From positions 401,997 to 465,996 of the forward strand of contig CAYYDR010000001.1 in NCBI GenBank assembly GCA_964470695.1: 64,000 nt of DNA, written 5' to 3'. The translations under genes were made by a program, and so were the position numbers. Numbering within the stretch: position 1 is the first letter of the stretch; each line of letters begins with the position of its first letter. The notes below the pieces were generated by a model that was given only the letters and a program-made list of their open reading frames with translations, was not told the origin of the DNA and made no database searches. This stretch comes from an uncultured Gammaproteobacteria bacterium. GTDB lineage: Bacteria; Patescibacteriota; Patescibacteriia; Patescibacteriales; UBA12465. Shown piece by piece: positions 1 to 64,000 of this stretch.

Positions 1-54
1 AGCAGATGCGGCGATTGTAACGAATAGCATGATAAGCAACATTGTCTTTTTCAT
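1..54 (-). CDS. N-terminus of a secreted or membrane protein; partial, continues off the left edge
   Basis: The reverse strand reads GAGGAccacATG then MKKTMLLIMLFVTIAASA, i.e. an SD-like GAGGA followed by a signal-peptide-like start. Only 18 codons are visible. Confidence 0.45.
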   Translation of the reverse strand, partial: MKKTMLLIMLFVTIAASA

Positions 55-219
55 GTGGTCCTCTTATGGGTTGATGGTTGATTTATTTTTTATTTTAAAA
101 AAGAACTTAGTTTAATAGATTATATTGCCATATATAATAAATTTTGTAAACAGTTGAAATTCTAGCCTTTAGGGCTAGAATATATCCATATTATAAGCTA
201 ACTATGTTATAATTTTATC

Positions 220-690
220 ATGCTAGATATTACCATCATCGCGGTCGGAAAATTAAAAGAAAAATATTTTCAAACTGCTTTTGCGGAATACGAAAAACGT
301 CTGCGTCCTTACGCTCGCCTTAAAGTAGTAGGGCTGCCGTCCGCGCCTTTTTCTAAATCTACTAAAGCTCAGGCTAAAAGATTTGAAGGCGAGACTATAG
401 AAAAATATTTAGTCAAGGCGGAAAAGGAAAATAATCCGGCCGTGGTTTATCTGCTGGCGGAGCGGGGCAAGATTTTTTCTTCACCGGATTTTGCGTCCTG
501 GCTGGTTAAGAAGCAGCCGCTTATATTAATAGTCGGCGGGGCTCTCGGATTCAGCGATGAGCTTTATGAAAAATATCCGCAAATTTCTTTATCGCCCCTT
601 ACTTTTCCGCACGAATTAGCGCGCGTTGTCCTTATTGAGCAGATTTATCGCGCCGCTACTATTCTTAGTAATAAAGAATATAATTATTAA
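220..690 (+). CDS. rlmH: 23S rRNA (pseudouridine1915-N3)-methyltransferase RlmH (SPOUT family)
   Basis: 156-aa ORF. 'IIAVGKLKEKY..YEKRL' and 'LILIVGGALGFS...LSPLTFPHELARVVLIEQIYRA' fit the RlmH pattern and size. Confidence 0.85.
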   Translation: MLDITIIAVGKLKEKYFQTAFAEYEKRLRPYARLKVVGLPSAPFSKSTKAQAKRFEGETIEKYLVKAEKENNPAVVYLLAERGKIFSSPDFASWLVKKQPLILIVGGALGFSDELYEKYPQISLSPLTFPHELARVVLIEQIYRAATILSNKEYNY

Positions 691-707
691 AAATATTTAT
701 TAAAAGT

Positions 708-1595
708 ATGTCCGTCGCTAAAGATAAGCCCAAGATTAAATTTAAGACTAAATCCGGGGCTAAGTCCAAGACTAGGTCTGAGACTAAATCCGAGACTAAG
801 TCAGGACCCGGGATTAATCAGTTAACTAGGGAATTATCCTCGTACGCCAATAAGCCTCAGGCCGCTATTTTACAGCGTTTTTTTAAGACTGGACCGGGCC
901 AGTATGGGGCCGGAGACCGGTTTTTAGGCCTAAAAGTGCCTCTCCAGCGTCAAATAGCTCAGAAATATAGGGAATTAGACCTAAAGGGGATTAAAACGCT
1001 TCTGGCTAGTAAAATTCACGAATTTCGTTTGGTTGGTTTGCTAATTTTAGTTGAACAATATGAAAAGGCTAAAAATTGGCCGGAAAAGAAAAAAATTGTT
1101 GATTTTTATCTAAAAAATACCAAGGGAATAAATAATTGGGACTTGGTTGATTTATCTGTTTATAAAATCTTGGGAGATTTTCTCTTGGGACAGGAAAAAG
1201 CAATAATTAAGGGGGCTAGGGCTTTATCTAAGGGGGCGGTACATATTATTAGAGAGGCTGGCGCCATATCTTTAGAGTCAAAAAAAATATTGACTAAGCT
1301 GTCTGAATCTAAAAACCTTTGGGAAAGGCGTATGGCTATGGTCGCTACTTATGCTTTTATTAAAGCTGGATATTATAAAGAAACTTTCTCTTTAGCTAAA
1401 AAACTCCTAAAAGATGAGCACGATCTTATTCATAAAGCAGTCGGCTGGATGCTAAGAGAGGCTGGTAAGAGAGTTAGCCGAGATAAGCTGCGGGAATTTT
1501 TAAATGAACACCATCGTTTGATGCCTCGGACGGCCCTGCGTTACGCCATAGAACATTTACCGGCTCCGGAGCGGGAGCACTATCTGGCTAAATAA
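708..1595 (+). CDS. DNA alkylation repair protein (AlkC/AlkD-like HEAT-repeat family) with a K/S/T-rich N-terminal tail
   Basis: 'LQRFFKTGPGQYGAGDRFLGLKVP' and 'HDLIHKAVGWMLREAGK' are typical of the DNA alkylation repair enzyme family. The N-terminus has low-complexity KSxTKS repeats. Confidence 0.7.
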   Translation: MSVAKDKPKIKFKTKSGAKSKTRSETKSETKSGPGINQLTRELSSYANKPQAAILQRFFKTGPGQYGAGDRFLGLKVPLQRQIAQKYRELDLKGIKTLLASKIHEFRLVGLLILVEQYEKAKNWPEKKKIVDFYLKNTKGINNWDLVDLSVYKILGDFLLGQEKAIIKGARALSKGAVHIIREAGAISLESKKILTKLSESKNLWERRMAMVATYAFIKAGYYKETFSLAKKLLKDEHDLIHKAVGWMLREAGKRVSRDKLREFLNEHHRLMPRTALRYAIEHLPAPEREHYLAK

Positions 1596-1675
1596 GTCTC
1601 GGGCAGGCCGATTTTTATTGTGGTTTTTTAAGGAAGTGCTATAATATCAATTACGAATTATTAATTATTAATTTT

Positions 1676-2536
1676 ATGTCTGAAGAAAATATGAAAAAAT
1701 GTTGCGGTGGTAAATCCGGAGCTTGTTGCGAAGACAAGTCTGGAAATTGTTGTGATGATAAAACGGGCGCTTGCTGCGACCATGGTCATGGCCATAAGTT
1801 GTTTCGCTCCATCACGGTTATGCTCGGTTTAGTTCTTTTAGCGGCCATTATTATTACCGCTATTTTACGCGATCGCATTGTTAATCAGCAGTTTAAAAGT
1901 GTTACTGTCACGGGTCAGGGGAAGGTGGCTTATACACCTGATTTAGCTATTGTGACTTTAGGCGTTCAAATTGATAAAGTTTCTAAACCGGAGGATGCCT
2001 TGAATCAGCTTAATACTAAGGTAGCTAGTATAATGGAGGCTGTTAAAAAAGCGGGTATTGCTCCTGAAAATATCCAGACTCAGAATTATTCCTTGTACCC
2101 CCAGTATGATTATAAGGATAATGTTTCAACCGTCTCCGGCTATAATGCTAATGAGCAGTTAGTAATTAAAGTGGTCGGCTACGATAAAGATCAAAATAAA
2201 TTATCTCAGGTAATCGCCGCTGCCTCTAAGGCGGGCGCTAATCAGGTTAATAATTTAGCTTTTGACGCCTCTAACCTAAATGATTTAAAGCAACAGGCCC
2301 GCGTTAAAGCGATTGAAGATGCTAAGGCAAAAAGCTCGGTTTTAGCGACCACGGCTGGCGTGGAACTAAAAGATATTACTGGCTGGTACGAAAATTTTGT
2401 TAATCCGGTGCCGATGTATTCAACTGATTACGCGAGCGGTAAAGGTGGCATGGGCGCAGGAGCCGCTTCTCCCTTAACTCCTTCTGGCGACCGAGAAGTA
2501 GTAATTGAAATTGGGGTAACTTATAATATTAAATAA
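1676..2536 (+). CDS. SIMPL-domain (DUF541) single-pass membrane protein with a Cys-rich cytoplasmic N-terminus
   Basis: One TM helix (LFRSITVMLGLVLLAAIIITAIL). The C-terminal 'LAIVTLGVQ...QNYSLYPQY...NANEQLVIKV...ARVKAIEDAKAKS' is SIMPL-like. The N-terminus carries four CC pairs followed by HGHGH. Confidence 0.7.
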   Translation: MSEENMKKCCGGKSGACCEDKSGNCCDDKTGACCDHGHGHKLFRSITVMLGLVLLAAIIITAILRDRIVNQQFKSVTVTGQGKVAYTPDLAIVTLGVQIDKVSKPEDALNQLNTKVASIMEAVKKAGIAPENIQTQNYSLYPQYDYKDNVSTVSGYNANEQLVIKVVGYDKDQNKLSQVIAAASKAGANQVNNLAFDASNLNDLKQQARVKAIEDAKAKSSVLATTAGVELKDITGWYENFVNPVPMYSTDYASGKGGMGAGAASPLTPSGDREVVIEIGVTYNIK

Positions 2537-2599
2537 AATTTTAATTAAAATATAAACCAGCCGGAAATATATTTCCGGATAATATTTCAATAACTAATT

Positions 2600-5068
2600 A
2601 TGAACGGAAATGGCAATTCGGACTCTAACCGTAACCCCTTAGCAGGTAAAACGGTCTTGATAGTTAACACGTCAGGGGCTAACGACCCGCTCCATTCTAA
2701 AAAGCTTTTCGTCAAGAAAGTAAAAAATTTAGGACTAAAAATATTAATCCTTAGCAAAGAAGCTAATACTTTTCAGCCTTATGTTGATTATTGTGTTTCT
2801 GCTGACACCCTGAATTATGCTGAAGCGATGCTTACTTTGGATAATTGGCTTAAAAATAACCCCGCTATTAAGTTAGATGGGGTTGTTACTTTTTTAGAGG
2901 ACGATGTTTTGTTGACCGCCAAGATCGCTGATAAGTATAAGCTTATTAACACGCCGTATAAGGTTGCCAATCATGTTCGTAATAAATATGCTTTTCGGGA
3001 ATTCTGTGTTAATAATGGCTTGCCTACCGTCAAATTTAGAGAGTTAAAGAATAATAAGGACTTAGAAGAAGTTGCTAAGCTATTTAGTTTTCCACTCGTT
3101 GTTAAGCCGGCCTATGGCGCGGCTAGTGCTTTCGTAGTAAAGGTTAATAATGAGGAGGAACTCAGGGAGAGCTATAATTATATTAAGAAAGATATTTCGC
3201 CCAAGGTAGAATCAGCCCTTAATGATGGTCTAGATGTTTTTGTGGAAGAATATATTGACGGCGATGAGGTGGACTTAGATATATTGATTCAGAACGGAAA
3301 AATAAAATTTTGCGCGATTAGTGATAATGGCAAGACTAAAGAGCCATTTTTTATTGAAACAACCCGCATCACCCCGTCTAATTTGCCAGCTAAGAATCAG
3401 GCCGAACTTCTCGCCATGGCTGATGAAACTCTGGAGAAATTAGGGGTTTTAAACGGCTGCATTCATTTTGAGGCTAAGTCAACTCCGCGCGGTCCAGTTC
3501 CTTTAGAAATAAATTTACGCCTGGGCGGTGATGAAATATTTCCTAGCATTAAAGGCGCCTGGCATGTTGATTTAGTGGAGAATCTGCTTAAGATTGCCTG
3601 CGGTATTTATATCCCTAAATTTGATTTTCCGGACGGCCCTTATGAATATTTAATTGCCCAGACTTTTTCTTCTGATTATTCTGGTATTATTGTTAACTTA
3701 GAAATTAACGAAGATTTACGGCGTCGTCCTTATGTTAAGGAATTCCAGTTTGAAAAGAAAATAGGCGACTCAGTTTTATCGCCGCCAGATGGTTATGAAT
3801 ATCTGGGTTGGATTTTAGTATCCGGCTCTAATCCTCTTGATGCTCAAGATAATTTGCATGAAGCGGAAAAAGCGGTTAACTATGAAATTGCCAAGTTTCA
3901 TCCCGCCTCTTCTATCGGTAAAACGACTCGCCGTTCGCCCTTTTCCGTCTCGGCGATTAACCTGGATATTCTAAAGCGCGGCTCTAAGATTGAAAAAATC
4001 CGCCGCATGGCGATTTCTAATCAACGCAATCTACATGTGGGAATTGCTTGTAATTTATATGAAGAGAATGCCGCTGATCAGGAAGTCGTAGTGGAAAATG
4101 ATTTAACGGTTATTGGCAAGGATATTGAGAAGACTTTAAAAGAGCGCGGTTATAAGATTAGTTTTTTTGATTTTAATGACCTGCCTAAGGCTTTTAATGA
4201 TTTACGAAATAGCGACGTTGATTTAGTATTTAATGTCTGCGAGCGCATTAATAATTCAAGCTTGTTAGAACCGCACGTCGCCTCAATTTTAGATACGCTG
4301 CAAATTCCTTATACCGGCTCTAATCCTTTTACCCTCGGTCTTTGTATTGATAAAATTAGAGTCAAAAAATTACTCAGTTATCATAAAATTCCTACCCCAG
4401 AATGGGATTATGTCTATTCTATGGACGATGACATCCGTGATGATTTACGTTACCCGCTTATTGTTAAGCCGGCTAATACGGATAATTCTATTGGCATTAC
4501 TAATGACTCCGTCGTTCGCAATAAAGAGGAGTTAAATCGCCAGCTAGAAAAAGTCTTAAAAGAAATCGGCCGGCCAGCTCTAATTGAAGAATATATTGAT
4601 GGCGATGAATATGATGTACCGATTATCGGTTCGGAAGACGATGACTTGCGTATTCTGCCTTTAGCGCGGTCTATCTTTGATAATTTACCTGAAAACCTTT
4701 GGCATATTTATCCCTTTGAGTCTAAATATACTGATGGTGGAGAGTATAATAAAATTGTGGTCCAGCGTCCGCCTAAGAATATTAATAAAAAATTAGAAGC
4801 TCTTTTAGGCGAAATCGCGCTAGATACTTATAATATTTTAGATTGCCATGACTACGGCCGCATTGAAATCAGGGTTGATAAGAATAATAACCCCTATGTT
4901 TTGGAGCTTAACCCCAATCCGTCTTTAGACGCGGAGGGAACTTTTTCGGCTTCGGCCGAGGTTATCGGCTTGGATTACGGCGATTTTTTGGAAGAAATAA
5001 TCCGTTTAGCCATTAAGCGCTATAAGGATAATCCGCCCTATTATCATCTGCAGCCGAACGTGATGTAA
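2600..5068 (+). CDS. Fusion of two ATP-grasp ligase modules: an N-terminal L-amino-acid-ligase-like half and a C-terminal D-Ala-D-Ala-ligase-like half
   Basis: The 822-aa ORF has two separate ATP-grasp signatures: 'FPLVVKPAYGAASAFVVKV...EEYIDGDEVDLDIL...LEINLRLGGDEI' and 'YPLIVKPANTDNSIGI...EEYIDGDEYDVPIIG...YVLELNPNPSL'. Confidence 0.7.
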   Translation: MNGNGNSDSNRNPLAGKTVLIVNTSGANDPLHSKKLFVKKVKNLGLKILILSKEANTFQPYVDYCVSADTLNYAEAMLTLDNWLKNNPAIKLDGVVTFLEDDVLLTAKIADKYKLINTPYKVANHVRNKYAFREFCVNNGLPTVKFRELKNNKDLEEVAKLFSFPLVVKPAYGAASAFVVKVNNEEELRESYNYIKKDISPKVESALNDGLDVFVEEYIDGDEVDLDILIQNGKIKFCAISDNGKTKEPFFIETTRITPSNLPAKNQAELLAMADETLEKLGVLNGCIHFEAKSTPRGPVPLEINLRLGGDEIFPSIKGAWHVDLVENLLKIACGIYIPKFDFPDGPYEYLIAQTFSSDYSGIIVNLEINEDLRRRPYVKEFQFEKKIGDSVLSPPDGYEYLGWILVSGSNPLDAQDNLHEAEKAVNYEIAKFHPASSIGKTTRRSPFSVSAINLDILKRGSKIEKIRRMAISNQRNLHVGIACNLYEENAADQEVVVENDLTVIGKDIEKTLKERGYKISFFDFNDLPKAFNDLRNSDVDLVFNVCERINNSSLLEPHVASILDTLQIPYTGSNPFTLGLCIDKIRVKKLLSYHKIPTPEWDYVYSMDDDIRDDLRYPLIVKPANTDNSIGITNDSVVRNKEELNRQLEKVLKEIGRPALIEEYIDGDEYDVPIIGSEDDDLRILPLARSIFDNLPENLWHIYPFESKYTDGGEYNKIVVQRPPKNINKKLEALLGEIALDTYNILDCHDYGRIEIRVDKNNNPYVLELNPNPSLDAEGTFSASAEVIGLDYGDFLEEIIRLAIKRYKDNPPYYHLQPNVM

Positions 5069-5071
5069 TTT

Positions 5072-6001
5072 ATGATAGAGATTAGAGAAACAACCGACTT
5101 AAAAGAGGCGGAAAAGTTATGGCGTTCTTTATCGCCTCATAAGACTATTTTTGACGAATGGGACTGGCGTTATTGTTTTTATAAATACAATCCTCATCCT
5201 TTAAGATTTATGGCTGCCTATGAGACGGGTGGCGGTAAGGGGGCGGGTGGAGATAAAGCAGAATTGGTTGGTCTTTTGCCTTTAGCGCGCCATCCTAAAT
5301 ATGGCTTAGAGTTTTTGGCCGAAGATCCTTGTGAAGAGAACCGTTTATTTATCAAACCAGGGCGAGAGGATGTTATTCCTATTTTATACGAAGCAGTTGA
5401 TGAGCCGGCCAAATGTTATGATATAACCGGTGACGATGAGTTTACTAGAAACTTACCGTTAGAAGACTATAAATATATTCTTCCTTTGCAGGGGATAAAT
5501 TCTTTTTCAGATTTTTTAAATAGCCGTTTATCATCTAAGCGCCGCCGTTCGCTAGCTAAAGAATTAGAGGAATTAGAGAAGATTTCTCCAGAATCTTTAC
5601 TGGTAGATAAGGGGCAGTGGCCGGAGTATTTAGAATTATTGTTTCGTTTCAATACGGATAACTTCGCCGGCGAGTCTTATTTAATTGAGAATGAACAGGC
5701 CGCTTGGCGAGATTTACTCAAGCTGTCTTTTAATTGGCGCTTTATAGCCGTCAAAATAAAAAGCGAAGTTCAGGCGGTATCATTAAGTGTTTTTTATAAA
5801 GGAGAGTGGCATTATTTAATTACGGGGGTGAATTTTAAGGATTGGCCGGGGCTAGGGAAATATTTAGTTAAAGTAAATATAGAAGCGGCTATTTTGGCTC
5901 AGGCAGAAATATTTGATGCTGGCTTGGGTGACTGCGGCTGGAAGCATCTTTGGCATTTTGATAGAATTCCGCAGCATGAGTTTAGAAAATTAGTTGATTA
6001 A
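5072..6001 (+). CDS. FemAB/CelD-like GNAT acyltransferase (Acetyltransf_6-like)
   Basis: The start lies 3 nt after the ATP-grasp stop. 'SKRRRSLAKELEELEK' and the C-terminal 'FDAGLGDCGWKHLW' resemble the CelD/BioF2-like GNAT family. Confidence 0.55.
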   Translation: MIEIRETTDLKEAEKLWRSLSPHKTIFDEWDWRYCFYKYNPHPLRFMAAYETGGGKGAGGDKAELVGLLPLARHPKYGLEFLAEDPCEENRLFIKPGREDVIPILYEAVDEPAKCYDITGDDEFTRNLPLEDYKYILPLQGINSFSDFLNSRLSSKRRRSLAKELEELEKISPESLLVDKGQWPEYLELLFRFNTDNFAGESYLIENEQAAWRDLLKLSFNWRFIAVKIKSEVQAVSLSVFYKGEWHYLITGVNFKDWPGLGKYLVKVNIEAAILAQAEIFDAGLGDCGWKHLWHFDRIPQHEFRKLVD

Positions 6002-6761
6002 TAATTTTAAAACTATGTTTCTGATATCGGATGAATATTATCAAATTAAAACTACTAATAAAAAGGGCCGGGGAGTTTTTGCTAGGCGGGAAATTTCGGC
6101 CGGCACTATCATCGGCGATTATTTAGGATTGGTAATTAAAGATGAAGAAATAGACGGTAAAGAGAAAAAACATGGCAACTCTTGCTATGCTATGGATTAT
6201 AATGATAATGGTTTGTCTATTTTTCCGGCTGATGTGAAAGCGGTTGGTATCCATCTCATTAACCATTCTTGTTCGCCTAACTGTGACGCCTATTTTTATT
6301 ATGGCCATACCTTATATTTTGCTTTGCGTCGTATTTGGCCGGGTGAAGAAATAACAGTTGATTACGGATTTGATGCGGAGGGAAGTCAGGACAAAGAATT
6401 GCTTCATCCTTGTTTTTGCGGCAGTCCATTTTGTCGCGGCACTATGTATACTAATGAGGCGAGACTTAAGCTTTACGGTCGGTTCTGTCGTCAGGAAACT
6501 AAGGGTCAAAAGTTTAAAGCATTATCCGCTGGTCAGATACTGCCTCCTTTAAGTAAATATCCGAGAGTCATAAAAGATAATAATATTTTTAATTTATTCG
6601 CGAATTTAGAAAAAAAATCAGTAAGCTATAACGATAGTAGAATGCCCTCGTTATCAGAATTAAGAAAGCGTTTACGTTCTAGCGGTCGCCCCTTAAGTTT
6701 TAAGAGGTTAGGGGTAAGTATTTTAGCTATAATAGACGGCCGTTTTGTCGCTGGAAAGTAA
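5994..6761 (+). CDS. SET-domain protein-lysine methyltransferase with a post-SET Cys cluster
   Basis: 'GRGVFARREISAGTIIGDY', 'INHSCSPNC', 'GEEITVDYGF' and 'CFCGSPFCRG' are present. It overlaps the upstream gene by 8 nt, so translational coupling is likely. Confidence 0.8.
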   Translation: MINNFKTMFLISDEYYQIKTTNKKGRGVFARREISAGTIIGDYLGLVIKDEEIDGKEKKHGNSCYAMDYNDNGLSIFPADVKAVGIHLINHSCSPNCDAYFYYGHTLYFALRRIWPGEEITVDYGFDAEGSQDKELLHPCFCGSPFCRGTMYTNEARLKLYGRFCRQETKGQKFKALSAGQILPPLSKYPRVIKDNNIFNLFANLEKKSVSYNDSRMPSLSELRKRLRSSGRPLSFKRLGVSILAIIDGRFVAGK

Positions 6762-6775
6762 AAAAGGCCGGTATA

Positions 6776-6805
6776 TTGGCATGTTTTTATTAGGTGTGCT
6801 ATAAT
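6776..6805 (+). promoter_or_regulatory. Sigma-70-type promoter: TTGGCA, 18-nt spacer, TGcTATAAT
   Basis: TTGGCA at 6776-6781 and an extended -10 TGCTATAAT at 6797-6805. It sits ~165 nt upstream of the hup ATG. Confidence 0.45.
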
Positions 6806-6969
6806 ATACTTATAAACATTGAGTAATTTAAAAAGGGCTGTGTAAAAAGCCCGCCAATATTGAATAAAAGCTTATTAATTAATTTTAATTATAAAATTAT
6901 TTTTTAAAATTGGCTTTGTTATTAAAGGATTTAATTATTCTTTATTAATAATTCCCATGCAAAAAAATT

Positions 6970-7251
6970 ATGTCAAAAATGACCAAATCACAGATGATCG
7001 CTGGCTTAGCAGAAGCAACCGGCTTAAGCAAAAAAGAGACTGGCGCTTTCATGGATCAGTTAGCGGAATTAGTTTACAAAGAAGTTAAGAAGAACGGCGA
7101 ATGCATCGTTCCTGGCTTCGGTAAATTAGTAAAGGCTAAGAGAAAGGCTCGTGAAGGCCGCAATCCAGCGACTGGCGAAACCATTAAGATACCGGCTAAG
7201 ACAGTTGTAAAATTCCGCTTAGCTAAGGCTGTTAAGGACACTGTTCTATAG
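6970..7251 (+). CDS. hup: DNA-binding protein HU
   Basis: 93 aa. 'GFGKLVKAKRKAREGRNPATGETIKIPAKTVVKFRLAKAVKD' is the canonical HU/IHF arm. Confidence 0.9.
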   Translation: MSKMTKSQMIAGLAEATGLSKKETGAFMDQLAELVYKEVKKNGECIVPGFGKLVKAKRKAREGRNPATGETIKIPAKTVVKFRLAKAVKDTVL

Positions 7252-7336
7252 TATTAGTTTGTTAGTAGTTTGTTCCATAGGCCTCGCTTCGGCTTAGTCT
7301 ATGGTATAGATTTAGGAAACAATTTCGTTTCTCAAT

Positions 7337-7371
7337 AAAAAAAACATCCTGTCGGAATCCAGGGTGTTTTT
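7337..7371. terminator. Bidirectional intrinsic terminator between hup (+) and the HTH gene (-)
   Basis: A 9-bp stem AACATCCTG/CAGGGTGTT is flanked by an A-run and a T-run. Confidence 0.6.
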
Positions 7372-7665
7372 TTATTTCCATTCTTTGACATATTGGCCGA
7401 GGCCGAAGTCCTTAAGCTTATTATAAAGTTTAGTATTCTTATTTAGGAAGGATAGAAGGGAGCCTAGTTCTATTTGGTAGCGATTCTTGACTATTTTATA
7501 TTTAAGGTTAGGGTCGGATTTTATAGCCCGGCGTATAGTCTTCCCGGTAATTCCGCCTAAGCCAGCCGCCTCAGAAACAGAAAGCCAGATAGGGGACTTA
7601 ACCTCAATAGTGGTTTTTAAGTTAAAGTCTAGCGGTTTGATTATTTGGGTATCTTTTTCTTGCAT
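7372..7665 (-). CDS. Small helix-turn-helix DNA-binding protein (excisionase/MerR-like HTH)
   Basis: 'WLSVSEAAGLGGITGKTIRRAIKS' is an HTH. A minus-strand TATAAT (7679-7674) lies only 8 nt before the ATG, so the mRNA is near-leaderless. Confidence 0.6.
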   Translation of the reverse strand: MQEKDTQIIKPLDFNLKTTIEVKSPIWLSVSEAAGLGGITGKTIRRAIKSDPNLKYKIVKNRYQIELGSLLSFLNKNTKLYNKLKDFGLGQYVKEWK

Positions 7666-7685
7666 TTAGGTAAATTATAGTATTT

Positions 7686-7874
7686 AAGTCTAATATATTG
7701 TAGACTTATATAATAAAATTAGCTAATAAAAAAGTAAAATTATACTTAAGTCTAATTTAATATAGACTTAAATCTATATAATAAAAGTAAAAATGTCAAA
7801 TAATCTATGTTTAAAGATTAGGTCAGCCCTAACTAAAAATAATTTTTTAGTTAAGTCCAAATATGGATAGACTT
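7686..7874. promoter_or_regulatory. Array of three palindromic operator-like sites, AAGTCYA-N8-TAGACTT
   Basis: AAGTCTA-N8-TAGACTT occurs at 7686-7707 and 7748-7769, and AAGTCCA-N8-TAGACTT at 7853-7874. The last site abuts an extra half-site (AAGTCTT, 7875-7881). Confidence 0.6.
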
Positions 7875-8202
7875 AAGTCTTAATATATTAGTCCTTTCTA
7901 TTTAAAAGTCAAGGATTTATAAAATATTTATTAGGGTTCGTTTAGAAGAAAAATAGATCTGAATTAATAAGAAATAGGGGCCGGGTTTAAAGATAAATAA
8001 GGCAAGAAATAATGCTGGTTGGCGTACTATATTATGTTGCTTTTCAATATTTATTGTGTTAATATATTTATAATAATTGAAAGATAATTTTGGGGTGGCG
8101 GGCCGATGATTTCCCGTTATTTTTTGTTAAGATGAGTTAACGCTTTTTTAGTGTATAGAAATTGGTTGTTTAGCAAATTAATGTAATTGATTATTCAAGA
8201 AA

Positions 8203-8793
8203 ATGCCTAGTTTAGTCCAAAAATTTAAAGATAAGCAAGCTCTTAGCCGCCTTAAAAGCCGCGATAAAGAGGCTTTTATTGCTGTTTATGATGCCCATGT
8301 TAAGGATATTCATCGTTTTGTTTATTTTAAAATAGGGAACAAGGAGGAGGCTAATGATCTAACCTCAATGATATTTTTAAAGGCCTGGAATCATATTCAA
8401 AATAAGACTTTAGAGGATGCTAAAACTTTGCGCGCTTTACTTTATAAAATTGCCAGAACATCCATTATTGACTATTATCGCGAGACCGGAAATAAGTTAG
8501 TTGCGTCTTTAGATGATGAGGAGAATAAGATAGAGGTTGTGGATAACACTATTAATCCCCAGGAGCGCTTAGATCAGGAGTCCGATTTAGATCTGATTAA
8601 GAGTAAGCTGCCACTATTAAAAGAAGAGTATAGGGAAGTTATAGTGATGAAGTTTATCAATGATTTGACCCTTGAAGAAATAGCTGAAATTAGCGGAAAA
8701 ACCAAGGGAAATGTCAGAGTTTTGTTGCATCGCGCCCTGAACGCTTTAAGAGAGCTAGTGGAAAAAGGTGAAGGAAAGAATCAGGAACTGTAA
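8203..8793 (+). CDS. ECF-type sigma-70 family RNA polymerase sigma factor
   Basis: Region 2 ('FIAVYDAHVKDIHRFVYFKIG..EEANDLTSMIFLKAW') and region 4 ('REVIVMKFINDLTLEEIAEISGKTKGNVRVLLHRALNALR'). Confidence 0.8.
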   Translation: MPSLVQKFKDKQALSRLKSRDKEAFIAVYDAHVKDIHRFVYFKIGNKEEANDLTSMIFLKAWNHIQNKTLEDAKTLRALLYKIARTSIIDYYRETGNKLVASLDDEENKIEVVDNTINPQERLDQESDLDLIKSKLPLLKEEYREVIVMKFINDLTLEEIAEISGKTKGNVRVLLHRALNALRELVEKGEGKNQEL

Positions 8794-8825
8794 CAATTTA
8801 GCGGATACTACGTATATTAAGGTGT

Positions 8826-9674
8826 ATGAACAATAAGGACCTTATCGGAAAATTAAATAATTTGAAAAAGATAAGCCCCGATCAAAATTGGCTTGATAGC
8901 AATCGGGAGCTTTTGTTATCCCAAATTTCTAATTCCGGAGCTGAGAATCTATCGGTTTGGAGAGCGAGCTTTATTAACTTTACTAGCGCCATGAAATCCT
9001 TATCTCAGCCGGCTTTCGCGCTGGGAGTTTTTGTTGTAATGCTGTTTTCCGGGGCCTTGTTTAGCCAGGGGCTACTCGCTTCTAGCAAGCCGAATACTTC
9101 TTTATATATTGCCCGCATCATTTCCGAGAAAGTTAAATTAAATACGACTTTTAATACCGAAGAGAGAAATAAACTAGCCGTTCAATATGCCTCTGAACAC
9201 GCCCAGGATATTAGCACTGTTTTAGCTGATCCGGCTTTTAATACTGAAGCTAACCGTGATCAGGTGGCCGCTTTAACAGATAGTTTTGAAAAAGAAGTTG
9301 ATACTGTTAAGACTCATATTAGCCGCATGCCCGTCGTCGTCAGAAAACCGGCCGTAAGCGATATTAATAATAACGATGTTGTTATCGCTGATAGTTCTAA
9401 AGATGGCCAGGGAATCCAGTTGGCCGAAAAAACCAATGTTAATATTCAGACTACTTTAGAAAATAAGGACTTCTTAGCTACTGGCGCCGCCTTAAATGAT
9501 AATGCGTCTTTAACAGCAACCTCTGCCGCTAGCTCAACTCCGAAATTAAATATTCCTGTTAAAGAAACTTCGGATGCGGAGAAGATAGTTGATGAAGCCA
9601 TAAAGTTATTTGATTCTAAAGATTATAGTAAAGCGTCTGATAAGTTAAAAGAAGTAAAAGATATAATTAAATAA
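8826..9674 (+). CDS. Putative anti-sigma factor: single-pass membrane protein downstream of the ECF sigma gene
   Basis: The call rests on position, one TM helix (AFALGVFVVMLFSGALF) and a low-complexity extracytoplasmic tail. No diagnostic motif was found. Confidence 0.4.
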   Translation: MNNKDLIGKLNNLKKISPDQNWLDSNRELLLSQISNSGAENLSVWRASFINFTSAMKSLSQPAFALGVFVVMLFSGALFSQGLLASSKPNTSLYIARIISEKVKLNTTFNTEERNKLAVQYASEHAQDISTVLADPAFNTEANRDQVAALTDSFEKEVDTVKTHISRMPVVVRKPAVSDINNNDVVIADSSKDGQGIQLAEKTNVNIQTTLENKDFLATGAALNDNASLTATSAASSTPKLNIPVKETSDAEKIVDEAIKLFDSKDYSKASDKLKEVKDIIK

Positions 9675-10151
9675 TAAAGCGCTAGCTTGTTAGTTTATCT
9701 CTGAACTCCGGTTAATCCGAGCCAAGAAGATTCGTCCTCTACTCCGGACAGCTGAGTGAGATAAATTAACAAGTTCGCGTTTTGGACTTAGTCCTAAAAC
9801 GTGGATTGGCAAACCCGTTCAATGGTCGAGCCCTGTCAAAAGGGTGGTTTGTCCCTTATAAACTTTATTCCTCTGATTCAAAGCTCTGACGGTTTATTTC
9901 TGGTAAGAAGTAAATCGGTTAAGCTTTTCTCCAGCCTTCGTGCAACACGCGCTAGGTTGGCAGAACTTATGATTTAAGGTCAGTCAGCCTTCGCCTTAAG
10001 CCTAAAAAGGGCTGGTGGAGCGGGATTCCGACTGATTTACGGCTAACCCCTAGAATATAAATCAATCAGGGCAGAGGATTAGACAACATGTCATTTTGAT
10101 CAGTTCCGACTACTATTGTCGGGACAATCAAAAATGACTTAACTATTACTT
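9675..10151 (+). other. ORF-free, GC-enriched, hairpin-rich region: a long structured 5' leader or an independent ncRNA upstream of the surface-protein gene
   Basis: No ORF >=60 aa on either strand. Stems at 9686-9701/9758-9773 (16 bp), 9778-9801 (10 bp plus a bulge) and 9808-9815/9846-9853 (8 bp). Composition is clearly richer in G+C than other spacers. Confidence 0.45.
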
Positions 10152-13100
10152 ATGAAAAAATTACGCAAGTTCTTAACTATCGGCGTAATGGTATTATCGG
10201 TAATTGCCATGAGCGGCATCGTAGTCGCTCCAGTTAATGCGGCCGCCTCTACTGGCGACTTAATTAAAATGGCTGGCAATGCTTCCGTTTACTATTTAAG
10301 TGCTGATGGTAAGAGATACGTCTTCCCTAACTCTACTACCTATTTCTCTTGGTATTCCGATTTCAGCGGCGTGGTAACCATCCCAGCTTCTGAATTACAG
10401 AGCTACCCATTGGGCGGCAATGTTACTATGAGACCAGGTACGAAGTTAGTGAAGGTTACTACTGATCCTTCTGTTTATGCCGTTGAACCTAATGGCACTC
10501 TCAGAAAGATCCAGAGTGAAGCCCAGGCGGCTGCCTTATACGGCACCAACTGGAACAAGAGAGTTGTTGATGTTCCTGATGCTTTCTTCACCAACTACAC
10601 TGTTGGCGCAGCTTTAGCTAATGGCGCTACTCCAGTTGGTTCTTTAGTAAAGACCGCTGGTTCTTCCAGTGTTTATTACTATGATGGTACTAATTACAGA
10701 ATGTTCGCTTCGGAAGCAGCTTTAACTGCTAACCGCTATGCGATGAGCGATGTTTTGACTGTTGCTTCTGTTACTGCTGGTGGTTCTTCCATCACTGGTG
10801 CGGAAACTGCTTTAGTTAAGACTTCACAGGGTGGTGTTTCTACCGGTACTGTTGTAACCGGTTCTGGTTTAATGGTTTCATTAAGCTCTAACACTGCTTC
10901 TGGCAGCACTTTAATCTACGGTCAAGCTAATGCAAATTTAGCTACCTTTAACTTCACTGCCGCTAATGACGGTGCTGTTACTGTTAAGACCTTAAAGGTT
11001 AAGAGAACTGGTGTCTCTTCAGACGCTTTGTTAACTGCCGCTTATCTGTATGAAGGTGCTAATCGTTTAACCGATAACGCCACTGTTAGTGCTAACTATA
11101 TTACCTTTAACAATGCTGCTGGTTTATTCACCGTAGCTGCTGGTCAGACCAAGAGCATTACTGTTAAATCTAACATTTCTAGTACTACTACTGATGGTGC
11201 TAACGTTGCTGTGTCTATCAATGCCGCTTCTGACGTTACCTCCACCGGCGCCGCTGTTACTGGGGCTTTCCCATTAACCGGCAACACCATGAGTGTTTCT
11301 AGCGCTACTTTAGCGACTTTCGCTTTTAACGCTACTACTAATCCGTCTGCTGCTGGCAACGTTGATGCTGGTCAGTCTGATTACACTTTATGGAAGAACG
11401 CAGTTACTATTGGTAACCGCGATATCGTTCTGTCAAGCATCCGCTTACGTCAGATCGGTTCTGTCGCTACTACTGATTTGAAAGATTTATCTTTCTATGT
11501 AGATGGCGTTAAGAAGGGCACTACCCAACAGTTGGGTACTGACGGTTATGTTACTTTTGATTTCTCTTCAAGCCCAGTTACCTTATTATCAGGTGGCCGC
11601 ACTTTAGAGTTACGTGGTAGCATCGTCGGTGGTTCTTCTAAGACCTATTCTTTCTCCTTACAGCAAGCAACTGATTTAGTCGCTGCTGATTCACAATACA
11701 ATGCTTACGTTACTGCCACTGCAGTTCCGGCTACTACCGGCACTCAGACTGTTAACGCTGGCACTTTGACTGTTACTAAGCTTTCTGACTCTCCATCTGG
11801 AAACATCACTAAAGATGCTTCTGGTGTTACCTTAGGTAAATATGAGTTCAAGGCTTATGGTGAAAGCATGAAGGTTGAATATTTAACTGCTGGTTATACA
11901 TCTAATGATGCTACTATCGGTAAGTTAAGAAATGGTGCTTTGTATGCTAACGGCGTCCAGATCGGCTCTACTGCTGATTTAGTTAAGGATGCTGGCGGCA
12001 CTACTTACAGCTTAGGTTCATCTTTAATCATTACTCCAGGTACTCCAGTTACCGTAGAAATCAGAGCTGATATCTATGATAACGATGGTACTAACAATGT
12101 AACTGCTGGTGATACCTTTGTTGCTGACTTAATCACCTATACCAATGGTGCTCAGAGACAGTCTTCTCTTGGCTATGTTAATGTCCCATCCGCTCAGGTT
12201 ACTGGCGGTACTTTAACTGTCCAGACTGGCACTATTTCTTTAGCAGCTCAAACCACTTATGGTAATCAGAACGTTGTTGTTCCGAAGACCAATACTAAGT
12301 TGGCTGCTTTCACCTTAACTGGTAACAACATTGAAGACACTACTATCAATTCTTTTGAAGTAGCCTTCACTAGCGTTACTGGTGCTACCTTCAGCAAAGA
12401 TGACTTAAATGATGTTTATTTGAAGTATGGTTCAAAGAATTCAACTGTAAAATCTACAGTTAACGCGACTGGCAATGTCTGGTCCATTTCTGAGACCTTG
12501 GCTAAGAATGGCAACATGGTCATTGAAGTTTGGGGCAATATCGGTTCAACCGTTACTGCTACTCACTCTATGAAGACTAGCTTATTAGTATCTGGTACTA
12601 CTGTTGGCTCTTCTCAGACCGTTACTACCAATGGTAATGCGGTTTTAGATGGTCAGACTTTAACTGCTCAAACTGGCAGTATTGCTTCTTCTTTGGACGC
12701 GACTACCCCAGTTAGCAAGGTTGTAGTTGGTAATGGCGCTCAGGACTTAGGTGCTTTCCGCTTTACTACTACTAACGACAATTACACTTTGACTGAAGCT
12801 GTAGTTAAGGTTGCCGATGCTGCCGCTGCTTCTAACATCACTTCTCTTTCTTTGAAAGATGGAGCTAATGTTGTTGCAACTGCTCCAATTTCTGGCACCT
12901 CCGCTACTTTCAGCGGTTTGAGCTTACCGGTTGCTGCTAATAGCTACAAGGTATTGACTGTTGTCGGTAACTTGGGTGTTGTTGGCTTCGGTGCTGGTAA
13001 TACTGGCGCTGCTGTTACTGTTACTCTTGATTCTTTCAAGGCTAACAATTCACAGGGCACTGAGACTGCTGATGCTACTGATAGAGCTGGTAATGCCATT

Positions 13101-13682
13101 TATGTTTACAAGGCTACTCCAACTATCGCTACTCAGACTTTACCATCAACCTTACTAAGTGCTAGCACTATGACTATCGCCAAGTTATCTATCACTGGCA
13201 ATACTGATACTATTGCTTGGAAGAAGTTAACTGTTGGCGTTACTAAGACTGCTAACCCAACCATCGCTGCTTTAGCTGGCGCTAATGGTACTGGTTCTGT
13301 CACTTTATATGACGAAACCGATACTGCTATCCCAGGTACTATTGCCTTCGCTGGTTTAGTAGGTGGTGCAGCTAGTGCTAACGTTGTCTTCACTGCTACT
13401 AACGAACAGTTAGTAAGCGGCAGCAAGACCTATACCTTGAAAGCTACTATCGGTGGCGCTCCAGTTGCTGGCGACAGTGTCAGCACCACTTTAACTCGTG
13501 GTGCAGTCGCTTATGCCGCTTCTGCTGCTTACACTGGTACTGCTGATGGATATAACGGCTTCGTATGGTCTGATCAATCTGGTGATACCACCACTCCTAC
13601 TCACAGCTTAACCTCTGCTGATTGGAGCAACGATTGGTTAATCAAGAACTTACCAACCGATTCTCAGACTTTATCTAAATAA
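10152..13682 (+). CDS. Large secreted cell-surface (S-layer-like) protein with repeated beta-sandwich-like modules
   Basis: Signal peptide (MKKLRKFLTIGVMVLSVIAMSGIVVAPVNAAAS). 1176 aa, T/S/A/G/V-rich with no Cys. Recurrent module starts (LATFNFTAAN.., LGKYEFKAYG.., LAAFTLTGNN.., LGAFRFTTTN.., IAKLSITGNT..). Strongly biased T-ending codons, and a strong terminator follows. Confidence 0.65.
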   Translation: MKKLRKFLTIGVMVLSVIAMSGIVVAPVNAAASTGDLIKMAGNASVYYLSADGKRYVFPNSTTYFSWYSDFSGVVTIPASELQSYPLGGNVTMRPGTKLVKVTTDPSVYAVEPNGTLRKIQSEAQAAALYGTNWNKRVVDVPDAFFTNYTVGAALANGATPVGSLVKTAGSSSVYYYDGTNYRMFASEAALTANRYAMSDVLTVASVTAGGSSITGAETALVKTSQGGVSTGTVVTGSGLMVSLSSNTASGSTLIYGQANANLATFNFTAANDGAVTVKTLKVKRTGVSSDALLTAAYLYEGANRLTDNATVSANYITFNNAAGLFTVAAGQTKSITVKSNISSTTTDGANVAVSINAASDVTSTGAAVTGAFPLTGNTMSVSSATLATFAFNATTNPSAAGNVDAGQSDYTLWKNAVTIGNRDIVLSSIRLRQIGSVATTDLKDLSFYVDGVKKGTTQQLGTDGYVTFDFSSSPVTLLSGGRTLELRGSIVGGSSKTYSFSLQQATDLVAADSQYNAYVTATAVPATTGTQTVNAGTLTVTKLSDSPSGNITKDASGVTLGKYEFKAYGESMKVEYLTAGYTSNDATIGKLRNGALYANGVQIGSTADLVKDAGGTTYSLGSSLIITPGTPVTVEIRADIYDNDGTNNVTAGDTFVADLITYTNGAQRQSSLGYVNVPSAQVTGGTLTVQTGTISLAAQTTYGNQNVVVPKTNTKLAAFTLTGNNIEDTTINSFEVAFTSVTGATFSKDDLNDVYLKYGSKNSTVKSTVNATGNVWSISETLAKNGNMVIEVWGNIGSTVTATHSMKTSLLVSGTTVGSSQTVTTNGNAVLDGQTLTAQTGSIASSLDATTPVSKVVVGNGAQDLGAFRFTTTNDNYTLTEAVVKVADAAAASNITSLSLKDGANVVATAPISGTSATFSGLSLPVAANSYKVLTVVGNLGVVGFGAGNTGAAVTVTLDSFKANNSQGTETADATDRAGNAIYVYKATPTIATQTLPSTLLSASTMTIAKLSITGNTDTIAWKKLTVGVTKTANPTIAALAGANGTGSVTLYDETDTAIPGTIAFAGLVGGAASANVVFTATNEQLVSGSKTYTLKATIGGAPVAGDSVSTTLTRGAVAYAASAAYTGTADGYNGFVWSDQSGDTTTPTHSLTSADWSNDWLIKNLPTDSQTLSK

Positions 13683-13715
13683 TATTTAGTTAAGGAAGAG
13701 TAACGTTGGTTTAAA

Positions 13716-13750
13716 AACGCCCCTCCGGTTTTCGGAGGGGCGTTTTGTTT
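13716..13750 (+). terminator. Intrinsic terminator
   Basis: A 12-bp GC-rich stem AACGCCCCTCCG/CGGAGGGGCGTT followed by a T-run. Confidence 0.85.
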
Positions 13751-13803
13751 ATAATCGCCTATTTTTATGGTATACTGGGGGATATTAATAAACATCTAAA
13801 AAT

Positions 13804-14952
13804 ATGATTAAAAAATCCAGTATTTTTTTAAGCCTAGCTCTAATGTTGGGAATTTTACTCTTAAGCTTCTCATCTGTTTTTGCTGCGAGCGATCTTAAAG
13901 GCCGTTTGCTTCTCCAAGTAGAGGATAAGGGGAAGGCCTGGTATGTTGATCCGGCGACCGGTTCACGCGCTTACTTAGGCTCTCAGGAAAATGCTTTAAA
14001 AGTAGTGCGGAGTTTTGGCATGGGGATAAGTAATGCTAATTTAGATAAGATTGATAAAGATTCTAAACTGGCTAAGAAGTTAGCCGGAAAAATTTTGTTG
14101 CAGGTTGAATCACGCGGGGAAGCCTGGTATGTCAGTCCGGTTGATTTGAAAAAATATTATCTAGGTAAAGCGGCTGATATGTATGGCGTTATGAAAAAAT
14201 TAAGTCTGGGAATAACTAACATAAATTTAGCTAAAATTTCTGTTTTGTCTAAATATAATGAAAGTTCCAGTGGAGAAGTGGTTGTTCCAGTTACTCCGCC
14301 GGTCGTGCCAGTAGCCACAACGACTCTCCCAGTAGCCACTAGCACGCCCCCAACTCCGCCTACTGTCCCCGTAACTCCAACTTGTTCTTCTTGGACTTAT
14401 AGCGACTGGTCGGTTTGTGATGCCTCTAAATTACAGACCAGGACGGCTCTTAGCGCTTCTCCGGCCGGTTGCGTCGGCGGTACACCTGTTTTGAGCCAGG
14501 CCTGTGAGTTAAGTTTTAATGTTAATGTTTCAGCGGGGAATACGCCATCATTTATTATTACTGATAAGGCGACAGTTGAGGTTGTATATAATATTGAAAA
14601 CGCTTCTAAAGTTTATCCGATTAGTATTACTGGTATCGTCTTTGAAAATAATTTAGATACTAGCGGTACTACTTATTATTATGACAAAACATTTTTAAAT
14701 GTTTATGACGCTCAGAATAAAGTTTTAGCGACTAAAAATTTAGTTAATAATGCGACTAATGATTTAGTATTTAGCAGCCCGTTGATTGTTAACGCTCAGA
14801 GCTCATCTACTCTAAGAGTAGTAATGGATGGTTTTGCGGGAGATTTTGGTACTCCTCATATGATAGTCAAATTACTGAATATGAGCGTAAGCCCGGCTAA
14901 GGCTGTATTAAAGGGTTTGTCTATTGATTCTAATATCTATCGCCGACAATAA
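13804..14952 (+). CDS. Secreted repeat protein of unknown function
   Basis: Signal peptide. Two ~60-aa repeats (LLLQVEDKGKAWYVDPATGSRAYLG / ILLQVESRGEAWYVSPVDLKKYYLG), a P/T/V-rich linker, and a Cys-containing C-terminal domain. Confidence 0.5.
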   Translation: MIKKSSIFLSLALMLGILLLSFSSVFAASDLKGRLLLQVEDKGKAWYVDPATGSRAYLGSQENALKVVRSFGMGISNANLDKIDKDSKLAKKLAGKILLQVESRGEAWYVSPVDLKKYYLGKAADMYGVMKKLSLGITNINLAKISVLSKYNESSSGEVVVPVTPPVVPVATTTLPVATSTPPTPPTVPVTPTCSSWTYSDWSVCDASKLQTRTALSASPAGCVGGTPVLSQACELSFNVNVSAGNTPSFIITDKATVEVVYNIENASKVYPISITGIVFENNLDTSGTTYYYDKTFLNVYDAQNKVLATKNLVNNATNDLVFSSPLIVNAQSSSTLRVVMDGFAGDFGTPHMIVKLLNMSVSPAKAVLKGLSIDSNIYRRQ

Positions 14953-14963
14953 GTAAAACTATA

Positions 14964-14996
14964 AAAAAGAGCCCCTTTGGGGGCTCTTTTTGTTTT
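14964..14996 (+). terminator. Intrinsic terminator
   Basis: Stem AAGAGCCCC/GGGGCTCTT followed by a T-run. Confidence 0.8.
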
Positions 14997-15033
14997 TATA
15001 AAAGCCTTTTAAAATAAGGCTTTTTTAAAACTC

Positions 15034-15062
15034 TTGCGCTTCGGTTTTGTTTCGGGTATAAT
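15034..15062 (+). promoter_or_regulatory. lexA promoter: TTGCGC, 17-nt spacer, TATAAT, with a TTCGG direct repeat in the spacer
   Basis: TTGCGC at 15034-15039 and TATAAT at 15057-15062. TTCGG occurs at 15040-15044 and 15051-15055 (period 11). Confidence 0.45.
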
Positions 15063-15141
15063 ATATAGGTAAGGCTTAATATGAGCCCTTAAGATATCCA
15101 CAGCTTTATTATTATAAATAATAATACGGCCTAAAAAATAT

Positions 15142-15753
15142 ATGACAACTTTAACCAAAAAACAAAAAGAGATTTACGACTATGTCGCCTCTCAAATTGA
15201 AAAAAATGGCTACGCGCCCTCCTTAACAGAAATTAAGGATAAGTTTAAAATTGCTACTATTTCAACCATCCATGAACATATTTCTAACTTAATCGGTAAG
15301 GGGCTCTTAAAGAAGGCTAAGGGCGTAGCACGCAGTTTGGAGCTCGTGAAACTTAAAAGCGTCGCTATGATGGCTATACCGGTCGCCGGCGTTATTACGG
15401 CCGGAAAGCCGATTGAAGCGATTGAAGTCTCCGACCAGGTTATTGAGATTGCCCGTGACCGTCGTTTCGTGGCTGGCGAATTATACGCTTTGAAGGTAAG
15501 AGGGAACTCCATGATAGGCGATGGAATTTTTGATGGCGATTTCGCGATTATTAAAAAACAGTCCTGGGCTGATAATGGTGATACGGTTGTGGCGGTTATT
15601 GATGATAATGAGGCGACTTTAAAGAGATATTATAAAGAAAAGAAACAGATTCGTTTGCAGCCAGCTAATCCGACTTTTGATCCGATTTTCCGCAAGGACG
15701 TAGAAGTTAGAGGCATAGTTGTTAAGATTATTAGAGATTTTCAAAGGGCGTAG
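15142..15753 (+). CDS. lexA: LexA repressor (S24 peptidase)
   Basis: N-terminal winged HTH ('LTKKQKEIYDYV...GYAPSLTEI'), Ala-Gly cleavage region ('VAGVITAGKPIEA'), and catalytic 'GNSMIGDGIFDGD...LKRY'. Confidence 0.9.
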   Translation: MTTLTKKQKEIYDYVASQIEKNGYAPSLTEIKDKFKIATISTIHEHISNLIGKGLLKKAKGVARSLELVKLKSVAMMAIPVAGVITAGKPIEAIEVSDQVIEIARDRRFVAGELYALKVRGNSMIGDGIFDGDFAIIKKQSWADNGDTVVAVIDDNEATLKRYYKEKKQIRLQPANPTFDPIFRKDVEVRGIVVKIIRDFQRA

Positions 15754-15778
15754 TTTTGATTATTTGTATTATTATTTT

Positions 15779-15811
15779 AAAAAACCTCCTGATCGTCAGG
15801 AGGTTTTTTTG
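15779..15811 (+). terminator. Intrinsic terminator
   Basis: Stem CCTCCTGA/TCAGGAGG followed by T7. Confidence 0.8.
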
Positions 15812-16010
15812 TTAGACTTATGACATAAATTCACCCGGTTTTTGCTGATTGATTGGGGAGTGGATTAATGCTATAATTATTTTTACCTCTCTATCATTAG
15901 ACTGGGTAATAAACAAGACACAAGAGGCAATTATTAATCTGAGCCTGGTTAGGCTCCTATAATTGCCAGAGCTCTAAAATTAATCAGATTTTAGGGTGGG
16001 CTAAGAGTTT

Positions 16011-16523
16011 ATGAGTACGACTCATGTAATGTTGACGGCTGAACAGTTCAGTCAATTAGCGACGAAAGACGACCTTAAGAACTTTGCAACGAAAGACGAC
16101 CTTAAGAACTTTGCAACGAAAGACGACCTTAAGAACTTTGCAACGAAAGACGACTTAAAGGTTTTAGAAGGGAAGCTAGAGAATTTTGCGACGAAAGACG
16201 ACTTTAGGAGCTTAGATAAGAAGATTAGTGATTTAGACAAAACTTTCGGTGATAAATTTGGTTATTTAGACAAAAGGGTTAATGATTTAGACAAGAGATT
16301 TAATATTAAGCTTGATTGTTTGAATAAGAAGTTTAATAATTTAGACCAGAAGCTTGATCTCAAATTCAACCAGCTTGACTATAAAATTGAATCATCATTT
16401 GATGATGTACATAGCCGGCTGGGACAAGGTATTAATAATCATGAGAAAAATATTAGCGAACTTAACCTTATCACGGCCGACCATGCTTCGCGGATAAAGA
16501 AATTAGAGTTTAGGGCTTACTGA
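16011..16523 (+). CDS. Coiled-coil repeat protein of unknown function
   Basis: Four ATKDDLKNF repeats followed by LDK/FN heptad-like repeats. No TM helix or signal peptide. Confidence 0.5.
   Translation: MSTTHVMLTAEQFSQLATKDDLKNFATKDDLKNFATKDDLKNFATKDDLKVLEGKLENFATKDDFRSLDKKISDLDKTFGDKFGYLDKRVNDLDKRFNIKLDCLNKKFNNLDQKLDLKFNQLDYKIESSFDDVHSRLGQGINNHEKNISELNLITADHASRIKKLEFRAY
16059..16166 (+). repeat. In-frame 27-bp tandem repeat: three near-identical copies plus one variant
   Basis: GC(R)ACGAAAGACGACCTTAAGAACTTT at 16059, 16086 and 16113, with a variant copy at 16140. Confidence 0.9.
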
Positions 16524-16560
16524 CTTTTAAGGGATATTTATAATATTAGGAGATTACCAA

Positions 16561-16589
16561 ATAGCCGTCGACACGATGTCGACGGCTAT
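16561..16589 (+). terminator. Perfect 12-bp hairpin: a possible terminator or operator abutting the next promoter
   Basis: ATAGCCGTCGAC-acgat-GTCGACGGCTAT, followed directly by TGTTATAAT with no T-run. Confidence 0.35.
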
Positions 16590-16630
16590 GTTATAATTAT
16601 ACCAGTAATTTAGACTAATCATTAAATAAT

Positions 16631-18922
16631 ATGCCAGTCAAAGCTTATTTGCGTATTCTTCAGGGAGGACTTATTGCCTCTCTCCTAATAGTATTTCTTG
16701 TTTTTCCGGATTTGCTTTTTCCTTACATTACCTCAAAGCAACTGCCATTTAATATTTTAATGGAGTTTTTATTTGCTTTTTGGCTAATATTTATTTGGCG
16801 TTATCCGGCTTATAGGCCTAAAAAAAGTTATATTACCTGGGGCTTGTTAGCTTATTTTTTAGCTATTTTAGCTTCTTGCGCCGTTAGTGTTGATATAAGC
16901 CTTAGTTTCTGGGGCGATGCGGAGCGTATGTTAGGCCTTTTTCATCTCTTGCATTTCCTAATCTTTTATTTGGTTGCTATTACGGTTTTTCGCTCTTGGA
17001 GCGACTGGCGAATTTTCTTTTTTTCTTCCGTTATAATAGCGACTGTCGTTAGTATTATTGGCTTAAATGGGAAATCGGCTGGTGAAGTTTATGCTACGAT
17101 TGGCAACACTGCCTATGTTTCTGGTTATTTGATTTTTAACATTTTTTTCAGTCTATTGTTATTTTTCCGGAGCAAGCCGGGTTTCTGGCGTTGGCTTTAT
17201 ACTGTGCCGGTCTTAATAATGCTGGTTGAATTTTGGAATTGCCATACTTCCGGCGCTATCATTGGTCTGATATCTGGGCTGCTTTTAATATTTTTATTGT
17301 TAGGCTTGTTCCATAAAAATAAGGGCTTACGTCGTTTTTCTTTAGTCTTATTCGGACTGGCCATAGTTTTAATTTTATTTGTATTTTCCCAGTCTCAGAG
17401 CAGCTGGTTCCAGAATAGTTTTTTAAGGAATCTTAGTTCACAAAAAGCGACTTTTCAGACAAGGCTTATTTCTTGGCAGGGAGCGGCGGCTGATTTTAAG
17501 AATCATCCCATGTTAGGGACGGGCTTTGGGAATTACGCGATAATATTTGATAAGCATTTTGATTCTAAGTTTTTCAATTATTCTAAGACAGAAACCTACT
17601 TTGACAGGGCCCATAATAATTTAATTGATATCGTTTCAACGACCGGGCTAATCGGTCTCTTAACTTATTTAAGTATTTTTGTGGCTGCCCTGTATTATCT
17701 GAGACAAAATTTTAAGAATAACGGCCCCTATGCTGGCACTAAAGAGGAGTCTAGCCGCCGTAATCTAGAAATAATAGTTATTTTAGGACTGATGGCCGCT
17801 TATTTCATCCAAAATTTAGCCGTTTTTGATTCCTATGTCACTTATATAGGCTTAATGGCGACTCTTGGGTTTATTTATTGGCTCCATGAGGGTAATGACG
17901 ATGAAAAAAATCTTGAAGAATTAAACGAAGCCGGACGCTGGCGCTTGTCTCGCGATTTAGAATTTTTGGTAATAGTGGTATTTTTAGTTGCTACCTTTAT
18001 TTTTACTAACCAATATAATCTTAAGCCTTGGCGGATGTTTATCGGAGTCATTGGCGGTTATGATAAAATTTTGACCGGTAATTTTCCAGAAGGCCTAGCC
18101 GCTTATCAGAAAGCTTTAGTCGGTACGCCTTTAGATCATGACGGACGAGTTACTCTTATTAATATCATAACTTCTAGCCCCACTCTTTTAGGCACCATGT
18201 TCACGGAACAGGCTAATGCCGCCCTTGATTATGCTATTTCTCTGGCGGAAAAAAATGTGGCGGAAAATCCCAGAGATAGTTTAACTCAGATGCAGTTGGC
18301 GCAACTTTTAGATTCAGCTGCTCGTTATAATTATGAAGACATGACTCGCTTTGTTAATTATTCCGATCGGGCTATGGCGGCTATTAATAAATCTATTGAA
18401 GCGAGTCCGGGCCGGGCGCCAGTTTACTTTACTAAGGCGCAAATGCAGTTAGTCAGAGGTGATAAGGACGCGTCTATTAAGACTATTGAGTATGGTATTA
18501 ACCTTAACCCTACTTATCCTGAAGGGTACTGCCGTTTGGCCCAGTTCTATTTATTCCTTAAAGATAGTAGTAAAATCGCGGCCGCGTTAAATGAGTGCGT
18601 GGATAGGGGCGGAGTTGATAATATAAATTCTGATGCCTTAATGTTGAATGCTCTTAAGTATTATTCGGAAACCCGCGACTATCCGAGGGCAATAAAGATT
18701 TCCGAGCGCTTAGCGGCTTTAAATAGCCGAGAACCGCAGATTTGGTTTAATTTAGCTAAGTTGTATTTAGTTTCCGGGGAAGCGGCTAAGGCTCAGGAGG
18801 CAGCCGATAGGGCCGCTAAGCTGGATGTTAAGCTTAAGGAGGAATGGACTAGCTTTATGGACTCCCTGAAAAATCTGTCCGCTTCTAGCACTAAAGCGAC
18901 TAGTACGGGAGGGGAGAAGTAG
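16631..18922 (+). CDS. O-antigen ligase/polymerase-like polytopic membrane protein with a C-terminal TPR domain
   Basis: About 12 TM helices. A Wzy_C-like loop ('HPMLGTGFGNY...AHNNLIDIVSTTG') and TPR-like repeats at the C-terminus. Confidence 0.65.
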   Translation: MPVKAYLRILQGGLIASLLIVFLVFPDLLFPYITSKQLPFNILMEFLFAFWLIFIWRYPAYRPKKSYITWGLLAYFLAILASCAVSVDISLSFWGDAERMLGLFHLLHFLIFYLVAITVFRSWSDWRIFFFSSVIIATVVSIIGLNGKSAGEVYATIGNTAYVSGYLIFNIFFSLLLFFRSKPGFWRWLYTVPVLIMLVEFWNCHTSGAIIGLISGLLLIFLLLGLFHKNKGLRRFSLVLFGLAIVLILFVFSQSQSSWFQNSFLRNLSSQKATFQTRLISWQGAAADFKNHPMLGTGFGNYAIIFDKHFDSKFFNYSKTETYFDRAHNNLIDIVSTTGLIGLLTYLSIFVAALYYLRQNFKNNGPYAGTKEESSRRNLEIIVILGLMAAYFIQNLAVFDSYVTYIGLMATLGFIYWLHEGNDDEKNLEELNEAGRWRLSRDLEFLVIVVFLVATFIFTNQYNLKPWRMFIGVIGGYDKILTGNFPEGLAAYQKALVGTPLDHDGRVTLINIITSSPTLLGTMFTEQANAALDYAISLAEKNVAENPRDSLTQMQLAQLLDSAARYNYEDMTRFVNYSDRAMAAINKSIEASPGRAPVYFTKAQMQLVRGDKDASIKTIEYGINLNPTYPEGYCRLAQFYLFLKDSSKIAAALNECVDRGGVDNINSDALMLNALKYYSETRDYPRAIKISERLAALNSREPQIWFNLAKLYLVSGEAAKAQEAADRAAKLDVKLKEEWTSFMDSLKNLSASSTKATSTGGEK

Positions 18923-18981
18923 AATTTTATATTGAGTATTCAATTTCGAGTAACTCTAATTACAGGAAATAAAAAATTATT

Positions 18982-20010
18982 ATGTCTAATTTTTCAAATA
19001 TAAAAATTGAAAGAAAAAATATATTAGATTTGTTAATATTGGTTACTGCGATTACTATGCTCGCAAATTTTTTTACAAATTTTGCGAGCTGGGGGATTAA
19101 CAGCGATATTATCAAGAATCAACATTTTTTAAATATACAGGCGAACGTATGGTTATGGTTTTGGTTAATATTTTTTTTCATAATAATAGGACTTTGGAGA
19201 GCCTTAAAGTCTCCATTATTCTCTTTCAAATTAAGAAAACGATTACCTTTAATATTTATCTATGACAAAAAAAATAAAAATCTTTTAGGGATAAATGACT
19301 ACCGTACTCCATACTATAATGCTTATTATGGTTTTCAGGAATTATTAAAAGTAGACAAGAACTTTAAAGACTCGTTACCATCCATGGATGATAAAGGAAT
19401 AGGGAGTGATGGATTTAGAGATACATTGCAGGGAATATTTGAATACGGGATGTTGGCAACGATAGGTTACCTTTTTTGGGGCGGTTACAAAATTGAAAAT
19501 GAGCAAAGTGCTTTCGGAATTACAACATATGACTCAGCAAGGGATGGCGTTAAAATTACATTTAACGATTTACCAGCTAAATTAAGGGATGGAAATATTA
19601 TATTAGAGACTTTTAAAGATAATTTTCAAAATAAAAAAAATGGGGGAGGTTTGACATGGCTTGACTTTTCGTTGCCACCAAAGATAAGTTTAACATACGA
19701 AAACAAAAAATTGTTCTATAAAAATAATTATATCGAATTCATTATAGATTTTTCGGGACGAGGGGGTATGACGGGAGTTCCTATTAATTTATTAAGTAAT
19801 GCCTCTGAAGAAAATGATAGGTTTATAACGTTGATATTCGACCCAATAATTTCTGTAAAAATTATCCCTTATTTAGCGTTGTCACCAAAATCAGAATTTT
19901 ATGCTGATTGGTCGGCGCAGTATATAGAAAGATTGGAAAACCTCATGATTACAGATGAACGAGAATACTCTGATAAAATAAAAAAAGATAACCCCGATGT
20001 AATTTTTTAA
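18982..20010 (+). CDS. Hypothetical 2-TM membrane protein (orphan, AT-rich gene)
   Basis: Long ORF with an N-terminal TM pair. I recognise no motif. Composition is visibly AT-richer than its neighbours. Confidence 0.4.
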   Translation: MSNFSNIKIERKNILDLLILVTAITMLANFFTNFASWGINSDIIKNQHFLNIQANVWLWFWLIFFFIIIGLWRALKSPLFSFKLRKRLPLIFIYDKKNKNLLGINDYRTPYYNAYYGFQELLKVDKNFKDSLPSMDDKGIGSDGFRDTLQGIFEYGMLATIGYLFWGGYKIENEQSAFGITTYDSARDGVKITFNDLPAKLRDGNIILETFKDNFQNKKNGGGLTWLDFSLPPKISLTYENKKLFYKNNYIEFIIDFSGRGGMTGVPINLLSNASEENDRFITLIFDPIISVKIIPYLALSPKSEFYADWSAQYIERLENLMITDEREYSDKIKKDNPDVIF

Positions 20011-20134
20011 AAAATTGCTTTTATTCCCCATAATCCTAATTACGAGCACTAGTTTAGTGCGTGTATATAGAATAATGTATAAAGGCGCCCTATCTCCGGC
20101 GCAAATAAAGAATATTTACTCTAATACTAGATAA

Positions 20135-20162
20135 AATTAGCCACCTACGGGTGGCTTTTTTC
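20135..20162 (+). terminator. Intrinsic terminator
   Basis: Stem AGCCACC/GGTGGCT followed by a T-run. Confidence 0.7.
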
Positions 20163-20197
20163 TTGCTTTTTTTTATCTTTTATTGTATTATAAAGTC

Positions 20198-20606
20198 GTT
20201 ATTAGGGTAAGCGGGCGATCGCTTTATTTTTTATTCTTAGCCTCGGTTAAGCTTAAAAATGAAGAGGAAAGTCCGGACTTCGCAATTCGCCCGGGGAAAC
20301 CTGGGTGACACGATAGTGGGTAACGCCCACCGGCTCGTTTTTCGGGTCAGGGAAAGTGCCACAGAGACAATACTAATCCTGGAATATTTAACAGGATAAA
20401 AGGTGAAAAGTAACTGGATGTCCTTCGGGGCTACCGGTTTCGGCCTCCGGCGACGGAGAGCCCGTGGTAAACCCTATCGGAAGCAAGAGCAAACTGGCGT
20501 CCTTCAAAAGGCGCCAAGACAAGTGGCTCGCTTGAGCCTATTAGTAATAATAGGCCTAGATAAATGATCGCTAGAACAGAATCCGGCTTACGGCTGCCCT
20601 AATAAC
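20198..20606 (+). ncRNA. rnpB: RNase P RNA, bacterial type A
   Basis: Conserved blocks GAGGAAAGTCCGG, GGGTAACGCCC, AGGGAAAGTGCCACAGAGA, GGTAAACCC and ACAGAATCCGGCTTA. P1 pairs GTTATTAGGG (20198-) with CCCTAATAAC (-20606), and P2 pairs GCGATCGC with GATCGCT. Confidence 0.93.
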
Positions 20607-20626
20607 ATAGCTTATCATTATTACAT

Positions 20627-22042
20627 ATGAAGAAAATTGAATCATTCTTTTCCGTCCTCTTTGTGCCGGTTGATTTCCTGTTGGTAATTTTAGCCGGCAT
20701 CTCTGCCTATTACTTAAGATTCTCTAGTTGGTCAGTCACGGTTAGGCCGGCTATTTTTAGTCTGCCTTTTGCTGATTATTTCCGTTCCGTTGTTTTTATC
20801 GCTATTTTTTGGACGCTTATTTTTGTTATCGCTGGACTTTATCAGATTAAGGCTGCTAATCAATTAGCTCAGGAAATCAGAAAAATATTTTTGGCTTGTT
20901 CTACGGGGCTAGCTTTAATAGCGATTATGATATTTTTTCAACGTGAATTATTTGATTCACGTTTTATTGTTTTAGCCGGCTGGTTATTTGCGGTTATTTA
21001 TTTGATTTTGGCCCACGTTTTCATTCGTTGGCTGCAGCGCTTTTTATTTCGCTATGGCTTAGGCGTTCATAAAGTAATCTTAGTCGGAAATTCTAAGACT
21101 ACTGATAAATTAATTACCGAATTTTCTAGCAATAAAAAGGCCGGGTTTGAGGTCGTGAAAAGGGTGCGTGATTTTTCTTTAGAGACGGTCCAGGAGCTAG
21201 CGGAGTTTATTAAAGATAGAGAAGTAGATGAAATTATTCAGAGTGACCCGAATTTAAGCAAGGCGGAAACTTTACGCCTTTATGATTTTACCAATGAAAA
21301 TCATATTACTTTTAAATATGTCGCTGATTTATTAGAGGTCAAGGTTTTGCGGACTGAGGTCGCGGAAATTATCGGCATCCCAGTCGTAGAAGTAAAGCGG
21401 ACGACCTTAGAAGGCTGGGGCCGGATTTTTAAGCGTATTTTTGATATCGTTGTTTCGGGCTTATTAATTATTATTTTTTCGCCTGTAATATTAATTACCA
21501 TTATTGCCATTAAGCTTGACTCGCGCGGGCCGATTTTCTTTTCTTTCCGTGACGACGGCCAACCAGTAACTCGGGTCGGCGAAGGCGGAACTTTATTTAG
21601 ATATTTTAAATTTAGGTCCATGACCCCTAATTCTGATAGCATGCGCTATAACGAATTAGCCGATCGTAATCTGCGAGCGGACGGGCCAATGGTTAAAATT
21701 AAAGATGACCCGCGCGTTACTCGCGTCGGCAAGATTATCCGCCGCTGGTCTATTGATGAGCTGCCAGAATTATTTTTAGTTTTTATCGGCCGCATGAGCC
21801 TTGTCGGTCCGCGCCCCCATTTGCCGGAAGAAGTCGCTAAATATGAAAATTATCATAAGAAGACTTTAACGATTAAGCCGGGTATCACTGGCTTAGCCCA
21901 GGTTTCCGGCCGCAGCGACTTGCTCTTTGAAGAAGAGGCTAAGTTAGATATTTATTATATTGAGAATTGGACCATGTTATTAGATTTATCTATTTTATTT
22001 AGGACGCCATTTGCGGTGCTGAAGCATCGTGAGGCCGAATAA
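20627..22042 (+). CDS. Polyprenyl-phosphate glycosyl-1-phosphate transferase (WbaP/EpsB-like large sugar transferase)
   Basis: N-terminal TM bundle and a C-terminal bacterial sugar transferase domain ('RVGKIIRRWSIDELPELFLVFIGRMSLVGPRP...KPGITGLAQVSGRSDL'). Confidence 0.8.
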   Translation: MKKIESFFSVLFVPVDFLLVILAGISAYYLRFSSWSVTVRPAIFSLPFADYFRSVVFIAIFWTLIFVIAGLYQIKAANQLAQEIRKIFLACSTGLALIAIMIFFQRELFDSRFIVLAGWLFAVIYLILAHVFIRWLQRFLFRYGLGVHKVILVGNSKTTDKLITEFSSNKKAGFEVVKRVRDFSLETVQELAEFIKDREVDEIIQSDPNLSKAETLRLYDFTNENHITFKYVADLLEVKVLRTEVAEIIGIPVVEVKRTTLEGWGRIFKRIFDIVVSGLLIIIFSPVILITIIAIKLDSRGPIFFSFRDDGQPVTRVGEGGTLFRYFKFRSMTPNSDSMRYNELADRNLRADGPMVKIKDDPRVTRVGKIIRRWSIDELPELFLVFIGRMSLVGPRPHLPEEVAKYENYHKKTLTIKPGITGLAQVSGRSDLLFEEEAKLDIYYIENWTMLLDLSILFRTPFAVLKHREAE

Positions 22043-22046
22043 AACC

Positions 22047-23159
22047 ATGCGAGTCGCTTTAATCCATGACCACCTAGCCCAGGACGGCGGGGCTGAAAAA
22101 GTTTTAAAAGTGCTAGCGGAAATGTTTCCGGAAGCGCCTATTTATACTTTGTTGTCGGAAAAGAATAATGTTGATAAGTATTTCAAGAATAGGCATATAG
22201 AAACTTCTATTATCCAGAAGCTGCCCGGCGGCATTAGCCATTATCAGTGGTATTTGCCTTTCATGCCGATGGCGGTGGAATTTTTTGATTTGCGTGAATA
22301 TGATTTAGTAATTTCTGATACTAGCTCTTTCGCTAAAGGGGTTATTACCACGCCTGATTGCCTGCATATTTGCTATTGCCATACTCCGACCCGTTATCTT
22401 TGGAGCGATACGCATCAATACATTAATGAGCTCAAATATAATAAATGGTTTAAGAAGGTAATCTCCATGGTTTTAAATAGTATTCGTCTCTGGGATAGAG
22501 CGGCGGCTGATCGGGTTGATTTATTTATTGCCAATTCTAAAACTGTTCAGAAACGAATTACTAAATATTATCGTCGCGATTCCGAGGTTATTTATCCCCC
22601 GGTTGAAACTGAGAAATTTAAGATTAGCGATTTAAGCGAGCAGAAAGATGAGGACAAATATTTTTTGGCCGGCTGCCGCTTAGCGCCCTATAAACGCATT
22701 GATATGGTCGTGTCGGCTTTTAAAAAGCTGGGCCATGGTTATAAATTAAAAATATTTGGCGATGGAGTTGATTTGGAGCGCCTAAAAGAATTAGCGGCTG
22801 AAGCGGCTAATATAGAATTTTTGGGTCGGGTGACCGAAGAAGAGAAGGCTAGATTATTTAGTGAGGCACAAGCTTTTATTAATCCCCAGGAAGAGGATTT
22901 TGGCATTACCGTTGTAGAATCCTTAGCCAGCGGACGTCCCGTAATTGCCTATCGCAAGGGCGGAGCCACGGAAACCATTATTGAAGGGAAGACTGGTTTA
23001 TTTTTTGATGAGCAGACCGATGAATCTTTATTAGAGGCGGTTAAGAGTTTTAAGGCGGAAGATTTTAGTTCTGAGGAAATTAGAGATCAGGCCCTTAAAT
23101 TTTCGGTAGCTAATTTTGAAGATAAAATTAGGAAATTTATTGCGGAGAATAAAAAATAG
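22047..23159 (+). CDS. Glycosyltransferase, GT-B fold (GT4-like)
   Basis: 'EDFGITVVESLASGRPVIAYRKGGATETI' is an E-x7-E motif. I prefer the ATG at 22047, just after the upstream stop, over the GTG at 22029. Confidence 0.75.
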   Translation: MRVALIHDHLAQDGGAEKVLKVLAEMFPEAPIYTLLSEKNNVDKYFKNRHIETSIIQKLPGGISHYQWYLPFMPMAVEFFDLREYDLVISDTSSFAKGVITTPDCLHICYCHTPTRYLWSDTHQYINELKYNKWFKKVISMVLNSIRLWDRAAADRVDLFIANSKTVQKRITKYYRRDSEVIYPPVETEKFKISDLSEQKDEDKYFLAGCRLAPYKRIDMVVSAFKKLGHGYKLKIFGDGVDLERLKELAAEAANIEFLGRVTEEEKARLFSEAQAFINPQEEDFGITVVESLASGRPVIAYRKGGATETIIEGKTGLFFDEQTDESLLEAVKSFKAEDFSSEEIRDQALKFSVANFEDKIRKFIAENKK

Positions 23160-23404
23160 GGAAGAAAGCGCGTTAGCCCTGTCTTCCCATATAACATAGC
23201 TTTTTCAGAACCCGTCGGTTACAGTTGGCTTATTTATTTAGCCGCCCTCTGTTAAGACAGTACAAAATTAAGTTGAATCGTTTAATAGATAATTTTGACT
23301 GCTAACTCGGCGTCAAGCGCAATGCGGTATAACCCGGTCATCTAGCCTGCTATGCTTACCCTCATCTTAGTCCAATATATATAATTGTCAAGACCCAGCA
23401 AACT

Positions 23405-24607
23405 ATGAAAATCGGCGTAGATATTAGAGTATTAATGGATGAATATTATAGCGGCGTTTCCGAATATGCCGCTAATTTGTTAGCGGCTATTTTAAGGCGG
23501 GATAAGAATAATGAGTACAAATTATTTTATAATTCTTGGCATGATTTAAGCGGGCGTCTAGGGTCTTGGAATGGTCCTAATTCTAAGATTATTTCTACGG
23601 CCTGGCCTAATAAATTATTTAATTATCTTCTTCAGAAAACCTTGCATTATCCTAAAATTGACCGCGTTTTAGGCGGCGTCAATGTTTTTTGGTCGCCCCA
23701 TTTTAATTTTTCTAGTTTGAGCCGTTCATCCTCTGGTTTAAAAAAAATAGTGACTGTCCATGATTTATCCTTCTTGCGATATCCTGAGTTTTTTAGTTTG
23801 CGGAAGAATTGTTGGCATAAGGCTCTGGGTGTCAAAAAAATTCTCCGCTGTGCCGATCATATAGTAGCCGTTTCTAGAAATACCAAAAATGATATTGTAG
23901 AGTTAACTGGCGTTAATCCGGATAAAGTATCAGTCATATATTCTGGCAATAATATTGTTAAGCGCGAAGTCGCTCAATCGGAAAAAACCAATTTTTTAAA
24001 ACCACTTGGATTATGGGATGAAGATGGCGGAGCGAAGCCAGCCCCTTTTATTTTGTATCTCGGTAATATTGAGCCGCGTAAAAATATCTGTGGCCTTATC
24101 GCCGCTTTTAACCAGTTAAAAAATGATAAATTAGTAGTCGCCAGGTTTCCTAATTTAAAATTAGTTTTAGCGGGAGCCGGGGGCTGGAAAAATGAGCAGA
24201 TATATTCTGATTATGAAAATTCGCCCTATAAAAATGATATTAAATTCTTAGGTTATATTAGTAGGCAGGATAAAGATATTTTATATAGCACTGCCCAGGC
24301 CTTTGCCTACCCCTCTTATTATGAGGGCTTTGGCTTTCCGCCTTTAGAAGCTTTGACTTATGGGCTTCCCGTTGTTTGCTCCAATGTTTCTAGTTTGCCG
24401 GAAGTCGTCGGCGATGCGGCTTTACTAATTAATCCCTTCAAAATTGGCGAGATTACCACTGGGCTTAAATTAATTTTAACTGATGAAAATATCCGCGCCC
24501 GTTTAATTAAAAAAAGTAATGAGCGAGTCAATTTATTCTCTTGGGAAAAAGCGGCCGAGGAATATTTAGAATTATTTAAGGATGTTTATGAAATTAAGGC
24601 CAAATAA
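23405..24607 (+). CDS. Glycosyltransferase, GT-B fold (GT4-like)
   Basis: 'EGFGFPPLEALTYGLPVVCSNVSSLPEVVGDAA'. Confidence 0.75.
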   Translation: MKIGVDIRVLMDEYYSGVSEYAANLLAAILRRDKNNEYKLFYNSWHDLSGRLGSWNGPNSKIISTAWPNKLFNYLLQKTLHYPKIDRVLGGVNVFWSPHFNFSSLSRSSSGLKKIVTVHDLSFLRYPEFFSLRKNCWHKALGVKKILRCADHIVAVSRNTKNDIVELTGVNPDKVSVIYSGNNIVKREVAQSEKTNFLKPLGLWDEDGGAKPAPFILYLGNIEPRKNICGLIAAFNQLKNDKLVVARFPNLKLVLAGAGGWKNEQIYSDYENSPYKNDIKFLGYISRQDKDILYSTAQAFAYPSYYEGFGFPPLEALTYGLPVVCSNVSSLPEVVGDAALLINPFKIGEITTGLKLILTDENIRARLIKKSNERVNLFSWEKAAEEYLELFKDVYEIKAK

Positions 24608-25679
24608 AAATAAAAAACCCCGCGTCTTGGTCGCCATGTCCGGCGGCGTTGATTCTTCGGTGGCGGCGCAATTATTAAAGAATCAGGGCTATGAGGTGGC
24701 CGGCGTCTTTTTGCATTTTTGGAAAGATGAATCTGCTGGCGCCGCTAAAGAAAACCGTTGTTGTTCACTGGAATCACAGCTTGACGCTAAAGCGGTAGCT
24801 GATAAAATTGGCATTCCTTTATATACCTTTAATTTTTCCGAACCCTTTAAAAAAGCAGTAGTTGATAATTTTTTAAACGAATATGAGGCCGGCCGGACCC
24901 CAAATCCCTGCGTAGTTTGCAATAAGCAGATAAAAATTGGCTTACTTCTTAAACATGCTCGCGCTCTCGGTTATGATTATGTCGCGACCGGGCATTATTT
25001 ACGAGCTAAGAAAGCCGGTCGGGAATACCAGCTTTTTAAAGCTAAAGATAAAAATAAAGATCAGTCATATTTTCTGTATACTTTTAGCCCTGAAGAAGTA
25101 AAACATCTGTTATTTCCGCTAGGTAATTATACTAAGCCGCAAGTCCGCCAGCTAGCCGAGAAATTTAATTTAAAAGTTGCCGCTAAGCCCGAGAGTCAGG
25201 ATATTTGTTTTTTGTCCGGCGATCATAATAATTTTTTAAAGAGGCATTTAAGCTTAAAGCCAGGCGATATTAGAATTCTAGAAACTGAAGAAAAAATTGG
25301 TGAACATCAAGGACTATTTTTGTATACTATAGGTCAGCGCCGCGGACTAGTCGGCGGTACCGGGCCGTATTATGTCGCTAAATTTGATTATAAGAATAAT
25401 ATTCTTTACGTAGTTAAGAATTGGAATGAAGTAATCTTATATCAGCCTGGTTTAATCGCTAAGAAGGTTAACTGGTTAAGCGGTAAGGCACCGAAGCAGA
25501 CACTAAAATGCGGCGCAGTTATCCGTTACGGCCATCCGGCTATTCCTTGCACGGTTGAATTAAAAAATAAGTCTGAATATCTAGTTAGATTTAATAAGCC
25601 GCAAAGAGCGGTTACTCCGGGGCAAAGTGTCGTTTTCTATGATAAGGAGAAGATTTTAGGTGGGGGGATTATAAAATAA
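24582..25679 (+). CDS. mnmA: tRNA 2-thiouridine(34) synthase MnmA
   Basis: PP-loop 'VLVAMSGGVDSSVAA', plus 'RTPNPCVVCNKQIKIG' and 'KDQSYFL'. Confidence 0.9.
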   Translation: MFMKLRPNKNKKPRVLVAMSGGVDSSVAAQLLKNQGYEVAGVFLHFWKDESAGAAKENRCCSLESQLDAKAVADKIGIPLYTFNFSEPFKKAVVDNFLNEYEAGRTPNPCVVCNKQIKIGLLLKHARALGYDYVATGHYLRAKKAGREYQLFKAKDKNKDQSYFLYTFSPEEVKHLLFPLGNYTKPQVRQLAEKFNLKVAAKPESQDICFLSGDHNNFLKRHLSLKPGDIRILETEEKIGEHQGLFLYTIGQRRGLVGGTGPYYVAKFDYKNNILYVVKNWNEVILYQPGLIAKKVNWLSGKAPKQTLKCGAVIRYGHPAIPCTVELKNKSEYLVRFNKPQRAVTPGQSVVFYDKEKILGGGIIK

Positions 25680-25722
25680 GCGGAATTATAAAGCGAATTG
25701 TTAAATAAAAAATTCCCGTCAT

Positions 25723-26289
25723 TTAATGAGGGAATTTTTGCAATTGTTTGATGATTGCTAGAGGGGTTAGTAATAGTATTATTAAATCTTTGGTAATAGT
25801 CCAATCTTTTATATAATTAAGATTGGTTCTGGTCGTCTCTTCGGGGGAGAATAATCTTGCTCCGCTGATTTGTGATGCCCCGGTAACGCCAGGCCTAACT
25901 ACTAAAAAATTACGATAGCTGGCGGGGTATTCACGAGCCTTAGTTCTAGTTAGTGGACGGGGTCCGACTAAGCTCATGTGTCCAGAAAGGACTATAAATA
26001 ACTCCGGGAGCTCATCTAGATGATAGCGCCTTAGGACGCGGCCCACTTTAGTAACTTCGCTTGATTCGAACCTTTTTTCATCATGAACCATGCTTCGGAA
26101 TTTGTAATATCTGAAAGGCTTACCGTTTAATCCGATTCTATAAATCAGGAAGCGGCATTTAGTTCCGTATAAAATAGGGCCGGGCGAATCTAGTTTTATA
26201 GCAATGGCCACTAGAATCATAATTGGCAACGAAATGATAATAGTGAGGCCAGCTATTATTATATCCAGCAGTCTTTTTGTTTTTTTCAC
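25723..26289 (-). CDS. Small monotopic phosphoglycosyl transferase (PglC/WecA-like bacterial sugar transferase)
   Basis: 'VGRVLRRYHLDELPELFIVLSGHMSLVGPRP...RPGVTGASQISG'. Confidence 0.8.
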   Translation of the reverse strand: MKKTKRLLDIIIAGLTIIISLPIMILVAIAIKLDSPGPILYGTKCRFLIYRIGLNGKPFRYYKFRSMVHDEKRFESSEVTKVGRVLRRYHLDELPELFIVLSGHMSLVGPRPLTRTKAREYPASYRNFLVVRPGVTGASQISGARLFSPEETTRTNLNYIKDWTITKDLIILLLTPLAIIKQLQKFPH

Positions 26290-26459
26290 GTTTTCTCCTT
26301 TTTAAAGAATTATTAATTTTAAGATGAATATGTATTTTTGTCAATAGATAAAAAAATTGAAAAAAGATCAGAAAATGTAATCATAATTCCGGGATTATTT
26401 TTTATTTTTATTATGCTATAATAGCTCACGTATTTAAAAATTAATTTACGATAACTATT

Positions 26460-26816
26460 ATGTCCCAACAGCTCCCCGATGTCTTTAAAAGAATCCAAGA
26501 TAAGAAAAAAGAACAGCGCGAATTAAAAGCCATGTATCGCGACGCCTTATCGGTTAATGGCGAGTATGTCCAGGTTAAAGAAGAGTTAGAGGCATTAAAA
26601 TTAAAAAAGAAAAAGATTGAGGCTAATGTTCAGGCTGACTTTAAGTCGGAGTTTGATAAATTAGAAGGCTTAAAATTAAATATCGCCGGCGATAACCAAT
26701 TATTGAGCGATTTAGCCGTTACTCAGCTAACAAGCGGAGAGCCAGTTAAAATAGTTGATGAAAATAAGGTGGAATACGAGCCAGTATTTACGGTTAGATT
26801 TAAGAAGGTGTCTTAG
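26460..26816 (+). CDS. Hypothetical coiled-coil protein
   Basis: ORF preceded by TGCTATAAT (26414-26422). No recognisable motif. Confidence 0.4.
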   Translation: MSQQLPDVFKRIQDKKKEQRELKAMYRDALSVNGEYVQVKEELEALKLKKKKIEANVQADFKSEFDKLEGLKLNIAGDNQLLSDLAVTQLTSGEPVKIVDENKVEYEPVFTVRFKKVS

Positions 26817-26844
26817 AATTTCGCGCCAGATGCAATAAATCAAA

Positions 26845-26878
26845 TAAAAAAAATAGGCTTGAATGGCCTATTTTTTAT
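26845..26878. terminator. Bidirectional intrinsic terminator
   Basis: Stem ATAGGC/GCCTAT flanked by an A-run and a T-run, between convergent genes. Confidence 0.6.
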
Positions 26879-26887
26879 ATTTAATGA

Positions 26888-27457
26888 TTAATTTTTAACG
26901 AAATTTATTATTTGTATGAAGTTATTTACATCTTTTGCTAATCTTATATTATATCTTGTTGAATGGCGCGAATTTATTTTATAAATATTCGCATTAAATC
27001 CTAGATTTTTTATCATTTTTATAACATTTTCAGCTAACCCCGGTATGATTGTTACAAAATTAACCATTTTGTAACCACGGTCTTGATAGATTGAGCCATC
27101 AGTTTCCAATAATCCACGGAGACAGGAAATTGAATATTTTTTATTTCTCCTAATCCAACCAGGGACCGTGATATTCTGTTTATATTTTGGTCCGCCTTTA
27201 GCCTTCCACCCGAGCCAATTTTCCCACCTATTTGAATAGCAGCTGATATCACAAAATGTTTTAGCTCTTTTTATTATTGATACCTTATTCGTAGGCAATA
27301 ATTCTTGAATAGCTGAGAAAATTTTCTTTATGAGATTTTTATATTTTGTGTCGCAAGTTATCCGGAGTCTAGTTGCTCTACCATTGGGGTTAGAAAGATT
27401 ACCATCACCCAAGGCGACGCCGATTACATAAGCCAGGTTTTTCTTATCTTGAGACAT
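26888..27457 (-). CDS. LAGLIDADG-family homing endonuclease (two-motif, monomeric type)
   Basis: Motif 1 is 'LAYVIGVALGDGNLS' and motif 2 is 'LRGLLETDGSIY'. The start codon lies 10 nt downstream of the tRNA-Leu 3' end on the same strand. Confidence 0.75.
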   Translation of the reverse strand: MSQDKKNLAYVIGVALGDGNLSNPNGRATRLRITCDTKYKNLIKKIFSAIQELLPTNKVSIIKRAKTFCDISCYSNRWENWLGWKAKGGPKYKQNITVPGWIRRNKKYSISCLRGLLETDGSIYQDRGYKMVNFVTIIPGLAENVIKMIKNLGFNANIYKINSRHSTRYNIRLAKDVNNFIQIINFVKN

Positions 27458-27467
27458 ATGTATAGTG

Positions 27468-27551
27468 TGCCCGAGGTGGGATTCGAACCCACACGGCCGT
27501 TAAGCCGCACGATTTTGAGTCGTGTTCGTCTACCAGTTTCGACACTCGGGC
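27468..27551 (-). tRNA. tRNA-Leu(CAA), type II with a long variable arm
   Basis: The reverse complement GCCCGAG..CACGA-CTCAAAA-TCGTG..CGGCTTAACGGCCGT..GTGGG-TTCGAAT-CCCAC-CTCGGGC-A folds as a cloverleaf. CCA is not encoded. Confidence 0.92.
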
Positions 27552-27679
27552 GATAAAATAGTTGAAAAAGCGCCAGTAAATTACAAAAGTTAGTATAATA
27601 AATATATTCTTAATTGTCAAAGAATTTACTTTAATATATAATAAGAATATTGCTGTTTAGTTTTTCTCTATCTATACTT

Positions 27680-28450
27680 ATGGGCAAAATTATTGCCATT
27701 GTTAATCAGAAGGGTGGCGTTGGCAAAACAACGACGGCCGTTAATTTAGGTGCTTACCTAGCTTACTTGGGCAAGCAGGTGCTTTTAGTTGATATTGACC
27801 CTCAGGCTAATGGAACGTCTGGCCTGGGTTTAGACCATCGTAATTTAGAGGCTGGTATTTATGAAGCCTTAATCGGCCAGAAACCGATTAGAGAAATAAT
27901 AAAAAGAACGGTTCAATCCGGTCTCCAGGTTGCGCCGGCCACCATTTCTCTAGCCGGGGCAGGCGTAGAAATGGTTAGCCTTGATAATAGAGAATTTCGT
28001 TTAGCCAGTATCTTAGAGGAAGTTAAAAAAGATTTTGATTATATAATAATTGATGGTCCGCCTTCGCTCGGTCTTTTAACGGTTAATTCTTTAGTAGCGG
28101 CTGATGAGGTTCTCATTCCTATTCAGAGCGAATACTATGCCTTAGAGGGGCTGAGCCAGTTACTAGAAACCATCAGTCTAGTCCAGAATAATTTAAAACC
28201 GACTTTAGGAATAATGGGCGCCGTTATTACGATGTTTGACCGCCGCAATAAATTATCAGAGTCAGTCATGGGCGAATTATATCAGTATTTCCCCAATCGT
28301 ATTTTTCGCTCCGTTATACCGCGCAGCGTCCGCTTAGCGGAAGCGCCTAGTTATGGCCGGTCTATTTTGCATTATGATCCAAAGTCCAAGGGCGGCAAGG
28401 CTTATGAGGGTTTGGCTAAAGAAGTTTTGAGTTTAGAACATAAATATTAA
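27680..28450 (+). CDS. parA: Chromosome partitioning ATPase ParA/Soj
   Basis: Deviant Walker A 'NQKGGVGKTTT'. I prefer the ATG at 27680 (MGKIIAIVN) over the upstream TTG. Confidence 0.9.
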   Translation: MGKIIAIVNQKGGVGKTTTAVNLGAYLAYLGKQVLLVDIDPQANGTSGLGLDHRNLEAGIYEALIGQKPIREIIKRTVQSGLQVAPATISLAGAGVEMVSLDNREFRLASILEEVKKDFDYIIIDGPPSLGLLTVNSLVAADEVLIPIQSEYYALEGLSQLLETISLVQNNLKPTLGIMGAVITMFDRRNKLSESVMGELYQYFPNRIFRSVIPRSVRLAEAPSYGRSILHYDPKSKGGKAYEGLAKEVLSLEHKY

Positions 28451-28454
28451 ATAT

Positions 28455-29333
28455 ATGGCACAAGGCTTAGGCCGCGGACTCGGTTCGCTAATTCCTAAAA
28501 AAACCATGACTTACGGCCAGAATCCGTTTAAGGCGGAAGTGGCGGAAGAGGAAACGGTTATTCTTCATGATGGCGATAGGATACTGCGGATAAGTCCGGA
28601 TAAGATTAGTATTAATCCGCAGCAGCCACGGACCCATTTTTCCGAAACGGCTTTAAATGATCTAGCTGAGTCTATTCGTCAGCATGGTATTATCAGTCCG
28701 CTGATTGTTACTAAAAAAGACGATCATTTTGAGCTTATTGCCGGCGAACGTCGTCTGCGTAGCGCCAAGCTAGTCGGGCTTAAAGAAGTGCCGGTTATAG
28801 TGAGAGCGGAGCAAGAACAAAAGAAATTAGAAATTGCTTTAATTGAGAATCTACAGCGGGAAGATTTAAATCCTTTAGAAACGGCCGTCGCCTATAAGCG
28901 TTTAATGGATGAATTTAATATTACTCAGGAAGAGGCGGCCAAGAAAGTTGGCAAGGCCCGCTCCAGTGTCGCCAATGCTTTGCGCTTATTAACTTTGCCA
29001 GAAGAAATTCAAATTGCTTTAGCCGAGGGAAAAATTAGCGAAGCGCATGCTAAATATTTATTGGGTTTGGAGGGAAAAGAAAAGCAGTTGAACATGCTTA
29101 AGAAGATATTGCGCCAGAATTTAACCGTCGCTGAGACTGATAAGGAAATAAAACGTTTAGGAGGGACCAAGGCTGCTAAGCCGAAAGATTATTTTGATAG
29201 AGCCAAGGAAGAAGAGCTAGGAGAATTCTTTAGTACTAAAGTAGAATTAAAGCGGCAAGGGAAGGGCGGTAAGATTATTATTGATTTTTATAGCGAGGAA
29301 GAACTGAATGATATAATTAAGAAGATGAAGTAA
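28455..29333 (+). CDS. parB: Chromosome partitioning protein ParB/Spo0J
   Basis: 'NPQQPRTHF', 'LIAGERRLRSAK' and an HTH 'TQEEAAKKVGKARSSVANALRLL'. Confidence 0.9.
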   Translation: MAQGLGRGLGSLIPKKTMTYGQNPFKAEVAEEETVILHDGDRILRISPDKISINPQQPRTHFSETALNDLAESIRQHGIISPLIVTKKDDHFELIAGERRLRSAKLVGLKEVPVIVRAEQEQKKLEIALIENLQREDLNPLETAVAYKRLMDEFNITQEEAAKKVGKARSSVANALRLLTLPEEIQIALAEGKISEAHAKYLLGLEGKEKQLNMLKKILRQNLTVAETDKEIKRLGGTKAAKPKDYFDRAKEEELGEFFSTKVELKRQGKGGKIIIDFYSEEELNDIIKKMK

Positions 29334-29358
29334 TAGTGAACAATTATTATGAAATATA

Positions 29359-29386
29359 AACGGCTTACTAATATAAGCCGTTTTTT
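29359..29386 (+). terminator. Intrinsic terminator
   Basis: Stem AACGGCTTA/TAAGCCGTT followed by T6. Confidence 0.7.
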
Positions 29387-29432
29387 ATAAAAAAGGCTGG
29401 CGATTAAGCCAACCTTACGGAATTAATTTTTG

Positions 29433-29849
29433 TCATGGTTTATTACCATTTTCATCAGCAAAAAAATCTTCGCCAATTTCATTTAATATGCATCTGGCAA
29501 TACCCTTAATTTTATAGCCTTTGTATGAACCGACGTATAATCTACCTACTTTTTTAAAATTATATTTTATTATTTTTTCGGAATTATCGTATTTTTTGTC
29601 AAATGATAATTTTTGGTCCGATATCCGAATATTGCTAATAGTAGATGGTCCAAAATAGTCAGATAGGCTTCCCCCGTATTGTGTTTCATTGCCAATAACA
29701 GGAGCTATTACTCCACTAAAAAGGGAATAATATTTACCATCTCTCATTACCACAACCGCTCCTTCTGCCGGTTTGTATGCTATGTCAGGGGCAGTAGATT
29801 CATAAAAAAATATTCCTTGGATTAAAAAAAGTTTTTTGTTAATGTTCAT
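29433..29849 (-). CDS. Hypothetical protein
   Basis: I prefer the ATG at 29849, which is preceded by AAGGTGGAG. No motif recognised. Confidence 0.4.
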   Translation of the reverse strand: MNINKKLFLIQGIFFYESTAPDIAYKPAEGAVVVMRDGKYYSLFSGVIAPVIGNETQYGGSLSDYFGPSTISNIRISDQKLSFDKKYDNSEKIIKYNFKKVGRLYVGSYKGYKIKGIARCILNEIGEDFFADENGNKP

Positions 29850-30007
29850 GTCTCCACCTTTTATAATTGTTGCTAATATATTAGTGATTAATTGCAAGAT
29901 AGTCAAGTTTGCTTTCCTCAACTTCTTATACTAAAATGATAAAGTAAAATATAAATTTACCCCTTATTTTGATAAGAAAGATTTAAGCTAATATAAGACC
30001 ATAACTC

Positions 30008-33000
30008 ATGTCTTTTGTCCATCTCCATAACCATAGCCATTATTCTTTGCTTGACGGCCTAACTAAGCTGGATGAGATGGTTAATTTTGCCAAAGAGCAG
30101 GGATCACCAGCCGTGGCCTTAACTGACCATGGGACTATGTATGGCGTGATTGAGTTCTATCAGAAGGCTAAAAAAGCCGGTGTTAAGCCTATTATTGGGG
30201 TTGAGACATATTTAGCCCCTAATTCTCGTTTTGATAAAAATACGCGCGAAGACGGCCGCAGTTATCATCTCTTGCTACTAGCTAAGAATAATACTGGCTA
30301 TCGCAACCTAATTAAACTAGTTTCTTCTGCCCATTTAGAGGGTTTTTATTATAAACCAAGAATTGATTGGGAGCTTTTAAAAAAACATCACGAGGGCGTT
30401 ATTGCGTGTAGCGCCTGCTTAGGGGGTGAAATACCGCGTCTAATTTCCGCTGACAAACTTATTGAGGCCGAGAAAAGGATCAAAGAATATAGCGAGTTAT
30501 TCGGGCCTGATAATTTTTACTTAGAGATACAAGACCATCCCGAGCTCCCTGGTCAGGAAAAGGTTAACGCCCAGCTTATTAAATTTTCTAAAGAATTAAA
30601 TATTCCTTTAGTCGCCACTAATGATTCTCATTATTTAAAGAAAGAAGACGCTGAAGCTCAGGATATTTTACTCTGTCTGCAAAATAAGAAAAAAATTAGC
30701 GACCAAGACCGGATGAAAATGATTGGCTTCGGTGACTATTCCATGCGGCCTAATTTTGAAATGATTGCCGCTTTTAAAGAGACGCCTGAAGCGATTGCTA
30801 ATACCCTGAAAATTGCCGAGATGTGTAATGTAGAAATTGAGCTCGGTAATACGCAGTTGCCGCATTTTGAAGTGCCAGCTGGTTATGATGGAAATTCTTA
30901 TCTTAAAGAGTGGTGTGAAAAAGGTATTGCTAAGCGTTTCCCAGATATTACTCCTGATGATGAGGTAAAGATTAAAGAGCGTTTAGATTATGAGTTGGCA
31001 GTTATCGCTAAGATGGGCTGGCCTTCTTATTTCTTAATCGTCGCTGATTTTATCAATTGGGCCAAGGATAACAAGATTGTAGTCGGGCCGGGCCGCGGTA
31101 GCGCCGCCGGCTCCTTAGTTTGTTATTTAACCGGCATTACTAATTTAGATCCGCTTAAATATGAATTACTATTTGAGCGTTTTTTGAACCCAGAGCGCAT
31201 CTCTATGCCTGATATTGATATGGACTTTGCCGATGTCCGCCGAGGCGAGGTGCTTAACTATGTCGGCGACAAATACGGCCATGACCATGTCGCGCAGATT
31301 ATTACTTTCGGGACTATGGCGGCGCGGGCGGCAGTGCGTGATGTCGGCCGGGTGCTGGATGAGCCTTATGATTATTGTGATAAAATTTCCAAGAGCATCC
31401 CGATGTTTATGAAATTAGATGAGGCTCTTAAGACTGTTCCGGAAATAAAAGAGATGTATAATAACGAGCCAGCCGCTAAGCGGATTCTGGACTATGCTAA
31501 GCGTTTAGAGGGCGTTGCCCGCCATGCCTCAACCCATGCCTGCGGCGTTCTTATTACTAAAGATCCTCTGACTGAATACGTGCCAATTCAATATGCTTCG
31601 TCTTCTGACCGCAGCATCATCTCTCAATATTCTTTGCACCCGATTGAAGATTTGGGCTTATTAAAGATGGACTTTTTAGGCCTTAAAAACCTGACTATTA
31701 TTGAGTCGGCTCTTAAGATTATTAAAAATACCCGCGGCCTAGAAATTGATATTGATGAAATTCCCTTAGACGATGCTAAGGCCTATAAGTTGTTCCAAGA
31801 CGGTGAAACAACTGGCGTTTTTCAGTTTGAATCCTCGGGCATGAAACGCTATTTACGCGAACTCAAGCCGACCGTCTTTGAGGATATTATCGCCATGGTC
31901 GCCTTGTATCGTCCCGGACCGATGGAGTGGATTCCTGATTATATTGCCGGCAAGCATCAAAAGAAAAAAGTTGTTTATCTCCATCCTAAGCTTGCGCCAA
32001 TCCTGGAAAAAACTTACGGCGTGGCTATTTATCAGGAACAGGTTATGCAGATTGCTCGTGACCTAGCTGGTTTTACTATGGGCCAGGCCGATGTTTTGCG
32101 CAAAGCCATGGGTAAGAAAATAGCTTCGCTTTTAGCTGAACAGAAAGAGAAGTTTGTGGAAGGGTGCGTTAAGAATGGTGTTTATAAAGAATTGGGCGAG
32201 AAGGTCTTTTCTTTCATTGAGCCTTTTGCGGGGTATGGTTTTAATCGCAGTCATGCTGCCTGTTACGCTATGATTGGCTATCAGACTGCTTATTTAAAAG
32301 CACATTGGCCGGTAGAATTTATGGCCGCTCTTTTAACATCTGACCAGGGTGATACCGATCGCGTCGCAATTGAGATTGAAGAATGCCGGAATATGGGCAT
32401 TAAAATTATGGCGCCGGATGTTAATGAGTCTTTTGGGACTTTTACGGTAGTGACGGCCGGGACTAAGACTAATACCGTTGTTGATAAGAATGCGGTGATT
32501 GATACTATCCGGTTTGGATTAAAAGCCATTAAAAATGTCGGCGAGCATATTGTTGAAGAAATTATCAGAGAGAGAAAAGAGAATGGTCCTTACCAGGATA
32601 TTTTTGATTTATTGGAGAGAATTACGGATAAGGACTTAAATAAAAAGTCATTAGAGAGTCTAATAAAGAGCGGAGCCTTGGATAATTACGGGGAACGCGG
32701 TGAGCTGCTGTCTAATATGGATAGGCTTTTGAGTTTTAATAAGGAACTGGCGAAAAATAAAGATAATAAACAAGATAGTCTTTTTTCGGATTTGCCTTCC
32801 GCCGGTCTTAGCCGTTTAAGCCTTATCCCATCCGCGCCAGCGGAGCAGAATGAGAAATTAATTTGGGAGAAAGAACTCTTAGGTCTCTATGTTAGCGAAC
32901 ATCCTTATAACGCCTTCCGGCCTTATTTAGTTAATTATGCTATACCGCTCATAGAACTTAATCGGCATAAAGGAGATGACCGCGTGATTGTTGCCGGAGT

Positions 33001-33613
33001 AATATCAACTATTAAAAAGATTATTACTCGTAAAGGAGAATCAATGTTATTTGTTAAGCTAGAGGACGCTACTAATACCGTAGAATTATTGATTTTTCCG
33101 CGCCTCTTAAAAGAAACAGTTAATCTCTGGGTGCCGGGACAGGCGGTAATTACCGATGCTAAAGTTTCCGAAAAAGATCAGGAAGTAAAAATTTTAGTGA
33201 ACCGCGCTATGCCGCTAGATCCGTTAGCCGCCCAGAAGTCAGTTGATGCTTTTAAGAAAGTTTTATTAGAAGCGGGGCCGGTTAAGCCTAGCTATCGCAA
33301 TAACTCTTGGTCTAATGGTGTTAATAAAAGCTCTAATTCGGCCTCAGTTAAAAAAGAAGCTAACTCCTTGCCAATACCATCAAGCATTAAAAGGCCGCTT
33401 CGCTTAATATTTTTAGATGGTTTTCCGGCCACCGGTCTAGAACAGCTGCAACAGGCCTTTTCTTCATACCCTGGGAGCGATGAAGTATATTTCCGTTTGC
33501 AAGAAAGTGGCCAGGACAAAGTTATTAAAACTGGTTTTAGAATTAATAATAATCAAAATTTACAGAGTGAACTGAAGCGGGTGTTTAAGACAACGATTAA
33601 GATAGCAGAGTGA
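30008..33613 (+). CDS. dnaE: DNA polymerase III alpha subunit DnaE
   Basis: PHP domain 'FVHLHNHSHYSLLDG', palm 'PDIDMDF', plus 'GLLKMDFLGL' and the OB region. 1201 aa. Confidence 0.95.
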   Translation: MSFVHLHNHSHYSLLDGLTKLDEMVNFAKEQGSPAVALTDHGTMYGVIEFYQKAKKAGVKPIIGVETYLAPNSRFDKNTREDGRSYHLLLLAKNNTGYRNLIKLVSSAHLEGFYYKPRIDWELLKKHHEGVIACSACLGGEIPRLISADKLIEAEKRIKEYSELFGPDNFYLEIQDHPELPGQEKVNAQLIKFSKELNIPLVATNDSHYLKKEDAEAQDILLCLQNKKKISDQDRMKMIGFGDYSMRPNFEMIAAFKETPEAIANTLKIAEMCNVEIELGNTQLPHFEVPAGYDGNSYLKEWCEKGIAKRFPDITPDDEVKIKERLDYELAVIAKMGWPSYFLIVADFINWAKDNKIVVGPGRGSAAGSLVCYLTGITNLDPLKYELLFERFLNPERISMPDIDMDFADVRRGEVLNYVGDKYGHDHVAQIITFGTMAARAAVRDVGRVLDEPYDYCDKISKSIPMFMKLDEALKTVPEIKEMYNNEPAAKRILDYAKRLEGVARHASTHACGVLITKDPLTEYVPIQYASSSDRSIISQYSLHPIEDLGLLKMDFLGLKNLTIIESALKIIKNTRGLEIDIDEIPLDDAKAYKLFQDGETTGVFQFESSGMKRYLRELKPTVFEDIIAMVALYRPGPMEWIPDYIAGKHQKKKVVYLHPKLAPILEKTYGVAIYQEQVMQIARDLAGFTMGQADVLRKAMGKKIASLLAEQKEKFVEGCVKNGVYKELGEKVFSFIEPFAGYGFNRSHAACYAMIGYQTAYLKAHWPVEFMAALLTSDQGDTDRVAIEIEECRNMGIKIMAPDVNESFGTFTVVTAGTKTNTVVDKNAVIDTIRFGLKAIKNVGEHIVEEIIRERKENGPYQDIFDLLERITDKDLNKKSLESLIKSGALDNYGERGELLSNMDRLLSFNKELAKNKDNKQDSLFSDLPSAGLSRLSLIPSAPAEQNEKLIWEKELLGLYVSEHPYNAFRPYLVNYAIPLIELNRHKGDDRVIVAGVISTIKKIITRKGESMLFVKLEDATNTVELLIFPRLLKETVNLWVPGQAVITDAKVSEKDQEVKILVNRAMPLDPLAAQKSVDAFKKVLLEAGPVKPSYRNNSWSNGVNKSSNSASVKKEANSLPIPSSIKRPLRLIFLDGFPATGLEQLQQAFSSYPGSDEVYFRLQESGQDKVIKTGFRINNNQNLQSELKRVFKTTIKIAE

Positions 33614-33728
33614 GTTTAAGAGCTGGTTAATAAATTGTCGGGATTTTAAAATTCTGTTATAATAAAGTCAGCTTAATAAGCGACTTTATTTTTTTTATTT
33701 CTATCTTTGATTAAAATTTTTGTGTCCT

Positions 33729-35228
33729 ATGCCTAGAACTAAATCGGCCACTTCGGTTAGCGCGGTAAAACGCCCGCGAAGTGAAAAAAAGACAGCGATT
33801 AGAACCCTTCATCCTAAAAAGAAAGTTAAATCTGTTTTGGTTGACGTTATTGAGGATGAAGATATTGATTCTTCGGCTGTTTGGCCTGAAGCGGTTGCAA
33901 ACGAATCAGAACCGCTAGAAGAAACTATTTCAGCGCCAAAATTTGACCGTTCTGAGATTATTGAAGATATTGATAAGCAGAAAAAGTTTTTTTCGGACAT
34001 GGTAACTGAGATAAAATCTCGTAGCGGTAGCAGTGAAATAAAGAAAGACGTTAAAGATAATAGCGAATCATCTAAGAGAAGCGTAATTTTATATCGCCGT
34101 TTAGTAATTAAATTTTTAGTTTTAGTCGGACTCCTAGCTTTAGTGGTAGCCTATTTCTCGTTTTCTAAATTGACGGTTACAATTAGCCTGAAAGGCGAAC
34201 CTTTAAATGATAATGTTCTCTTAAAAGTATCGGATAATTCTTGGCCGTCAAATGCGGCGACTTCAACCGATTTATCTAGCCAGACTGATCCGCGCCAAGA
34301 TATTGCCGGCCAGATTAAGGAAATAAATTCTAATGTTGAAAAAATCTATCAGGCTAGCGGAGAAACTTATTTAGGAGAGGACGTTAGCGGGCAGGTTAGG
34401 ATTATTAATAACTATAACAAGAGTCAGGCTTTAGTCGCAACGACCAGAATACTTAGTCCTGATAATAAATTATTTCGTCTAAAAAATGCCGTAACTGTGC
34501 CGGCGGGCGGAGAAGTACTAGTTGATATCTATACGGAAAAACCCTCTGAAGAAATGGCGGTCGGCCCAACTAAGTTTACTATTCCCGGCCTTTGGCTTGG
34601 TTTACAGGACAAGATATACGCTCAGAACGATAAAGCCTTTACCTTTAATAAAAAAGTTAAGCGTTACGTAAACTCTAACGACTTAGAAAGAGCTACTCAG
34701 GATATCAGCGATACCTTGGCTAAAGCCGCTAAAGCGGACGCCGGAGCGGGGTTAACGGCTAATAATTGGCTGTATTATACGCCAGAAGCGCCCGTGATTA
34801 CGATTAGTGCTAAGGTCGGTGATCAGGTGGGAGAATTTACGGCTAAGGCTACCGGCAAGCTGGTAGCAGTTTCTTTCTCTAAAGATCAAGCCGCCCAAAT
34901 AGCAATGGCTAAACTTAATTTAATTATTCCCGATGATAAAGAGCTAGCGGAATTTAAGCCTGATAATATCGCCTATACTCTAGAAAGCTATGATTCATCT
35001 TCTCATACAGCGACCGTTAAATCTTCTTTTAGTGGTACCATGGTTTTAAAGAGCGACGCTACGGTTGTTAATCCGGCCCAGCTAGTTAATTTGACTGATA
35101 TCCAGATTGGCGCCTATTTAAAGGATCAGCCGGAAATAAAGGATTATAAATTATCGTTCTCGCCTAGTTTTATTAAAAAAGCCCCGAGCTTAGTAGATAG
35201 AATAAAAATTAAAATCAGTAAGGATTAA
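33729..35228 (+). CDS. Hypothetical membrane-anchored protein
   Basis: One TM helix (FLVLVGLLALVVAYFSF) and a large extracytoplasmic domain. I prefer the ATG at 33729. Confidence 0.4.
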   Translation: MPRTKSATSVSAVKRPRSEKKTAIRTLHPKKKVKSVLVDVIEDEDIDSSAVWPEAVANESEPLEETISAPKFDRSEIIEDIDKQKKFFSDMVTEIKSRSGSSEIKKDVKDNSESSKRSVILYRRLVIKFLVLVGLLALVVAYFSFSKLTVTISLKGEPLNDNVLLKVSDNSWPSNAATSTDLSSQTDPRQDIAGQIKEINSNVEKIYQASGETYLGEDVSGQVRIINNYNKSQALVATTRILSPDNKLFRLKNAVTVPAGGEVLVDIYTEKPSEEMAVGPTKFTIPGLWLGLQDKIYAQNDKAFTFNKKVKRYVNSNDLERATQDISDTLAKAAKADAGAGLTANNWLYYTPEAPVITISAKVGDQVGEFTAKATGKLVAVSFSKDQAAQIAMAKLNLIIPDDKELAEFKPDNIAYTLESYDSSSHTATVKSSFSGTMVLKSDATVVNPAQLVNLTDIQIGAYLKDQPEIKDYKLSFSPSFIKKAPSLVDRIKIKISKD

Positions 35229-35261
35229 AAATAAAAAATAGTAAAATAGTTAAATAGTTAA

Positions 35262-35289
35262 AATAAGACCCGATTAGTCGGGTCTTATT
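35262..35289. terminator. Bidirectional intrinsic terminator
   Basis: A 12-bp stem AATAAGACCCGA/TCGGGTCTTATT between convergent genes. Confidence 0.7.
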
Positions 35290-35338
35290 ATTTTAATAAT
35301 TTATTTTGTGATACCAATCTTTAACTTCAGGCCTTAGG

Positions 35339-36289
35339 TTAAAATATCCCTAAGAAACGACTATTCTTAGTTGGGGTTGTTTTTGTTTTATTATAAATCA
35401 GGTTTGCCTCTTTAGCCGTTGCTCCTTTCCAAATCATAGCGCCTAAGGCAGATGCTAAGCGGCTAGCCTCCTCTAATGATCGCTGATGTAAATTGCGGCC
35501 AATAGCCATTCCGCTAGTACCGGAAATTTTTATTTGCCGGCCTAGCTGTTCCAGTAATTCTCTTGCGGGCATTTTTCCGCTCCCTACGCAAATAACTTTT
35601 GTGAGTCCGGCGGCGCCAGTTACTTCGCGGAAATTTTCTGCTGCTAACTTTTTATCTTTTAATTTATAAGGATATTTAACTTTGACAAAGTCTGCTCCGA
35701 GCGAGGCCGCTACTCCTGACCCGCCGGCAATGGTATGGATATCTTCTTCTTTGATATTTTTACCGCGCGGATAAACCCAGAGGATAGCCACTAAACCGGC
35801 CTGATGGGCCTGGAAGATGGCTTGAGCGACAGTGGCTAGCATTTCTGCCTCATAAGCGCCACCTAAATATAAAGTATAGCCGATGCCGCCAATTTTTAGG
35901 CCGCTTTGTTTTTTGAACTTAATAATATCATCAACTGTCCACCAAAGACGGCTAGAGTTTTTGTCATCATTTAAGCCGAGATTAGTTTTTCCGTTAAGCT
36001 TAACAATATAGGGAATTTGGCGATATTTATGGCCATAGCTGGAAATAAGGCCTAAGTGAGTAGCAAGAGCCCCGCCTTGAGAAGCGGCGGCTATTTTAAA
36101 TAAATGTTCGGGATTATTGTCTTCCGGACTTATGCCTGATCCAAAAAAATCAGTATTAAGATGTTCAATTTTTTGATCGCCAGCAATCAGCAAAAGCCGG
36201 CCGCTATTATTAGTTAGGTTTGAGTAATTACGATGATATTCACTGCGCTTAGCCGCTGGCACGCTTGCCGGTATCTTGATGTTAGTCAT
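35339..36289 (-). CDS. Class I aldolase of the DhnA/FbaB family (fructose-bisphosphate aldolase-like)
   Basis: 'GADFVKVKYP' carries the Schiff-base Lys context. TIM-barrel-like pattern and typical size. Confidence 0.6.
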   Translation of the reverse strand: MTNIKIPASVPAAKRSEYHRNYSNLTNNSGRLLLIAGDQKIEHLNTDFFGSGISPEDNNPEHLFKIAAASQGGALATHLGLISSYGHKYRQIPYIVKLNGKTNLGLNDDKNSSRLWWTVDDIIKFKKQSGLKIGGIGYTLYLGGAYEAEMLATVAQAIFQAHQAGLVAILWVYPRGKNIKEEDIHTIAGGSGVAASLGADFVKVKYPYKLKDKKLAAENFREVTGAAGLTKVICVGSGKMPARELLEQLGRQIKISGTSGMAIGRNLHQRSLEEASRLASALGAMIWKGATAKEANLIYNKTKTTPTKNSRFLGIF

Positions 36290-36354
36290 ATGTCTTAAAA
36301 AATTTATTGATTCATGCTAATATATAAAGCATATAGAGCTATTATATCATAAAT

Positions 36355-37257
36355 ATGCCAAAAGATGAAAATCTAAATCAAGATATTGATTTAAAAAAGT
36401 ATGATGACCCGACCGGTGTCAGCTTACGGGAAATGAACATCGGCTTGTGGCTGTCCGAAAATCACCAGAAATTAATGAAAATTCTGACGATTTTTTTAAT
36501 TAGCATTTCCGCTTTTTTCTTTATATTTTCTTCTTATAATTATGTTATATATTTTTTATCCAGCGATCCTGGCGCTCAGTTAGTTGATGATAATTTGCCG
36601 ACCTCGCCCCGCCAAATCGCCGAGAATATAGAAATATCGCCGGTTCAGACTTTAGCTAGCGGCGAGCGCTATGATTTAGCGGTTAAATTAAAGAATCCTA
36701 ATGATAAATTTATTACTACTTTCCGTTATTGTTTTTCCCGAGCGGGCCAGGATATTTCTTGCGGCTCCTCTTTCTTGTTACCTAGCGACGAGAAATATAT
36801 TTTAGCTTTAGGACAGGATTTATCCTCCGGCTCGGAAGGAATAACGTTTAGTGCCTCTGATATATTTTGGCAGCGAATTGACGCGCATAAAGTGCCTAAT
36901 TGGGCGGATTATTCTGCCTTAAGGCTTAATCTGCCGGTCTCTGATTTAGACTTCGCCTCAGGGGATAATAGCGGCTTATCTGATAAGCTTAGTTTAAGCA
37001 GCTTAGGATTCTCAATTAAAAATAAGACTCCTTATGGCTACTATGAGGCGCCTTTAAATATTTTGCTTTTTAGCGGTTCAGAGTTAGTCGGAGTCAATCG
37101 TTATATTGTCCAAGATTTTTTGCCTGGCGATAGCCGGGAAGTTAAGATAAGCTGGGCGGCTAATTTACCTTCAGTTAATAGAACTGAGGTCAAGCCGGAT
37201 ATTAATATTTTAGAAGACGCGGTCTATCTGAAATATCGCGGCGAAGCGTCTAATTAG
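36355..37257 (+). CDS. Hypothetical single-pass membrane protein
   Basis: ORF with one TM helix. No motif recognised. Confidence 0.4.
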   Translation: MPKDENLNQDIDLKKYDDPTGVSLREMNIGLWLSENHQKLMKILTIFLISISAFFFIFSSYNYVIYFLSSDPGAQLVDDNLPTSPRQIAENIEISPVQTLASGERYDLAVKLKNPNDKFITTFRYCFSRAGQDISCGSSFLLPSDEKYILALGQDLSSGSEGITFSASDIFWQRIDAHKVPNWADYSALRLNLPVSDLDFASGDNSGLSDKLSLSSLGFSIKNKTPYGYYEAPLNILLFSGSELVGVNRYIVQDFLPGDSREVKISWAANLPSVNRTEVKPDINILEDAVYLKYRGEASN

Positions 37258-37260
37258 CCT

Positions 37261-38367
37261 ATGCTAAATCATCTCAAGGTTTATTTAAAGAATTTTGATT
37301 GGATATTATTTTCCGCCGTTTTGCTTTTGGTGGTTTTTGGCTTAGTGGAAATATATAGTGTAGCCTTGGGGCAAGGGAACTTAAATTTACTAAATTTCCA
37401 GAAGCAGATAGTGATGGCGGGGGCGGGTTTTTTTCTTTTGTTTGTCTTTGCTTTAATTGATTCTTATTTTTTGAAAAGCTTAAGCCGTTATTTTTATTTT
37501 TTAGCTATTTTAATATTATCGCTAGTTCTTATTTTCGGCTCAACTATTAGAGGGACTAAGGGCTGGTTTTCGGTGTTCGGTTTTGGCTTGCAGCCGGTAG
37601 AATTTGTTAAGATAGTTTTAATTTTGTTTTTAGCTAATTTTTTTTCTAATCTCGCCACCAAAATAAAAACGGTTCGCCATTTTATTACTTCCGCTTTAAG
37701 TGTCTTTCTCTTAGTAGCACTCGTCCTCTTCCAGCCGGACTTTGGCTCAGCTTTAATTCTAAGCGCCATTTGGTTGGTAATGATTATGGCGGCCGGATTT
37801 GATAAAAAATATTTTTTACTCATAGGCCTGACTACCATTATTTTATTTATTATCGCCTGGTTTTTTCTATTTAAGGATTATCAGAAGGAAAGAATAATGA
37901 ACTTTTCTAATCCCGGCGCCAATGCCCAGGAGTCCGGCTATAATATATCTCAGGCGATAATTGCGGTCGGCTCAGGCGGTCTAATCGGCAAGGGGGTCGG
38001 TTTCGGTTCCCAATCTCAGTTAAAATTTCTGCCCGAAGCGCAAACTGACTTTATTTTTGCAGTGGTAGCTGAGGAATTAGGGTTTTTGGGCGTTAGTCTA
38101 ATTTTAGGCTTTTATTTGATATTTTTTATCCGCTGTTTTAAAGTTTTGCCTAAAATTAACAATGATTTCGGGATATATTTCCTGATTGGCGCTGGAGGCT
38201 TGATTTTTATTCAAATGTTTATTAATATTGGTATGAACCTGGGAATAATGCCGGTAGTCGGCTTGCCCCTGCCTTTTATCAGTTATGGCGGCAGTTCCTT
38301 GGTTTCTCTGTTAATTCTGGTCGGAATAATAGAGAATATTATTATTAAGTCAAAAATCAGTTATTAA
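37261..38367 (+). CDS. SEDS-family peptidoglycan glycosyltransferase (FtsW/RodA/SpoVE)
   Basis: Ten TM helices. 'QPVEFVKI', 'QPDFGSALI', 'LPEAQTDFIFAVVAEELGF' and 'PLPFISYGGSS'. Confidence 0.85.
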   Translation: MLNHLKVYLKNFDWILFSAVLLLVVFGLVEIYSVALGQGNLNLLNFQKQIVMAGAGFFLLFVFALIDSYFLKSLSRYFYFLAILILSLVLIFGSTIRGTKGWFSVFGFGLQPVEFVKIVLILFLANFFSNLATKIKTVRHFITSALSVFLLVALVLFQPDFGSALILSAIWLVMIMAAGFDKKYFLLIGLTTIILFIIAWFFLFKDYQKERIMNFSNPGANAQESGYNISQAIIAVGSGGLIGKGVGFGSQSQLKFLPEAQTDFIFAVVAEELGFLGVSLILGFYLIFFIRCFKVLPKINNDFGIYFLIGAGGLIFIQMFINIGMNLGIMPVVGLPLPFISYGGSSLVSLLILVGIIENIIIKSKISY

Positions 38368-38385
38368 GCTAAAATTAAAAAAGAT

Positions 38386-39027
38386 ATGGAAATTAAATTA
38401 GCGGCTCAACTACGCGAGAAAAATGAAAAAATCAGTGTAGATTTGATCCCGGCCGTTCTATACGGCAAGGGTTTAGAAAATAAGAATTTAAAGCTCAAGA
38501 AGGTAGAATTTGAAAAAGCTTTCAAGGCGGCTGGCGAATCTAATCTAATTGATTTGGATTTTGGTTCTGGCCCAGTAAAAGTTCTTGTCAAAGATGTCCA
38601 GCATGATGTCATGAAGAATTTTTATACCCACGCCGATTTTTATCAGGTTAACATGAAAGAAAAAATTACAACTGAAGTGCCTTTGCATTTTGTCGGCGAG
38701 TCTAAAGCGATTAAGGAATTGGGCGGCACTTTAATTAAAGATATGGACTCTTTGGAGGTAGAATGTTTGCCAAGCGATTTAGTTGATCATATTGATGTTG
38801 ATATTTCTGTTTTGAATACTTATGATGATGCTATCCGCGTTAATGATTTGACCCTGCCTAAGGGCATCGTTTTAGTCCACCATACTAATGATATGGTTGC
38901 GGCTGTTAAGGAGCCTAGAGTGGAAGTAGAAGAGCCAGTTAAGACCGAGGCTGCTCCAGTAGCTGGCGCCCCAGCGGCTGGCGCCCCAGCGGCTGCCGAT
39001 GCTAAGAAGCCGGAAGCTAAAAAGTAA
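38386..39027 (+). CDS. rplY: 50S ribosomal protein L25/Ctc
   Basis: 'IPAVLYGKG...' and 'VQHDVMKNFYTHADF'. The C-terminal tail is A/P/K-rich. Confidence 0.85.
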   Translation: MEIKLAAQLREKNEKISVDLIPAVLYGKGLENKNLKLKKVEFEKAFKAAGESNLIDLDFGSGPVKVLVKDVQHDVMKNFYTHADFYQVNMKEKITTEVPLHFVGESKAIKELGGTLIKDMDSLEVECLPSDLVDHIDVDISVLNTYDDAIRVNDLTLPKGIVLVHHTNDMVAAVKEPRVEVEEPVKTEAAPVAGAPAAGAPAAADAKKPEAKK

Positions 39028-39042
39028 TTTTTAAATAGTTAT

Positions 39043-39073
39043 AAAAAGCCCCGATTTATTCGGGGCTTTTTTG
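39043..39073. terminator. Bidirectional intrinsic terminator
   Basis: Stem AGCCCCG/CGGGGCT flanked by an A-run and a T-run. Confidence 0.75.
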
Positions 39074-39095
39074 TTTATTGCGATTGGTTAATATT

Positions 39096-40013
39096 TCAGT
39101 TAATACTGTTAATGATTACCAGCCGATTTTTTTTAGCTAAATCTTTTTTTATAACCGCCTGTGCTTGTGGTAGTATTTTTTTTGCTAGCATAATAATCGG
39201 TCGTGATTGGCCAGGATCTATTTCGCATAATATCCTAAAAGAGAAATTTTGTTTTTTGAGGACGCTGGATAATTCTTGAAATAACTGACGGTAATATTTT
39301 AGGCCGTCCCGGCCGCCGTCTAGCGCCAAGCGTGGTTCGCGGCTGATGCTCGGTGATTTTTTAATTTGCGCCGGAGTTAAGTAGGGAAGATTGGCTGCAA
39401 TTATCAGGGTTTGTCTGGTTAGTTTTTTCGTTTCTAATTTTAAGGGAGCTAATAGACTGCCATGATAAAACTTTATTTTAGAATTTAATTCATGGGTTTT
39501 GGCATTCTGCTTGGCAATTTTAAGAGCGGTGGCGGAAATATCAACAGCCGATAGTTTTATATTTTTAAACTGAATAGGGAAGAGGCGTCTTATTTCGCTG
39601 CCAGTCGCGCTTATAATGGCGCCGGAGCCGGTACCGAGATCAATGATATGGGGAATGGCGCGTTGCTCGCTAACGTTATTAGTGCGCCCTTTAACCATTT
39701 CAATAATCTCATCAACAATCATTTCCGTTTCTGGTCTGGGCATAAGGACGGCGGGAGTAACTTTAAAGTTTAAGCCATAAAATTCTTTGCTTCCTATTAA
39801 ATAGGCAATCGGCCAGTTTTTTAGACGTTTTTTCTCTAGTTCCTTAAATTTTTTATAAATCGCTAGGCTGATTGAAGTCTCGGGATGAGTCATTAAAAAT
39901 TCCCGTCTTTTTCCTAATAGAAAAGAAATTAGAATTTCGGTCTCTAATCTAGGCAGGGAAGATTCTTTAAAAATTAGGCTAATGTTATGAATATTTTTAG
40001 CTAATTTAGACAT
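39096..40013 (-). CDS. prmC: Release-factor glutamine N5-methyltransferase PrmC/HemK
   Basis: AdoMet motif 'IIDLGTGSGAI'. The catalytic tetrad reads NLPY rather than the usual NPPY. It lies downstream of prfA. Confidence 0.75.
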   Translation of the reverse strand: MSKLAKNIHNISLIFKESSLPRLETEILISFLLGKRREFLMTHPETSISLAIYKKFKELEKKRLKNWPIAYLIGSKEFYGLNFKVTPAVLMPRPETEMIVDEIIEMVKGRTNNVSEQRAIPHIIDLGTGSGAIISATGSEIRRLFPIQFKNIKLSAVDISATALKIAKQNAKTHELNSKIKFYHGSLLAPLKLETKKLTRQTLIIAANLPYLTPAQIKKSPSISREPRLALDGGRDGLKYYRQLFQELSSVLKKQNFSFRILCEIDPGQSRPIIMLAKKILPQAQAVIKKDLAKKNRLVIINSIN

Positions 40014-40028
40014 CTTAATATAGTAGTT

Positions 40029-41078
40029 TTATTTTCCAGTCACTTCCGCTCGGGCGGCTTTCTTTAAAGATAAAACCATCTCGTCTATTTCTCCATCCAT
40101 AATTCTCGGAATGCTATGCCAAGACATATTGATTCTATGGTCAGTGACTCTATCCTGGGGGAAATTATAGGTGCGGACTTTATCGGCTCTATCGCCAGCG
40201 CCAACTTGGGTTGCATGGGCAGTAGAACTAGCTAAGCGTCTTTCGTCTTCTTGACGGGCCAAGAGACGTGAGCGCAAGACCTGGAAAGCTCTTTCTTTAT
40301 TCTGATGCTGCGACCGTTCGGTCTGCGAGCTGACCATAATTCCGGTTGGGATATGGACTAAGCGGACAGCGGAATAAGTCGTGTTAACGCTCTGGCCGCC
40401 CGGACCGCTGGAGCAGAAAGTATCAATTCTAACATCGCCAGCCTTAATTTCAATATCCACCTCCTCGGCCTCAGCTAAGACGACGACAGTGGCGGTTGAA
40501 GTATGAACGCGGCCTTGCTTTTCGGTCTCTGGTACCCTTTGGACGCGGTGCGTGCCCGCCTCAAATTTTAATAAGCCATAGGCGCCATCGCCCTTAACTT
40601 CAAAAATTATTTCTTTGTAGCCGCCTATACCGATAACGTTGGAGTCTATTAGGGCTAATTTCCAGCCGCGGCGCTCGCAGTAGCGCGAATACGTCCGGAA
40701 TAAGTCACCAGCGAAAAGAGCCGCTTCGTCTCCGCCCGTACCGGCTCTGATTTCTAAAATAGCATTCTTTTTATCATTAGGGCTGGAGGGATGGATTTCC
40801 TCGTCTATTTCTTCTTTAAGTTTTTCTTCGCGTTCAGTTAGTCCAGCCATCTCTAGTTGCGCCATTTCTTTAAGCTCGCCGTCCTCATTAGAAATTATTT
40901 CACTGTTTTGTTTAATATTATCAGTAACTTTTTCCAATTCTAAAATCAGCGCCATGGCTTTTTTGAGGCCGGCGTGTTCTTGGGAAATTTTAATTAATTC
41001 TTTTTGGTCGCTGATTACGGCTGAGTCCATCAGTTTTTTCTCTAAGTCAGCGAATTTTGTCTTAATATCGTCGTACAT
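40029..41078 (-). CDS. prfA: Peptide chain release factor 1
   Basis: 'HRVQRVPETEKQGRVHTS' is the RF1 PxT region, and 'SGPGGQSVNTT' carries the GGQ motif. Confidence 0.92.
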   Translation of the reverse strand: MYDDIKTKFADLEKKLMDSAVISDQKELIKISQEHAGLKKAMALILELEKVTDNIKQNSEIISNEDGELKEMAQLEMAGLTEREEKLKEEIDEEIHPSSPNDKKNAILEIRAGTGGDEAALFAGDLFRTYSRYCERRGWKLALIDSNVIGIGGYKEIIFEVKGDGAYGLLKFEAGTHRVQRVPETEKQGRVHTSTATVVVLAEAEEVDIEIKAGDVRIDTFCSSGPGGQSVNTTYSAVRLVHIPTGIMVSSQTERSQHQNKERAFQVLRSRLLARQEDERRLASSTAHATQVGAGDRADKVRTYNFPQDRVTDHRINMSWHSIPRIMDGEIDEMVLSLKKAARAEVTGK

Positions 41079-41200
41079 ATGGGGGCGCGCTTTATAAGGC
41101 GCTTTTAGCTTAAATAAGATTTATATAATAAAAAACAACTGGCCTTAGAACAATTTTAGCATAAAAATGCCAAAATTAAAGCCAGCTGTTTTTATAAAAG

Positions 41201-41536
41201 CTATTTTTTGTTCAATTTGACTTGGGCGATCTTCTTCAGATCTTTAGTCTTAACGACCACTTCTTTCTTAGCGCGAACTTCAGCGCGGGCGGCTCGCTTA
41301 ACTTTCTTACCTTTCTTAGTCGGAGCAACTTTGTCCTTAGCTGTAACTTTAGCTGTATATTTCTCAACGCGGCGGGCAGTATCAACTAACTTCTGCTTAC
41401 CAGTATAGAAAGGATGACAGGCGGAACATAGTTCAACCTTAATCTCCGGTTCTGTTGAGCCAGTTAAAAAGCTATTGCCACAAACGCAGGAAACCTTGCA
41501 TTCTGGGTAATACTTAGGATGGGTGTCTTTTTTCAT
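41201..41536 (-). CDS. rpmE: 50S ribosomal protein L31 (Zn-ribbon type) with a basic C-terminal extension
   Basis: '[10 protein letters not shown]...CVCGNS...[13 protein letters not shown]', followed by a ~45-aa K/A/V-rich tail. Confidence 0.85.
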
Positions 41537-41675
41537 ACCTTAGAGTTAAAAAAAATTTTATTGATTTTAAATAAAATTTCCTCTATTATTATTTAAGTTT
41601 ATTTTATGGTAAGATATTATCATAACTTTTAAATTTAATCAAGGGTTGGTATAATTCTCTTGGGCCCTTTAGTCT

Positions 41676-43145
41676 ATGAATAAAATCGGAAATATCGCGA
41701 AAAATACCTCATATTTGACCTTAGCTCTGATCTTGCAAAAGGTCATTTCTTTTACCTATTTTACCCTTTTGGCCCGTTATGTCGGTCCTGCCAGCCTTGG
41801 CAAGTACTATTTAGCCATCTCGCTCACTACTATTTTTGCTATTTTTATTGATTTAGGCTTCGCTAATGTCTTAACTAGGGAGATCGCTAAAGACGCTAGT
41901 AAGGCCGGACGCTGGCTAGGAAATATCCTAACCCTTAAACTTCCTTTATCGCTACTGGCTTTGCTAGTAGTTTTTTTGTTAATTAATATTTTGGATTACG
42001 ACCCTCTAACCCGTTCTTTAGTATATATCTCGGCCATTTCCATGGTTCTAGATTCATTCACATCAACTTTCTTCTCTTTAGTAAGGGGTTTTCATAATTT
42101 AAAATATGAGAGTATTTCTTCTGTCGTATTCCAGCTGATAGTGCTTGTCGCCGGTTATAGTGCCTTGCTCTTGGGCGGAGGCTTAATTCCGGCCATGGCA
42201 GCCCTAGCTTTAGCCAGTCTTTATAATTTTATATATTCTTGGGCCATTGTTAAATATCGTTTAAAAATTGCCGTCCGCTTGCTGTATGACAAACTGCTTA
42301 TTAAAGAGATTCTAATTATCAGCTGGCCTTTTGCCGCCTATGCTATTTTGCAGAGGCTATATACTTATTTAGACTCGGTTTTGTTGTCAGTTTTGGCCGG
42401 CGATGTTTATGTCGGCCTTTATCAGGTGGCGTTTAAGATTATTTTTGCCTTGCAGTTTTTGCCCATGGCTTTTACCGCTTCATTATATCCGGCCCTTAGT
42501 TCTTATTGGCATAATAATAGGGAGCAGCTGGTTATTTCTTTTGAAAGAGCTATGAATTATTTAATTATCATTTCTTTGCCGATTATTGTAGGAGCGATTG
42601 TTTTGGCTGACAAGATTATTCTTATCTTTAAATCTGGCTATGACGGCGCCGCCTGGCCGCTTAGAATTTCTATTATTTCTTTATTTTTTATTTTTGTTAA
42701 TTTTCCCATCGGTTCACTGCTTAACGCTTGCGATGCCCAGCGTAAAAACACTAAGAATATGGGTGTTGTAGCTATAGTTAGCATACTATTGAATTTTATC
42801 TTAATCCCCCAGTGGCAGGCGGCGGGAGCCAGTGTCACTGTTTTAGTTACTAATTTTTTGATGTTTATTCTAGGCTTATATCAAGTTAGAAAAATTATTG
42901 TTTACAAGGCGAGGAAAAATATTTTAACTTTCATGAAGGTCGCTCTGGCTTCTTTAATTATGGGGATCATAATTGGCCTTGGTAAAGCTTATTTAAATAT
43001 TTTTGTGACTACTATTTTAGGGGGAATCGTTTACTTTATCTTTTTATTTATTTTAGGCGGCTTTAGCCGCGCTGATATCTTAAGCGTTTATCAATCATTC
43101 CGGCGGGTAGATGCTTCTCCGGAAAAAATCAGCTCTGATATATGA
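41676..43145 (+). CDS. MOP/Wzx-type polysaccharide flippase
   Basis: About 14 TM helices with the 'polysaccharide biosynthesis protein' pattern at the N-terminus. Confidence 0.7.
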   Translation: MNKIGNIAKNTSYLTLALILQKVISFTYFTLLARYVGPASLGKYYLAISLTTIFAIFIDLGFANVLTREIAKDASKAGRWLGNILTLKLPLSLLALLVVFLLINILDYDPLTRSLVYISAISMVLDSFTSTFFSLVRGFHNLKYESISSVVFQLIVLVAGYSALLLGGGLIPAMAALALASLYNFIYSWAIVKYRLKIAVRLLYDKLLIKEILIISWPFAAYAILQRLYTYLDSVLLSVLAGDVYVGLYQVAFKIIFALQFLPMAFTASLYPALSSYWHNNREQLVISFERAMNYLIIISLPIIVGAIVLADKIILIFKSGYDGAAWPLRISIISLFFIFVNFPIGSLLNACDAQRKNTKNMGVVAIVSILLNFILIPQWQAAGASVTVLVTNFLMFILGLYQVRKIIVYKARKNILTFMKVALASLIMGIIIGLGKAYLNIFVTTILGGIVYFIFLFILGGFSRADILSVYQSFRRVDASPEKISSDI

Positions 43146-44239
43146 AAACCTTATTATTTACCTTAGAATTTCCGCCTTTTAATGGCGGCGTCGCTAACTA
43201 TTATGGCCATTTAGCTAGCTACTGGCCGATTGAAGAGCAACTGGTGGTCTTGAATAATAACCAGGGCGAATTGCTGTATAGCCAGGGCATGTTTGCCTGG
43301 CGTAAAGCATTTTGGGCTTTAGATAGGAGGGTGAAGAAAGGACAGATTGATTATGTCTTAGTCGGCCAAATATTGCCGCTCGGTACAGTCGCCTGGTTTT
43401 TATCGTTTTTCCGTCCTTTGCCATACGCAGTATTTTTACACGGTTTGGATTTTAGCTCCGCCCTCGCTTCTTGGCGCAAGAAGTTATTAGCCAGGTTAAT
43501 TTTAAGTCGGGCGGACAAGATTATCTGCGCTAATAGCTATGTGGCCTCCAAGGTTAATGAATTTTATGAAGCGGGAAAAGGAAAATTATCCATAGTTAAC
43601 CCAGGCATATTAAGCGGCGTGCCGCACGTTAGTCCGGGCGAGTTAGCGAATTTAGATCAAGAATATGGTATTGCTAATAAAACTATTATTTTCAGTTTAG
43701 GGCGCCTAGTGCGCCGTAAGGGCGTTGATCAGGCCATTAAGGCTATAACCACGATACCTGAGCCTTTAATCAATAATATACGTTATTTTATCGCTGGTAT
43801 TGGTCCGGAAGAAGAATATTTGCGTCGTTTAATCCCTCCGAAGTATAAGCAAAATATTATTTTTCTGGGGTCGCTGACAGAAATAGAAAAATGGCTATGG
43901 TTGAATCGGACTGATATTTTTTTAATGCCGGCCCGTGATATTGCCGGAGATTTTGAAGGTTTCGGTATTGTTTATTTAGAAGCGAATCTTTGCGGTAAGC
44001 CAGTCATTGCCGGACGAGCCGGCGGAGTCAGCGACGCCGTCGTTGATGGCCAAACCGGACTAATGGTTGATCCGGAAAATATTGAAGATATTAAGCGGGC
44101 TGTTTTGGAGCTGGTTAATGATCCGGAGCGCCGTAATCAATTAGGGAAACAGGGGCAGACCAGAGCCTTGGTAGAATTTAATTGGGAAAAACAAGTAGCT
44201 AAAGTAGCTTCCATTTTATTTTTTGATAATGAATCTTAA
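43142..44239 (+). CDS. Glycosyltransferase, GT-B fold (GT4-like)
   Basis: 'EGFGIVYLEANLCGKPVIAGRAGGVSDAV'. A 4-nt ATGA overlap with the upstream gene. Confidence 0.75.
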   Translation: MKTLLFTLEFPPFNGGVANYYGHLASYWPIEEQLVVLNNNQGELLYSQGMFAWRKAFWALDRRVKKGQIDYVLVGQILPLGTVAWFLSFFRPLPYAVFLHGLDFSSALASWRKKLLARLILSRADKIICANSYVASKVNEFYEAGKGKLSIVNPGILSGVPHVSPGELANLDQEYGIANKTIIFSLGRLVRRKGVDQAIKAITTIPEPLINNIRYFIAGIGPEEEYLRRLIPPKYKQNIIFLGSLTEIEKWLWLNRTDIFLMPARDIAGDFEGFGIVYLEANLCGKPVIAGRAGGVSDAVVDGQTGLMVDPENIEDIKRAVLELVNDPERRNQLGKQGQTRALVEFNWEKQVAKVASILFFDNES

Positions 44240-44248
44240 TTTATTTTT

Positions 44249-44950
44249 ATGATCTCTATAATTATTCCTGTTTATAACCAGGCGAAAAAATTAGCCCGGA
44301 CTTTAACTAGCATTTCCGGGCAGACTTATACTGATTATGAAGTTATTATTGTTAATGATGGTTCTCATGATGGACCGGAATTAGTTTTTTCTAATTTTTT
44401 TAAAAAATTAAAGGCTGATAACCGTTATTTATTTATTAATCAGTCTAATCAGGGTGCTCCCGCGGCGCGTAACCGCGGTGCTCAGGAGGCTCAGGGAGAA
44501 TTTTTATTTTTTTGCGACGCTGATTCTGATTTGAAGCCGGAAGCCCTGGCTGTAATGGTTGAGCAATTATCTAGCAATCCGACGATTAGCTATGTCTACC
44601 CGTCTTTTTATTGGGGGAAAAAATTATTTAAGGTAGGCGACTTTGATCCGGATAAATTAAAGCAGATGCCCTACATTCATACCATGGCCCTTATTAGAAA
44701 AGCGGATTTTCCCGCTTCTGGCTGGGATGAAAATATCAAAAAGTTTCAGGATTGGGATCTTTGGCTGACGATGCTGGAAAAAGGGAAGACTGGCCTCTGG
44801 ATACCGCAGGTATTATTTAGCATAGTGCCCGGCGGCCTTATCAGTTCCTGGCTTCCGTCTTTCGCCTATAAATTAATGCCCTGGCTTCCTAGCGTTAAAA
44901 AATACCAGACAGCGCTTAAGATAATTAAAACCAAACATGGCTTGGCCTAA
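44249..44950 (+). CDS. Glycosyltransferase family 2
   Basis: 'ISIIIPVYNQ', 'VIIVNDGSHDG' and 'FCDADS' (a DxD motif). Confidence 0.8.
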   Translation: MISIIIPVYNQAKKLARTLTSISGQTYTDYEVIIVNDGSHDGPELVFSNFFKKLKADNRYLFINQSNQGAPAARNRGAQEAQGEFLFFCDADSDLKPEALAVMVEQLSSNPTISYVYPSFYWGKKLFKVGDFDPDKLKQMPYIHTMALIRKADFPASGWDENIKKFQDWDLWLTMLEKGKTGLWIPQVLFSIVPGGLISSWLPSFAYKLMPWLPSVKKYQTALKIIKTKHGLA

Positions 44951-45440
44951 AAATAATCAAAGCGGCAGTTATCGGTCAATCTTTATTTTAGGAGGAATTT
45001 TTATTGCTTTTTTTGCCTTGTGGCCGTTAGTATATTTTAAATTATTTATTACCAGCCCTAAGCCAGCCGTACCGCTACCTCTGATTCAAAATATTAAGCT
45101 AGCGGGTTATAATATTAGAGCCGAGGTGGCTGTGACGGCCTCGGAAAGATATCAAGGGCTAAGTGACAGAGATTCTCTCTGCGCTGATTGCGGCATGCTT
45201 TTTAATTTTACCGATGACTCGGAAAAAAGTTTTGTAATGCGTAATATGAAGTTCCCCTTAGATATTATTTTTATAAATCAGGGGGAAATAAAAAAAATTG
45301 CCGCGAACTTATCCCCGGAAGGTGCGCGTCCGACCAAGTCTTATGATAGCGATGACCCGGCCACCCAGGTTTTAGAAGTAAACGCCGGTTACTGCGCTTC
45401 CCATAACATAAAGGTGGGCGATAGATTAGAATTAAATTAA
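44937..45440 (+). CDS. DUF192-family protein
   Basis: N-terminal TM helix. 'RYQGLSDRDSL...GMLF...FVMRNMKFPLDIIFI' fits DUF192. Confidence 0.65.
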   Translation: MAWPKNNQSGSYRSIFILGGIFIAFFALWPLVYFKLFITSPKPAVPLPLIQNIKLAGYNIRAEVAVTASERYQGLSDRDSLCADCGMLFNFTDDSEKSFVMRNMKFPLDIIFINQGEIKKIAANLSPEGARPTKSYDSDDPATQVLEVNAGYCASHNIKVGDRLELN

Positions 45441-45445
45441 TTATT

Positions 45446-46942
45446 ATGCCTCAATTTTCCCATAAGAAAATTATTTCCATTATCGCCTGTTTTTTAGCGA
45501 TTGAAATTTTGTCTTTCTTTAGTTTCAGCCAGCCTTTTTTAAATCAGTCTATTTTATTTATTATCGCTTTAGGAGTACTCGTCGCCTCAGTTTACCGTTT
45601 AGAATATGGCTTACTAGCGGTTTTAGGGGAGCTTTTCATTGGTTCCATGGGCCATCTTTTTTATTTTAATTGGTCGGGCCATATTATTGGCTTAAGAATT
45701 GTTATTTGGCTAGTGTTAATGCTGGTTTTCCTGGCCATAATTATTTATCAGGCTTTTAAACGGACGGGAAATGATTCTTATTGGTTAAGCTTTAAAAATT
45801 TTTCTGGCCGAAATTATTTTTTGATTCTGGCCACCTTTATCTGCCTAGCGGTGCTAAATGGCTTAATTCGTGGCCATAGCCTGGGCCTTGTTTTTTCTGA
45901 CTTTAACGCCTGGATTTATTTTTCACTTTTAGGACCGGTTATTGCGGTTTACGGCGGACGGGAAGAGGGCCGTCTAGGACGTTTATATAATTTATTTTTA
46001 GCAGCGGCCATTTGGCTGAGCCTTAAAACTTTAATTTTACTTTTTATTTTCACTCATGATTCGGCTTTGTCACCGGATATTTACTTATGGCTGCGTAAGA
46101 CCTTAGTCGGGGAAATGACGCCGACTAAGACCGGCTGGCCGCGCATATTTATCCAAGGGCAGATTTTTTCGGCCATCGCTTTTCTTCTGGTTTTCTGGCT
46201 TAACTCCGCTAAGTTGAAGTTGGACGGATTTTTTCAGCGCTCTAACATAACCGCGCTGACTCTGGCCGCCTTATTTCTAAGTTCAGTCTTAATTAGTTTT
46301 TCTCGTAGCTTCTGGTTAGCCTTAGTTAGTTCTTTAGCGCTTAGTTGTCTGCTTATTTGGCGCTTGTCATCTTTTAAAAAAGCGCTCGGTGCGGCCCTCT
46401 GGCTGATTGCTACTGGCGTAGTCAGTTTTTTAATGATGTATCTGGTCGTCGCCTGGCCCTATTTCCAATCGCAATCCGGAAATTTTAGCGCTGATTTTTT
46501 AGATAGAGTAAGTAATGGTAACGAAGCGGCCTTAGCTTCCCGCTGGTCTTTGCTGCCAGTATTAGCCGGCGAGATAAAGAAAGAGCCATTGCTAGGACAG
46601 GGCTATGGCGCGACTGTTACCTATTTTTCCCGTGATCCGCGCATTTTGCAGAATAATCCTAGCGGTGAATATACTACCTATGCTTTTGAATGGGGGTATT
46701 TAGATCTTTGGTTAAAGCTGGGTCTGCTGGGCTTGTTAGCCTATTTGCTATTGTTATTTAAACTTCTATTTACCGGCCTTAAGAGGGGGTTTAAAGAGAA
46801 AGATTATTTATTATTCGGCTTGACGTCAGGGCTATTATTCCTTATGATAACTAACGCTTTTACGCCTTATTTGAATCATCCCCTGGGAATAGGTTTTTTG
46901 CTCCTCGCCTCTTGTTTAATTTGGCTAAATAAAGTATATTAA
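45446..46942 (+). CDS. O-antigen ligase-like polytopic membrane protein
   Basis: More than 10 TM helices and a 'SFSRSFWLAL' Wzy_C-like segment. Confidence 0.6.
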   Translation: MPQFSHKKIISIIACFLAIEILSFFSFSQPFLNQSILFIIALGVLVASVYRLEYGLLAVLGELFIGSMGHLFYFNWSGHIIGLRIVIWLVLMLVFLAIIIYQAFKRTGNDSYWLSFKNFSGRNYFLILATFICLAVLNGLIRGHSLGLVFSDFNAWIYFSLLGPVIAVYGGREEGRLGRLYNLFLAAAIWLSLKTLILLFIFTHDSALSPDIYLWLRKTLVGEMTPTKTGWPRIFIQGQIFSAIAFLLVFWLNSAKLKLDGFFQRSNITALTLAALFLSSVLISFSRSFWLALVSSLALSCLLIWRLSSFKKALGAALWLIATGVVSFLMMYLVVAWPYFQSQSGNFSADFLDRVSNGNEAALASRWSLLPVLAGEIKKEPLLGQGYGATVTYFSRDPRILQNNPSGEYTTYAFEWGYLDLWLKLGLLGLLAYLLLLFKLLFTGLKRGFKEKDYLLFGLTSGLLFLMITNAFTPYLNHPLGIGFLLLASCLIWLNKVY

Positions 46943-46982
46943 TCATTATCAATCCTTAATTAATCCTTATAAAAATAAATTT

Positions 46983-47441
46983 ATGAACGAGCAAATCATT
47001 TCCCAAGAAGGCTATGATAAATTGAGAGATGAACTTAATTTGCTGTCAGTCGTTCGGCGCAAGGAGATTGCCGAAAGAATTGAGAGAGCTAAAGAGTTAG
47101 GTGATTTAAGCGAGAATGCCGAATATAGCGAAGCTAAAGACGCCCAGGCCCTGAATGAAGGAAGGGTCTTGGAGCTGACTAACACTTTAAAAAACGTCAC
47201 AGTGGTTGAAAACGGCCATTCCCATGATGAAGTATCAATGGGCTCTAAAGTAACGGTTAAGTCTGATAAAGGCGAAAAACAATATACTATAGTTAGTTTT
47301 AATGAAGCGGACCCGGTTAATGGAAAAATTTCTAATGAATCACCGCTCGGAGTGGCTTTTTTGCATAAGCATAAGGGGGATTCGGTTGAAGTGGAAACAC
47401 CGAAGGGAACCATGCATTATAAAATTACCAAGATAGACTAA
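46983..47441 (+). CDS. greA: Transcription elongation factor GreA
   Basis: 'RRKEIAERIERAKELGDLSENAEYSEAKDAQ' and a C-terminal FKBP-like domain. Confidence 0.9.
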   Translation: MNEQIISQEGYDKLRDELNLLSVVRRKEIAERIERAKELGDLSENAEYSEAKDAQALNEGRVLELTNTLKNVTVVENGHSHDEVSMGSKVTVKSDKGEKQYTIVSFNEADPVNGKISNESPLGVAFLHKHKGDSVEVETPKGTMHYKITKID

Positions 47442-47450
47442 TATAAACAT

Positions 47451-48935
47451 ATGTCCGCGACTCATCAAGAAAAATTACCGGTTAGTGAGAGAAGCGATCG
47501 TTTAAAAAAATTAAACGAACTAATTGCCGCTGGCTTTAACCCTTATCCGGCTAAAGTGGAGCGTGATTTTCCAGTCGCTTCAGTTTTGACTAATTTTGAG
47601 GAGCTTAACACTAACCAGAAAGTTTTTAATATTGCCGGGCGCTTAAGATCCAAGAGGGAACACGGTAATTTAGCCTTTGCTAATTTAGAAGACGCCTCGG
47701 GCAATATTCAGATTGCTTTTTCTAAGAAAGATCTCGGCCCAGAGAGCTATAAGAATTTTTTGAAATTTATAGATGTCGCCGACTTTATTCAGATTAAGGG
47801 CCAGGCCTTTTTAACTCATAAAGGCGAAAAAAGCGTCATGGCTCAGGAGTGGAAGCTTTTAACCAAAGCTTTGCGCCCTATCCCCGATTCTTGGTATGGC
47901 TTAAAGGATGAGGAAGAGCGTTTGCGCAAGCGTTATTTAGATATTTTACTTAACCCCGAGTTAAGAGATTTATTTTATAAGAAAGCGATGTTCTGGGAGG
48001 TGACGCGCGATTTTATGAAGCGCCAAGGGTTTTTTGAAGTAGAGACCCCGACGATTGAAGTAACAACGGGTGGCGCTGAGGCTAATCCGTTTAGAACCCA
48101 TCATGATGATTTTGATTTAGATGTTTTTATGCGCATTTCCGTTGGAGAATTATGGCAGAAAAGACTAATGGCGGCGGGCTATGAAAAAGTTTTTGAAATC
48201 GGTCGCGTTTATCGTAATGAAGGATCTAGCCCTGATCATTTACAGGAATTTACTAACCTAGAATTTTATTGGGCTTACGCTGATTATGAAATGGGCATGA
48301 AGCTGGCCCAGGAGCTATACCAAGAAATCGCCCAGAAAGTTTTTGGTAAAACTAAGTTTACAACCAAGGGGTTTGAATATGATTTAGCCGGTGAGTGGCC
48401 GCGCCTAGATTACCGCTCAGAAGTTTTAAAACAGACGGGTATAGATATTTTAAAAGCGACAGAGAAAGAAATGAAGGCTAAGCTGGAAGAACTGAAGGTT
48501 AAATATGAAGGCGATAATCGGGAGCGCTTAACCGATACTCTATGGAAATATTGCCGCCGTAATATTGCTGGGCCAGCCTTTTTAATTAATCATCCAAAAC
48601 TAGTTTCTCCTTTAGCTAAGGCCAAGACTGATAATCCAGAGCTGACGGAACGCTTCCAGATTATTATTGCCGGCAGCGAAATTGGTAATGGCTTTTCCGA
48701 ATTAAATGATCCAGTGGATCAGGATAAGCGTTTTAGCGAACAGCAGAAATTAATAGATAGGGGAGATAAGGAGGCGATGATGCCAGATTGGGAGTTTGTG
48801 GAAATGCTAGAGCATGGTATACCGCCGACCTGCGGTTTCGGTTTCGGCGAGCGTTTATTTGCTTTTTTGGTTGATAAACCGGTTAGAGAAATAACTTTAT
48901 TTCCGCTTCTAAAGCCAAAATTAGAAGATAAATAA
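47451..48935 (+). CDS. lysS: Lysine--tRNA ligase, class II
   Basis: OB-fold N-terminus, with 'FEVETPT', 'YRNEG' and 'GFGFGERL' class II motifs. Confidence 0.9.
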   Translation: MSATHQEKLPVSERSDRLKKLNELIAAGFNPYPAKVERDFPVASVLTNFEELNTNQKVFNIAGRLRSKREHGNLAFANLEDASGNIQIAFSKKDLGPESYKNFLKFIDVADFIQIKGQAFLTHKGEKSVMAQEWKLLTKALRPIPDSWYGLKDEEERLRKRYLDILLNPELRDLFYKKAMFWEVTRDFMKRQGFFEVETPTIEVTTGGAEANPFRTHHDDFDLDVFMRISVGELWQKRLMAAGYEKVFEIGRVYRNEGSSPDHLQEFTNLEFYWAYADYEMGMKLAQELYQEIAQKVFGKTKFTTKGFEYDLAGEWPRLDYRSEVLKQTGIDILKATEKEMKAKLEELKVKYEGDNRERLTDTLWKYCRRNIAGPAFLINHPKLVSPLAKAKTDNPELTERFQIIIAGSEIGNGFSELNDPVDQDKRFSEQQKLIDRGDKEAMMPDWEFVEMLEHGIPPTCGFGFGERLFAFLVDKPVREITLFPLLKPKLEDK

Positions 48936-48941
48936 GATTAT

Positions 48942-49376
48942 ATGAGGCTATGGAGCTTATCGCCTAAGTATCTTGATAGGCAGGGGCTGCTAGCTGTTTG
49001 GCGCGAAGGCCTGCTTGCTAAAAAAGTTTTGGAGGGGAAGACTAAGGGTTATAAAAATCATCCGCAGCTAGATCGCTTTAAGGCAAGTGAAGATAAAATA
49101 TCCTATATTAAAGCCTATTTACTGGCGATTGTTTATGAGGCAGAGAGCCGCGGTTATAATTTTCAGGCGGCTAAAGTCGGCCTCTTGAAAAAAAAATTAA
49201 AAACCATTAAAGTAAATAGCGGTCAGGTGGCCTATGAATTTTCTCATCTTTTAAAAAAGCTTAAAATAAGAGATGAAAAGTTATATAAACAGTTAAAGAA
49301 AATTAGTAAACCGCTCTTGCACCCTTTATTCAAGATAGTTAAAGGAGAAATAGAAAAATGGGAAAAGATAAAATAA
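48942..49376 (+). CDS. Pyrimidine-dimer DNA glycosylase (T4 endonuclease V/DenV-like)
   Basis: 'MRLWSLSPKYLDRQGLLAVWREGLLA...GYKNHPQLDRF' is typical of the Pyr_excise family. Confidence 0.75.
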   Translation: MRLWSLSPKYLDRQGLLAVWREGLLAKKVLEGKTKGYKNHPQLDRFKASEDKISYIKAYLLAIVYEAESRGYNFQAAKVGLLKKKLKTIKVNSGQVAYEFSHLLKKLKIRDEKLYKQLKKISKPLLHPLFKIVKGEIEKWEKIK

Positions 49377-49381
49377 TATAT

Positions 49382-49452
49382 TCGGGGATCGTCTAACGGT
49401 AGGACAGCAGGTTCTGGTCCTGCTTATTGGGGTTCGAATCCCTATCCCCGAG
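49382..49452 (+). tRNA. tRNA-Gln(CUG)
   Basis: Cloverleaf TCGGGGA-TC-GTCT..GGAC-A-GCAGG-TTCTGGT-CCTGC-TTAT-TGGGG-TTCGAAT-CCCTA-TCCCCGA-G. It has the U1-A72 pair typical of tRNA-Gln. Confidence 0.9.
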
Positions 49453-49454
49453 CA

Positions 49455-49495
49455 CTAAAATAAAACAACAGCTGTTAGCTGTTGTTTTATTTTAG
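49455..49495. terminator. 18-bp perfect A/T-rich hairpin (bidirectional terminator-like) after tRNA-Gln
   Basis: CTAAAATAAAACAACAGC-tgtta-GCTGTTGTTTTATTTTAG. Confidence 0.65.
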
Positions 49496-49499
49496 CATT

Positions 49500-49670
49500 C
49501 TAGGAGTTGGGGATTCGAACAGGTCAGGAGCGAAACAAGCTTGAGCCGCTATTTTGAGCGGCGAAAGCGCAGTTGAGTGTCGCTAAAGCTCTGGGGGAGC
49601 TTTAGCGCTGACCCAGGACAAGTGAGCGACGCGGAAGCGGAGCGAGCGCGATAATCCCTATCCCCGAGCA
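49500..49670. ncRNA. Unit 1 of an unclassified GC-rich structured element flanked by tRNA-Gln T-arm/3'-end fragments
   Basis: 5' box TAGGAGTTGGGGATTCGAACAGG (49501-49523). Hairpins at 49545-49562 and 49581-49607. The 3' box AATCCCTATCCCCGAGCA (49653-49670) is identical to tRNA positions 49437-49454. Strand is unknown. Confidence 0.5.
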
Positions 49671-49709
49671 AAATAAAAATACTAGCATAAAATGCTAGTA
49701 TTTTTATTT
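49671..49709. terminator. 18-bp perfect A/T-rich hairpin between unit 1 and unit 2
   Basis: AAATAAAAATACTAGCAT-aaa-ATGCTAGTATTTTTATTT. Confidence 0.6.
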
Positions 49710-49713
49710 CATC

Positions 49714-49878
49714 TTAGGAGTTTGGGATTCGAACAGGTTGGAAGCGAGCTAGTCGGCGTTCAGCGGAACGACGACGCAGCGAGCGATCGTTAAGCATCCG
49801 GGGGATGCTTAACGCAACCCGCGACAACGAAGGCGCGAACTGGTGAGCGCCTGAGGCGGAAATTCCTATCCTCGAGCC
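49714..49878. ncRNA. Unit 2 of the same element (a diverged copy)
   Basis: 5' box TTAGGAGTTTGGGATTCGAACAGG (49714-49737). Hairpins at 49753-49774, 49788-49814 and 49831-49852. The 3' box AATTCCTATCCTCGAGCC matches the tRNA end at 15 of 18 positions. Confidence 0.45.
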
Positions 49879-50342
49879 AACGTAGATTAAGCGAGGTTAA
49901 AGCATCACTTTTTCTATAATCATCGTCAAGTTTTGGCGGTTCTAACCCGGCTAATTCGGCGTTAAATTTTCCAACATTATTTCTTATTGGTAAAATTCAG
50001 TTATAATAAGAAATGTTAAGCTTTTTATCAATTATCATTCGGTTCGAACCTAAAAAATATATAGATTCTTTATCCGCAATAGCAAAACGACCTTTGGTAA
50101 AGTTTGGTCAAAGATTTAGTCAAAGGTTTTAGCGGTATTTTGGCTAATATTAATTATTAAGATTTTGTTAAAATATAAACAATAATACTTTCCCGATATT
50201 TAATCGGTTGATATTATATTTAGTATTATTTTTAACTATAATTTTTATTTAAAATTAAATAAAATTATATTATTTTATTACAAAAGTAATTTAAATAAGC
50301 TTATATTTATTATATTTTTATTGTTATCGGTATTTTAATTAT

Positions 50343-50371
50343 TTGACAGCGGTTCCGCTATTTGATAAAAT
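50343..50371 (+). promoter_or_regulatory. Promoter of the mini-HTH operon: TTGACA, 17-nt spacer, TAAAAT
   Basis: TTGACA at 50343-50348 and TAAAAT at 50366-50371, 32 nt before the ATG at 50403. The spacer contains GCGGTTCCGC. Confidence 0.55.
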
Positions 50372-50402
50372 ATCACCATAAATTATTAATTGGATAAAAA
50401 AT

Positions 50403-50630
50403 ATGGCGAAACAATTAATCGAAAACGAAGAAATATTAAAAAGGCTTAATATTCTCATTGCATTAAATCTCCAGTCATTTTCTAAAAAAAAGGAAGAATT
50501 AGACACAAGGGGACAGATCGCTTTTCTTTCTGGCTTAAAATTGAAAACCAATGAGATTGCCGAAATCCTTGGAAAAACAAGCAACTATATTAATAAAGAA
50601 TTATTTTATATACGAAAAGATAATAGATAA
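50403..50630 (+). CDS. Mini HTH protein, paralog 1
   Basis: N-terminal Leu-rich helix (ILKRLNILIALNL) and a C-terminal HTH (TNEIAEILGKTSNYINKEL). Confidence 0.55.
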   Translation: MAKQLIENEEILKRLNILIALNLQSFSKKKEELDTRGQIAFLSGLKLKTNEIAEILGKTSNYINKELFYIRKDNR

Positions 50631-50635
50631 ATTAT

Positions 50636-50839
50636 ATGGAGAAACAAGATATCTTATTTTCGAAGCTTGATTTAATAACGTATTTACTAATGCTAAATTT
50701 AAAAAATACTGGTACTATGGATGATAAAATTTTAAAAAATTTAGTAAGCATGTTAGTAAAAAGCGGCTATCCATGGCGAGATATTAGTAGTTTTTTAAAT
50801 GTTAGCCCAAACACAATTAGCAAGTTAACTAAAAAATAA
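50636..50839 (+). CDS. Mini HTH protein, paralog 2
   Basis: LFSKLDLITYLLMLNL, then WRDISSFLNVSPNTISKL. 5-nt gap to paralog 1. Confidence 0.55.
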   Translation: MEKQDILFSKLDLITYLLMLNLKNTGTMDDKILKNLVSMLVKSGYPWRDISSFLNVSPNTISKLTKK

Positions 50840-50844
50840 ATCAT

Positions 50845-51057
50845 ATGGAAAAAGAAAATTTAGATGGTATTTCAAAAAAGTTGTCGGTTTTAGTTTCACT
50901 CTTGATAAGCAGTAACGATAACTATAAGACTACTAAGGAGAGAATTGAATATTTGAAAAAATTTAGCTTATCAAATGTTGAAATTGCTGAAATACTAAAT
51001 ACTTCAAAAAATACTGTAGAAGTAAATTTAACTAATTTAAAAAAGAAAAATAAATAA
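50845..51057 (+). CDS. Mini HTH protein, paralog 3
   Basis: ISKKLSVLVSLLIS, then NVEIAEILNTSKNTVEVNL. 5-nt gap to paralog 2. Confidence 0.55.
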   Translation: MEKENLDGISKKLSVLVSLLISSNDNYKTTKERIEYLKKFSLSNVEIAEILNTSKNTVEVNLTNLKKKNK

Positions 51058-51058
51058 T

Positions 51059-51232
51059 ATGCCTAGAACAAAAAAAGAAGAACAAATAGATAACCAAGAG
51101 GCGATCAAAAGACTGTTAGTTTTAATGTTAATTAATGCTGGCGTCGGCTTGCAAGCCATAGCCGATGCATTAGGAGTGGGAATCGCTACCATAAGCAGAA
51201 TGGTTCCACAAAAAAATCTTAATAAAAAATAA
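51059..51232 (+). CDS. Mini HTH protein, paralog 4 (57 aa, below the ORF-track cutoff)
   Basis: My translation is MPRTKKEEQIDNQEAIKRLLVLMLINAGVGLQAIADALGVGIATISRMVPQKNLNKK. It has the same helix-plus-HTH layout, and its ATG lies 1 nt after the paralog 3 stop. Confidence 0.5.
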   Translation: MPRTKKEEQIDNQEAIKRLLVLMLINAGVGLQAIADALGVGIATISRMVPQKNLNKK

Positions 51233-51242
51233 TTAAAATAAG

Positions 51243-51929
51243 ATGACCGGATTAAATCCAGAACTTTTAGATTATTTATCTAAGAAGCTCAGGCTATCCA
51301 AAAATTCTGTTAGGCAATATGTTTCCAGGAAGCGTATACAGTATAAAGAAAGCACTTTAAATGCAGCGGCTCATCTTTTTGCTGTTGAGAAGGGTGAAAG
51401 CGCAAGAAGATTTTTGGACAAAGAAGACAAGAAATCATTGCCTAGTTATGAGACCGAAGCGCCCACCAGAATTAAAATAAAGCAATTAAAAAATCATAAA
51501 AAAGGAATAATTAATTTTTTTAAATATGAAACCCCTGATCCATTTATTAAAGGCCATATAGACGAGGTTAATAAGGCATATACTCATGGCTGTTATACAT
51601 GTGTATTTATTTTTTGCAGAAAAATAATAGAAAATTTAATAATAAATATTTTGAAAAATGAATTAAAAGACAGAACGCTTTATTGGGATTCGTCAAAATC
51701 CCGACATTTAGATTTTAGTTTAGTCCTCAAGAACTTATATGATAACAGATCAAAATTTAATCCAACAAAATTGAAGGCTATTGAACGGCTATATCAATTA
51801 GCGCAGCCATTCAAAAATGATTGTAATAATAAAACGCATTCCTTATTTCACTTAGTCGAAAAGAAAAAGGAAATTGATGATATTAATGTTAGTCAAATTA
51901 TCAACCTAATAAAAGTTTTAGAAAAATAG
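51243..51929 (+). CDS. Hypothetical protein with a DUF4145-like (HEPN-clan-like) C-terminal domain
   Basis: 'HGCYTCVFIFCRKIIENLIINIL' and 'LKAIERLYQLAQPFKNDCNNKTHS' resemble the DUF4145 pattern. It is the last gene of the HTH operon. Confidence 0.4.
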   Translation: MTGLNPELLDYLSKKLRLSKNSVRQYVSRKRIQYKESTLNAAAHLFAVEKGESARRFLDKEDKKSLPSYETEAPTRIKIKQLKNHKKGIINFFKYETPDPFIKGHIDEVNKAYTHGCYTCVFIFCRKIIENLIINILKNELKDRTLYWDSSKSRHLDFSLVLKNLYDNRSKFNPTKLKAIERLYQLAQPFKNDCNNKTHSLFHLVEKKKEIDDINVSQIINLIKVLEK

Positions 51930-52017
51930 AAATTTTTTTGACTTTTAGCCCTAAAAATCGTAAAATTAGGCCAGAGAATAAGACTTTATCTTTTCTTCAT
52001 ATTCAATTTGCTATAAT

Positions 52018-52878
52018 ATGACTACCTCAAAAAAGGCCGTAAAAACTAAGAAAAAAAGCAAAAAAATGTTAGATCCATTTTTTAAGAATAAGGACTTTAA
52101 ATTATATCAAGCCAATAGCTTGGAATTTTTAGCCACTCTGCTAGAGAACTCGGTTGATATGATATTTGCCGATCCGCCCTATATGCTCTCTAACGGCGGT
52201 TTCTCAGTCCATGCCGGCCGTATGGTTAGTGTTAATAAGGGCGAATGGGATGTTAGTAATGGTTTAAAGAAAGACTTTGAGTTTCAATTAGCCTGGATTA
52301 AGGCTTGTCATAGAGTTTTAAAGCCGGGAGGTACGATTTGGATTTCCGGTACCTATCACTCTATTTATCAATGTGGCTTTGCTCTTCAAGTAAGCAAATT
52401 TCACATCCTAAACGATATTGCTTGGTTTAAGCCAAATGCTTCGCCAAATCTAAGCTGTCGCTTTTTTACGGCCAGTCATGAAACCTTAATCTGGGCAAGA
52501 AAAGAATTAGTTCATCCTAAAACTGGCAAGCCGATAACTACCAAACATAAATTTAATTACGACTTAATGAAGAATGGCAATTGGCCGGAAGACTTTTTAA
52601 AAAAGCCTAACCTACAAATGCGAAGCGTCTGGTCTATGGGAACGCCGAAACCATCTGAAAAGAAATTTGGTAAACATCCAACCCAAAAACCAATAGATCT
52701 ATTAGTTCGTATCGTTATGGCTAGCACGGAAAAAGGAGATGTAGTTATTGACCCCTTTACCGGCTCCTCAACGACTGGTTTAGCTTGTGCTCTTAACGGA
52801 CGCAAGTTTATTGGTATTGATTTAGAGAAGAAATATCTAGACTTATCGGTTAAGAGATATAAGGATTTAATAAAATAA
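52018..52878 (+). CDS. Beta-class DNA amino-methyltransferase (N6-adenine or N4-cytosine)
   Basis: 'IFADPPYML' (motif IV) precedes 'VIDPFTGSSTTG' (motif I). TGCTATAAT abuts the ATG at 52018, so Met17 (52066, MLDPFFKNK) may be the true start. Confidence 0.85.
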   Translation: MTTSKKAVKTKKKSKKMLDPFFKNKDFKLYQANSLEFLATLLENSVDMIFADPPYMLSNGGFSVHAGRMVSVNKGEWDVSNGLKKDFEFQLAWIKACHRVLKPGGTIWISGTYHSIYQCGFALQVSKFHILNDIAWFKPNASPNLSCRFFTASHETLIWARKELVHPKTGKPITTKHKFNYDLMKNGNWPEDFLKKPNLQMRSVWSMGTPKPSEKKFGKHPTQKPIDLLVRIVMASTEKGDVVIDPFTGSSTTGLACALNGRKFIGIDLEKKYLDLSVKRYKDLIK

Positions 52879-52890
52879 TCTATTAAATTT

Positions 52891-53418
52891 ATGATAAAAG
52901 GCGGCTTTGGCGGAGCTAATACAAAAACCGGTCTTCACTTTGAAGAAGAATCGGATTTTTTGACTTTAATTGGCAAACAAAAAGGCTATAAGGTGGAAGA
53001 AAATGTTATTTTTTATAATAGTAAAAAAGTTGCCTTAACTTTTAAGAAACACGACCTTTATAGATATTTAGAAAAGAATGGAATTGATTATAAAAAATTT
53101 ATTTCTAAAAAGATTTTGCCAGACGATGCAATTTTTGTAATTTTTAACAACACCTTTTTTATAATTGAGATAAAATTTCAGCATATTGCCGGATCGACAG
53201 ATGAGAAATTACAAACCTGCGACTTTAAAATAAAGCAATATCGTAAATTATTATCCCAATTAAATGTCGAAGTCCAGTATATTTATGTTTTAAATAGATG
53301 GTTTGAAAAACCTGAATATAAAGACGTTTTAGATTACATCATTTCTATTAATGGTTGTTCTTATTATTTTGAGTATTTACCATTACAAAAATTAGGGTTA
53401 CCGGTGCCTAAAAAATAA
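52891..53418 (+). CDS. Putative Type II restriction endonuclease (PD-(D/E)xK fold)
   Basis: 'LPDDAIFVIFNNTFFIIEIKFQ' fits PD..(D/E)xK. It lies 12 nt downstream of the methyltransferase gene. Confidence 0.55.
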   Translation: MIKGGFGGANTKTGLHFEEESDFLTLIGKQKGYKVEENVIFYNSKKVALTFKKHDLYRYLEKNGIDYKKFISKKILPDDAIFVIFNNTFFIIEIKFQHIAGSTDEKLQTCDFKIKQYRKLLSQLNVEVQYIYVLNRWFEKPEYKDVLDYIISINGCSYYFEYLPLQKLGLPVPKK

Positions 53419-53423
53419 AATAT

Positions 53424-54512
53424 ATGCAGAAAATTCAAGCTTTAAGGTATAACCAAAAAGATAAAGAAATATATATTTTTTCCGCAGATCCAAACTTTAT
53501 AAAAAAATTAGTAAAAATTTCTGATATTTCAAAGAATGACAAAAATTTTCAGAGGCCATATGACATTAAGAGGATAGAAGAAATAAAAACATATTTGTTG
53601 GGCAAGGATAAATTGTATAAAAAGGGCAAAAATATATACGCCAAGGGCTATATACCAAATTCAATAGTTATTAATTTATCTAATAAATATAAAATCACTG
53701 AAGAGAACAAAAATATTTATATTAATTTCCCTAGCGCAGAAGAGGCAAAAAAGTTTGAGAATTCCATTGAAATTATAGACGGCCAACACAGGTTACTAGC
53801 CTTTGACGATGAATGTAAATCAAAGTTGAAGAATTATAAGATGTGCTTCGTTGCCTTTACTGGTTTAACGGGCGATGAGAAAAAGGAGGTTTTTATGGTT
53901 TTAAACGAAAGGCAAAAAACAGTTGATAAAAATATACTATTAAGGCAGAAAAAACTTTTGAATTTACTCTTGGACGATGAAGAAATTAGGTATGATATCA
54001 TTGTAAAACTAAACAACGATAATGATTCGCCACTTAAATCAAGAATAGTATTGGCCGGCGAAAAAATTAAATACGGCCTAAAGGCTAAACAGATAGACGA
54101 AATATTTGAAAAATCTAAAATAATCAGTACTTTAACTGATTCTAATGGACAACTTTCTGATAAAAAATATAAATTATTGTTAAATTATTTTAATGCATGG
54201 AAAAATGAATATTCAAATATTTGGTTCAGCGGGAACAATACATTGACAAAAATTTCTGGTTTTAGGTTTATTGTTTTTTTATTTTCCGGGATATATACAA
54301 TTCTAAACTCCAAAAGAAATTTTCAAATATCAGAATTTGAAAAAATAGTTAATGAGATAAAAAAAATTTATTTTAATGATAATTTTGATATAAAAAAAGC
54401 TGATAAATTTCAGTATTTTCAAGAGAAGAGCGGGACTATTAGACTGGCCGAAAATATTAGTAAGGAGATGTGTGAAAAATATGAAGATAAGGATGAGGAT
54501 ATTTTGGTTTAA
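53424..54512 (+). CDS. DGQHR-domain protein (DndB-like, ParB-fold superfamily)
   Basis: The literal motif 'IEIIDGQHRLLAF'. 362 aa, with a 5-nt gap to the nuclease gene. Confidence 0.7.
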   Translation: MQKIQALRYNQKDKEIYIFSADPNFIKKLVKISDISKNDKNFQRPYDIKRIEEIKTYLLGKDKLYKKGKNIYAKGYIPNSIVINLSNKYKITEENKNIYINFPSAEEAKKFENSIEIIDGQHRLLAFDDECKSKLKNYKMCFVAFTGLTGDEKKEVFMVLNERQKTVDKNILLRQKKLLNLLLDDEEIRYDIIVKLNNDNDSPLKSRIVLAGEKIKYGLKAKQIDEIFEKSKIISTLTDSNGQLSDKKYKLLLNYFNAWKNEYSNIWFSGNNTLTKISGFRFIVFLFSGIYTILNSKRNFQISEFEKIVNEIKKIYFNDNFDIKKADKFQYFQEKSGTIRLAENISKEMCEKYEDKDEDILV

Positions 54513-54518
54513 ATTAAT

Positions 54519-55289
54519 ATGAATAATGAAATTGCATCAAAGTTGGACGCTAATATTGTTAAATTTCAGGTAAAAATTAGAAAGAATCTTCAACTTTATC
54601 TTTTTTCTAAAGATGCCATTGTAAATTTTACAAAGAGCAGTAAAGAACAATTTAAAGATTATGAATTTAAAGATTTTTTAGGGAAATTTAAAAAATTAAA
54701 TTTTAAAAAAGATTCTGAAATTAAGAAAATAAGCTATTCTAAAATATCGGTATACGGAGAAAATTTAGTAAAGAATGAGTTGTCAGATCTAATATTTATA
54801 TTAAATATATCTGATTTTGAGGCATGGTTATCAGAATTTTTTAATCTATTATTTATTTATAACCACGATTTACTCTTGAAATTTATAGATCCAAGTAAAA
54901 ATCCAGTAGAATTATCTATTATTATTAGATCCGACAACCTGGAAGATGTCTGGAAAAAAATTATTAATCGCCATCTTTCAAATAAATTCTATAAAGGGAT
55001 GTCTAATATACTGAAAGACTTACTAAAAACTCTTAATGTAAAACTTGATAAAGATTTAGAAACGATTGTTGGGCAAATAAATGAACACAGTCTCTCTAGA
55101 AATTTAATTATACATAATAAAAGTAAAGTAAATTCGGAATATATACAAAAATCAGGACAATATAGCAGATTTGATAAAGCGGGTGCAAATATTGAGATAT
55201 CTGAAGACTATTTATTTCAACAGGTTGATAATGTTTTATTTTTTATGCAAGAGATTAGAAAGAAATTATCGAAAATTAAATCTTTATGA
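54519..55289 (+). CDS. Helical protein with an Rx4H HEPN-type motif
   Basis: 'INEHSLSRNLIIHNKSKV' has R-N-x3-H, as in many HEPN RNases. The call rests on a single motif only. 6-nt gap to the DGQHR gene. Confidence 0.4.
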   Translation: MNNEIASKLDANIVKFQVKIRKNLQLYLFSKDAIVNFTKSSKEQFKDYEFKDFLGKFKKLNFKKDSEIKKISYSKISVYGENLVKNELSDLIFILNISDFEAWLSEFFNLLFIYNHDLLLKFIDPSKNPVELSIIIRSDNLEDVWKKIINRHLSNKFYKGMSNILKDLLKTLNVKLDKDLETIVGQINEHSLSRNLIIHNKSKVNSEYIQKSGQYSRFDKAGANIEISEDYLFQQVDNVLFFMQEIRKKLSKIKSL

Positions 55290-55345
55290 ATTGGCTTATT
55301 TATTCATTTAATTGTCTAATGAATAATTTAGCACTTCCTCCACGA

Positions 55346-55358
55346 CCCCGAGCAAAAT
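55346..55358 (+). repeat. Right-hand copy of the tRNA-Gln 3'-end repeat (candidate attR)
   Basis: CCCCGAGCAAAAT is identical to 49662-49674 and close to the tRNA end plus flank at 49446-49461. Confidence 0.5.
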
Positions 55359-55396
55359 TTACAAAATAGCACTAAATGTGCTATTTTTGGTATATA
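55358..55396 (+). promoter_or_regulatory. Palindromic promoter/operator module, copy 1
   Basis: TTTACA, 18-nt spacer, TGcTATTTT. Contains AAAATAGCAC-taaat-GTGCTATTTT (55363-55387). A 29-nt block is identical to copy 3. Confidence 0.6.
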
Positions 55397-55407
55397 ACAA
55401 TATAAAT

Positions 55408-56040
55408 ATGACTGTCTGGGACAAAATCTACCAAGATTATAAAAATGGCGGAGAAGAATATGCAACTTTAAAGAAGGGTTTAATCCCAGAGTTTTTGGAA
55501 TTTATTAATAATAATAATTTTACAATCAAAAAAGCTTTAGACGTTGGTTGTGGAAACGGTAAATATTTAGTATTTCTTAAAACTCTAGGATTTGAAGTCG
55601 GCGGTATTGACTCTAGTCCGACTGCCGTTGAGATGACCAAAGAAGCCCTAGGAAATAGTTTCGGTATTATCTGTGCTAATATGTATGATTATGATATACC
55701 CCATTCCCATTATGATTTAGTTATTTCTATTGCCGCCATCCACCATGGCTTAAAAAGCGAGGTTAATAAGGCTATAAAACATATTTACGATGCTCTTTTG
55801 CCGGGTGGACATTTTTTTATTACTTTACCAGATAACGAGGGAAGCTCGCATTGGACTATGATGGCCAGCCATGAAGAGATAGCTCCTGGGACTAGGGTCC
55901 CGCTGTCAGGGCCAGAGAAAGGTTTACCTCATAGCGCATTTACAAAAGATGAAATAGAAGAAATGTTTTCCGATTTCAAGAATATTAATTTACAATTATT
56001 AGCAGATAGGGGGCGGTGGATAGTTATTGGAGAAAAATAG
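55408..56040 (+). CDS. Class I SAM-dependent methyltransferase
   Basis: 'ALDVGCGNGKY' is motif I. I prefer the ATG at 55408 because the upstream GTG extension only reads through the conserved module. Confidence 0.7.
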   Translation: MTVWDKIYQDYKNGGEEYATLKKGLIPEFLEFINNNNFTIKKALDVGCGNGKYLVFLKTLGFEVGGIDSSPTAVEMTKEALGNSFGIICANMYDYDIPHSHYDLVISIAAIHHGLKSEVNKAIKHIYDALLPGGHFFITLPDNEGSSHWTMMASHEEIAPGTRVPLSGPEKGLPHSAFTKDEIEEMFSDFKNINLQLLADRGRWIVIGEK

Positions 56041-56094
56041 TTATTATAATCGCGGTTTGTTTTCATATAAAATTTTTAAGACCTAACCGTTTAT

Positions 56095-56697
56095 ATGATA
56101 GAAAAAATTGTTATTGCCACGCATAATCCTGCAAAAAAAGAGCGCTATGGACGCTTATTATCTTCTTTAGCAGAAACTGTTTTAAATTTAGATGATTTGG
56201 GGATTATTGATAAACCAATAGAATCTGGGTCAACTGCCGAAGAAAATGCGGAAATTAAGGCTAGGTTTTACGCCCAAAAATCAGGATTACCGGTCTTTTC
56301 CGAAGATGAGGCATTGTATGTGGATTTTCTCCCGTTAGATAGACAACCAGGAGTTCATGTGCGCAGAATTGATGGGAAAGATGAGGTTGATGACGAGGCA
56401 TTAATTAATTATTGGGAAGGAACAATAAAAGATGCGCCGTCTGATAAGCGATCCGGAAAATGGCATTTCGCGTATTGTTTATATTTCCCAGGCGGGGAAA
56501 TCAAAATTTTTACTATAGATCGTCCGATATTATTTTTTTCTCCGTCATCAGAAAAAAGAATACCAGGCTGGCCAATGAGTAGCCTGCAGGGGCCATTAAA
56601 ATTTAACAAACCTCATACGGAATTAACTAATGAGGAAAAAAATATAAATAATCAAACTGTTAACGATTTAATATCTAAAGAATTAAAGAATCTGTAA
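56095..56697 (+). CDS. Divergent Ham1/RdgB-like non-canonical NTP pyrophosphatase (tentative)
   Basis: 'KIVIATHNPAKKERY' resembles the ITPase N-terminal motif. The rest is weakly similar. Confidence 0.35.
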   Translation: MIEKIVIATHNPAKKERYGRLLSSLAETVLNLDDLGIIDKPIESGSTAEENAEIKARFYAQKSGLPVFSEDEALYVDFLPLDRQPGVHVRRIDGKDEVDDEALINYWEGTIKDAPSDKRSGKWHFAYCLYFPGGEIKIFTIDRPILFFSPSSEKRIPGWPMSSLQGPLKFNKPHTELTNEEKNINNQTVNDLISKELKNL

Positions 56698-56707
56698 GTT
56701 AATTGGT

Positions 56708-57271
56708 ATGTTAGGTATGGTAAATTTTAAGAATAACGATAAAATTTTATTTATTCCAGGATGGCTAGACACCGGCGGGAGAAATGGTTATCAGAATAGC
56801 CTGGATGTTTGGGATAAAAATATTGATATTAATAAAGATTTTAAGGTTGATTACGTCATAGCCCATAGCGTTGGATCCTTGGTGGCTTTGTATAACTGGA
56901 AATTATATAAAAATTTTAAAATTATTTTAGTAAATCCAGTAATTTTAAGAAGAGGTATATTTAGAAGATGGTATAAATTTAGCATTTCAGAGGGGCTACC
57001 AGATTCCTTCAAAAAATCAATAAAGATACTTCACATTATTACGTCTTTGATTAAAATTGTTAGGTTATTTAAAGTTCCAGTCCTTGATATTATTAATACT
57101 GTTCCTAAAGAAAATCTTGCTATTATTTATGGCGAGAATGATATATATCTTTTTGACAGAGAGGCTATACAGAAATTTAGAGAAAAAGGCTTTAGGATTG
57201 AAGAAGTAAAAGGATCCGGCCATAATTATGAAGAAAATATAGAGAAAGCTCTTTTGAATATCATTCCATAA
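56708..57271 (+). CDS. Small alpha/beta serine hydrolase (YdeN/RBBP9-like)
   Basis: 'ILFIPGW', a nucleophile elbow 'AHSVGS', a C-terminal 'GSGHN', and a size of ~190 aa. Confidence 0.55.
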   Translation: MLGMVNFKNNDKILFIPGWLDTGGRNGYQNSLDVWDKNIDINKDFKVDYVIAHSVGSLVALYNWKLYKNFKIILVNPVILRRGIFRRWYKFSISEGLPDSFKKSIKILHIITSLIKIVRLFKVPVLDIINTVPKENLAIIYGENDIYLFDREAIQKFREKGFRIEEVKGSGHNYEENIEKALLNIIP

Positions 57272-57318
57272 AATACTTAGCTCAAAATTATTCCAATTGC
57301 GTCTTATCTAACAATAAA

Positions 57319-57360
57319 TAGACAAAATACCACTTTTTGTGCTATTTTTGTTGTATATAA
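57319..57360 (+). promoter_or_regulatory. Palindromic promoter/operator module, copy 2
   Basis: TAGACA, 18-nt spacer, TGcTATTTT. Contains AAAATACCAC-ttttt-GTGCTATTTT (57324-57348). It is out of frame with the downstream ORF. Confidence 0.6.
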
Positions 57361-57375
57361 AGAATAAGTATTTAT

Positions 57376-58392
57376 ATGAAAACTACTATAATACCTTTCA
57401 CGTATACTAGAGAATTCTCTTTAATATTGTGTGAAGCTTGGGGCGGAGCATATAATAATTTTTTGGGCGTTCAACTAAAAACCCATCCCCGTTATATTTC
57501 ATTTATTAATAGGGGCATGGTATCTACGTACCGTAATCATGAGCTTGATAAAGAAGTTAATCTTCTGTTTTTGAGCCATATTAAGGAAAACCCGTCTTAT
57601 TTCAAAGATTTTTTTGATGAATATATTGATAGGTTTAATGGATTAAAAAATTTTTGGGAAAAGGAATATTTAAGCAGAGAAGAACTCATCTATTTTATTA
57701 ATCAGTTGATCTTATTCTGGCCAGCAATATATTCCAGTACCTATATACCTAACGATAATAATTTTTCCGAATTTGATTGCCAATTAAATTTAAAATTACG
57801 CGAAAAAATTGATATTGCCGCGCATGAGGCTAGTAATATAATAGTTAAGACTCTCCAAGCGATTTATCCTAATTTAGGGGAGCTGGTATATTCTATTAGC
57901 ATTGATGATTTCAAAAATGATCAAGTTGATGCAGAGAAAGTAGAAAAAATGTACAATAGTACTTTGATTTTGGTAGAAGACACTTTGGTTAGCAAGACTG
58001 ATCTTGAAGATTTAAAGAAAAAATATAACTTTGAATTAGAAAATGTGGACGCTTTATCAAGTCAGATGCACATAAAAGGACAAATTGCACATGTTGGCAA
58101 TGTGCGTGGAGTAGCTCGATTGATTTTTAAAAGAAATGAAATGGATAAGATTAAAAAGGGGGAGATATTAGTTACTGGTATGACGACTCCCGAGTTCCTG
58201 CCGGCCATGAGAAAATCGGCCGCTTTTATTACGGACGAAGGCGGTATTACTTGCCATGCGGCCATAATAGCCAGAGAGCTTAAAAAACCTTGCATTATTG
58301 GCACCAAGAATGCCACAAAAGTTATAAAAGACGGTGACTTAGTAGAAGTAGATGCAAATAATGGGATAGTTAAAATTCTAAAAAGAGTATAA
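57376..58392 (+). CDS. Protein with a C-terminal PEP-utilising-enzyme mobile (swivelling phosphohistidine) domain
   Basis: 'ILVTGMTTPEFLPAMRKSAAFITDEGGITCHAAIIARELKKPCIIG'. The N-terminal ~230 aa are unrecognised. Confidence 0.6.
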   Translation: MKTTIIPFTYTREFSLILCEAWGGAYNNFLGVQLKTHPRYISFINRGMVSTYRNHELDKEVNLLFLSHIKENPSYFKDFFDEYIDRFNGLKNFWEKEYLSREELIYFINQLILFWPAIYSSTYIPNDNNFSEFDCQLNLKLREKIDIAAHEASNIIVKTLQAIYPNLGELVYSISIDDFKNDQVDAEKVEKMYNSTLILVEDTLVSKTDLEDLKKKYNFELENVDALSSQMHIKGQIAHVGNVRGVARLIFKRNEMDKIKKGEILVTGMTTPEFLPAMRKSAAFITDEGGITCHAAIIARELKKPCIIGTKNATKVIKDGDLVEVDANNGIVKILKRV

Positions 58393-58564
58393 AGTTTTAT
58401 ATAATTAAAATATAAATTTATGAATAAAGTTACACGTTTTAAATTCCCCTGGGACAAAAAGAATAAGTAGACAGAGAAATTATAATGTGTTAGAGTAATT
58501 TATTATTTAAACAGTTATTTAAAAATTAAAGCAACTATTTCTAAACAAAAAGAGGTGAATCTCT

Positions 58565-59353
58565 ATGTGGTATTTAATGTATAAGCTTTTTAGACCAATC
58601 CAGCCTATTTCGGGCGGCCTAGCGGCTTGGATAGTTTCCAGGGCTTGCGGGGCAGATTTCCACTCATCTTTAGCCGCCGCAATGACTATGGCATTCGGTA
58701 TTATAGGGGCTAGTTTTTATCACTACGGCGGAGCTAATTGGATGTACGCTCGGAAATCCGAGCGGCTAAAGTTTAAAGACCCTCAGGTAATTATGCTCAT
58801 CGGTCTCGTTATATTTAGTCTTTCTATTGCTATCGCGGTTCAGTGGTTACCGAAACAGTGCGTCTATATCGCTCTGTTTAACACTATTTCCGTGGCAGCC
58901 TATTCGGCCAAGCTTTCGTCGCATTGGATGACCAAAAATCTGACCATGAGTTTAGTCTGCGCTACGCCGGTGGCCATGGGTTGGCAAGCGGGGAATTTTA
59001 CTCATCCGATAGTGCCATGGGCCATTGCTATAGCTATATTAGCCCATCTTTCTAGGGAGATGATTAAGGATGTCAAGGATATTATAGCCAACAATGGCCG
59101 TAGAGTAACCTTGCCTATGGTACTAGGAACCGGCACAGTCCTTCAAATTGCTGGCAGCCTATTATTTATCGTCGGAGTCATCATGATTTTTCTGTTATGG
59201 TTTACCGGGAGTGTATTCCAACAGGCCATGGTGGTTATGTCCATATCCCTATTTTTTCTAACGGCCTGGCAGCTTACTATTCATAAGCAGGCGATGCGGA
59301 GTGAAACAGTAATTACTATGGGGATGTTCTGCATTTTACTGGCTTTAGTTTAG
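58565..59353 (+). CDS. UbiA-superfamily-like polytopic membrane protein (atypical)
   Basis: About 8 TM helices. 'REMIKDVKDIIANNGRRVTLPMVLG' resembles the second Asp-rich motif region of UbiA prenyltransferases. I do not see the first Asp-rich motif. Confidence 0.4.
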   Translation: MWYLMYKLFRPIQPISGGLAAWIVSRACGADFHSSLAAAMTMAFGIIGASFYHYGGANWMYARKSERLKFKDPQVIMLIGLVIFSLSIAIAVQWLPKQCVYIALFNTISVAAYSAKLSSHWMTKNLTMSLVCATPVAMGWQAGNFTHPIVPWAIAIAILAHLSREMIKDVKDIIANNGRRVTLPMVLGTGTVLQIAGSLLFIVGVIMIFLLWFTGSVFQQAMVVMSISLFFLTAWQLTIHKQAMRSETVITMGMFCILLALV

Positions 59354-59374
59354 ATTTATTTTAGCTTGGATTCT

Positions 59375-59406
59375 ATGGCTGTCTATTTAAGGCAGCCATT
59401 TTTTTA
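59375..59406 (+). terminator. Intrinsic terminator
   Basis: Stem ATGGCTGTC/GGCAGCCAT followed by T8. Confidence 0.75.
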
Positions 59407-59487
59407 TTCATAATTAATTAAATTTAAATAGAGGGACTGTTTAATATGGTTAAATATGATATAATTTTCATATAATATATAAAAAAT

Positions 59488-60183
59488 ATGAAAAAAACGC
59501 CCGAACAAGCTTTAATGGAAATATTTAACGAATATAAAGACAGAGGACTTATTTCTTTGTATTTATATGGTTCAATTTTAACGCAAGACTATAATGAGGG
59601 AGAGAGCGATATAGATTCAATTGGATTTGCGTCTGAGGATATGCCGTTGTCTCTTGAAAATGAAATAAAAAATAAATTATGTGAAAAATCGGATTTTGAT
59701 AAATTTGGTTTTAGGCTTTTGTATAAATCCGAATTAGATTCCGGGATTATTAAAGGTAATTTAGCTAGTTTTATTCATCCTCAGTTATTGCTTCTGGATT
59801 TCCCTTACTGGAAACATGTAGCGGGGCAAGTTTTTTCCAGATCAGATTTTTCATTAGTTGATGTTGATGCGGCTGGGGCTGTAAAAATTAGATTAAATCA
59901 TTTGGTAAGAATTGAGGATGGCTCATTTAAGACTGCGCCGGGCGATAAGCATATTTTATTTTTGAAAGTATTAGCTCGGATTATGTTCCATTTACAAAAA
60001 GAGCGGGGTTATAGTGAGCCTTTTTCATATAGTTCGGTATTTCTCCATTCCAACGAAGAAGAAAAACTAGTTGCCGAGGCCATACTTAACTGTAAAAAAA
60101 ATAAATGGAGTGAATTGGCGTTTAAAGAGAATGAAGCTATATATAAAAATTTTATTAATGTTTTAAGAAGTCGTTTTATTTGA
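59488..60183 (+). CDS. Nucleotidyltransferase (AadA/ANT-like minimal NTase fold)
   Basis: 'LYLYGSILTQDYNEGESDIDSIGF' is a GS..DxD motif. Confidence 0.5.
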   Translation: MKKTPEQALMEIFNEYKDRGLISLYLYGSILTQDYNEGESDIDSIGFASEDMPLSLENEIKNKLCEKSDFDKFGFRLLYKSELDSGIIKGNLASFIHPQLLLLDFPYWKHVAGQVFSRSDFSLVDVDAAGAVKIRLNHLVRIEDGSFKTAPGDKHILFLKVLARIMFHLQKERGYSEPFSYSSVFLHSNEEEKLVAEAILNCKKNKWSELAFKENEAIYKNFINVLRSRFI

Positions 60184-60269
60184 GTGACATGGCGGTCTAT
60201 GGTTTTTCTATAAGAAATAGAAATATTTAGGATAAATTCGTCCCAACTATATCTAAACCTTGGAGTAAA

Positions 60270-60310
60270 TAGACAAAATAGCACTAAATGTGCTATTTTT
60301 GTTGTATAAA
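60270..60310 (+). promoter_or_regulatory. Palindromic promoter/operator module, copy 3
   Basis: TAGACA, 18-nt spacer, TGcTATTTT. Contains AAAATAGCAC-taaat-GTGCTATTTT (60275-60299). The ATG at 60314 follows closely. Confidence 0.6.
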
Positions 60311-60313
60311 TAT

Positions 60314-61426
60314 ATGGACAAAATACATAAACTATACATATTTTTGGGGTTAATGGTTTTTTTATTCCCCCTATCGCTAAAAGCCGAACAAGATGCTAGG
60401 CAATCAGAAATATTTGAGGCTCGAGTAGTAGAAGTACTTCGGGTTGAAGAAAAGAATAGGGAAAATGGCTCTAAGTTTGAGCAGCAAAATTTAAAACTCC
60501 AGGGATTAGAGGGGGATTGGCTAAATAAAGAAGTCGTGTATAATGGCATCTCTGAAATTGAGGTCGCTAATGCCAATTATTATCAGGTTGGCGATAAAGT
60601 TTTAGTTGATAGACAGACCGATGAGCTCGGCCAAGACACTTTTTATGTGACGGATTTTGTTAGAAGCGGTTATCTTTATTTTCTTTTTGCAATTTTTATT
60701 ATTATTGTTTTGGCCGTCGGTAGAGCTAAGGGATTTAAAGCTCTGCTTAGTCTATTATTGAGTTTCGTGGTTATAATTGAATTTATTTTACCGCAAATAT
60801 TGAACGGGGGAGATCCTTTTTTAGTCAGTCTGATTGGCGGTCTAATAATTTTGGGAATAATAATCTATCTCACTGAGGGTTTTAAGCTTAAGTCTCATAT
60901 AGCCGTATTATCAGTTTTAGTCTCGTTATCAATAACTCTGTTATTGTCAATAATTTTTACGACCCTGGCTAAATTATCAGGACTAGCGCAAGAAGAAGCC
61001 GCTTTTTTAATTGGGATAGGCGGCGTGGATATTAATTTTAGAGGTCTGCTATTAGCTGGTTTCATTATCGGAGCAATCGGCGTGCTGGATGATATTATTG
61101 TCGGTCAAGTAGAGGCCGTTGAACAAATTAGGCTGGCTAATCCCGCTCTTTCAGTAAAAAAAGTATTTACCATGGCTTATGAAGTCGGCAATACCCATAT
61201 TGGCGCAATTGTTAACACTCTTTTTCTTACTTATGCTGGAGCGGCTTTACCGCTGCTTTTATTGTTTATTCTGAATCAAGATTCGGGCGTAACATTCGGC
61301 CGACTGATAAATACCGAGATAGTCAGCACCGAAATAGTCAGGGCTTTGGTCGGCAGTATCGGAGTGATATTATCCATGCCAATCGCTACTTGGTTAGCGG
61401 CCGTTAAATTGAAGGTTAAAAATTAG
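60314..61426 (+). CDS. YibE/F-like polytopic membrane protein
   Basis: Signal/TM start at MDKIHKLYIFLGLMVFLF, an extracytoplasmic N-domain, then ~7 TM helices with a YibE/F-like pattern. I prefer the start at 60314. Confidence 0.5.
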   Translation: MDKIHKLYIFLGLMVFLFPLSLKAEQDARQSEIFEARVVEVLRVEEKNRENGSKFEQQNLKLQGLEGDWLNKEVVYNGISEIEVANANYYQVGDKVLVDRQTDELGQDTFYVTDFVRSGYLYFLFAIFIIIVLAVGRAKGFKALLSLLLSFVVIIEFILPQILNGGDPFLVSLIGGLIILGIIIYLTEGFKLKSHIAVLSVLVSLSITLLLSIIFTTLAKLSGLAQEEAAFLIGIGGVDINFRGLLLAGFIIGAIGVLDDIIVGQVEAVEQIRLANPALSVKKVFTMAYEVGNTHIGAIVNTLFLTYAGAALPLLLLFILNQDSGVTFGRLINTEIVSTEIVRALVGSIGVILSMPIATWLAAVKLKVKN

Positions 61427-61478
61427 TTAGCTTCGGTTGTTTAGATCTTAACATAATTAATATATAAAAAATAAAATT

Positions 61479-61652
61479 ATGAAAAAATATTATAGAATAA
61501 TATTATATTCTATTTTTGCAATATTATTCGGCATATTTATGTTTATATATGGCGGATATGACGATAGCCCTGGCGCGCAGCTTTTGGGGTTAATATTATT
61601 TATTATTGGTGTTGTTAGCTTAATAAAAAATAAAAGAAACAATTGTCTTTAG
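61479..61652 (+). CDS. Small two-TM membrane protein (57 aa, below the ORF-track cutoff)
   Basis: My translation is MKKYYRIILYSIFAILFGIFMFIYGGYDDSPGAQLLGLILFIIGVVSLIKNKRNNCL. Confidence 0.35.
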   Translation: MKKYYRIILYSIFAILFGIFMFIYGGYDDSPGAQLLGLILFIIGVVSLIKNKRNNCL

Positions 61653-61789
61653 TTTAGGCCGCATCTAAAGTTAATTAAAAGGATTTGACCGCGCCTTGAG
61701 TTTATACTTAGAAGCGGTCTTTTTTATTATTTTTAATAATAAGTCCGCGCGAGGTATTTTATATTTTCTTAATATTAAGAAACTTTATA

Positions 61790-61830
61790 TTGGCAAAATA
61801 GTTAAAAATATGCTATTTTTGTTATATTAC
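61790..61830 (+). promoter_or_regulatory. Palindromic promoter/operator module, copy 4 (degenerate)
   Basis: TTGGCA, 18-nt spacer, TGcTATTTT. The outer half-sites AAAATAG..CTATTTT are retained. 23 of 29 positions match copies 1 and 3. Confidence 0.5.
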
Positions 61831-61854
61831 CTCATAATTAAATTGTTTAATCAG

Positions 61855-63393
61855 GTGAAGAAAAAAATACAAATATTATTATTGCTAATCCGTTTGTCTT
61901 TTTTGGGTTTGTTTTTGTATTCGGGTGTTAGATTCTATATTTTTTTATCAAATAACCATGGTCCTCTAAATTTAGCTATCTCCTTTTTTCTGCTTTTAGC
62001 TGAAGCGCATTCAATCCTTCATTCATTAGGATTTATAATTAGTGTCGTTCGTCTGAGAGTGCCGGGGGTAAATTATCATCGTCACGCTGAGTTAGATATA
62101 AATAATTTGCCATCGGTAACAATTTTAGTCCCGGCTAGGAATGAGCCGGTTGATATTCTAGAGTTAACTTTTATTTCTTTAGTTTCTTTGGATTATAAAA
62201 ATAAGGAAATATTCTTTCTAGATGGTTCAGATGAAAAATACTTTAAGCAAAACCAGGCTTTAGCTGAAAAATATAATATTGGTTATTTTCACCCTACAGA
62301 GAGACCCCGGAGTAAGGCGGAAATAATTAATCGGTATTTACCTAATCTTACTAGTAAATATTTGGCGGTCTTTGACGCTGATCAAAACCCTTTGCCAGAA
62401 TTTTTATTAGAAACTGTTGGGCTATTGGAATATTCTAAAAGAATAGGCTTTGTTCAGACGCCTCAATTATATTCTAATCTTCATGTTAGCCCAATCGCGC
62501 GCGGCGCAGCTTTGCAACAGTCAATTTTTTATGAAAATGTTTGTGAATCAAAGGGTAAATCTGGGGCCATGTTTTGCTGTGGCACCAATTTTTTAATGCA
62601 AACTGAAGTTTTGAGGCAAGTAGGTGGGTTTGACGAGAGTTCGGTTACGGAAGATTTTGCCACTTCCGTTAAAATACACTCCCTGGGTTATCGTTCAATC
62701 TATTATAACCATGTTAGAGTTTTTGGCATGGCTCCGGAAACTCTGCCAGCCTATCTTAAACAGCAATTTCGTTGGTCGGCTGGATCAGTTGGGGTTCTGC
62801 GGCGCTTGTTTTTAGATTCTTTGAGCGGAAAATTGCATTTAAATTTTGCGCAAAAATGGGAGTATTTTTTATCCGCTACTTATTATTTTGTTGGCTGGTC
62901 ATTTTTTATCTTAATGCTGTGCCCAATTCTTTATTTATTGTTTGGCGTCCCTTCTTATTTTGCTAGCCCTTATTTATATCTAGGGACTTTTGTCCCTTAT
63001 TATACGCTAATGTTAGTAACCTTCTACGCGACTATGACTAAAAGACACTATAAGATAAGGGATATTTTTATGGGCATTATTATGGGATCCTTGAGTTATC
63101 CTGTTTTAATAAAATCTACCACGGCAGCCATCTTCGGCCGAAAAGTTAGTTTTGAAATAACCGACAAGGGAAGAACTGGCAGATTAAGTTTTTGGAGATT
63201 ATGGCCTTGGACTATTATGATAACTATAAATATATTGGCGATTGTAAATGGACTTTTTCATATTTCGGAAGATTATTATGCTATCGGGATAAATATTTTT
63301 TGGTGCGCTTATCATGCTATTTTGCTTTCTTATATATTTAAACTTAACGAAAGCCCCAAGATAGAAAAAGACAATATTTTAAATTACGCTTAA
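61855..63393 (+). CDS. Processive family-2 beta-glycan synthase (cellulose-synthase-like)
   Basis: 'VFDADQNP', 'VTEDFATS' and 'LKQQFRWSAGS' (QxxRW), flanked by TM helices. The start is uncertain: GTG 61855 or TTG 61843 if the module is a promoter, versus the ORF-track TTG 61696 or ATG 61810. Confidence 0.75.
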   Translation: MKKKIQILLLLIRLSFLGLFLYSGVRFYIFLSNNHGPLNLAISFFLLLAEAHSILHSLGFIISVVRLRVPGVNYHRHAELDINNLPSVTILVPARNEPVDILELTFISLVSLDYKNKEIFFLDGSDEKYFKQNQALAEKYNIGYFHPTERPRSKAEIINRYLPNLTSKYLAVFDADQNPLPEFLLETVGLLEYSKRIGFVQTPQLYSNLHVSPIARGAALQQSIFYENVCESKGKSGAMFCCGTNFLMQTEVLRQVGGFDESSVTEDFATSVKIHSLGYRSIYYNHVRVFGMAPETLPAYLKQQFRWSAGSVGVLRRLFLDSLSGKLHLNFAQKWEYFLSATYYFVGWSFFILMLCPILYLLFGVPSYFASPYLYLGTFVPYYTLMLVTFYATMTKRHYKIRDIFMGIIMGSLSYPVLIKSTTAAIFGRKVSFEITDKGRTGRLSFWRLWPWTIMITINILAIVNGLFHISEDYYAIGINIFWCAYHAILLSYIFKLNESPKIEKDNILNYA

Positions 63394-63394
63394 T

Positions 63395-63643
63395 ATGAAA
63401 AAGAAAAATCAAAAAATAATCTCAGATTTTATTTTGCAAAGCATTAATGAGGCTAGAATTAAAGAAGAATTAGCAATTCCTCTCTATTCCGGTCATATTA
63501 AGCAGACTTTGTTCTGGTCTGGATTGCCAAAGGTTAGTCGCGATAAAATTATGTCTGGTTTAACAACTTTAAAGACGGATTCAATAAAACATTGTAAAAT
63601 ATTGAAAAGGGTGGCTGATAATTATATAAAAAATAACAAATAA
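63395..63643 (+). CDS. Small hypothetical protein, translationally coupled to the glycan synthase gene
   Basis: The ATG lies 1 nt after the upstream stop. A helical 'DSIKHCKILKRV' segment is an ExxH/DxxxH-like, ferritin-like hint only. Confidence 0.35.
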   Translation: MKKKNQKIISDFILQSINEARIKEELAIPLYSGHIKQTLFWSGLPKVSRDKIMSGLTTLKTDSIKHCKILKRVADNYIKNNK

Positions 63644-63644
63644 T

Positions 63645-63833
63645 ATGTTTAATAAAAGGGATTACCGATCTTATTTTAAGCAGCTCTATCAAGTTGAGCT
63701 AATGATGAAAAAAGAGGGCCGGGCATTATTAAAATTAGTTCCGGATAAAGATTCTAAAGAGCTTCTTAACATTTTAATTGCTGATGAAATTAAGCACGCT
63801 AAAATAGTTAAAGAAATGATGAATTTGATTTAA
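63645..63833 (+). CDS. Small hypothetical protein
   Basis: The ATG lies 1 nt after the upstream stop. '[14 protein letters not shown]' parallels the motif in the preceding ORF. Confidence 0.35.
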
Positions 63834-63843
63834 TTATAATTTT

Positions 63844-64000
63844 ATGAAAAAAATTAGAACGGCAGTTATTCCGGTCGGCGGTTGGGGAACACGCTTTTTG
63901 CCCATTACCAAGAGTATTCCTAAGGAGATGCTCCCCTTGGGTAATAAACCAATAATCCTACATGTTGTAGAGGAGGTTGTCGCCTCAGGAATTAAAAATA
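63844..64000 (+). CDS. galU: UTP--glucose-1-phosphate uridylyltransferase GalU; N-terminal part, runs off the window
   Basis: My translation is [44 protein letters not shown].., the canonical GalU N-terminus. Confidence 0.85.

Follow-up and report, generated by a model that had tools for sequence, protein, structure and literature searches.

A promoter-hairpin module heads accessory-gene cassettes in a putative accretion array beside tRNA-Gln of Patescibacteria

Module, cassettes and proposed array

The module described here occurs four times in the window (the whole 64 kb stretch of DNA that was analysed), and is probably the head of accessory-gene cassettes in an accretion array downstream of tRNA-Gln, att-scarred by a large serine recombinase (LSR) and carrying a promoter together with a terminator-like hairpin. 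Elements with serine integrases appear to have stacked such cassettes beside tRNA-Gln in many ultra-small Patescibacteria.

The approximately 40 bp would carry two signals. One is a predicted sigma-70-type promoter in which 18 nt separate a -35 of T(T/A)GACA from an extended -10, TGcTATTTT. The other, a putative 10-bp/5-nt hairpin with a T-run, would be formed by the spacer and -10 of that same promoter, its 3' arm being TG plus the -10 and its 5' arm the complement thereof. In a cassette lying right behind a live tRNA-Gln, the hairpin may act as the tRNA terminator and 3' flank while the promoter drives the cargo. Later insertion would move the cassette distally along with its R-box (a box resembling the tRNA-Gln 3' end) as a scar, and in such displaced modules the hairpin would stop upstream transcription and the promoter would start that of the cargo. 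The R-box itself would be an LSR attR-type site, in which an element-derived P half-site is joined to the old tRNA flank with the junction at about the GAG of ...CCGAGCA. The window may accordingly be read in the order tRNA-Gln, recent insertions (GC-rich units and a defence island), R-box 1 with module 1 and cassette 1, a decayed scar with module 2 and cassette 2, R-box 3 with module 3 and cassette 3, and module 4 with cassette 4.

Four copies of the module in the window

The module, T(T/A)GACA-AAATAGCAC-N5-GTGCTATTTTTG, is present in four co-oriented copies at 55358, 57319, 60270 and 61790, all on the + strand as the earlier note had placed them, and nowhere else within the 64 kb. A 44-column PWM run over the window returned just these four, and a scan with GCTATTTTTGKTRTAT gave four exact + strand matches and one extra match with 2 mismatches on the - strand at 7708, where 0.56 were expected. 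The 29-mer ACAAAATAGCACTAAATGTGCTATTTTTG, said to be common to copies 1 and 3, is exact at 55361 and 60273 and is found twice in the window with no chance occurrence expected; copy 2 differs from it at 4/29 positions and copy 4 at 6/29, as claimed. The described geometry of a -35-like hexamer, 18 nt and TGcTATTTT was found in all four copies, and the 'MLFL..' ORF extensions at 55378, 60290 and 61810 are present. The inverted repeat AAAATAGCAC-N5-GTGCTATTTT, which had been called perfect, is so in copies 1 and 3 but not in copy 2 (1 mismatch) or copy 4 (3 mismatches).

Module 1 (55358..55397, +) has its -35, TTTACA, at 55358-63, hairpin arms at 55363-72 and 55378-87, TG at 55379-80, the -10 TATTTT at 55382-87 and a GTATATAA box at 55390-97, and is followed by a methyltransferase ATG at 55408. 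Module 2 (57319..57358, +), with TAGACA at 57319-24, arms at 57324-33 and 57339-48, the -10 at 57343-48 and an ATG at 57376, has one C-C mismatch between its arms, which mix the CCAC and GTGC types. Module 3 (60270..60309, +) has TAGACA at 60270-75, perfect arms at 60275-84 and 60290-99, the -10 at 60294-99 and the ATG of a YibE/F gene at 60314. Module 4 (61790..61829, +) is the most diverged, with TTGGCA at 61790-95, three mismatches in the left arm and TGCTATTTTTG intact; the GT2 gene behind it starts at 61843 (TTG) or 61855 (GTG). This 3' arm is unchanged in all four copies and it is the 5' arm that decays. Copies 1 and 3, both of which were called terminator-like by a scan tool, have hairpins of -11.8 and -13.1 kcal/mol (z about -4.6), against -6.4 and -6.8 kcal/mol for copies 2 and 4. 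As regards the near-leaderless mRNAs that the earlier note suggested, gene starts lie 12-33 nt past the module, and Shine-Dalgarno sites are in any case scarce in the genome of this organism (5/50 genes).

Pfam bore out the downstream assignments of SAM-methyltransferase, Ham1, PEP-utilizers mobile domain, UbiA, YibE/F and GT2/cellulose-synthase-like proteins. The nucleotidyltransferase had weak matches only, below Pfam's cut-off, and the 187-aa protein previously named a serine hydrolase had no Pfam match. Cassette 1 (55408..57271, +) carries the SAM-methyltransferase, whose homologue in locus L161 has an R-box and module directly 3' of the gene, the Ham1-like protein and the 187-aa protein. 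The cassette 2 region (57376..60183, +) encodes the PEP-utilizers-domain and UbiA-like proteins, a terminator (59375-59399) and the nucleotidyltransferase-like gene, which has its own TGATATAAT promoter, and it also contains a decayed cassette head at 58393-58470; homologues of the PEP and nucleotidyltransferase genes lie behind modules in other loci. Cassette 3 (60314..61726, +) comprises the YibE/F-like membrane protein, a 57-aa ORF and its own terminator at 61687-61726, and the 56 nt that include the latter (61680-61735) have a fold energy of -15.2 kcal/mol. Cassette 4 (61843..64000, +) comprises the GT2/cellulose-synthase-like protein, two small ORFs and a GalU-like gene, the N-terminus of which, recognised by eye from the translation, runs from 63844 and extends beyond the window end.

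The tRNA-Gln anchor and the R-boxes

The array is anchored at tRNA-Gln(CTG) (49382..49453, +; ARAGORN and Rfam), a predicted attB-type site in which the TTCGAA motif ends 16 nt ahead of ...GAGCA. To its left lies GreA-LysS-Pyr_excise, a flank conserved in relatives, and the LysS is 86% identical to its counterpart in a Candidatus Falkowbacteria MAG, which places the window organism near the relatives that carry an LSR at tRNA-Gln. Immediately 3' of the tRNA is a plain intrinsic-terminator hairpin (49455..49495, +), the 51 nt at 49450-49500 having a fold energy of -23.5 kcal/mol (z -7.65). Two tandem GC-rich structured units of ~170 nt each follow (49497-49670 and 49711-49878; region 49497..49878, +), each closed by a copy of the tRNA-Gln 3' end, and these ends score 25.2 and 17.3 with the R-box PWM. 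Their 9 homologues show compensatory changes in 13/30 pairs, and no matching family was found in Rfam. Beyond them is a low-GC island (49879..55319, +; 27-32% GC) with three small HTH ORFs, an N6/N4 DNA methylase, a weak PD-(D/E)XK-like match, a DndB-like gene and its own promoter, TTGACA-17-TAAAAT, at 50343; no integrase was found in the island. The att-like repeat CCCCGAGCA lies at 49446, 49662 and 55346 and abuts copy 1 as had been described, an adjacency that extends to the whole module family; a module is nearly always found 2-4 nt past an R-box.

R-box 1 (55320..55354, +) consists of a P-arm and then TCCACGACCCCGAGCA with attP-type 21-nt spacing, scores 20.1 (null 99th percentile 5.6), and is of a class common to boxes in L128, L142 and L159; it is a putative attR-type scar. 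R-box 3 (60233..60267, +; GTCCCAA-CTATA-TCTAAACCTTGGAGTA) scores 13.4, also above that percentile, and is predicted to be a decayed attR-type scar. At window copies 2 and 4, R-boxes are below statistical detection by PWM. A possible decayed R-box 2 (57283..57317, +), of which TTCCAATTG and a 5-nt spacer are recognisable, scores -11.3, which is not significant, and was compared by eye with the L122 box ahead of a homologous PEP-utilizers cassette. Ahead of module 4 no box is significant, 'gtccgcgcgaggta' at 61743-56 being faintly similar.

The R-box PWM has 148 matches on the module strand and none on the opposite one, and there is a hairpin behind each R-box. TTCNAA lies 16 nt from the end of ...GAGCA in 22 boxes of true tRNA genes, and in 95 R-boxes this distance is 21 nt. 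This difference equals the attB/attP shift of serine integrases, in which the ZD motif is shifted 5 bp between attB and attP half-sites (PMC3783163). As in the geometry given by Rutherford et al. 2013 (PMC3783163), TTCNAA is displaced outward by exactly 5 bp in the element-type site relative to the host-type site; unlike the half-sites described there, the shift is confined to the left half-sites and the right ones have no recognisable mirrored motif. Between the B'/P' right half-sites and the left ones there is no convincing symmetry, and the assignment of the probable crossover therefore rests on one three-way comparison (L263).

Serine integrases sit at tRNA-Gln in relatives: in L255-L259 the LSR gene overlaps a tRNA-Gln that is intact, and in L263-L265 the distance between the two is ~100 nt. 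Those of L255 and L256 adjoin the Pyr_excise/LysS flank as in the window, L255 also with GreA, and the LSR+Rep elements of L257 and L263 have an R-box at the far end. No LSR was found in the window, so its cassettes would need an LSR in trans or would be fossils; the ~80 module loci include one LSR, which is truncated.

A rival reading takes the module as mainly a DNA recombination signal (a B'/P' right half-site, an accessory site or a hairpin-type site) with its promoter likeness secondary, which we regard as doubtful though compatible with a cassette head. The module starts 2-4 nt past the inferred crossover region, LSR elements have a P' flank, TTGAAGAAAAATCGC, that is similar to TTGACAAAATAGCAC, cassettes compared between loci lose their homology somewhere from the R-box to the hairpin loop, and hybrid stems such as that of window copy 2 resemble recombinants. 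However, serine-integrase att sites are short, with minimal attB sites falling ~10 bp below attP in length and an outermost (ZD) motif that ends 24 bp from the centre (PMC3783163), yet the most conserved part of the module, TGCTATTTTTG, lies ~25-37 bp out. Furthermore, the 5-bp shift is absent on the module side, the loop varies freely, and the coupled -35/spacing/TG/-10 and the fixed ORF distance would be left unexplained.

Distribution and promoter evidence

The module is found near base-for-base in ~100 Patescibacteria loci, upstream of a co-oriented ORF that is usually 6-52 nt away. The promoter-like layout proposed in the earlier note is real, as its constant spacing recurs in ~75 independent loci with the co-oriented ORF just downstream; a same-strand ORF follows the module in 79/86 cases, and 74 of these start at most 52 nt away. 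A -35-like hexamer occurs within 9 nt downstream of 77/146 unique R-box instances, and among these TAnnnT follows 17-19 nt on in 75 and the extended -10 TG is present in 71, as against 16/69 instances without the hexamer that have these -10 features (Fisher p = 8e-23, a value partly biased by the locus-finding procedure). Some of the conservation statistics are circular because the patterns used to search for loci already specify portions of the module. A 17-nt spacing together with TG is seen in eleven instances, and those read carry a different stem, TTGACA-AAAAGTATACC..TGGTATACTTTTT, with a -10 of TATACT. T22 and G23 are conserved at 94-98% and the partner A14 at 78%, and ~20 changes fall in the 5' arm alone versus ~7 in the 3' arm alone. 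Canonical sigma-70-type promoters occur in the low-GC island, and a sigma-70 with regions 2-4 is encoded by a relative. A second -10-like box, TTATATAA, lies 4-9 nt past the module; AT-rich lineages conserve it, and it may be the true -10 in place of TATTTT.

The same module stands ahead of ~65 unrelated families, which fits the suggestion of a portable promoter cassette spreading between gene cassettes. Putative mobile promoters are single promoter sequences ahead of non-homologous genes, within and between genomes (PMC3488235, 'Promoter propagation in prokaryotes'; PMC3575422, 'Promoter reuse'), and the module is like them in this placement but unlike them in being fused to a hairpin, in travelling in an att-linked cassette head and in a spread tied to one chromosomal locus. 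Being short, palindromic and present in many genomes, it might also be taken for a small selfish repeat of the MITE or REP kind that contributes to neither expression nor recombination. This is very improbable, as it has strictly one orientation, is restricted to arrays on the R-box strand, is associated with tRNA-Gln only among loci where the tRNA was found, has a fixed placement ahead of ORFs, and shows no target duplications and few copies per genome.

Pairing, covariation and folding of the hairpin

The stem cells are paired in 96.3% of cases, and 22 double-sided stem changes were counted versus 6.1 +/- 1.9 in shuffles, none of 500 shuffles reaching 22. All four free stem pairs covary, with compensatory pair changes at stem positions 12/24 and 15/21, and the one-sided changes on the + strand are 16 of G.U type versus 7 of A.C type. 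Single contigs (e.g. L094, L110 and L111) carry different stem variants, G-C as well as C-G, side by side with a second family of stem sequences that shares the architecture. The covariation and this coexistence argue that the hairpin is selected, and not base readout by a dimer.

The local regulon that had been proposed, in which the four units share an operator where a dimeric repressor occludes RNA polymerase, is therefore unlikely: the compensatory swaps and the mixed stem variants on single contigs would not be tolerated by one base-reading protein, nor would the wobble-compatible 5' arm changes be acceptable to a symmetric reader. The dyad symmetry over the -35 edge and -10, the conserved sequence of both arms across many genomes and the three small HTH ORFs in the neighbouring island are in its favour, and a palindrome between and over the -35 and -10 is also seen in LexA/Fur-type operators, MerR-type spacer palindromes and CIRCE/HrcA. 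Unlike these, the module has no cognate regulator or coherent regulon, as the cargo families are functionally unrelated, no regulator gene recurs beside modules across loci, and the 1-5 copies per genome all lie in a single array. MerR-type promoters have a 19-20 nt spacer and a centred palindrome, whereas here the spacer is 18 nt and the palindrome off-centre. The CIRCE consensus, TTAGCACTC-N9-GAGTGCTAA, is associated with chaperone genes; the module differs in spacing and its cargo is not chaperone genes.

The 45 nt past R-boxes fold at -11.7 kcal/mol for modules and -13.0 for plain terminators, versus -5.1 for controls (p about 1e-20), and plain terminators are in the module's place at about half of all R-boxes. 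Stems are perfect in 7/7 modules read beside a live tRNA-Gln versus about half of all unique modules. Like intrinsic terminators, including bidirectional ones with A-tract, hairpin and T-tract, the module has a stem-loop and T-run right after an RNA gene and its arms covary. Unlike them, its stem is AT-rich with 3 G-C pairs, weak as a terminator, and because the 3' arm doubles as the extended -10 the stem sequence is conserved along with the structure. Cassettes usually end in their own terminator ahead of the R-box, which makes the module hairpin dispensable for stopping cassette transcripts, yet it is fairly intact in displaced copies. The terminator character of the hairpin is absent from the earlier note, as is the tRNA-Gln and serine-integrase context.

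A mere intrinsic terminator that came along with the 3' flank of tRNA-Gln, with the cargo expressed from elsewhere, would account for the hairpin and T-run immediately past tRNA or R-boxes, for the plain terminators in the same place and for the scan-tool calls on copies 1 and 3. It is nevertheless quite unlikely, as it makes superfluous a TTGACA-type hexamer that is present only with a 3' arm TGnTAnnnT at 17-18 nt, the 3' arm is better kept than the 5' arm in displaced copies, and the 12-33 nt ahead of the window ORFs leave no room for another promoter.

Comparison with known arrays

SCCmec-type composite islands use the large serine recombinases CcrAB/CcrC and target the 3' end of the essential gene rlmH. 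The proposed cassette array is like them in that an LSR family acts on a single housekeeping locus that is conserved, successive insertions leave scars in the form of direct repeats, many units have no recombinase of their own and the cargo is accessory or defence genes. It is unlike them in its target, a tRNA gene (Gln), and its lineage, the Patescibacteria, in that recombination here is inferred from sequence, and in its units, which are mostly single-gene, 0.4-3 kb, and each provided with a standardised promoter-hairpin head. As in integron cassette arrays, small cassettes with unrelated cargo are ordered and co-oriented, with structured junction repeats and one docking site. Unlike integrons, the window array has no IntI-type tyrosine recombinase and no R''/R' core (RYYYAAC/GTTRRRY); its cassettes have their own promoter with no reliance on Pc, and the junction is a tRNA-like att scar followed by the promoter-hairpin.

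Module copies in the window

The earlier note had reported a ~40-bp module, a promoter set within an inverted repeat, in four + strand copies, and their positions at 55358, 57319, 60270 and 61790 were confirmed, as was the 29-mer that is common to copies 1 and 3, which is exact (0 expected by chance). A search of the window with a 16-nt degenerate core gave these four copies as its exact + strand matches and one further match, with 2 mismatches, on the - strand at 7708 (0.56 expected); no further copy was found in the 64 kb by a PWM scan. The geometry holds in all four and is of the sigma-70 type, with a TTGACA-like -35 hexamer (TTTACA, TAGACA, TAGACA and TTGGCA in copies 1 to 4), a spacer of 18 nt and TGcTATTTT, in which the -10 hexamer TATTTT is preceded by TG. 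The inverted repeat, described as perfect throughout, proved to be so over 10 nt in copies 1 and 3 only; in copies 2 and 4 it has decayed. The hairpins of the perfect copies have energies of -11.8 (copy 1) and -13.1 kcal/mol (copy 3), with z about -4.6, and those of copies 2 and 4 are weaker, at -6.4 and -6.8 kcal/mol. The damage in the latter two lies in the left arm and loop, except for one G-to-A at the inner end of the right arm of copy 4, and TGCTATTTTTG is unchanged in all four copies. A T-run, TTTTTG, lies 3' of the hairpin and the next ORF begins 12-33 nt from the module. The downstream gene content is essentially as first listed, and the 'MLFL..' N-terminal extensions should be treated as annotation artefacts.

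Distribution of the module

One genome per species was scanned with the pattern CAAAATA-N8-T-N-TGCTATTTTTG, which recovered near-identical modules besides an unrelated Chryseobacterium coding-sequence family and scattered chance matches. The module-bearing MAGs are labelled Candidatus Falkowbacteria, Patescibacteria group, Saccharibacteria and Sungiibacteriota, and three carry the label Gammaproteobacteria (labels as deposited). Metagenomes were scanned with ACAAAATA-N13-TATTTTTGKTDTAT, which leaves the stem core and loop free; this gave 99 matches and 75 unique sequences, 54 of which carry the hexamer T[TAG][GT]ACA, and it is these that have a paired stem. Several of the statistics are partly circular, as some positions of the module were set by the search patterns; free of this bias are the stem core and loop, the first three bases of the hexamer, all upstream sequence and a second module family. 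Judged by sequence comparison, the window organism is a member of this module-bearing group; its LysS has 86% identity to the LysS of a Falkowbacteria MAG, and the gene order GreA-LysS-Pyr_excise-tRNA-Gln is shared with several loci. The metagenome run SRR13723396 contains a contig that is identical to 55.4-59.6 kb of the window.

A phage origin of the module was rejected on negative searches of IMG/VR, where the exact palindrome had no match, the pattern of the module plus its preceding tRNA-like R-box gave chance matches only, and a close-relative scan found no relatives of the large serine recombinase (LSR) discussed below. Rfam had no match for the module or for the GC-rich units of the window, and identity with a known RNA family was rejected for both.

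Hairpin, terminator or operator

The stem is kept by compensatory change, as in an intrinsic terminator. Across the 54 unbiased unique modules pairing is present in 96.3% of cells, all four free pairs show compensatory change, and double-sided changes number 22, compared with 6.1 +/- 1.9 in shuffles, none of 500 of which reach that count. The commonest replacements are of G12-C24 by C12-G24 (10 cases) and of C15-G21 by T15-A21 (7 cases). Stems of the G-C type, the C-G type and the second family coexist on single contigs (L094, L110 and L111), and a dimer reading those bases is therefore unlikely, though complementarity is kept. The ORFs behind modules fall into about 65 unrelated families, which argues against a functionally coherent regulon, and on both counts the repressor-operator regulon proposed earlier is not supported. 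No recurrent cognate regulator was found among the ORF clusters of 80 loci, and other loci show no conservation of the HTH ORFs in the window island. CIRCE, NrdR boxes and the CRP/FNR, LexA and MerR layouts were compared with the palindrome and rejected for a misfit of spacing or gene content.

T22 and G23, the TG of the extended -10, are 94-98% conserved, while the partner position A14 is 78% conserved and is often G instead, a replacement that keeps the pairing with U. Of the changes that affect one arm only, about 20 are in the 5' arm and about 7 in the 3' arm. This pattern is as expected if promoter and pairing both constrain the 3' arm and pairing alone constrains the 5' arm. One-sided changes gave G.U in 16 cases versus A.C in 7, an excess that would favour a + strand RNA over a symmetric DNA site but is suggestive only. 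As in an intrinsic terminator, the stem-loop and its T-run stand behind a transcribed gene, with the module directly 3' of tRNA-Gln in six related loci (L057, L074, L080, L094, L140 and L149), and the stems are perfect in all seven modules read beside a live tRNA-Gln, compared with about half of all unique modules. We infer from these features that transcription terminates at the module hairpin.

Promoter reading

Where the search pattern left those bases free, 17 of 19 instances have T[TA][GT]ACA, and the TG is correctly placed in 71 of the 77 hexamer-bearing instances in related loci. A same-strand ORF follows the module in 79 of 86 instances, its start at most 52 nt away in 74 of those. A full sigma-70 is encoded by a relative, and a canonical TTGACA-17-TAAAAT promoter is present nearby in the window at 50343. 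The second module family has another stem and the same layout (TTGACA, 17 nt, TGG-TATACT), its hairpin, AAAAGTATACC/GGTATACTTTT, being made of spacer and -10. This family has no downstream TATAA box, which indicates the 3'-arm hexamer as the -10. The alternative, that a TATAA box downstream of the module serves as the -10, was rejected as the start in copy 3 would then fall beyond the ATG, and as the box is missing in GC-richer lineages as well as in the second family. A Bacteroidetes-type -7 motif was also rejected; TATTTTTG fits TAnnTTTG, but there is no -33 TTTG and the organism is a Patescibacterium. With the 3'-arm hexamer as the -10, transcription would initiate at the module. Other junctions have a plain terminator and then a separate TTGACA-17-TATAAT promoter, so the module looks like a compacted 'terminator, then promoter'.

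Shine-Dalgarno sites are scarce in the genome (5 of 50 genes), and their absence behind modules is therefore not special. Some genes have TGnTATAAT six bases 5' of the ATG (the gene at 220, for example, with the motif within 195-222 of the window), and such closeness to the ATG suggests leaderless mRNAs. A conserved leader motif, TTAACAAT or GTAATATTAACAA, lies before the start codon and 10-25 nt 3' of many TTGACA-class and second-family modules (L073, L075, L093, L129, L134, L144 and others), and occurs weakly in the window at 55394-55401.

R-boxes and the large serine recombinase at tRNA-Gln

Almost every module is preceded, 2-4 nt 5', by the R-box, which resembles the last 27-35 nt of tRNA-Gln and has the consensus taaaaCCGTTCCAAnTaTATCCCannCTCCGAGCA. 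Over about 80 loci a PWM of the box gave 148 matches, all of them on the strand of the module, and the only tRNA genes in 60 scanned module loci are tRNA-Gln, sometimes abutting a module. A hairpin follows every R-box, either a module or a plain terminator, with mean fold energies of -11.7 and -13.0 kcal/mol respectively against -5.1 kcal/mol for controls. The boxes are spaced 0.4-1.5 kb apart and lie after a gene, usually past its own terminator; direct repeats of the 3' part of the target stand at the unit boundaries. In the window, boxes at 49420, 49636, 49844, 55320 and 60233 score above null, with significant scores ahead of copy 1 (20.1) and copy 3 (13.4); those ahead of copies 2 and 4 are not significant by PWM, and copy 2 shows TTCCAATTG only.

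Measured from TTCNAA to TCCC, the R-box is a real tRNA end plus exactly 5 bases, the TTCNAA motif ending 21 nt before the box end in 95 R-boxes versus 16 nt in 22 tRNA boxes. In serine integrases the distal (zinc-ribbon-domain) motif of attP half-sites is shifted 5 bp outward relative to attB (PMC3783163), and the R-boxes show this attP-type shift. A mirrored integrase motif was looked for in the right half-sites and none was found. The R-box as a foldable tRNA-like RNA was rejected, as inspection by eye revealed no conserved 5' partner strand.

Full-length relatives of the LSR, about 510 aa long, are common in Patescibacteria. The gene runs antisense into an intact tRNA-Gln in L255-L259 and lies about 100 nt from tRNA-Gln in L263-L265; in L255 and L256 its neighbours are Pyr_excise and LysS, matching the window flank, and the longer L255 additionally has GreA and Wzy. 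The elements in L257 and L263 carry, besides the LSR, a Rep gene and some small ORFs, and their far end, 4-4.5 kb away, is a typical R-box. A three-way comparison of live tRNA flank, attL and attR in L263, a single case, placed the crossover near the GAG of CCGAGCA. Together with the 5-bp shift, this comparison means that the R-boxes are best read as attR sites, in which a P arm of the element would be joined to the old tRNA flank, and we infer that recombination takes place at them. The shift offers a sequence-only means of separating attP-type scars from real tRNA ends, and R-boxes and modules can mark the limits of cassettes and islands.

The module could also form part of the right half-site of the integrase; its 5' part is similar to TTGAAGAAAAATCGC, the P' flank of LSR elements. 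Cassettes that lack the LSR may be only fossils or may be mobilised in trans. One array (L076) has a truncated LSR, which adjoins a GC-rich unit rather than the tRNA. A search of the window island with Pfam and PHROGs found no integrase, and the presence of one there was rejected.

The Rep gene of the LSR elements is of the REP_ORF2-G2P type. The LSR ORFs (L255 507-2056; L257 8001-9550; L260 7001-8570) run antisense across about 50-60 nt of the target tRNA, so the C-terminal tail is encoded across attL; close relatives target tRNA-Gln, the more distant ones tRNA-Ser. In L263 a second, defective tRNA-Gln-like copy (7802-8031) follows the live gene after about 100 nt, is identical to it over the 3' 45 nt and carries the LSR element, and tandem tRNA-like copies seem to be common at the tRNA-Gln locus.

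Comparison with known systems

Site-specific elements stacking at the 3' end of a tRNA or essential gene, with recombinase-less passengers, are a known general kind. LSR elements at tRNA genes share with the array the direct repeats of the 3' part of the target and the attP-type 5-bp shift; they have the LSR gene beside the target, as in L255-L259 and L263-L265, whereas the window has none. An integron has an IntI-type tyrosine recombinase beside the array, and a regex for the HxLRHxxA box, which is a crude test, found none in the window or any locus, on which grounds an integron was rejected. Integron cassettes are also promoterless and bounded by R''/R' cores, whereas the junction here is GTTCCAA-N5-TCCC..GAGCA plus a promoter-like module. 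The likeness to mobile promoters (PMPs) is that of one promoter before non-homologous genes in several genomes. A MerR-type promoter has a 19-20 bp spacer, a centred palindrome and an adjacent MerR gene; the module has an 18-nt spacer and a palindrome extending over the -10, and there is no MerR gene.

Literature searches on the sequence, on Patescibacteria promoter motifs and on tRNA-Gln islands found nothing relevant, and no description was found of a conserved promoter-in-hairpin head, of integron-like arrays at tRNA-Gln, found across Patescibacteria and made up of mostly single-gene cassettes, or of a clean attP/attB 5-bp signature in array scars. It is possible, though short of probable, that Patescibacteria have an integron-like gene-capture platform which uses an LSR instead of IntI and docks at tRNA-Gln, where cassettes are captured, stacked and reshuffled in trans. 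Such cassettes would be integrase-less and mostly single-gene, each flanked by a P half-site on one side and a standard terminator-embedded promoter on the other. Patescibacteria genomes are very small, and the platform would give them a self-insulated slot reserved for accessory and defence genes, its conserved docking site and standardised heads explaining how these are acquired and expressed with core operons undisturbed. Hundreds of islands have been reported in Patescibacteria, in an account where tRNAs and integrases are unmentioned (PMC12455944). The module would be a compact natural promoter-plus-insulator, conserved across several Patescibacteria lineages, and with the LSR and the attB/attP pair it offers candidate genetic parts for these hard-to-manipulate bacteria.

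The window array

The array begins with tRNA-Gln (49382-49453), its plain terminator (49455-49495) and two GC-rich units (49497-49878), followed by a low-GC island (49879-55319). R-box 1 (55320) and module 1 (55358) then precede genes for a methyltransferase, Ham1 and a 187-aa protein; a decayed scar (57283) and module 2 (57319) precede PEP-utilizers, UbiA-like and nucleotidyltransferase-like genes; R-box 3 (60233) and module 3 (60270) precede a YibE/F-like protein and a small ORF with their own terminator; and module 4 (61790) precedes a GT2, two small ORFs and a GalU-like gene. Several of these cassette genes have homologues behind modules or beside other neighbours in other loci; the cassette units do reshuffle.

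A decayed cassette head at 58393-58470, after the PEP-utilizers gene, retains the leader part of a module, TTATATAATTAAAATATAAATTT, its hairpin part having been replaced by the 3' end of that gene, and its truncated ORF, MNKVTRFKFPWDKKNK*, shares homology with the beginning of a 130-aa protein found behind intact modules in L151 and L161. In L128 an AT-rich repeat of about 170 nt (9131-9306, 11365-11529 and 12784-12950) separates a plain terminator from the module that comes next. One part of the repeat, GTTCCAAAGCGGTTAGAAC, is like a D arm and another, GGTTCGAATCC, like a T arm; ARAGORN makes no tRNA call on it.

The island, between tRNA-Gln and R-box 1, has a GC content of 27-32% against about 39%. 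It encodes three small HTH ORFs, an N6/N4 DNA methylase, a DndB-like protein and two unknown proteins, with a weak PD-(D/E)XK-like (nuclease-like) match below Pfam's cut-off, and has its own near-consensus promoter at 50343-50371. The island looks like defence-type cargo.

The GC-rich units (49497-49670 and 49711-49878) are structured tandem units of about 170 nt each past the tRNA-Gln terminator, and both have the final 18 nt of tRNA-Gln at their end. Their 5' end, TTGGGGATTCGAAC, is like the 5' region of that tRNA and pairs with the 3' AAUCCC, and among nine homologues in other loci compensatory changes were found at 13 of 30 pairs.
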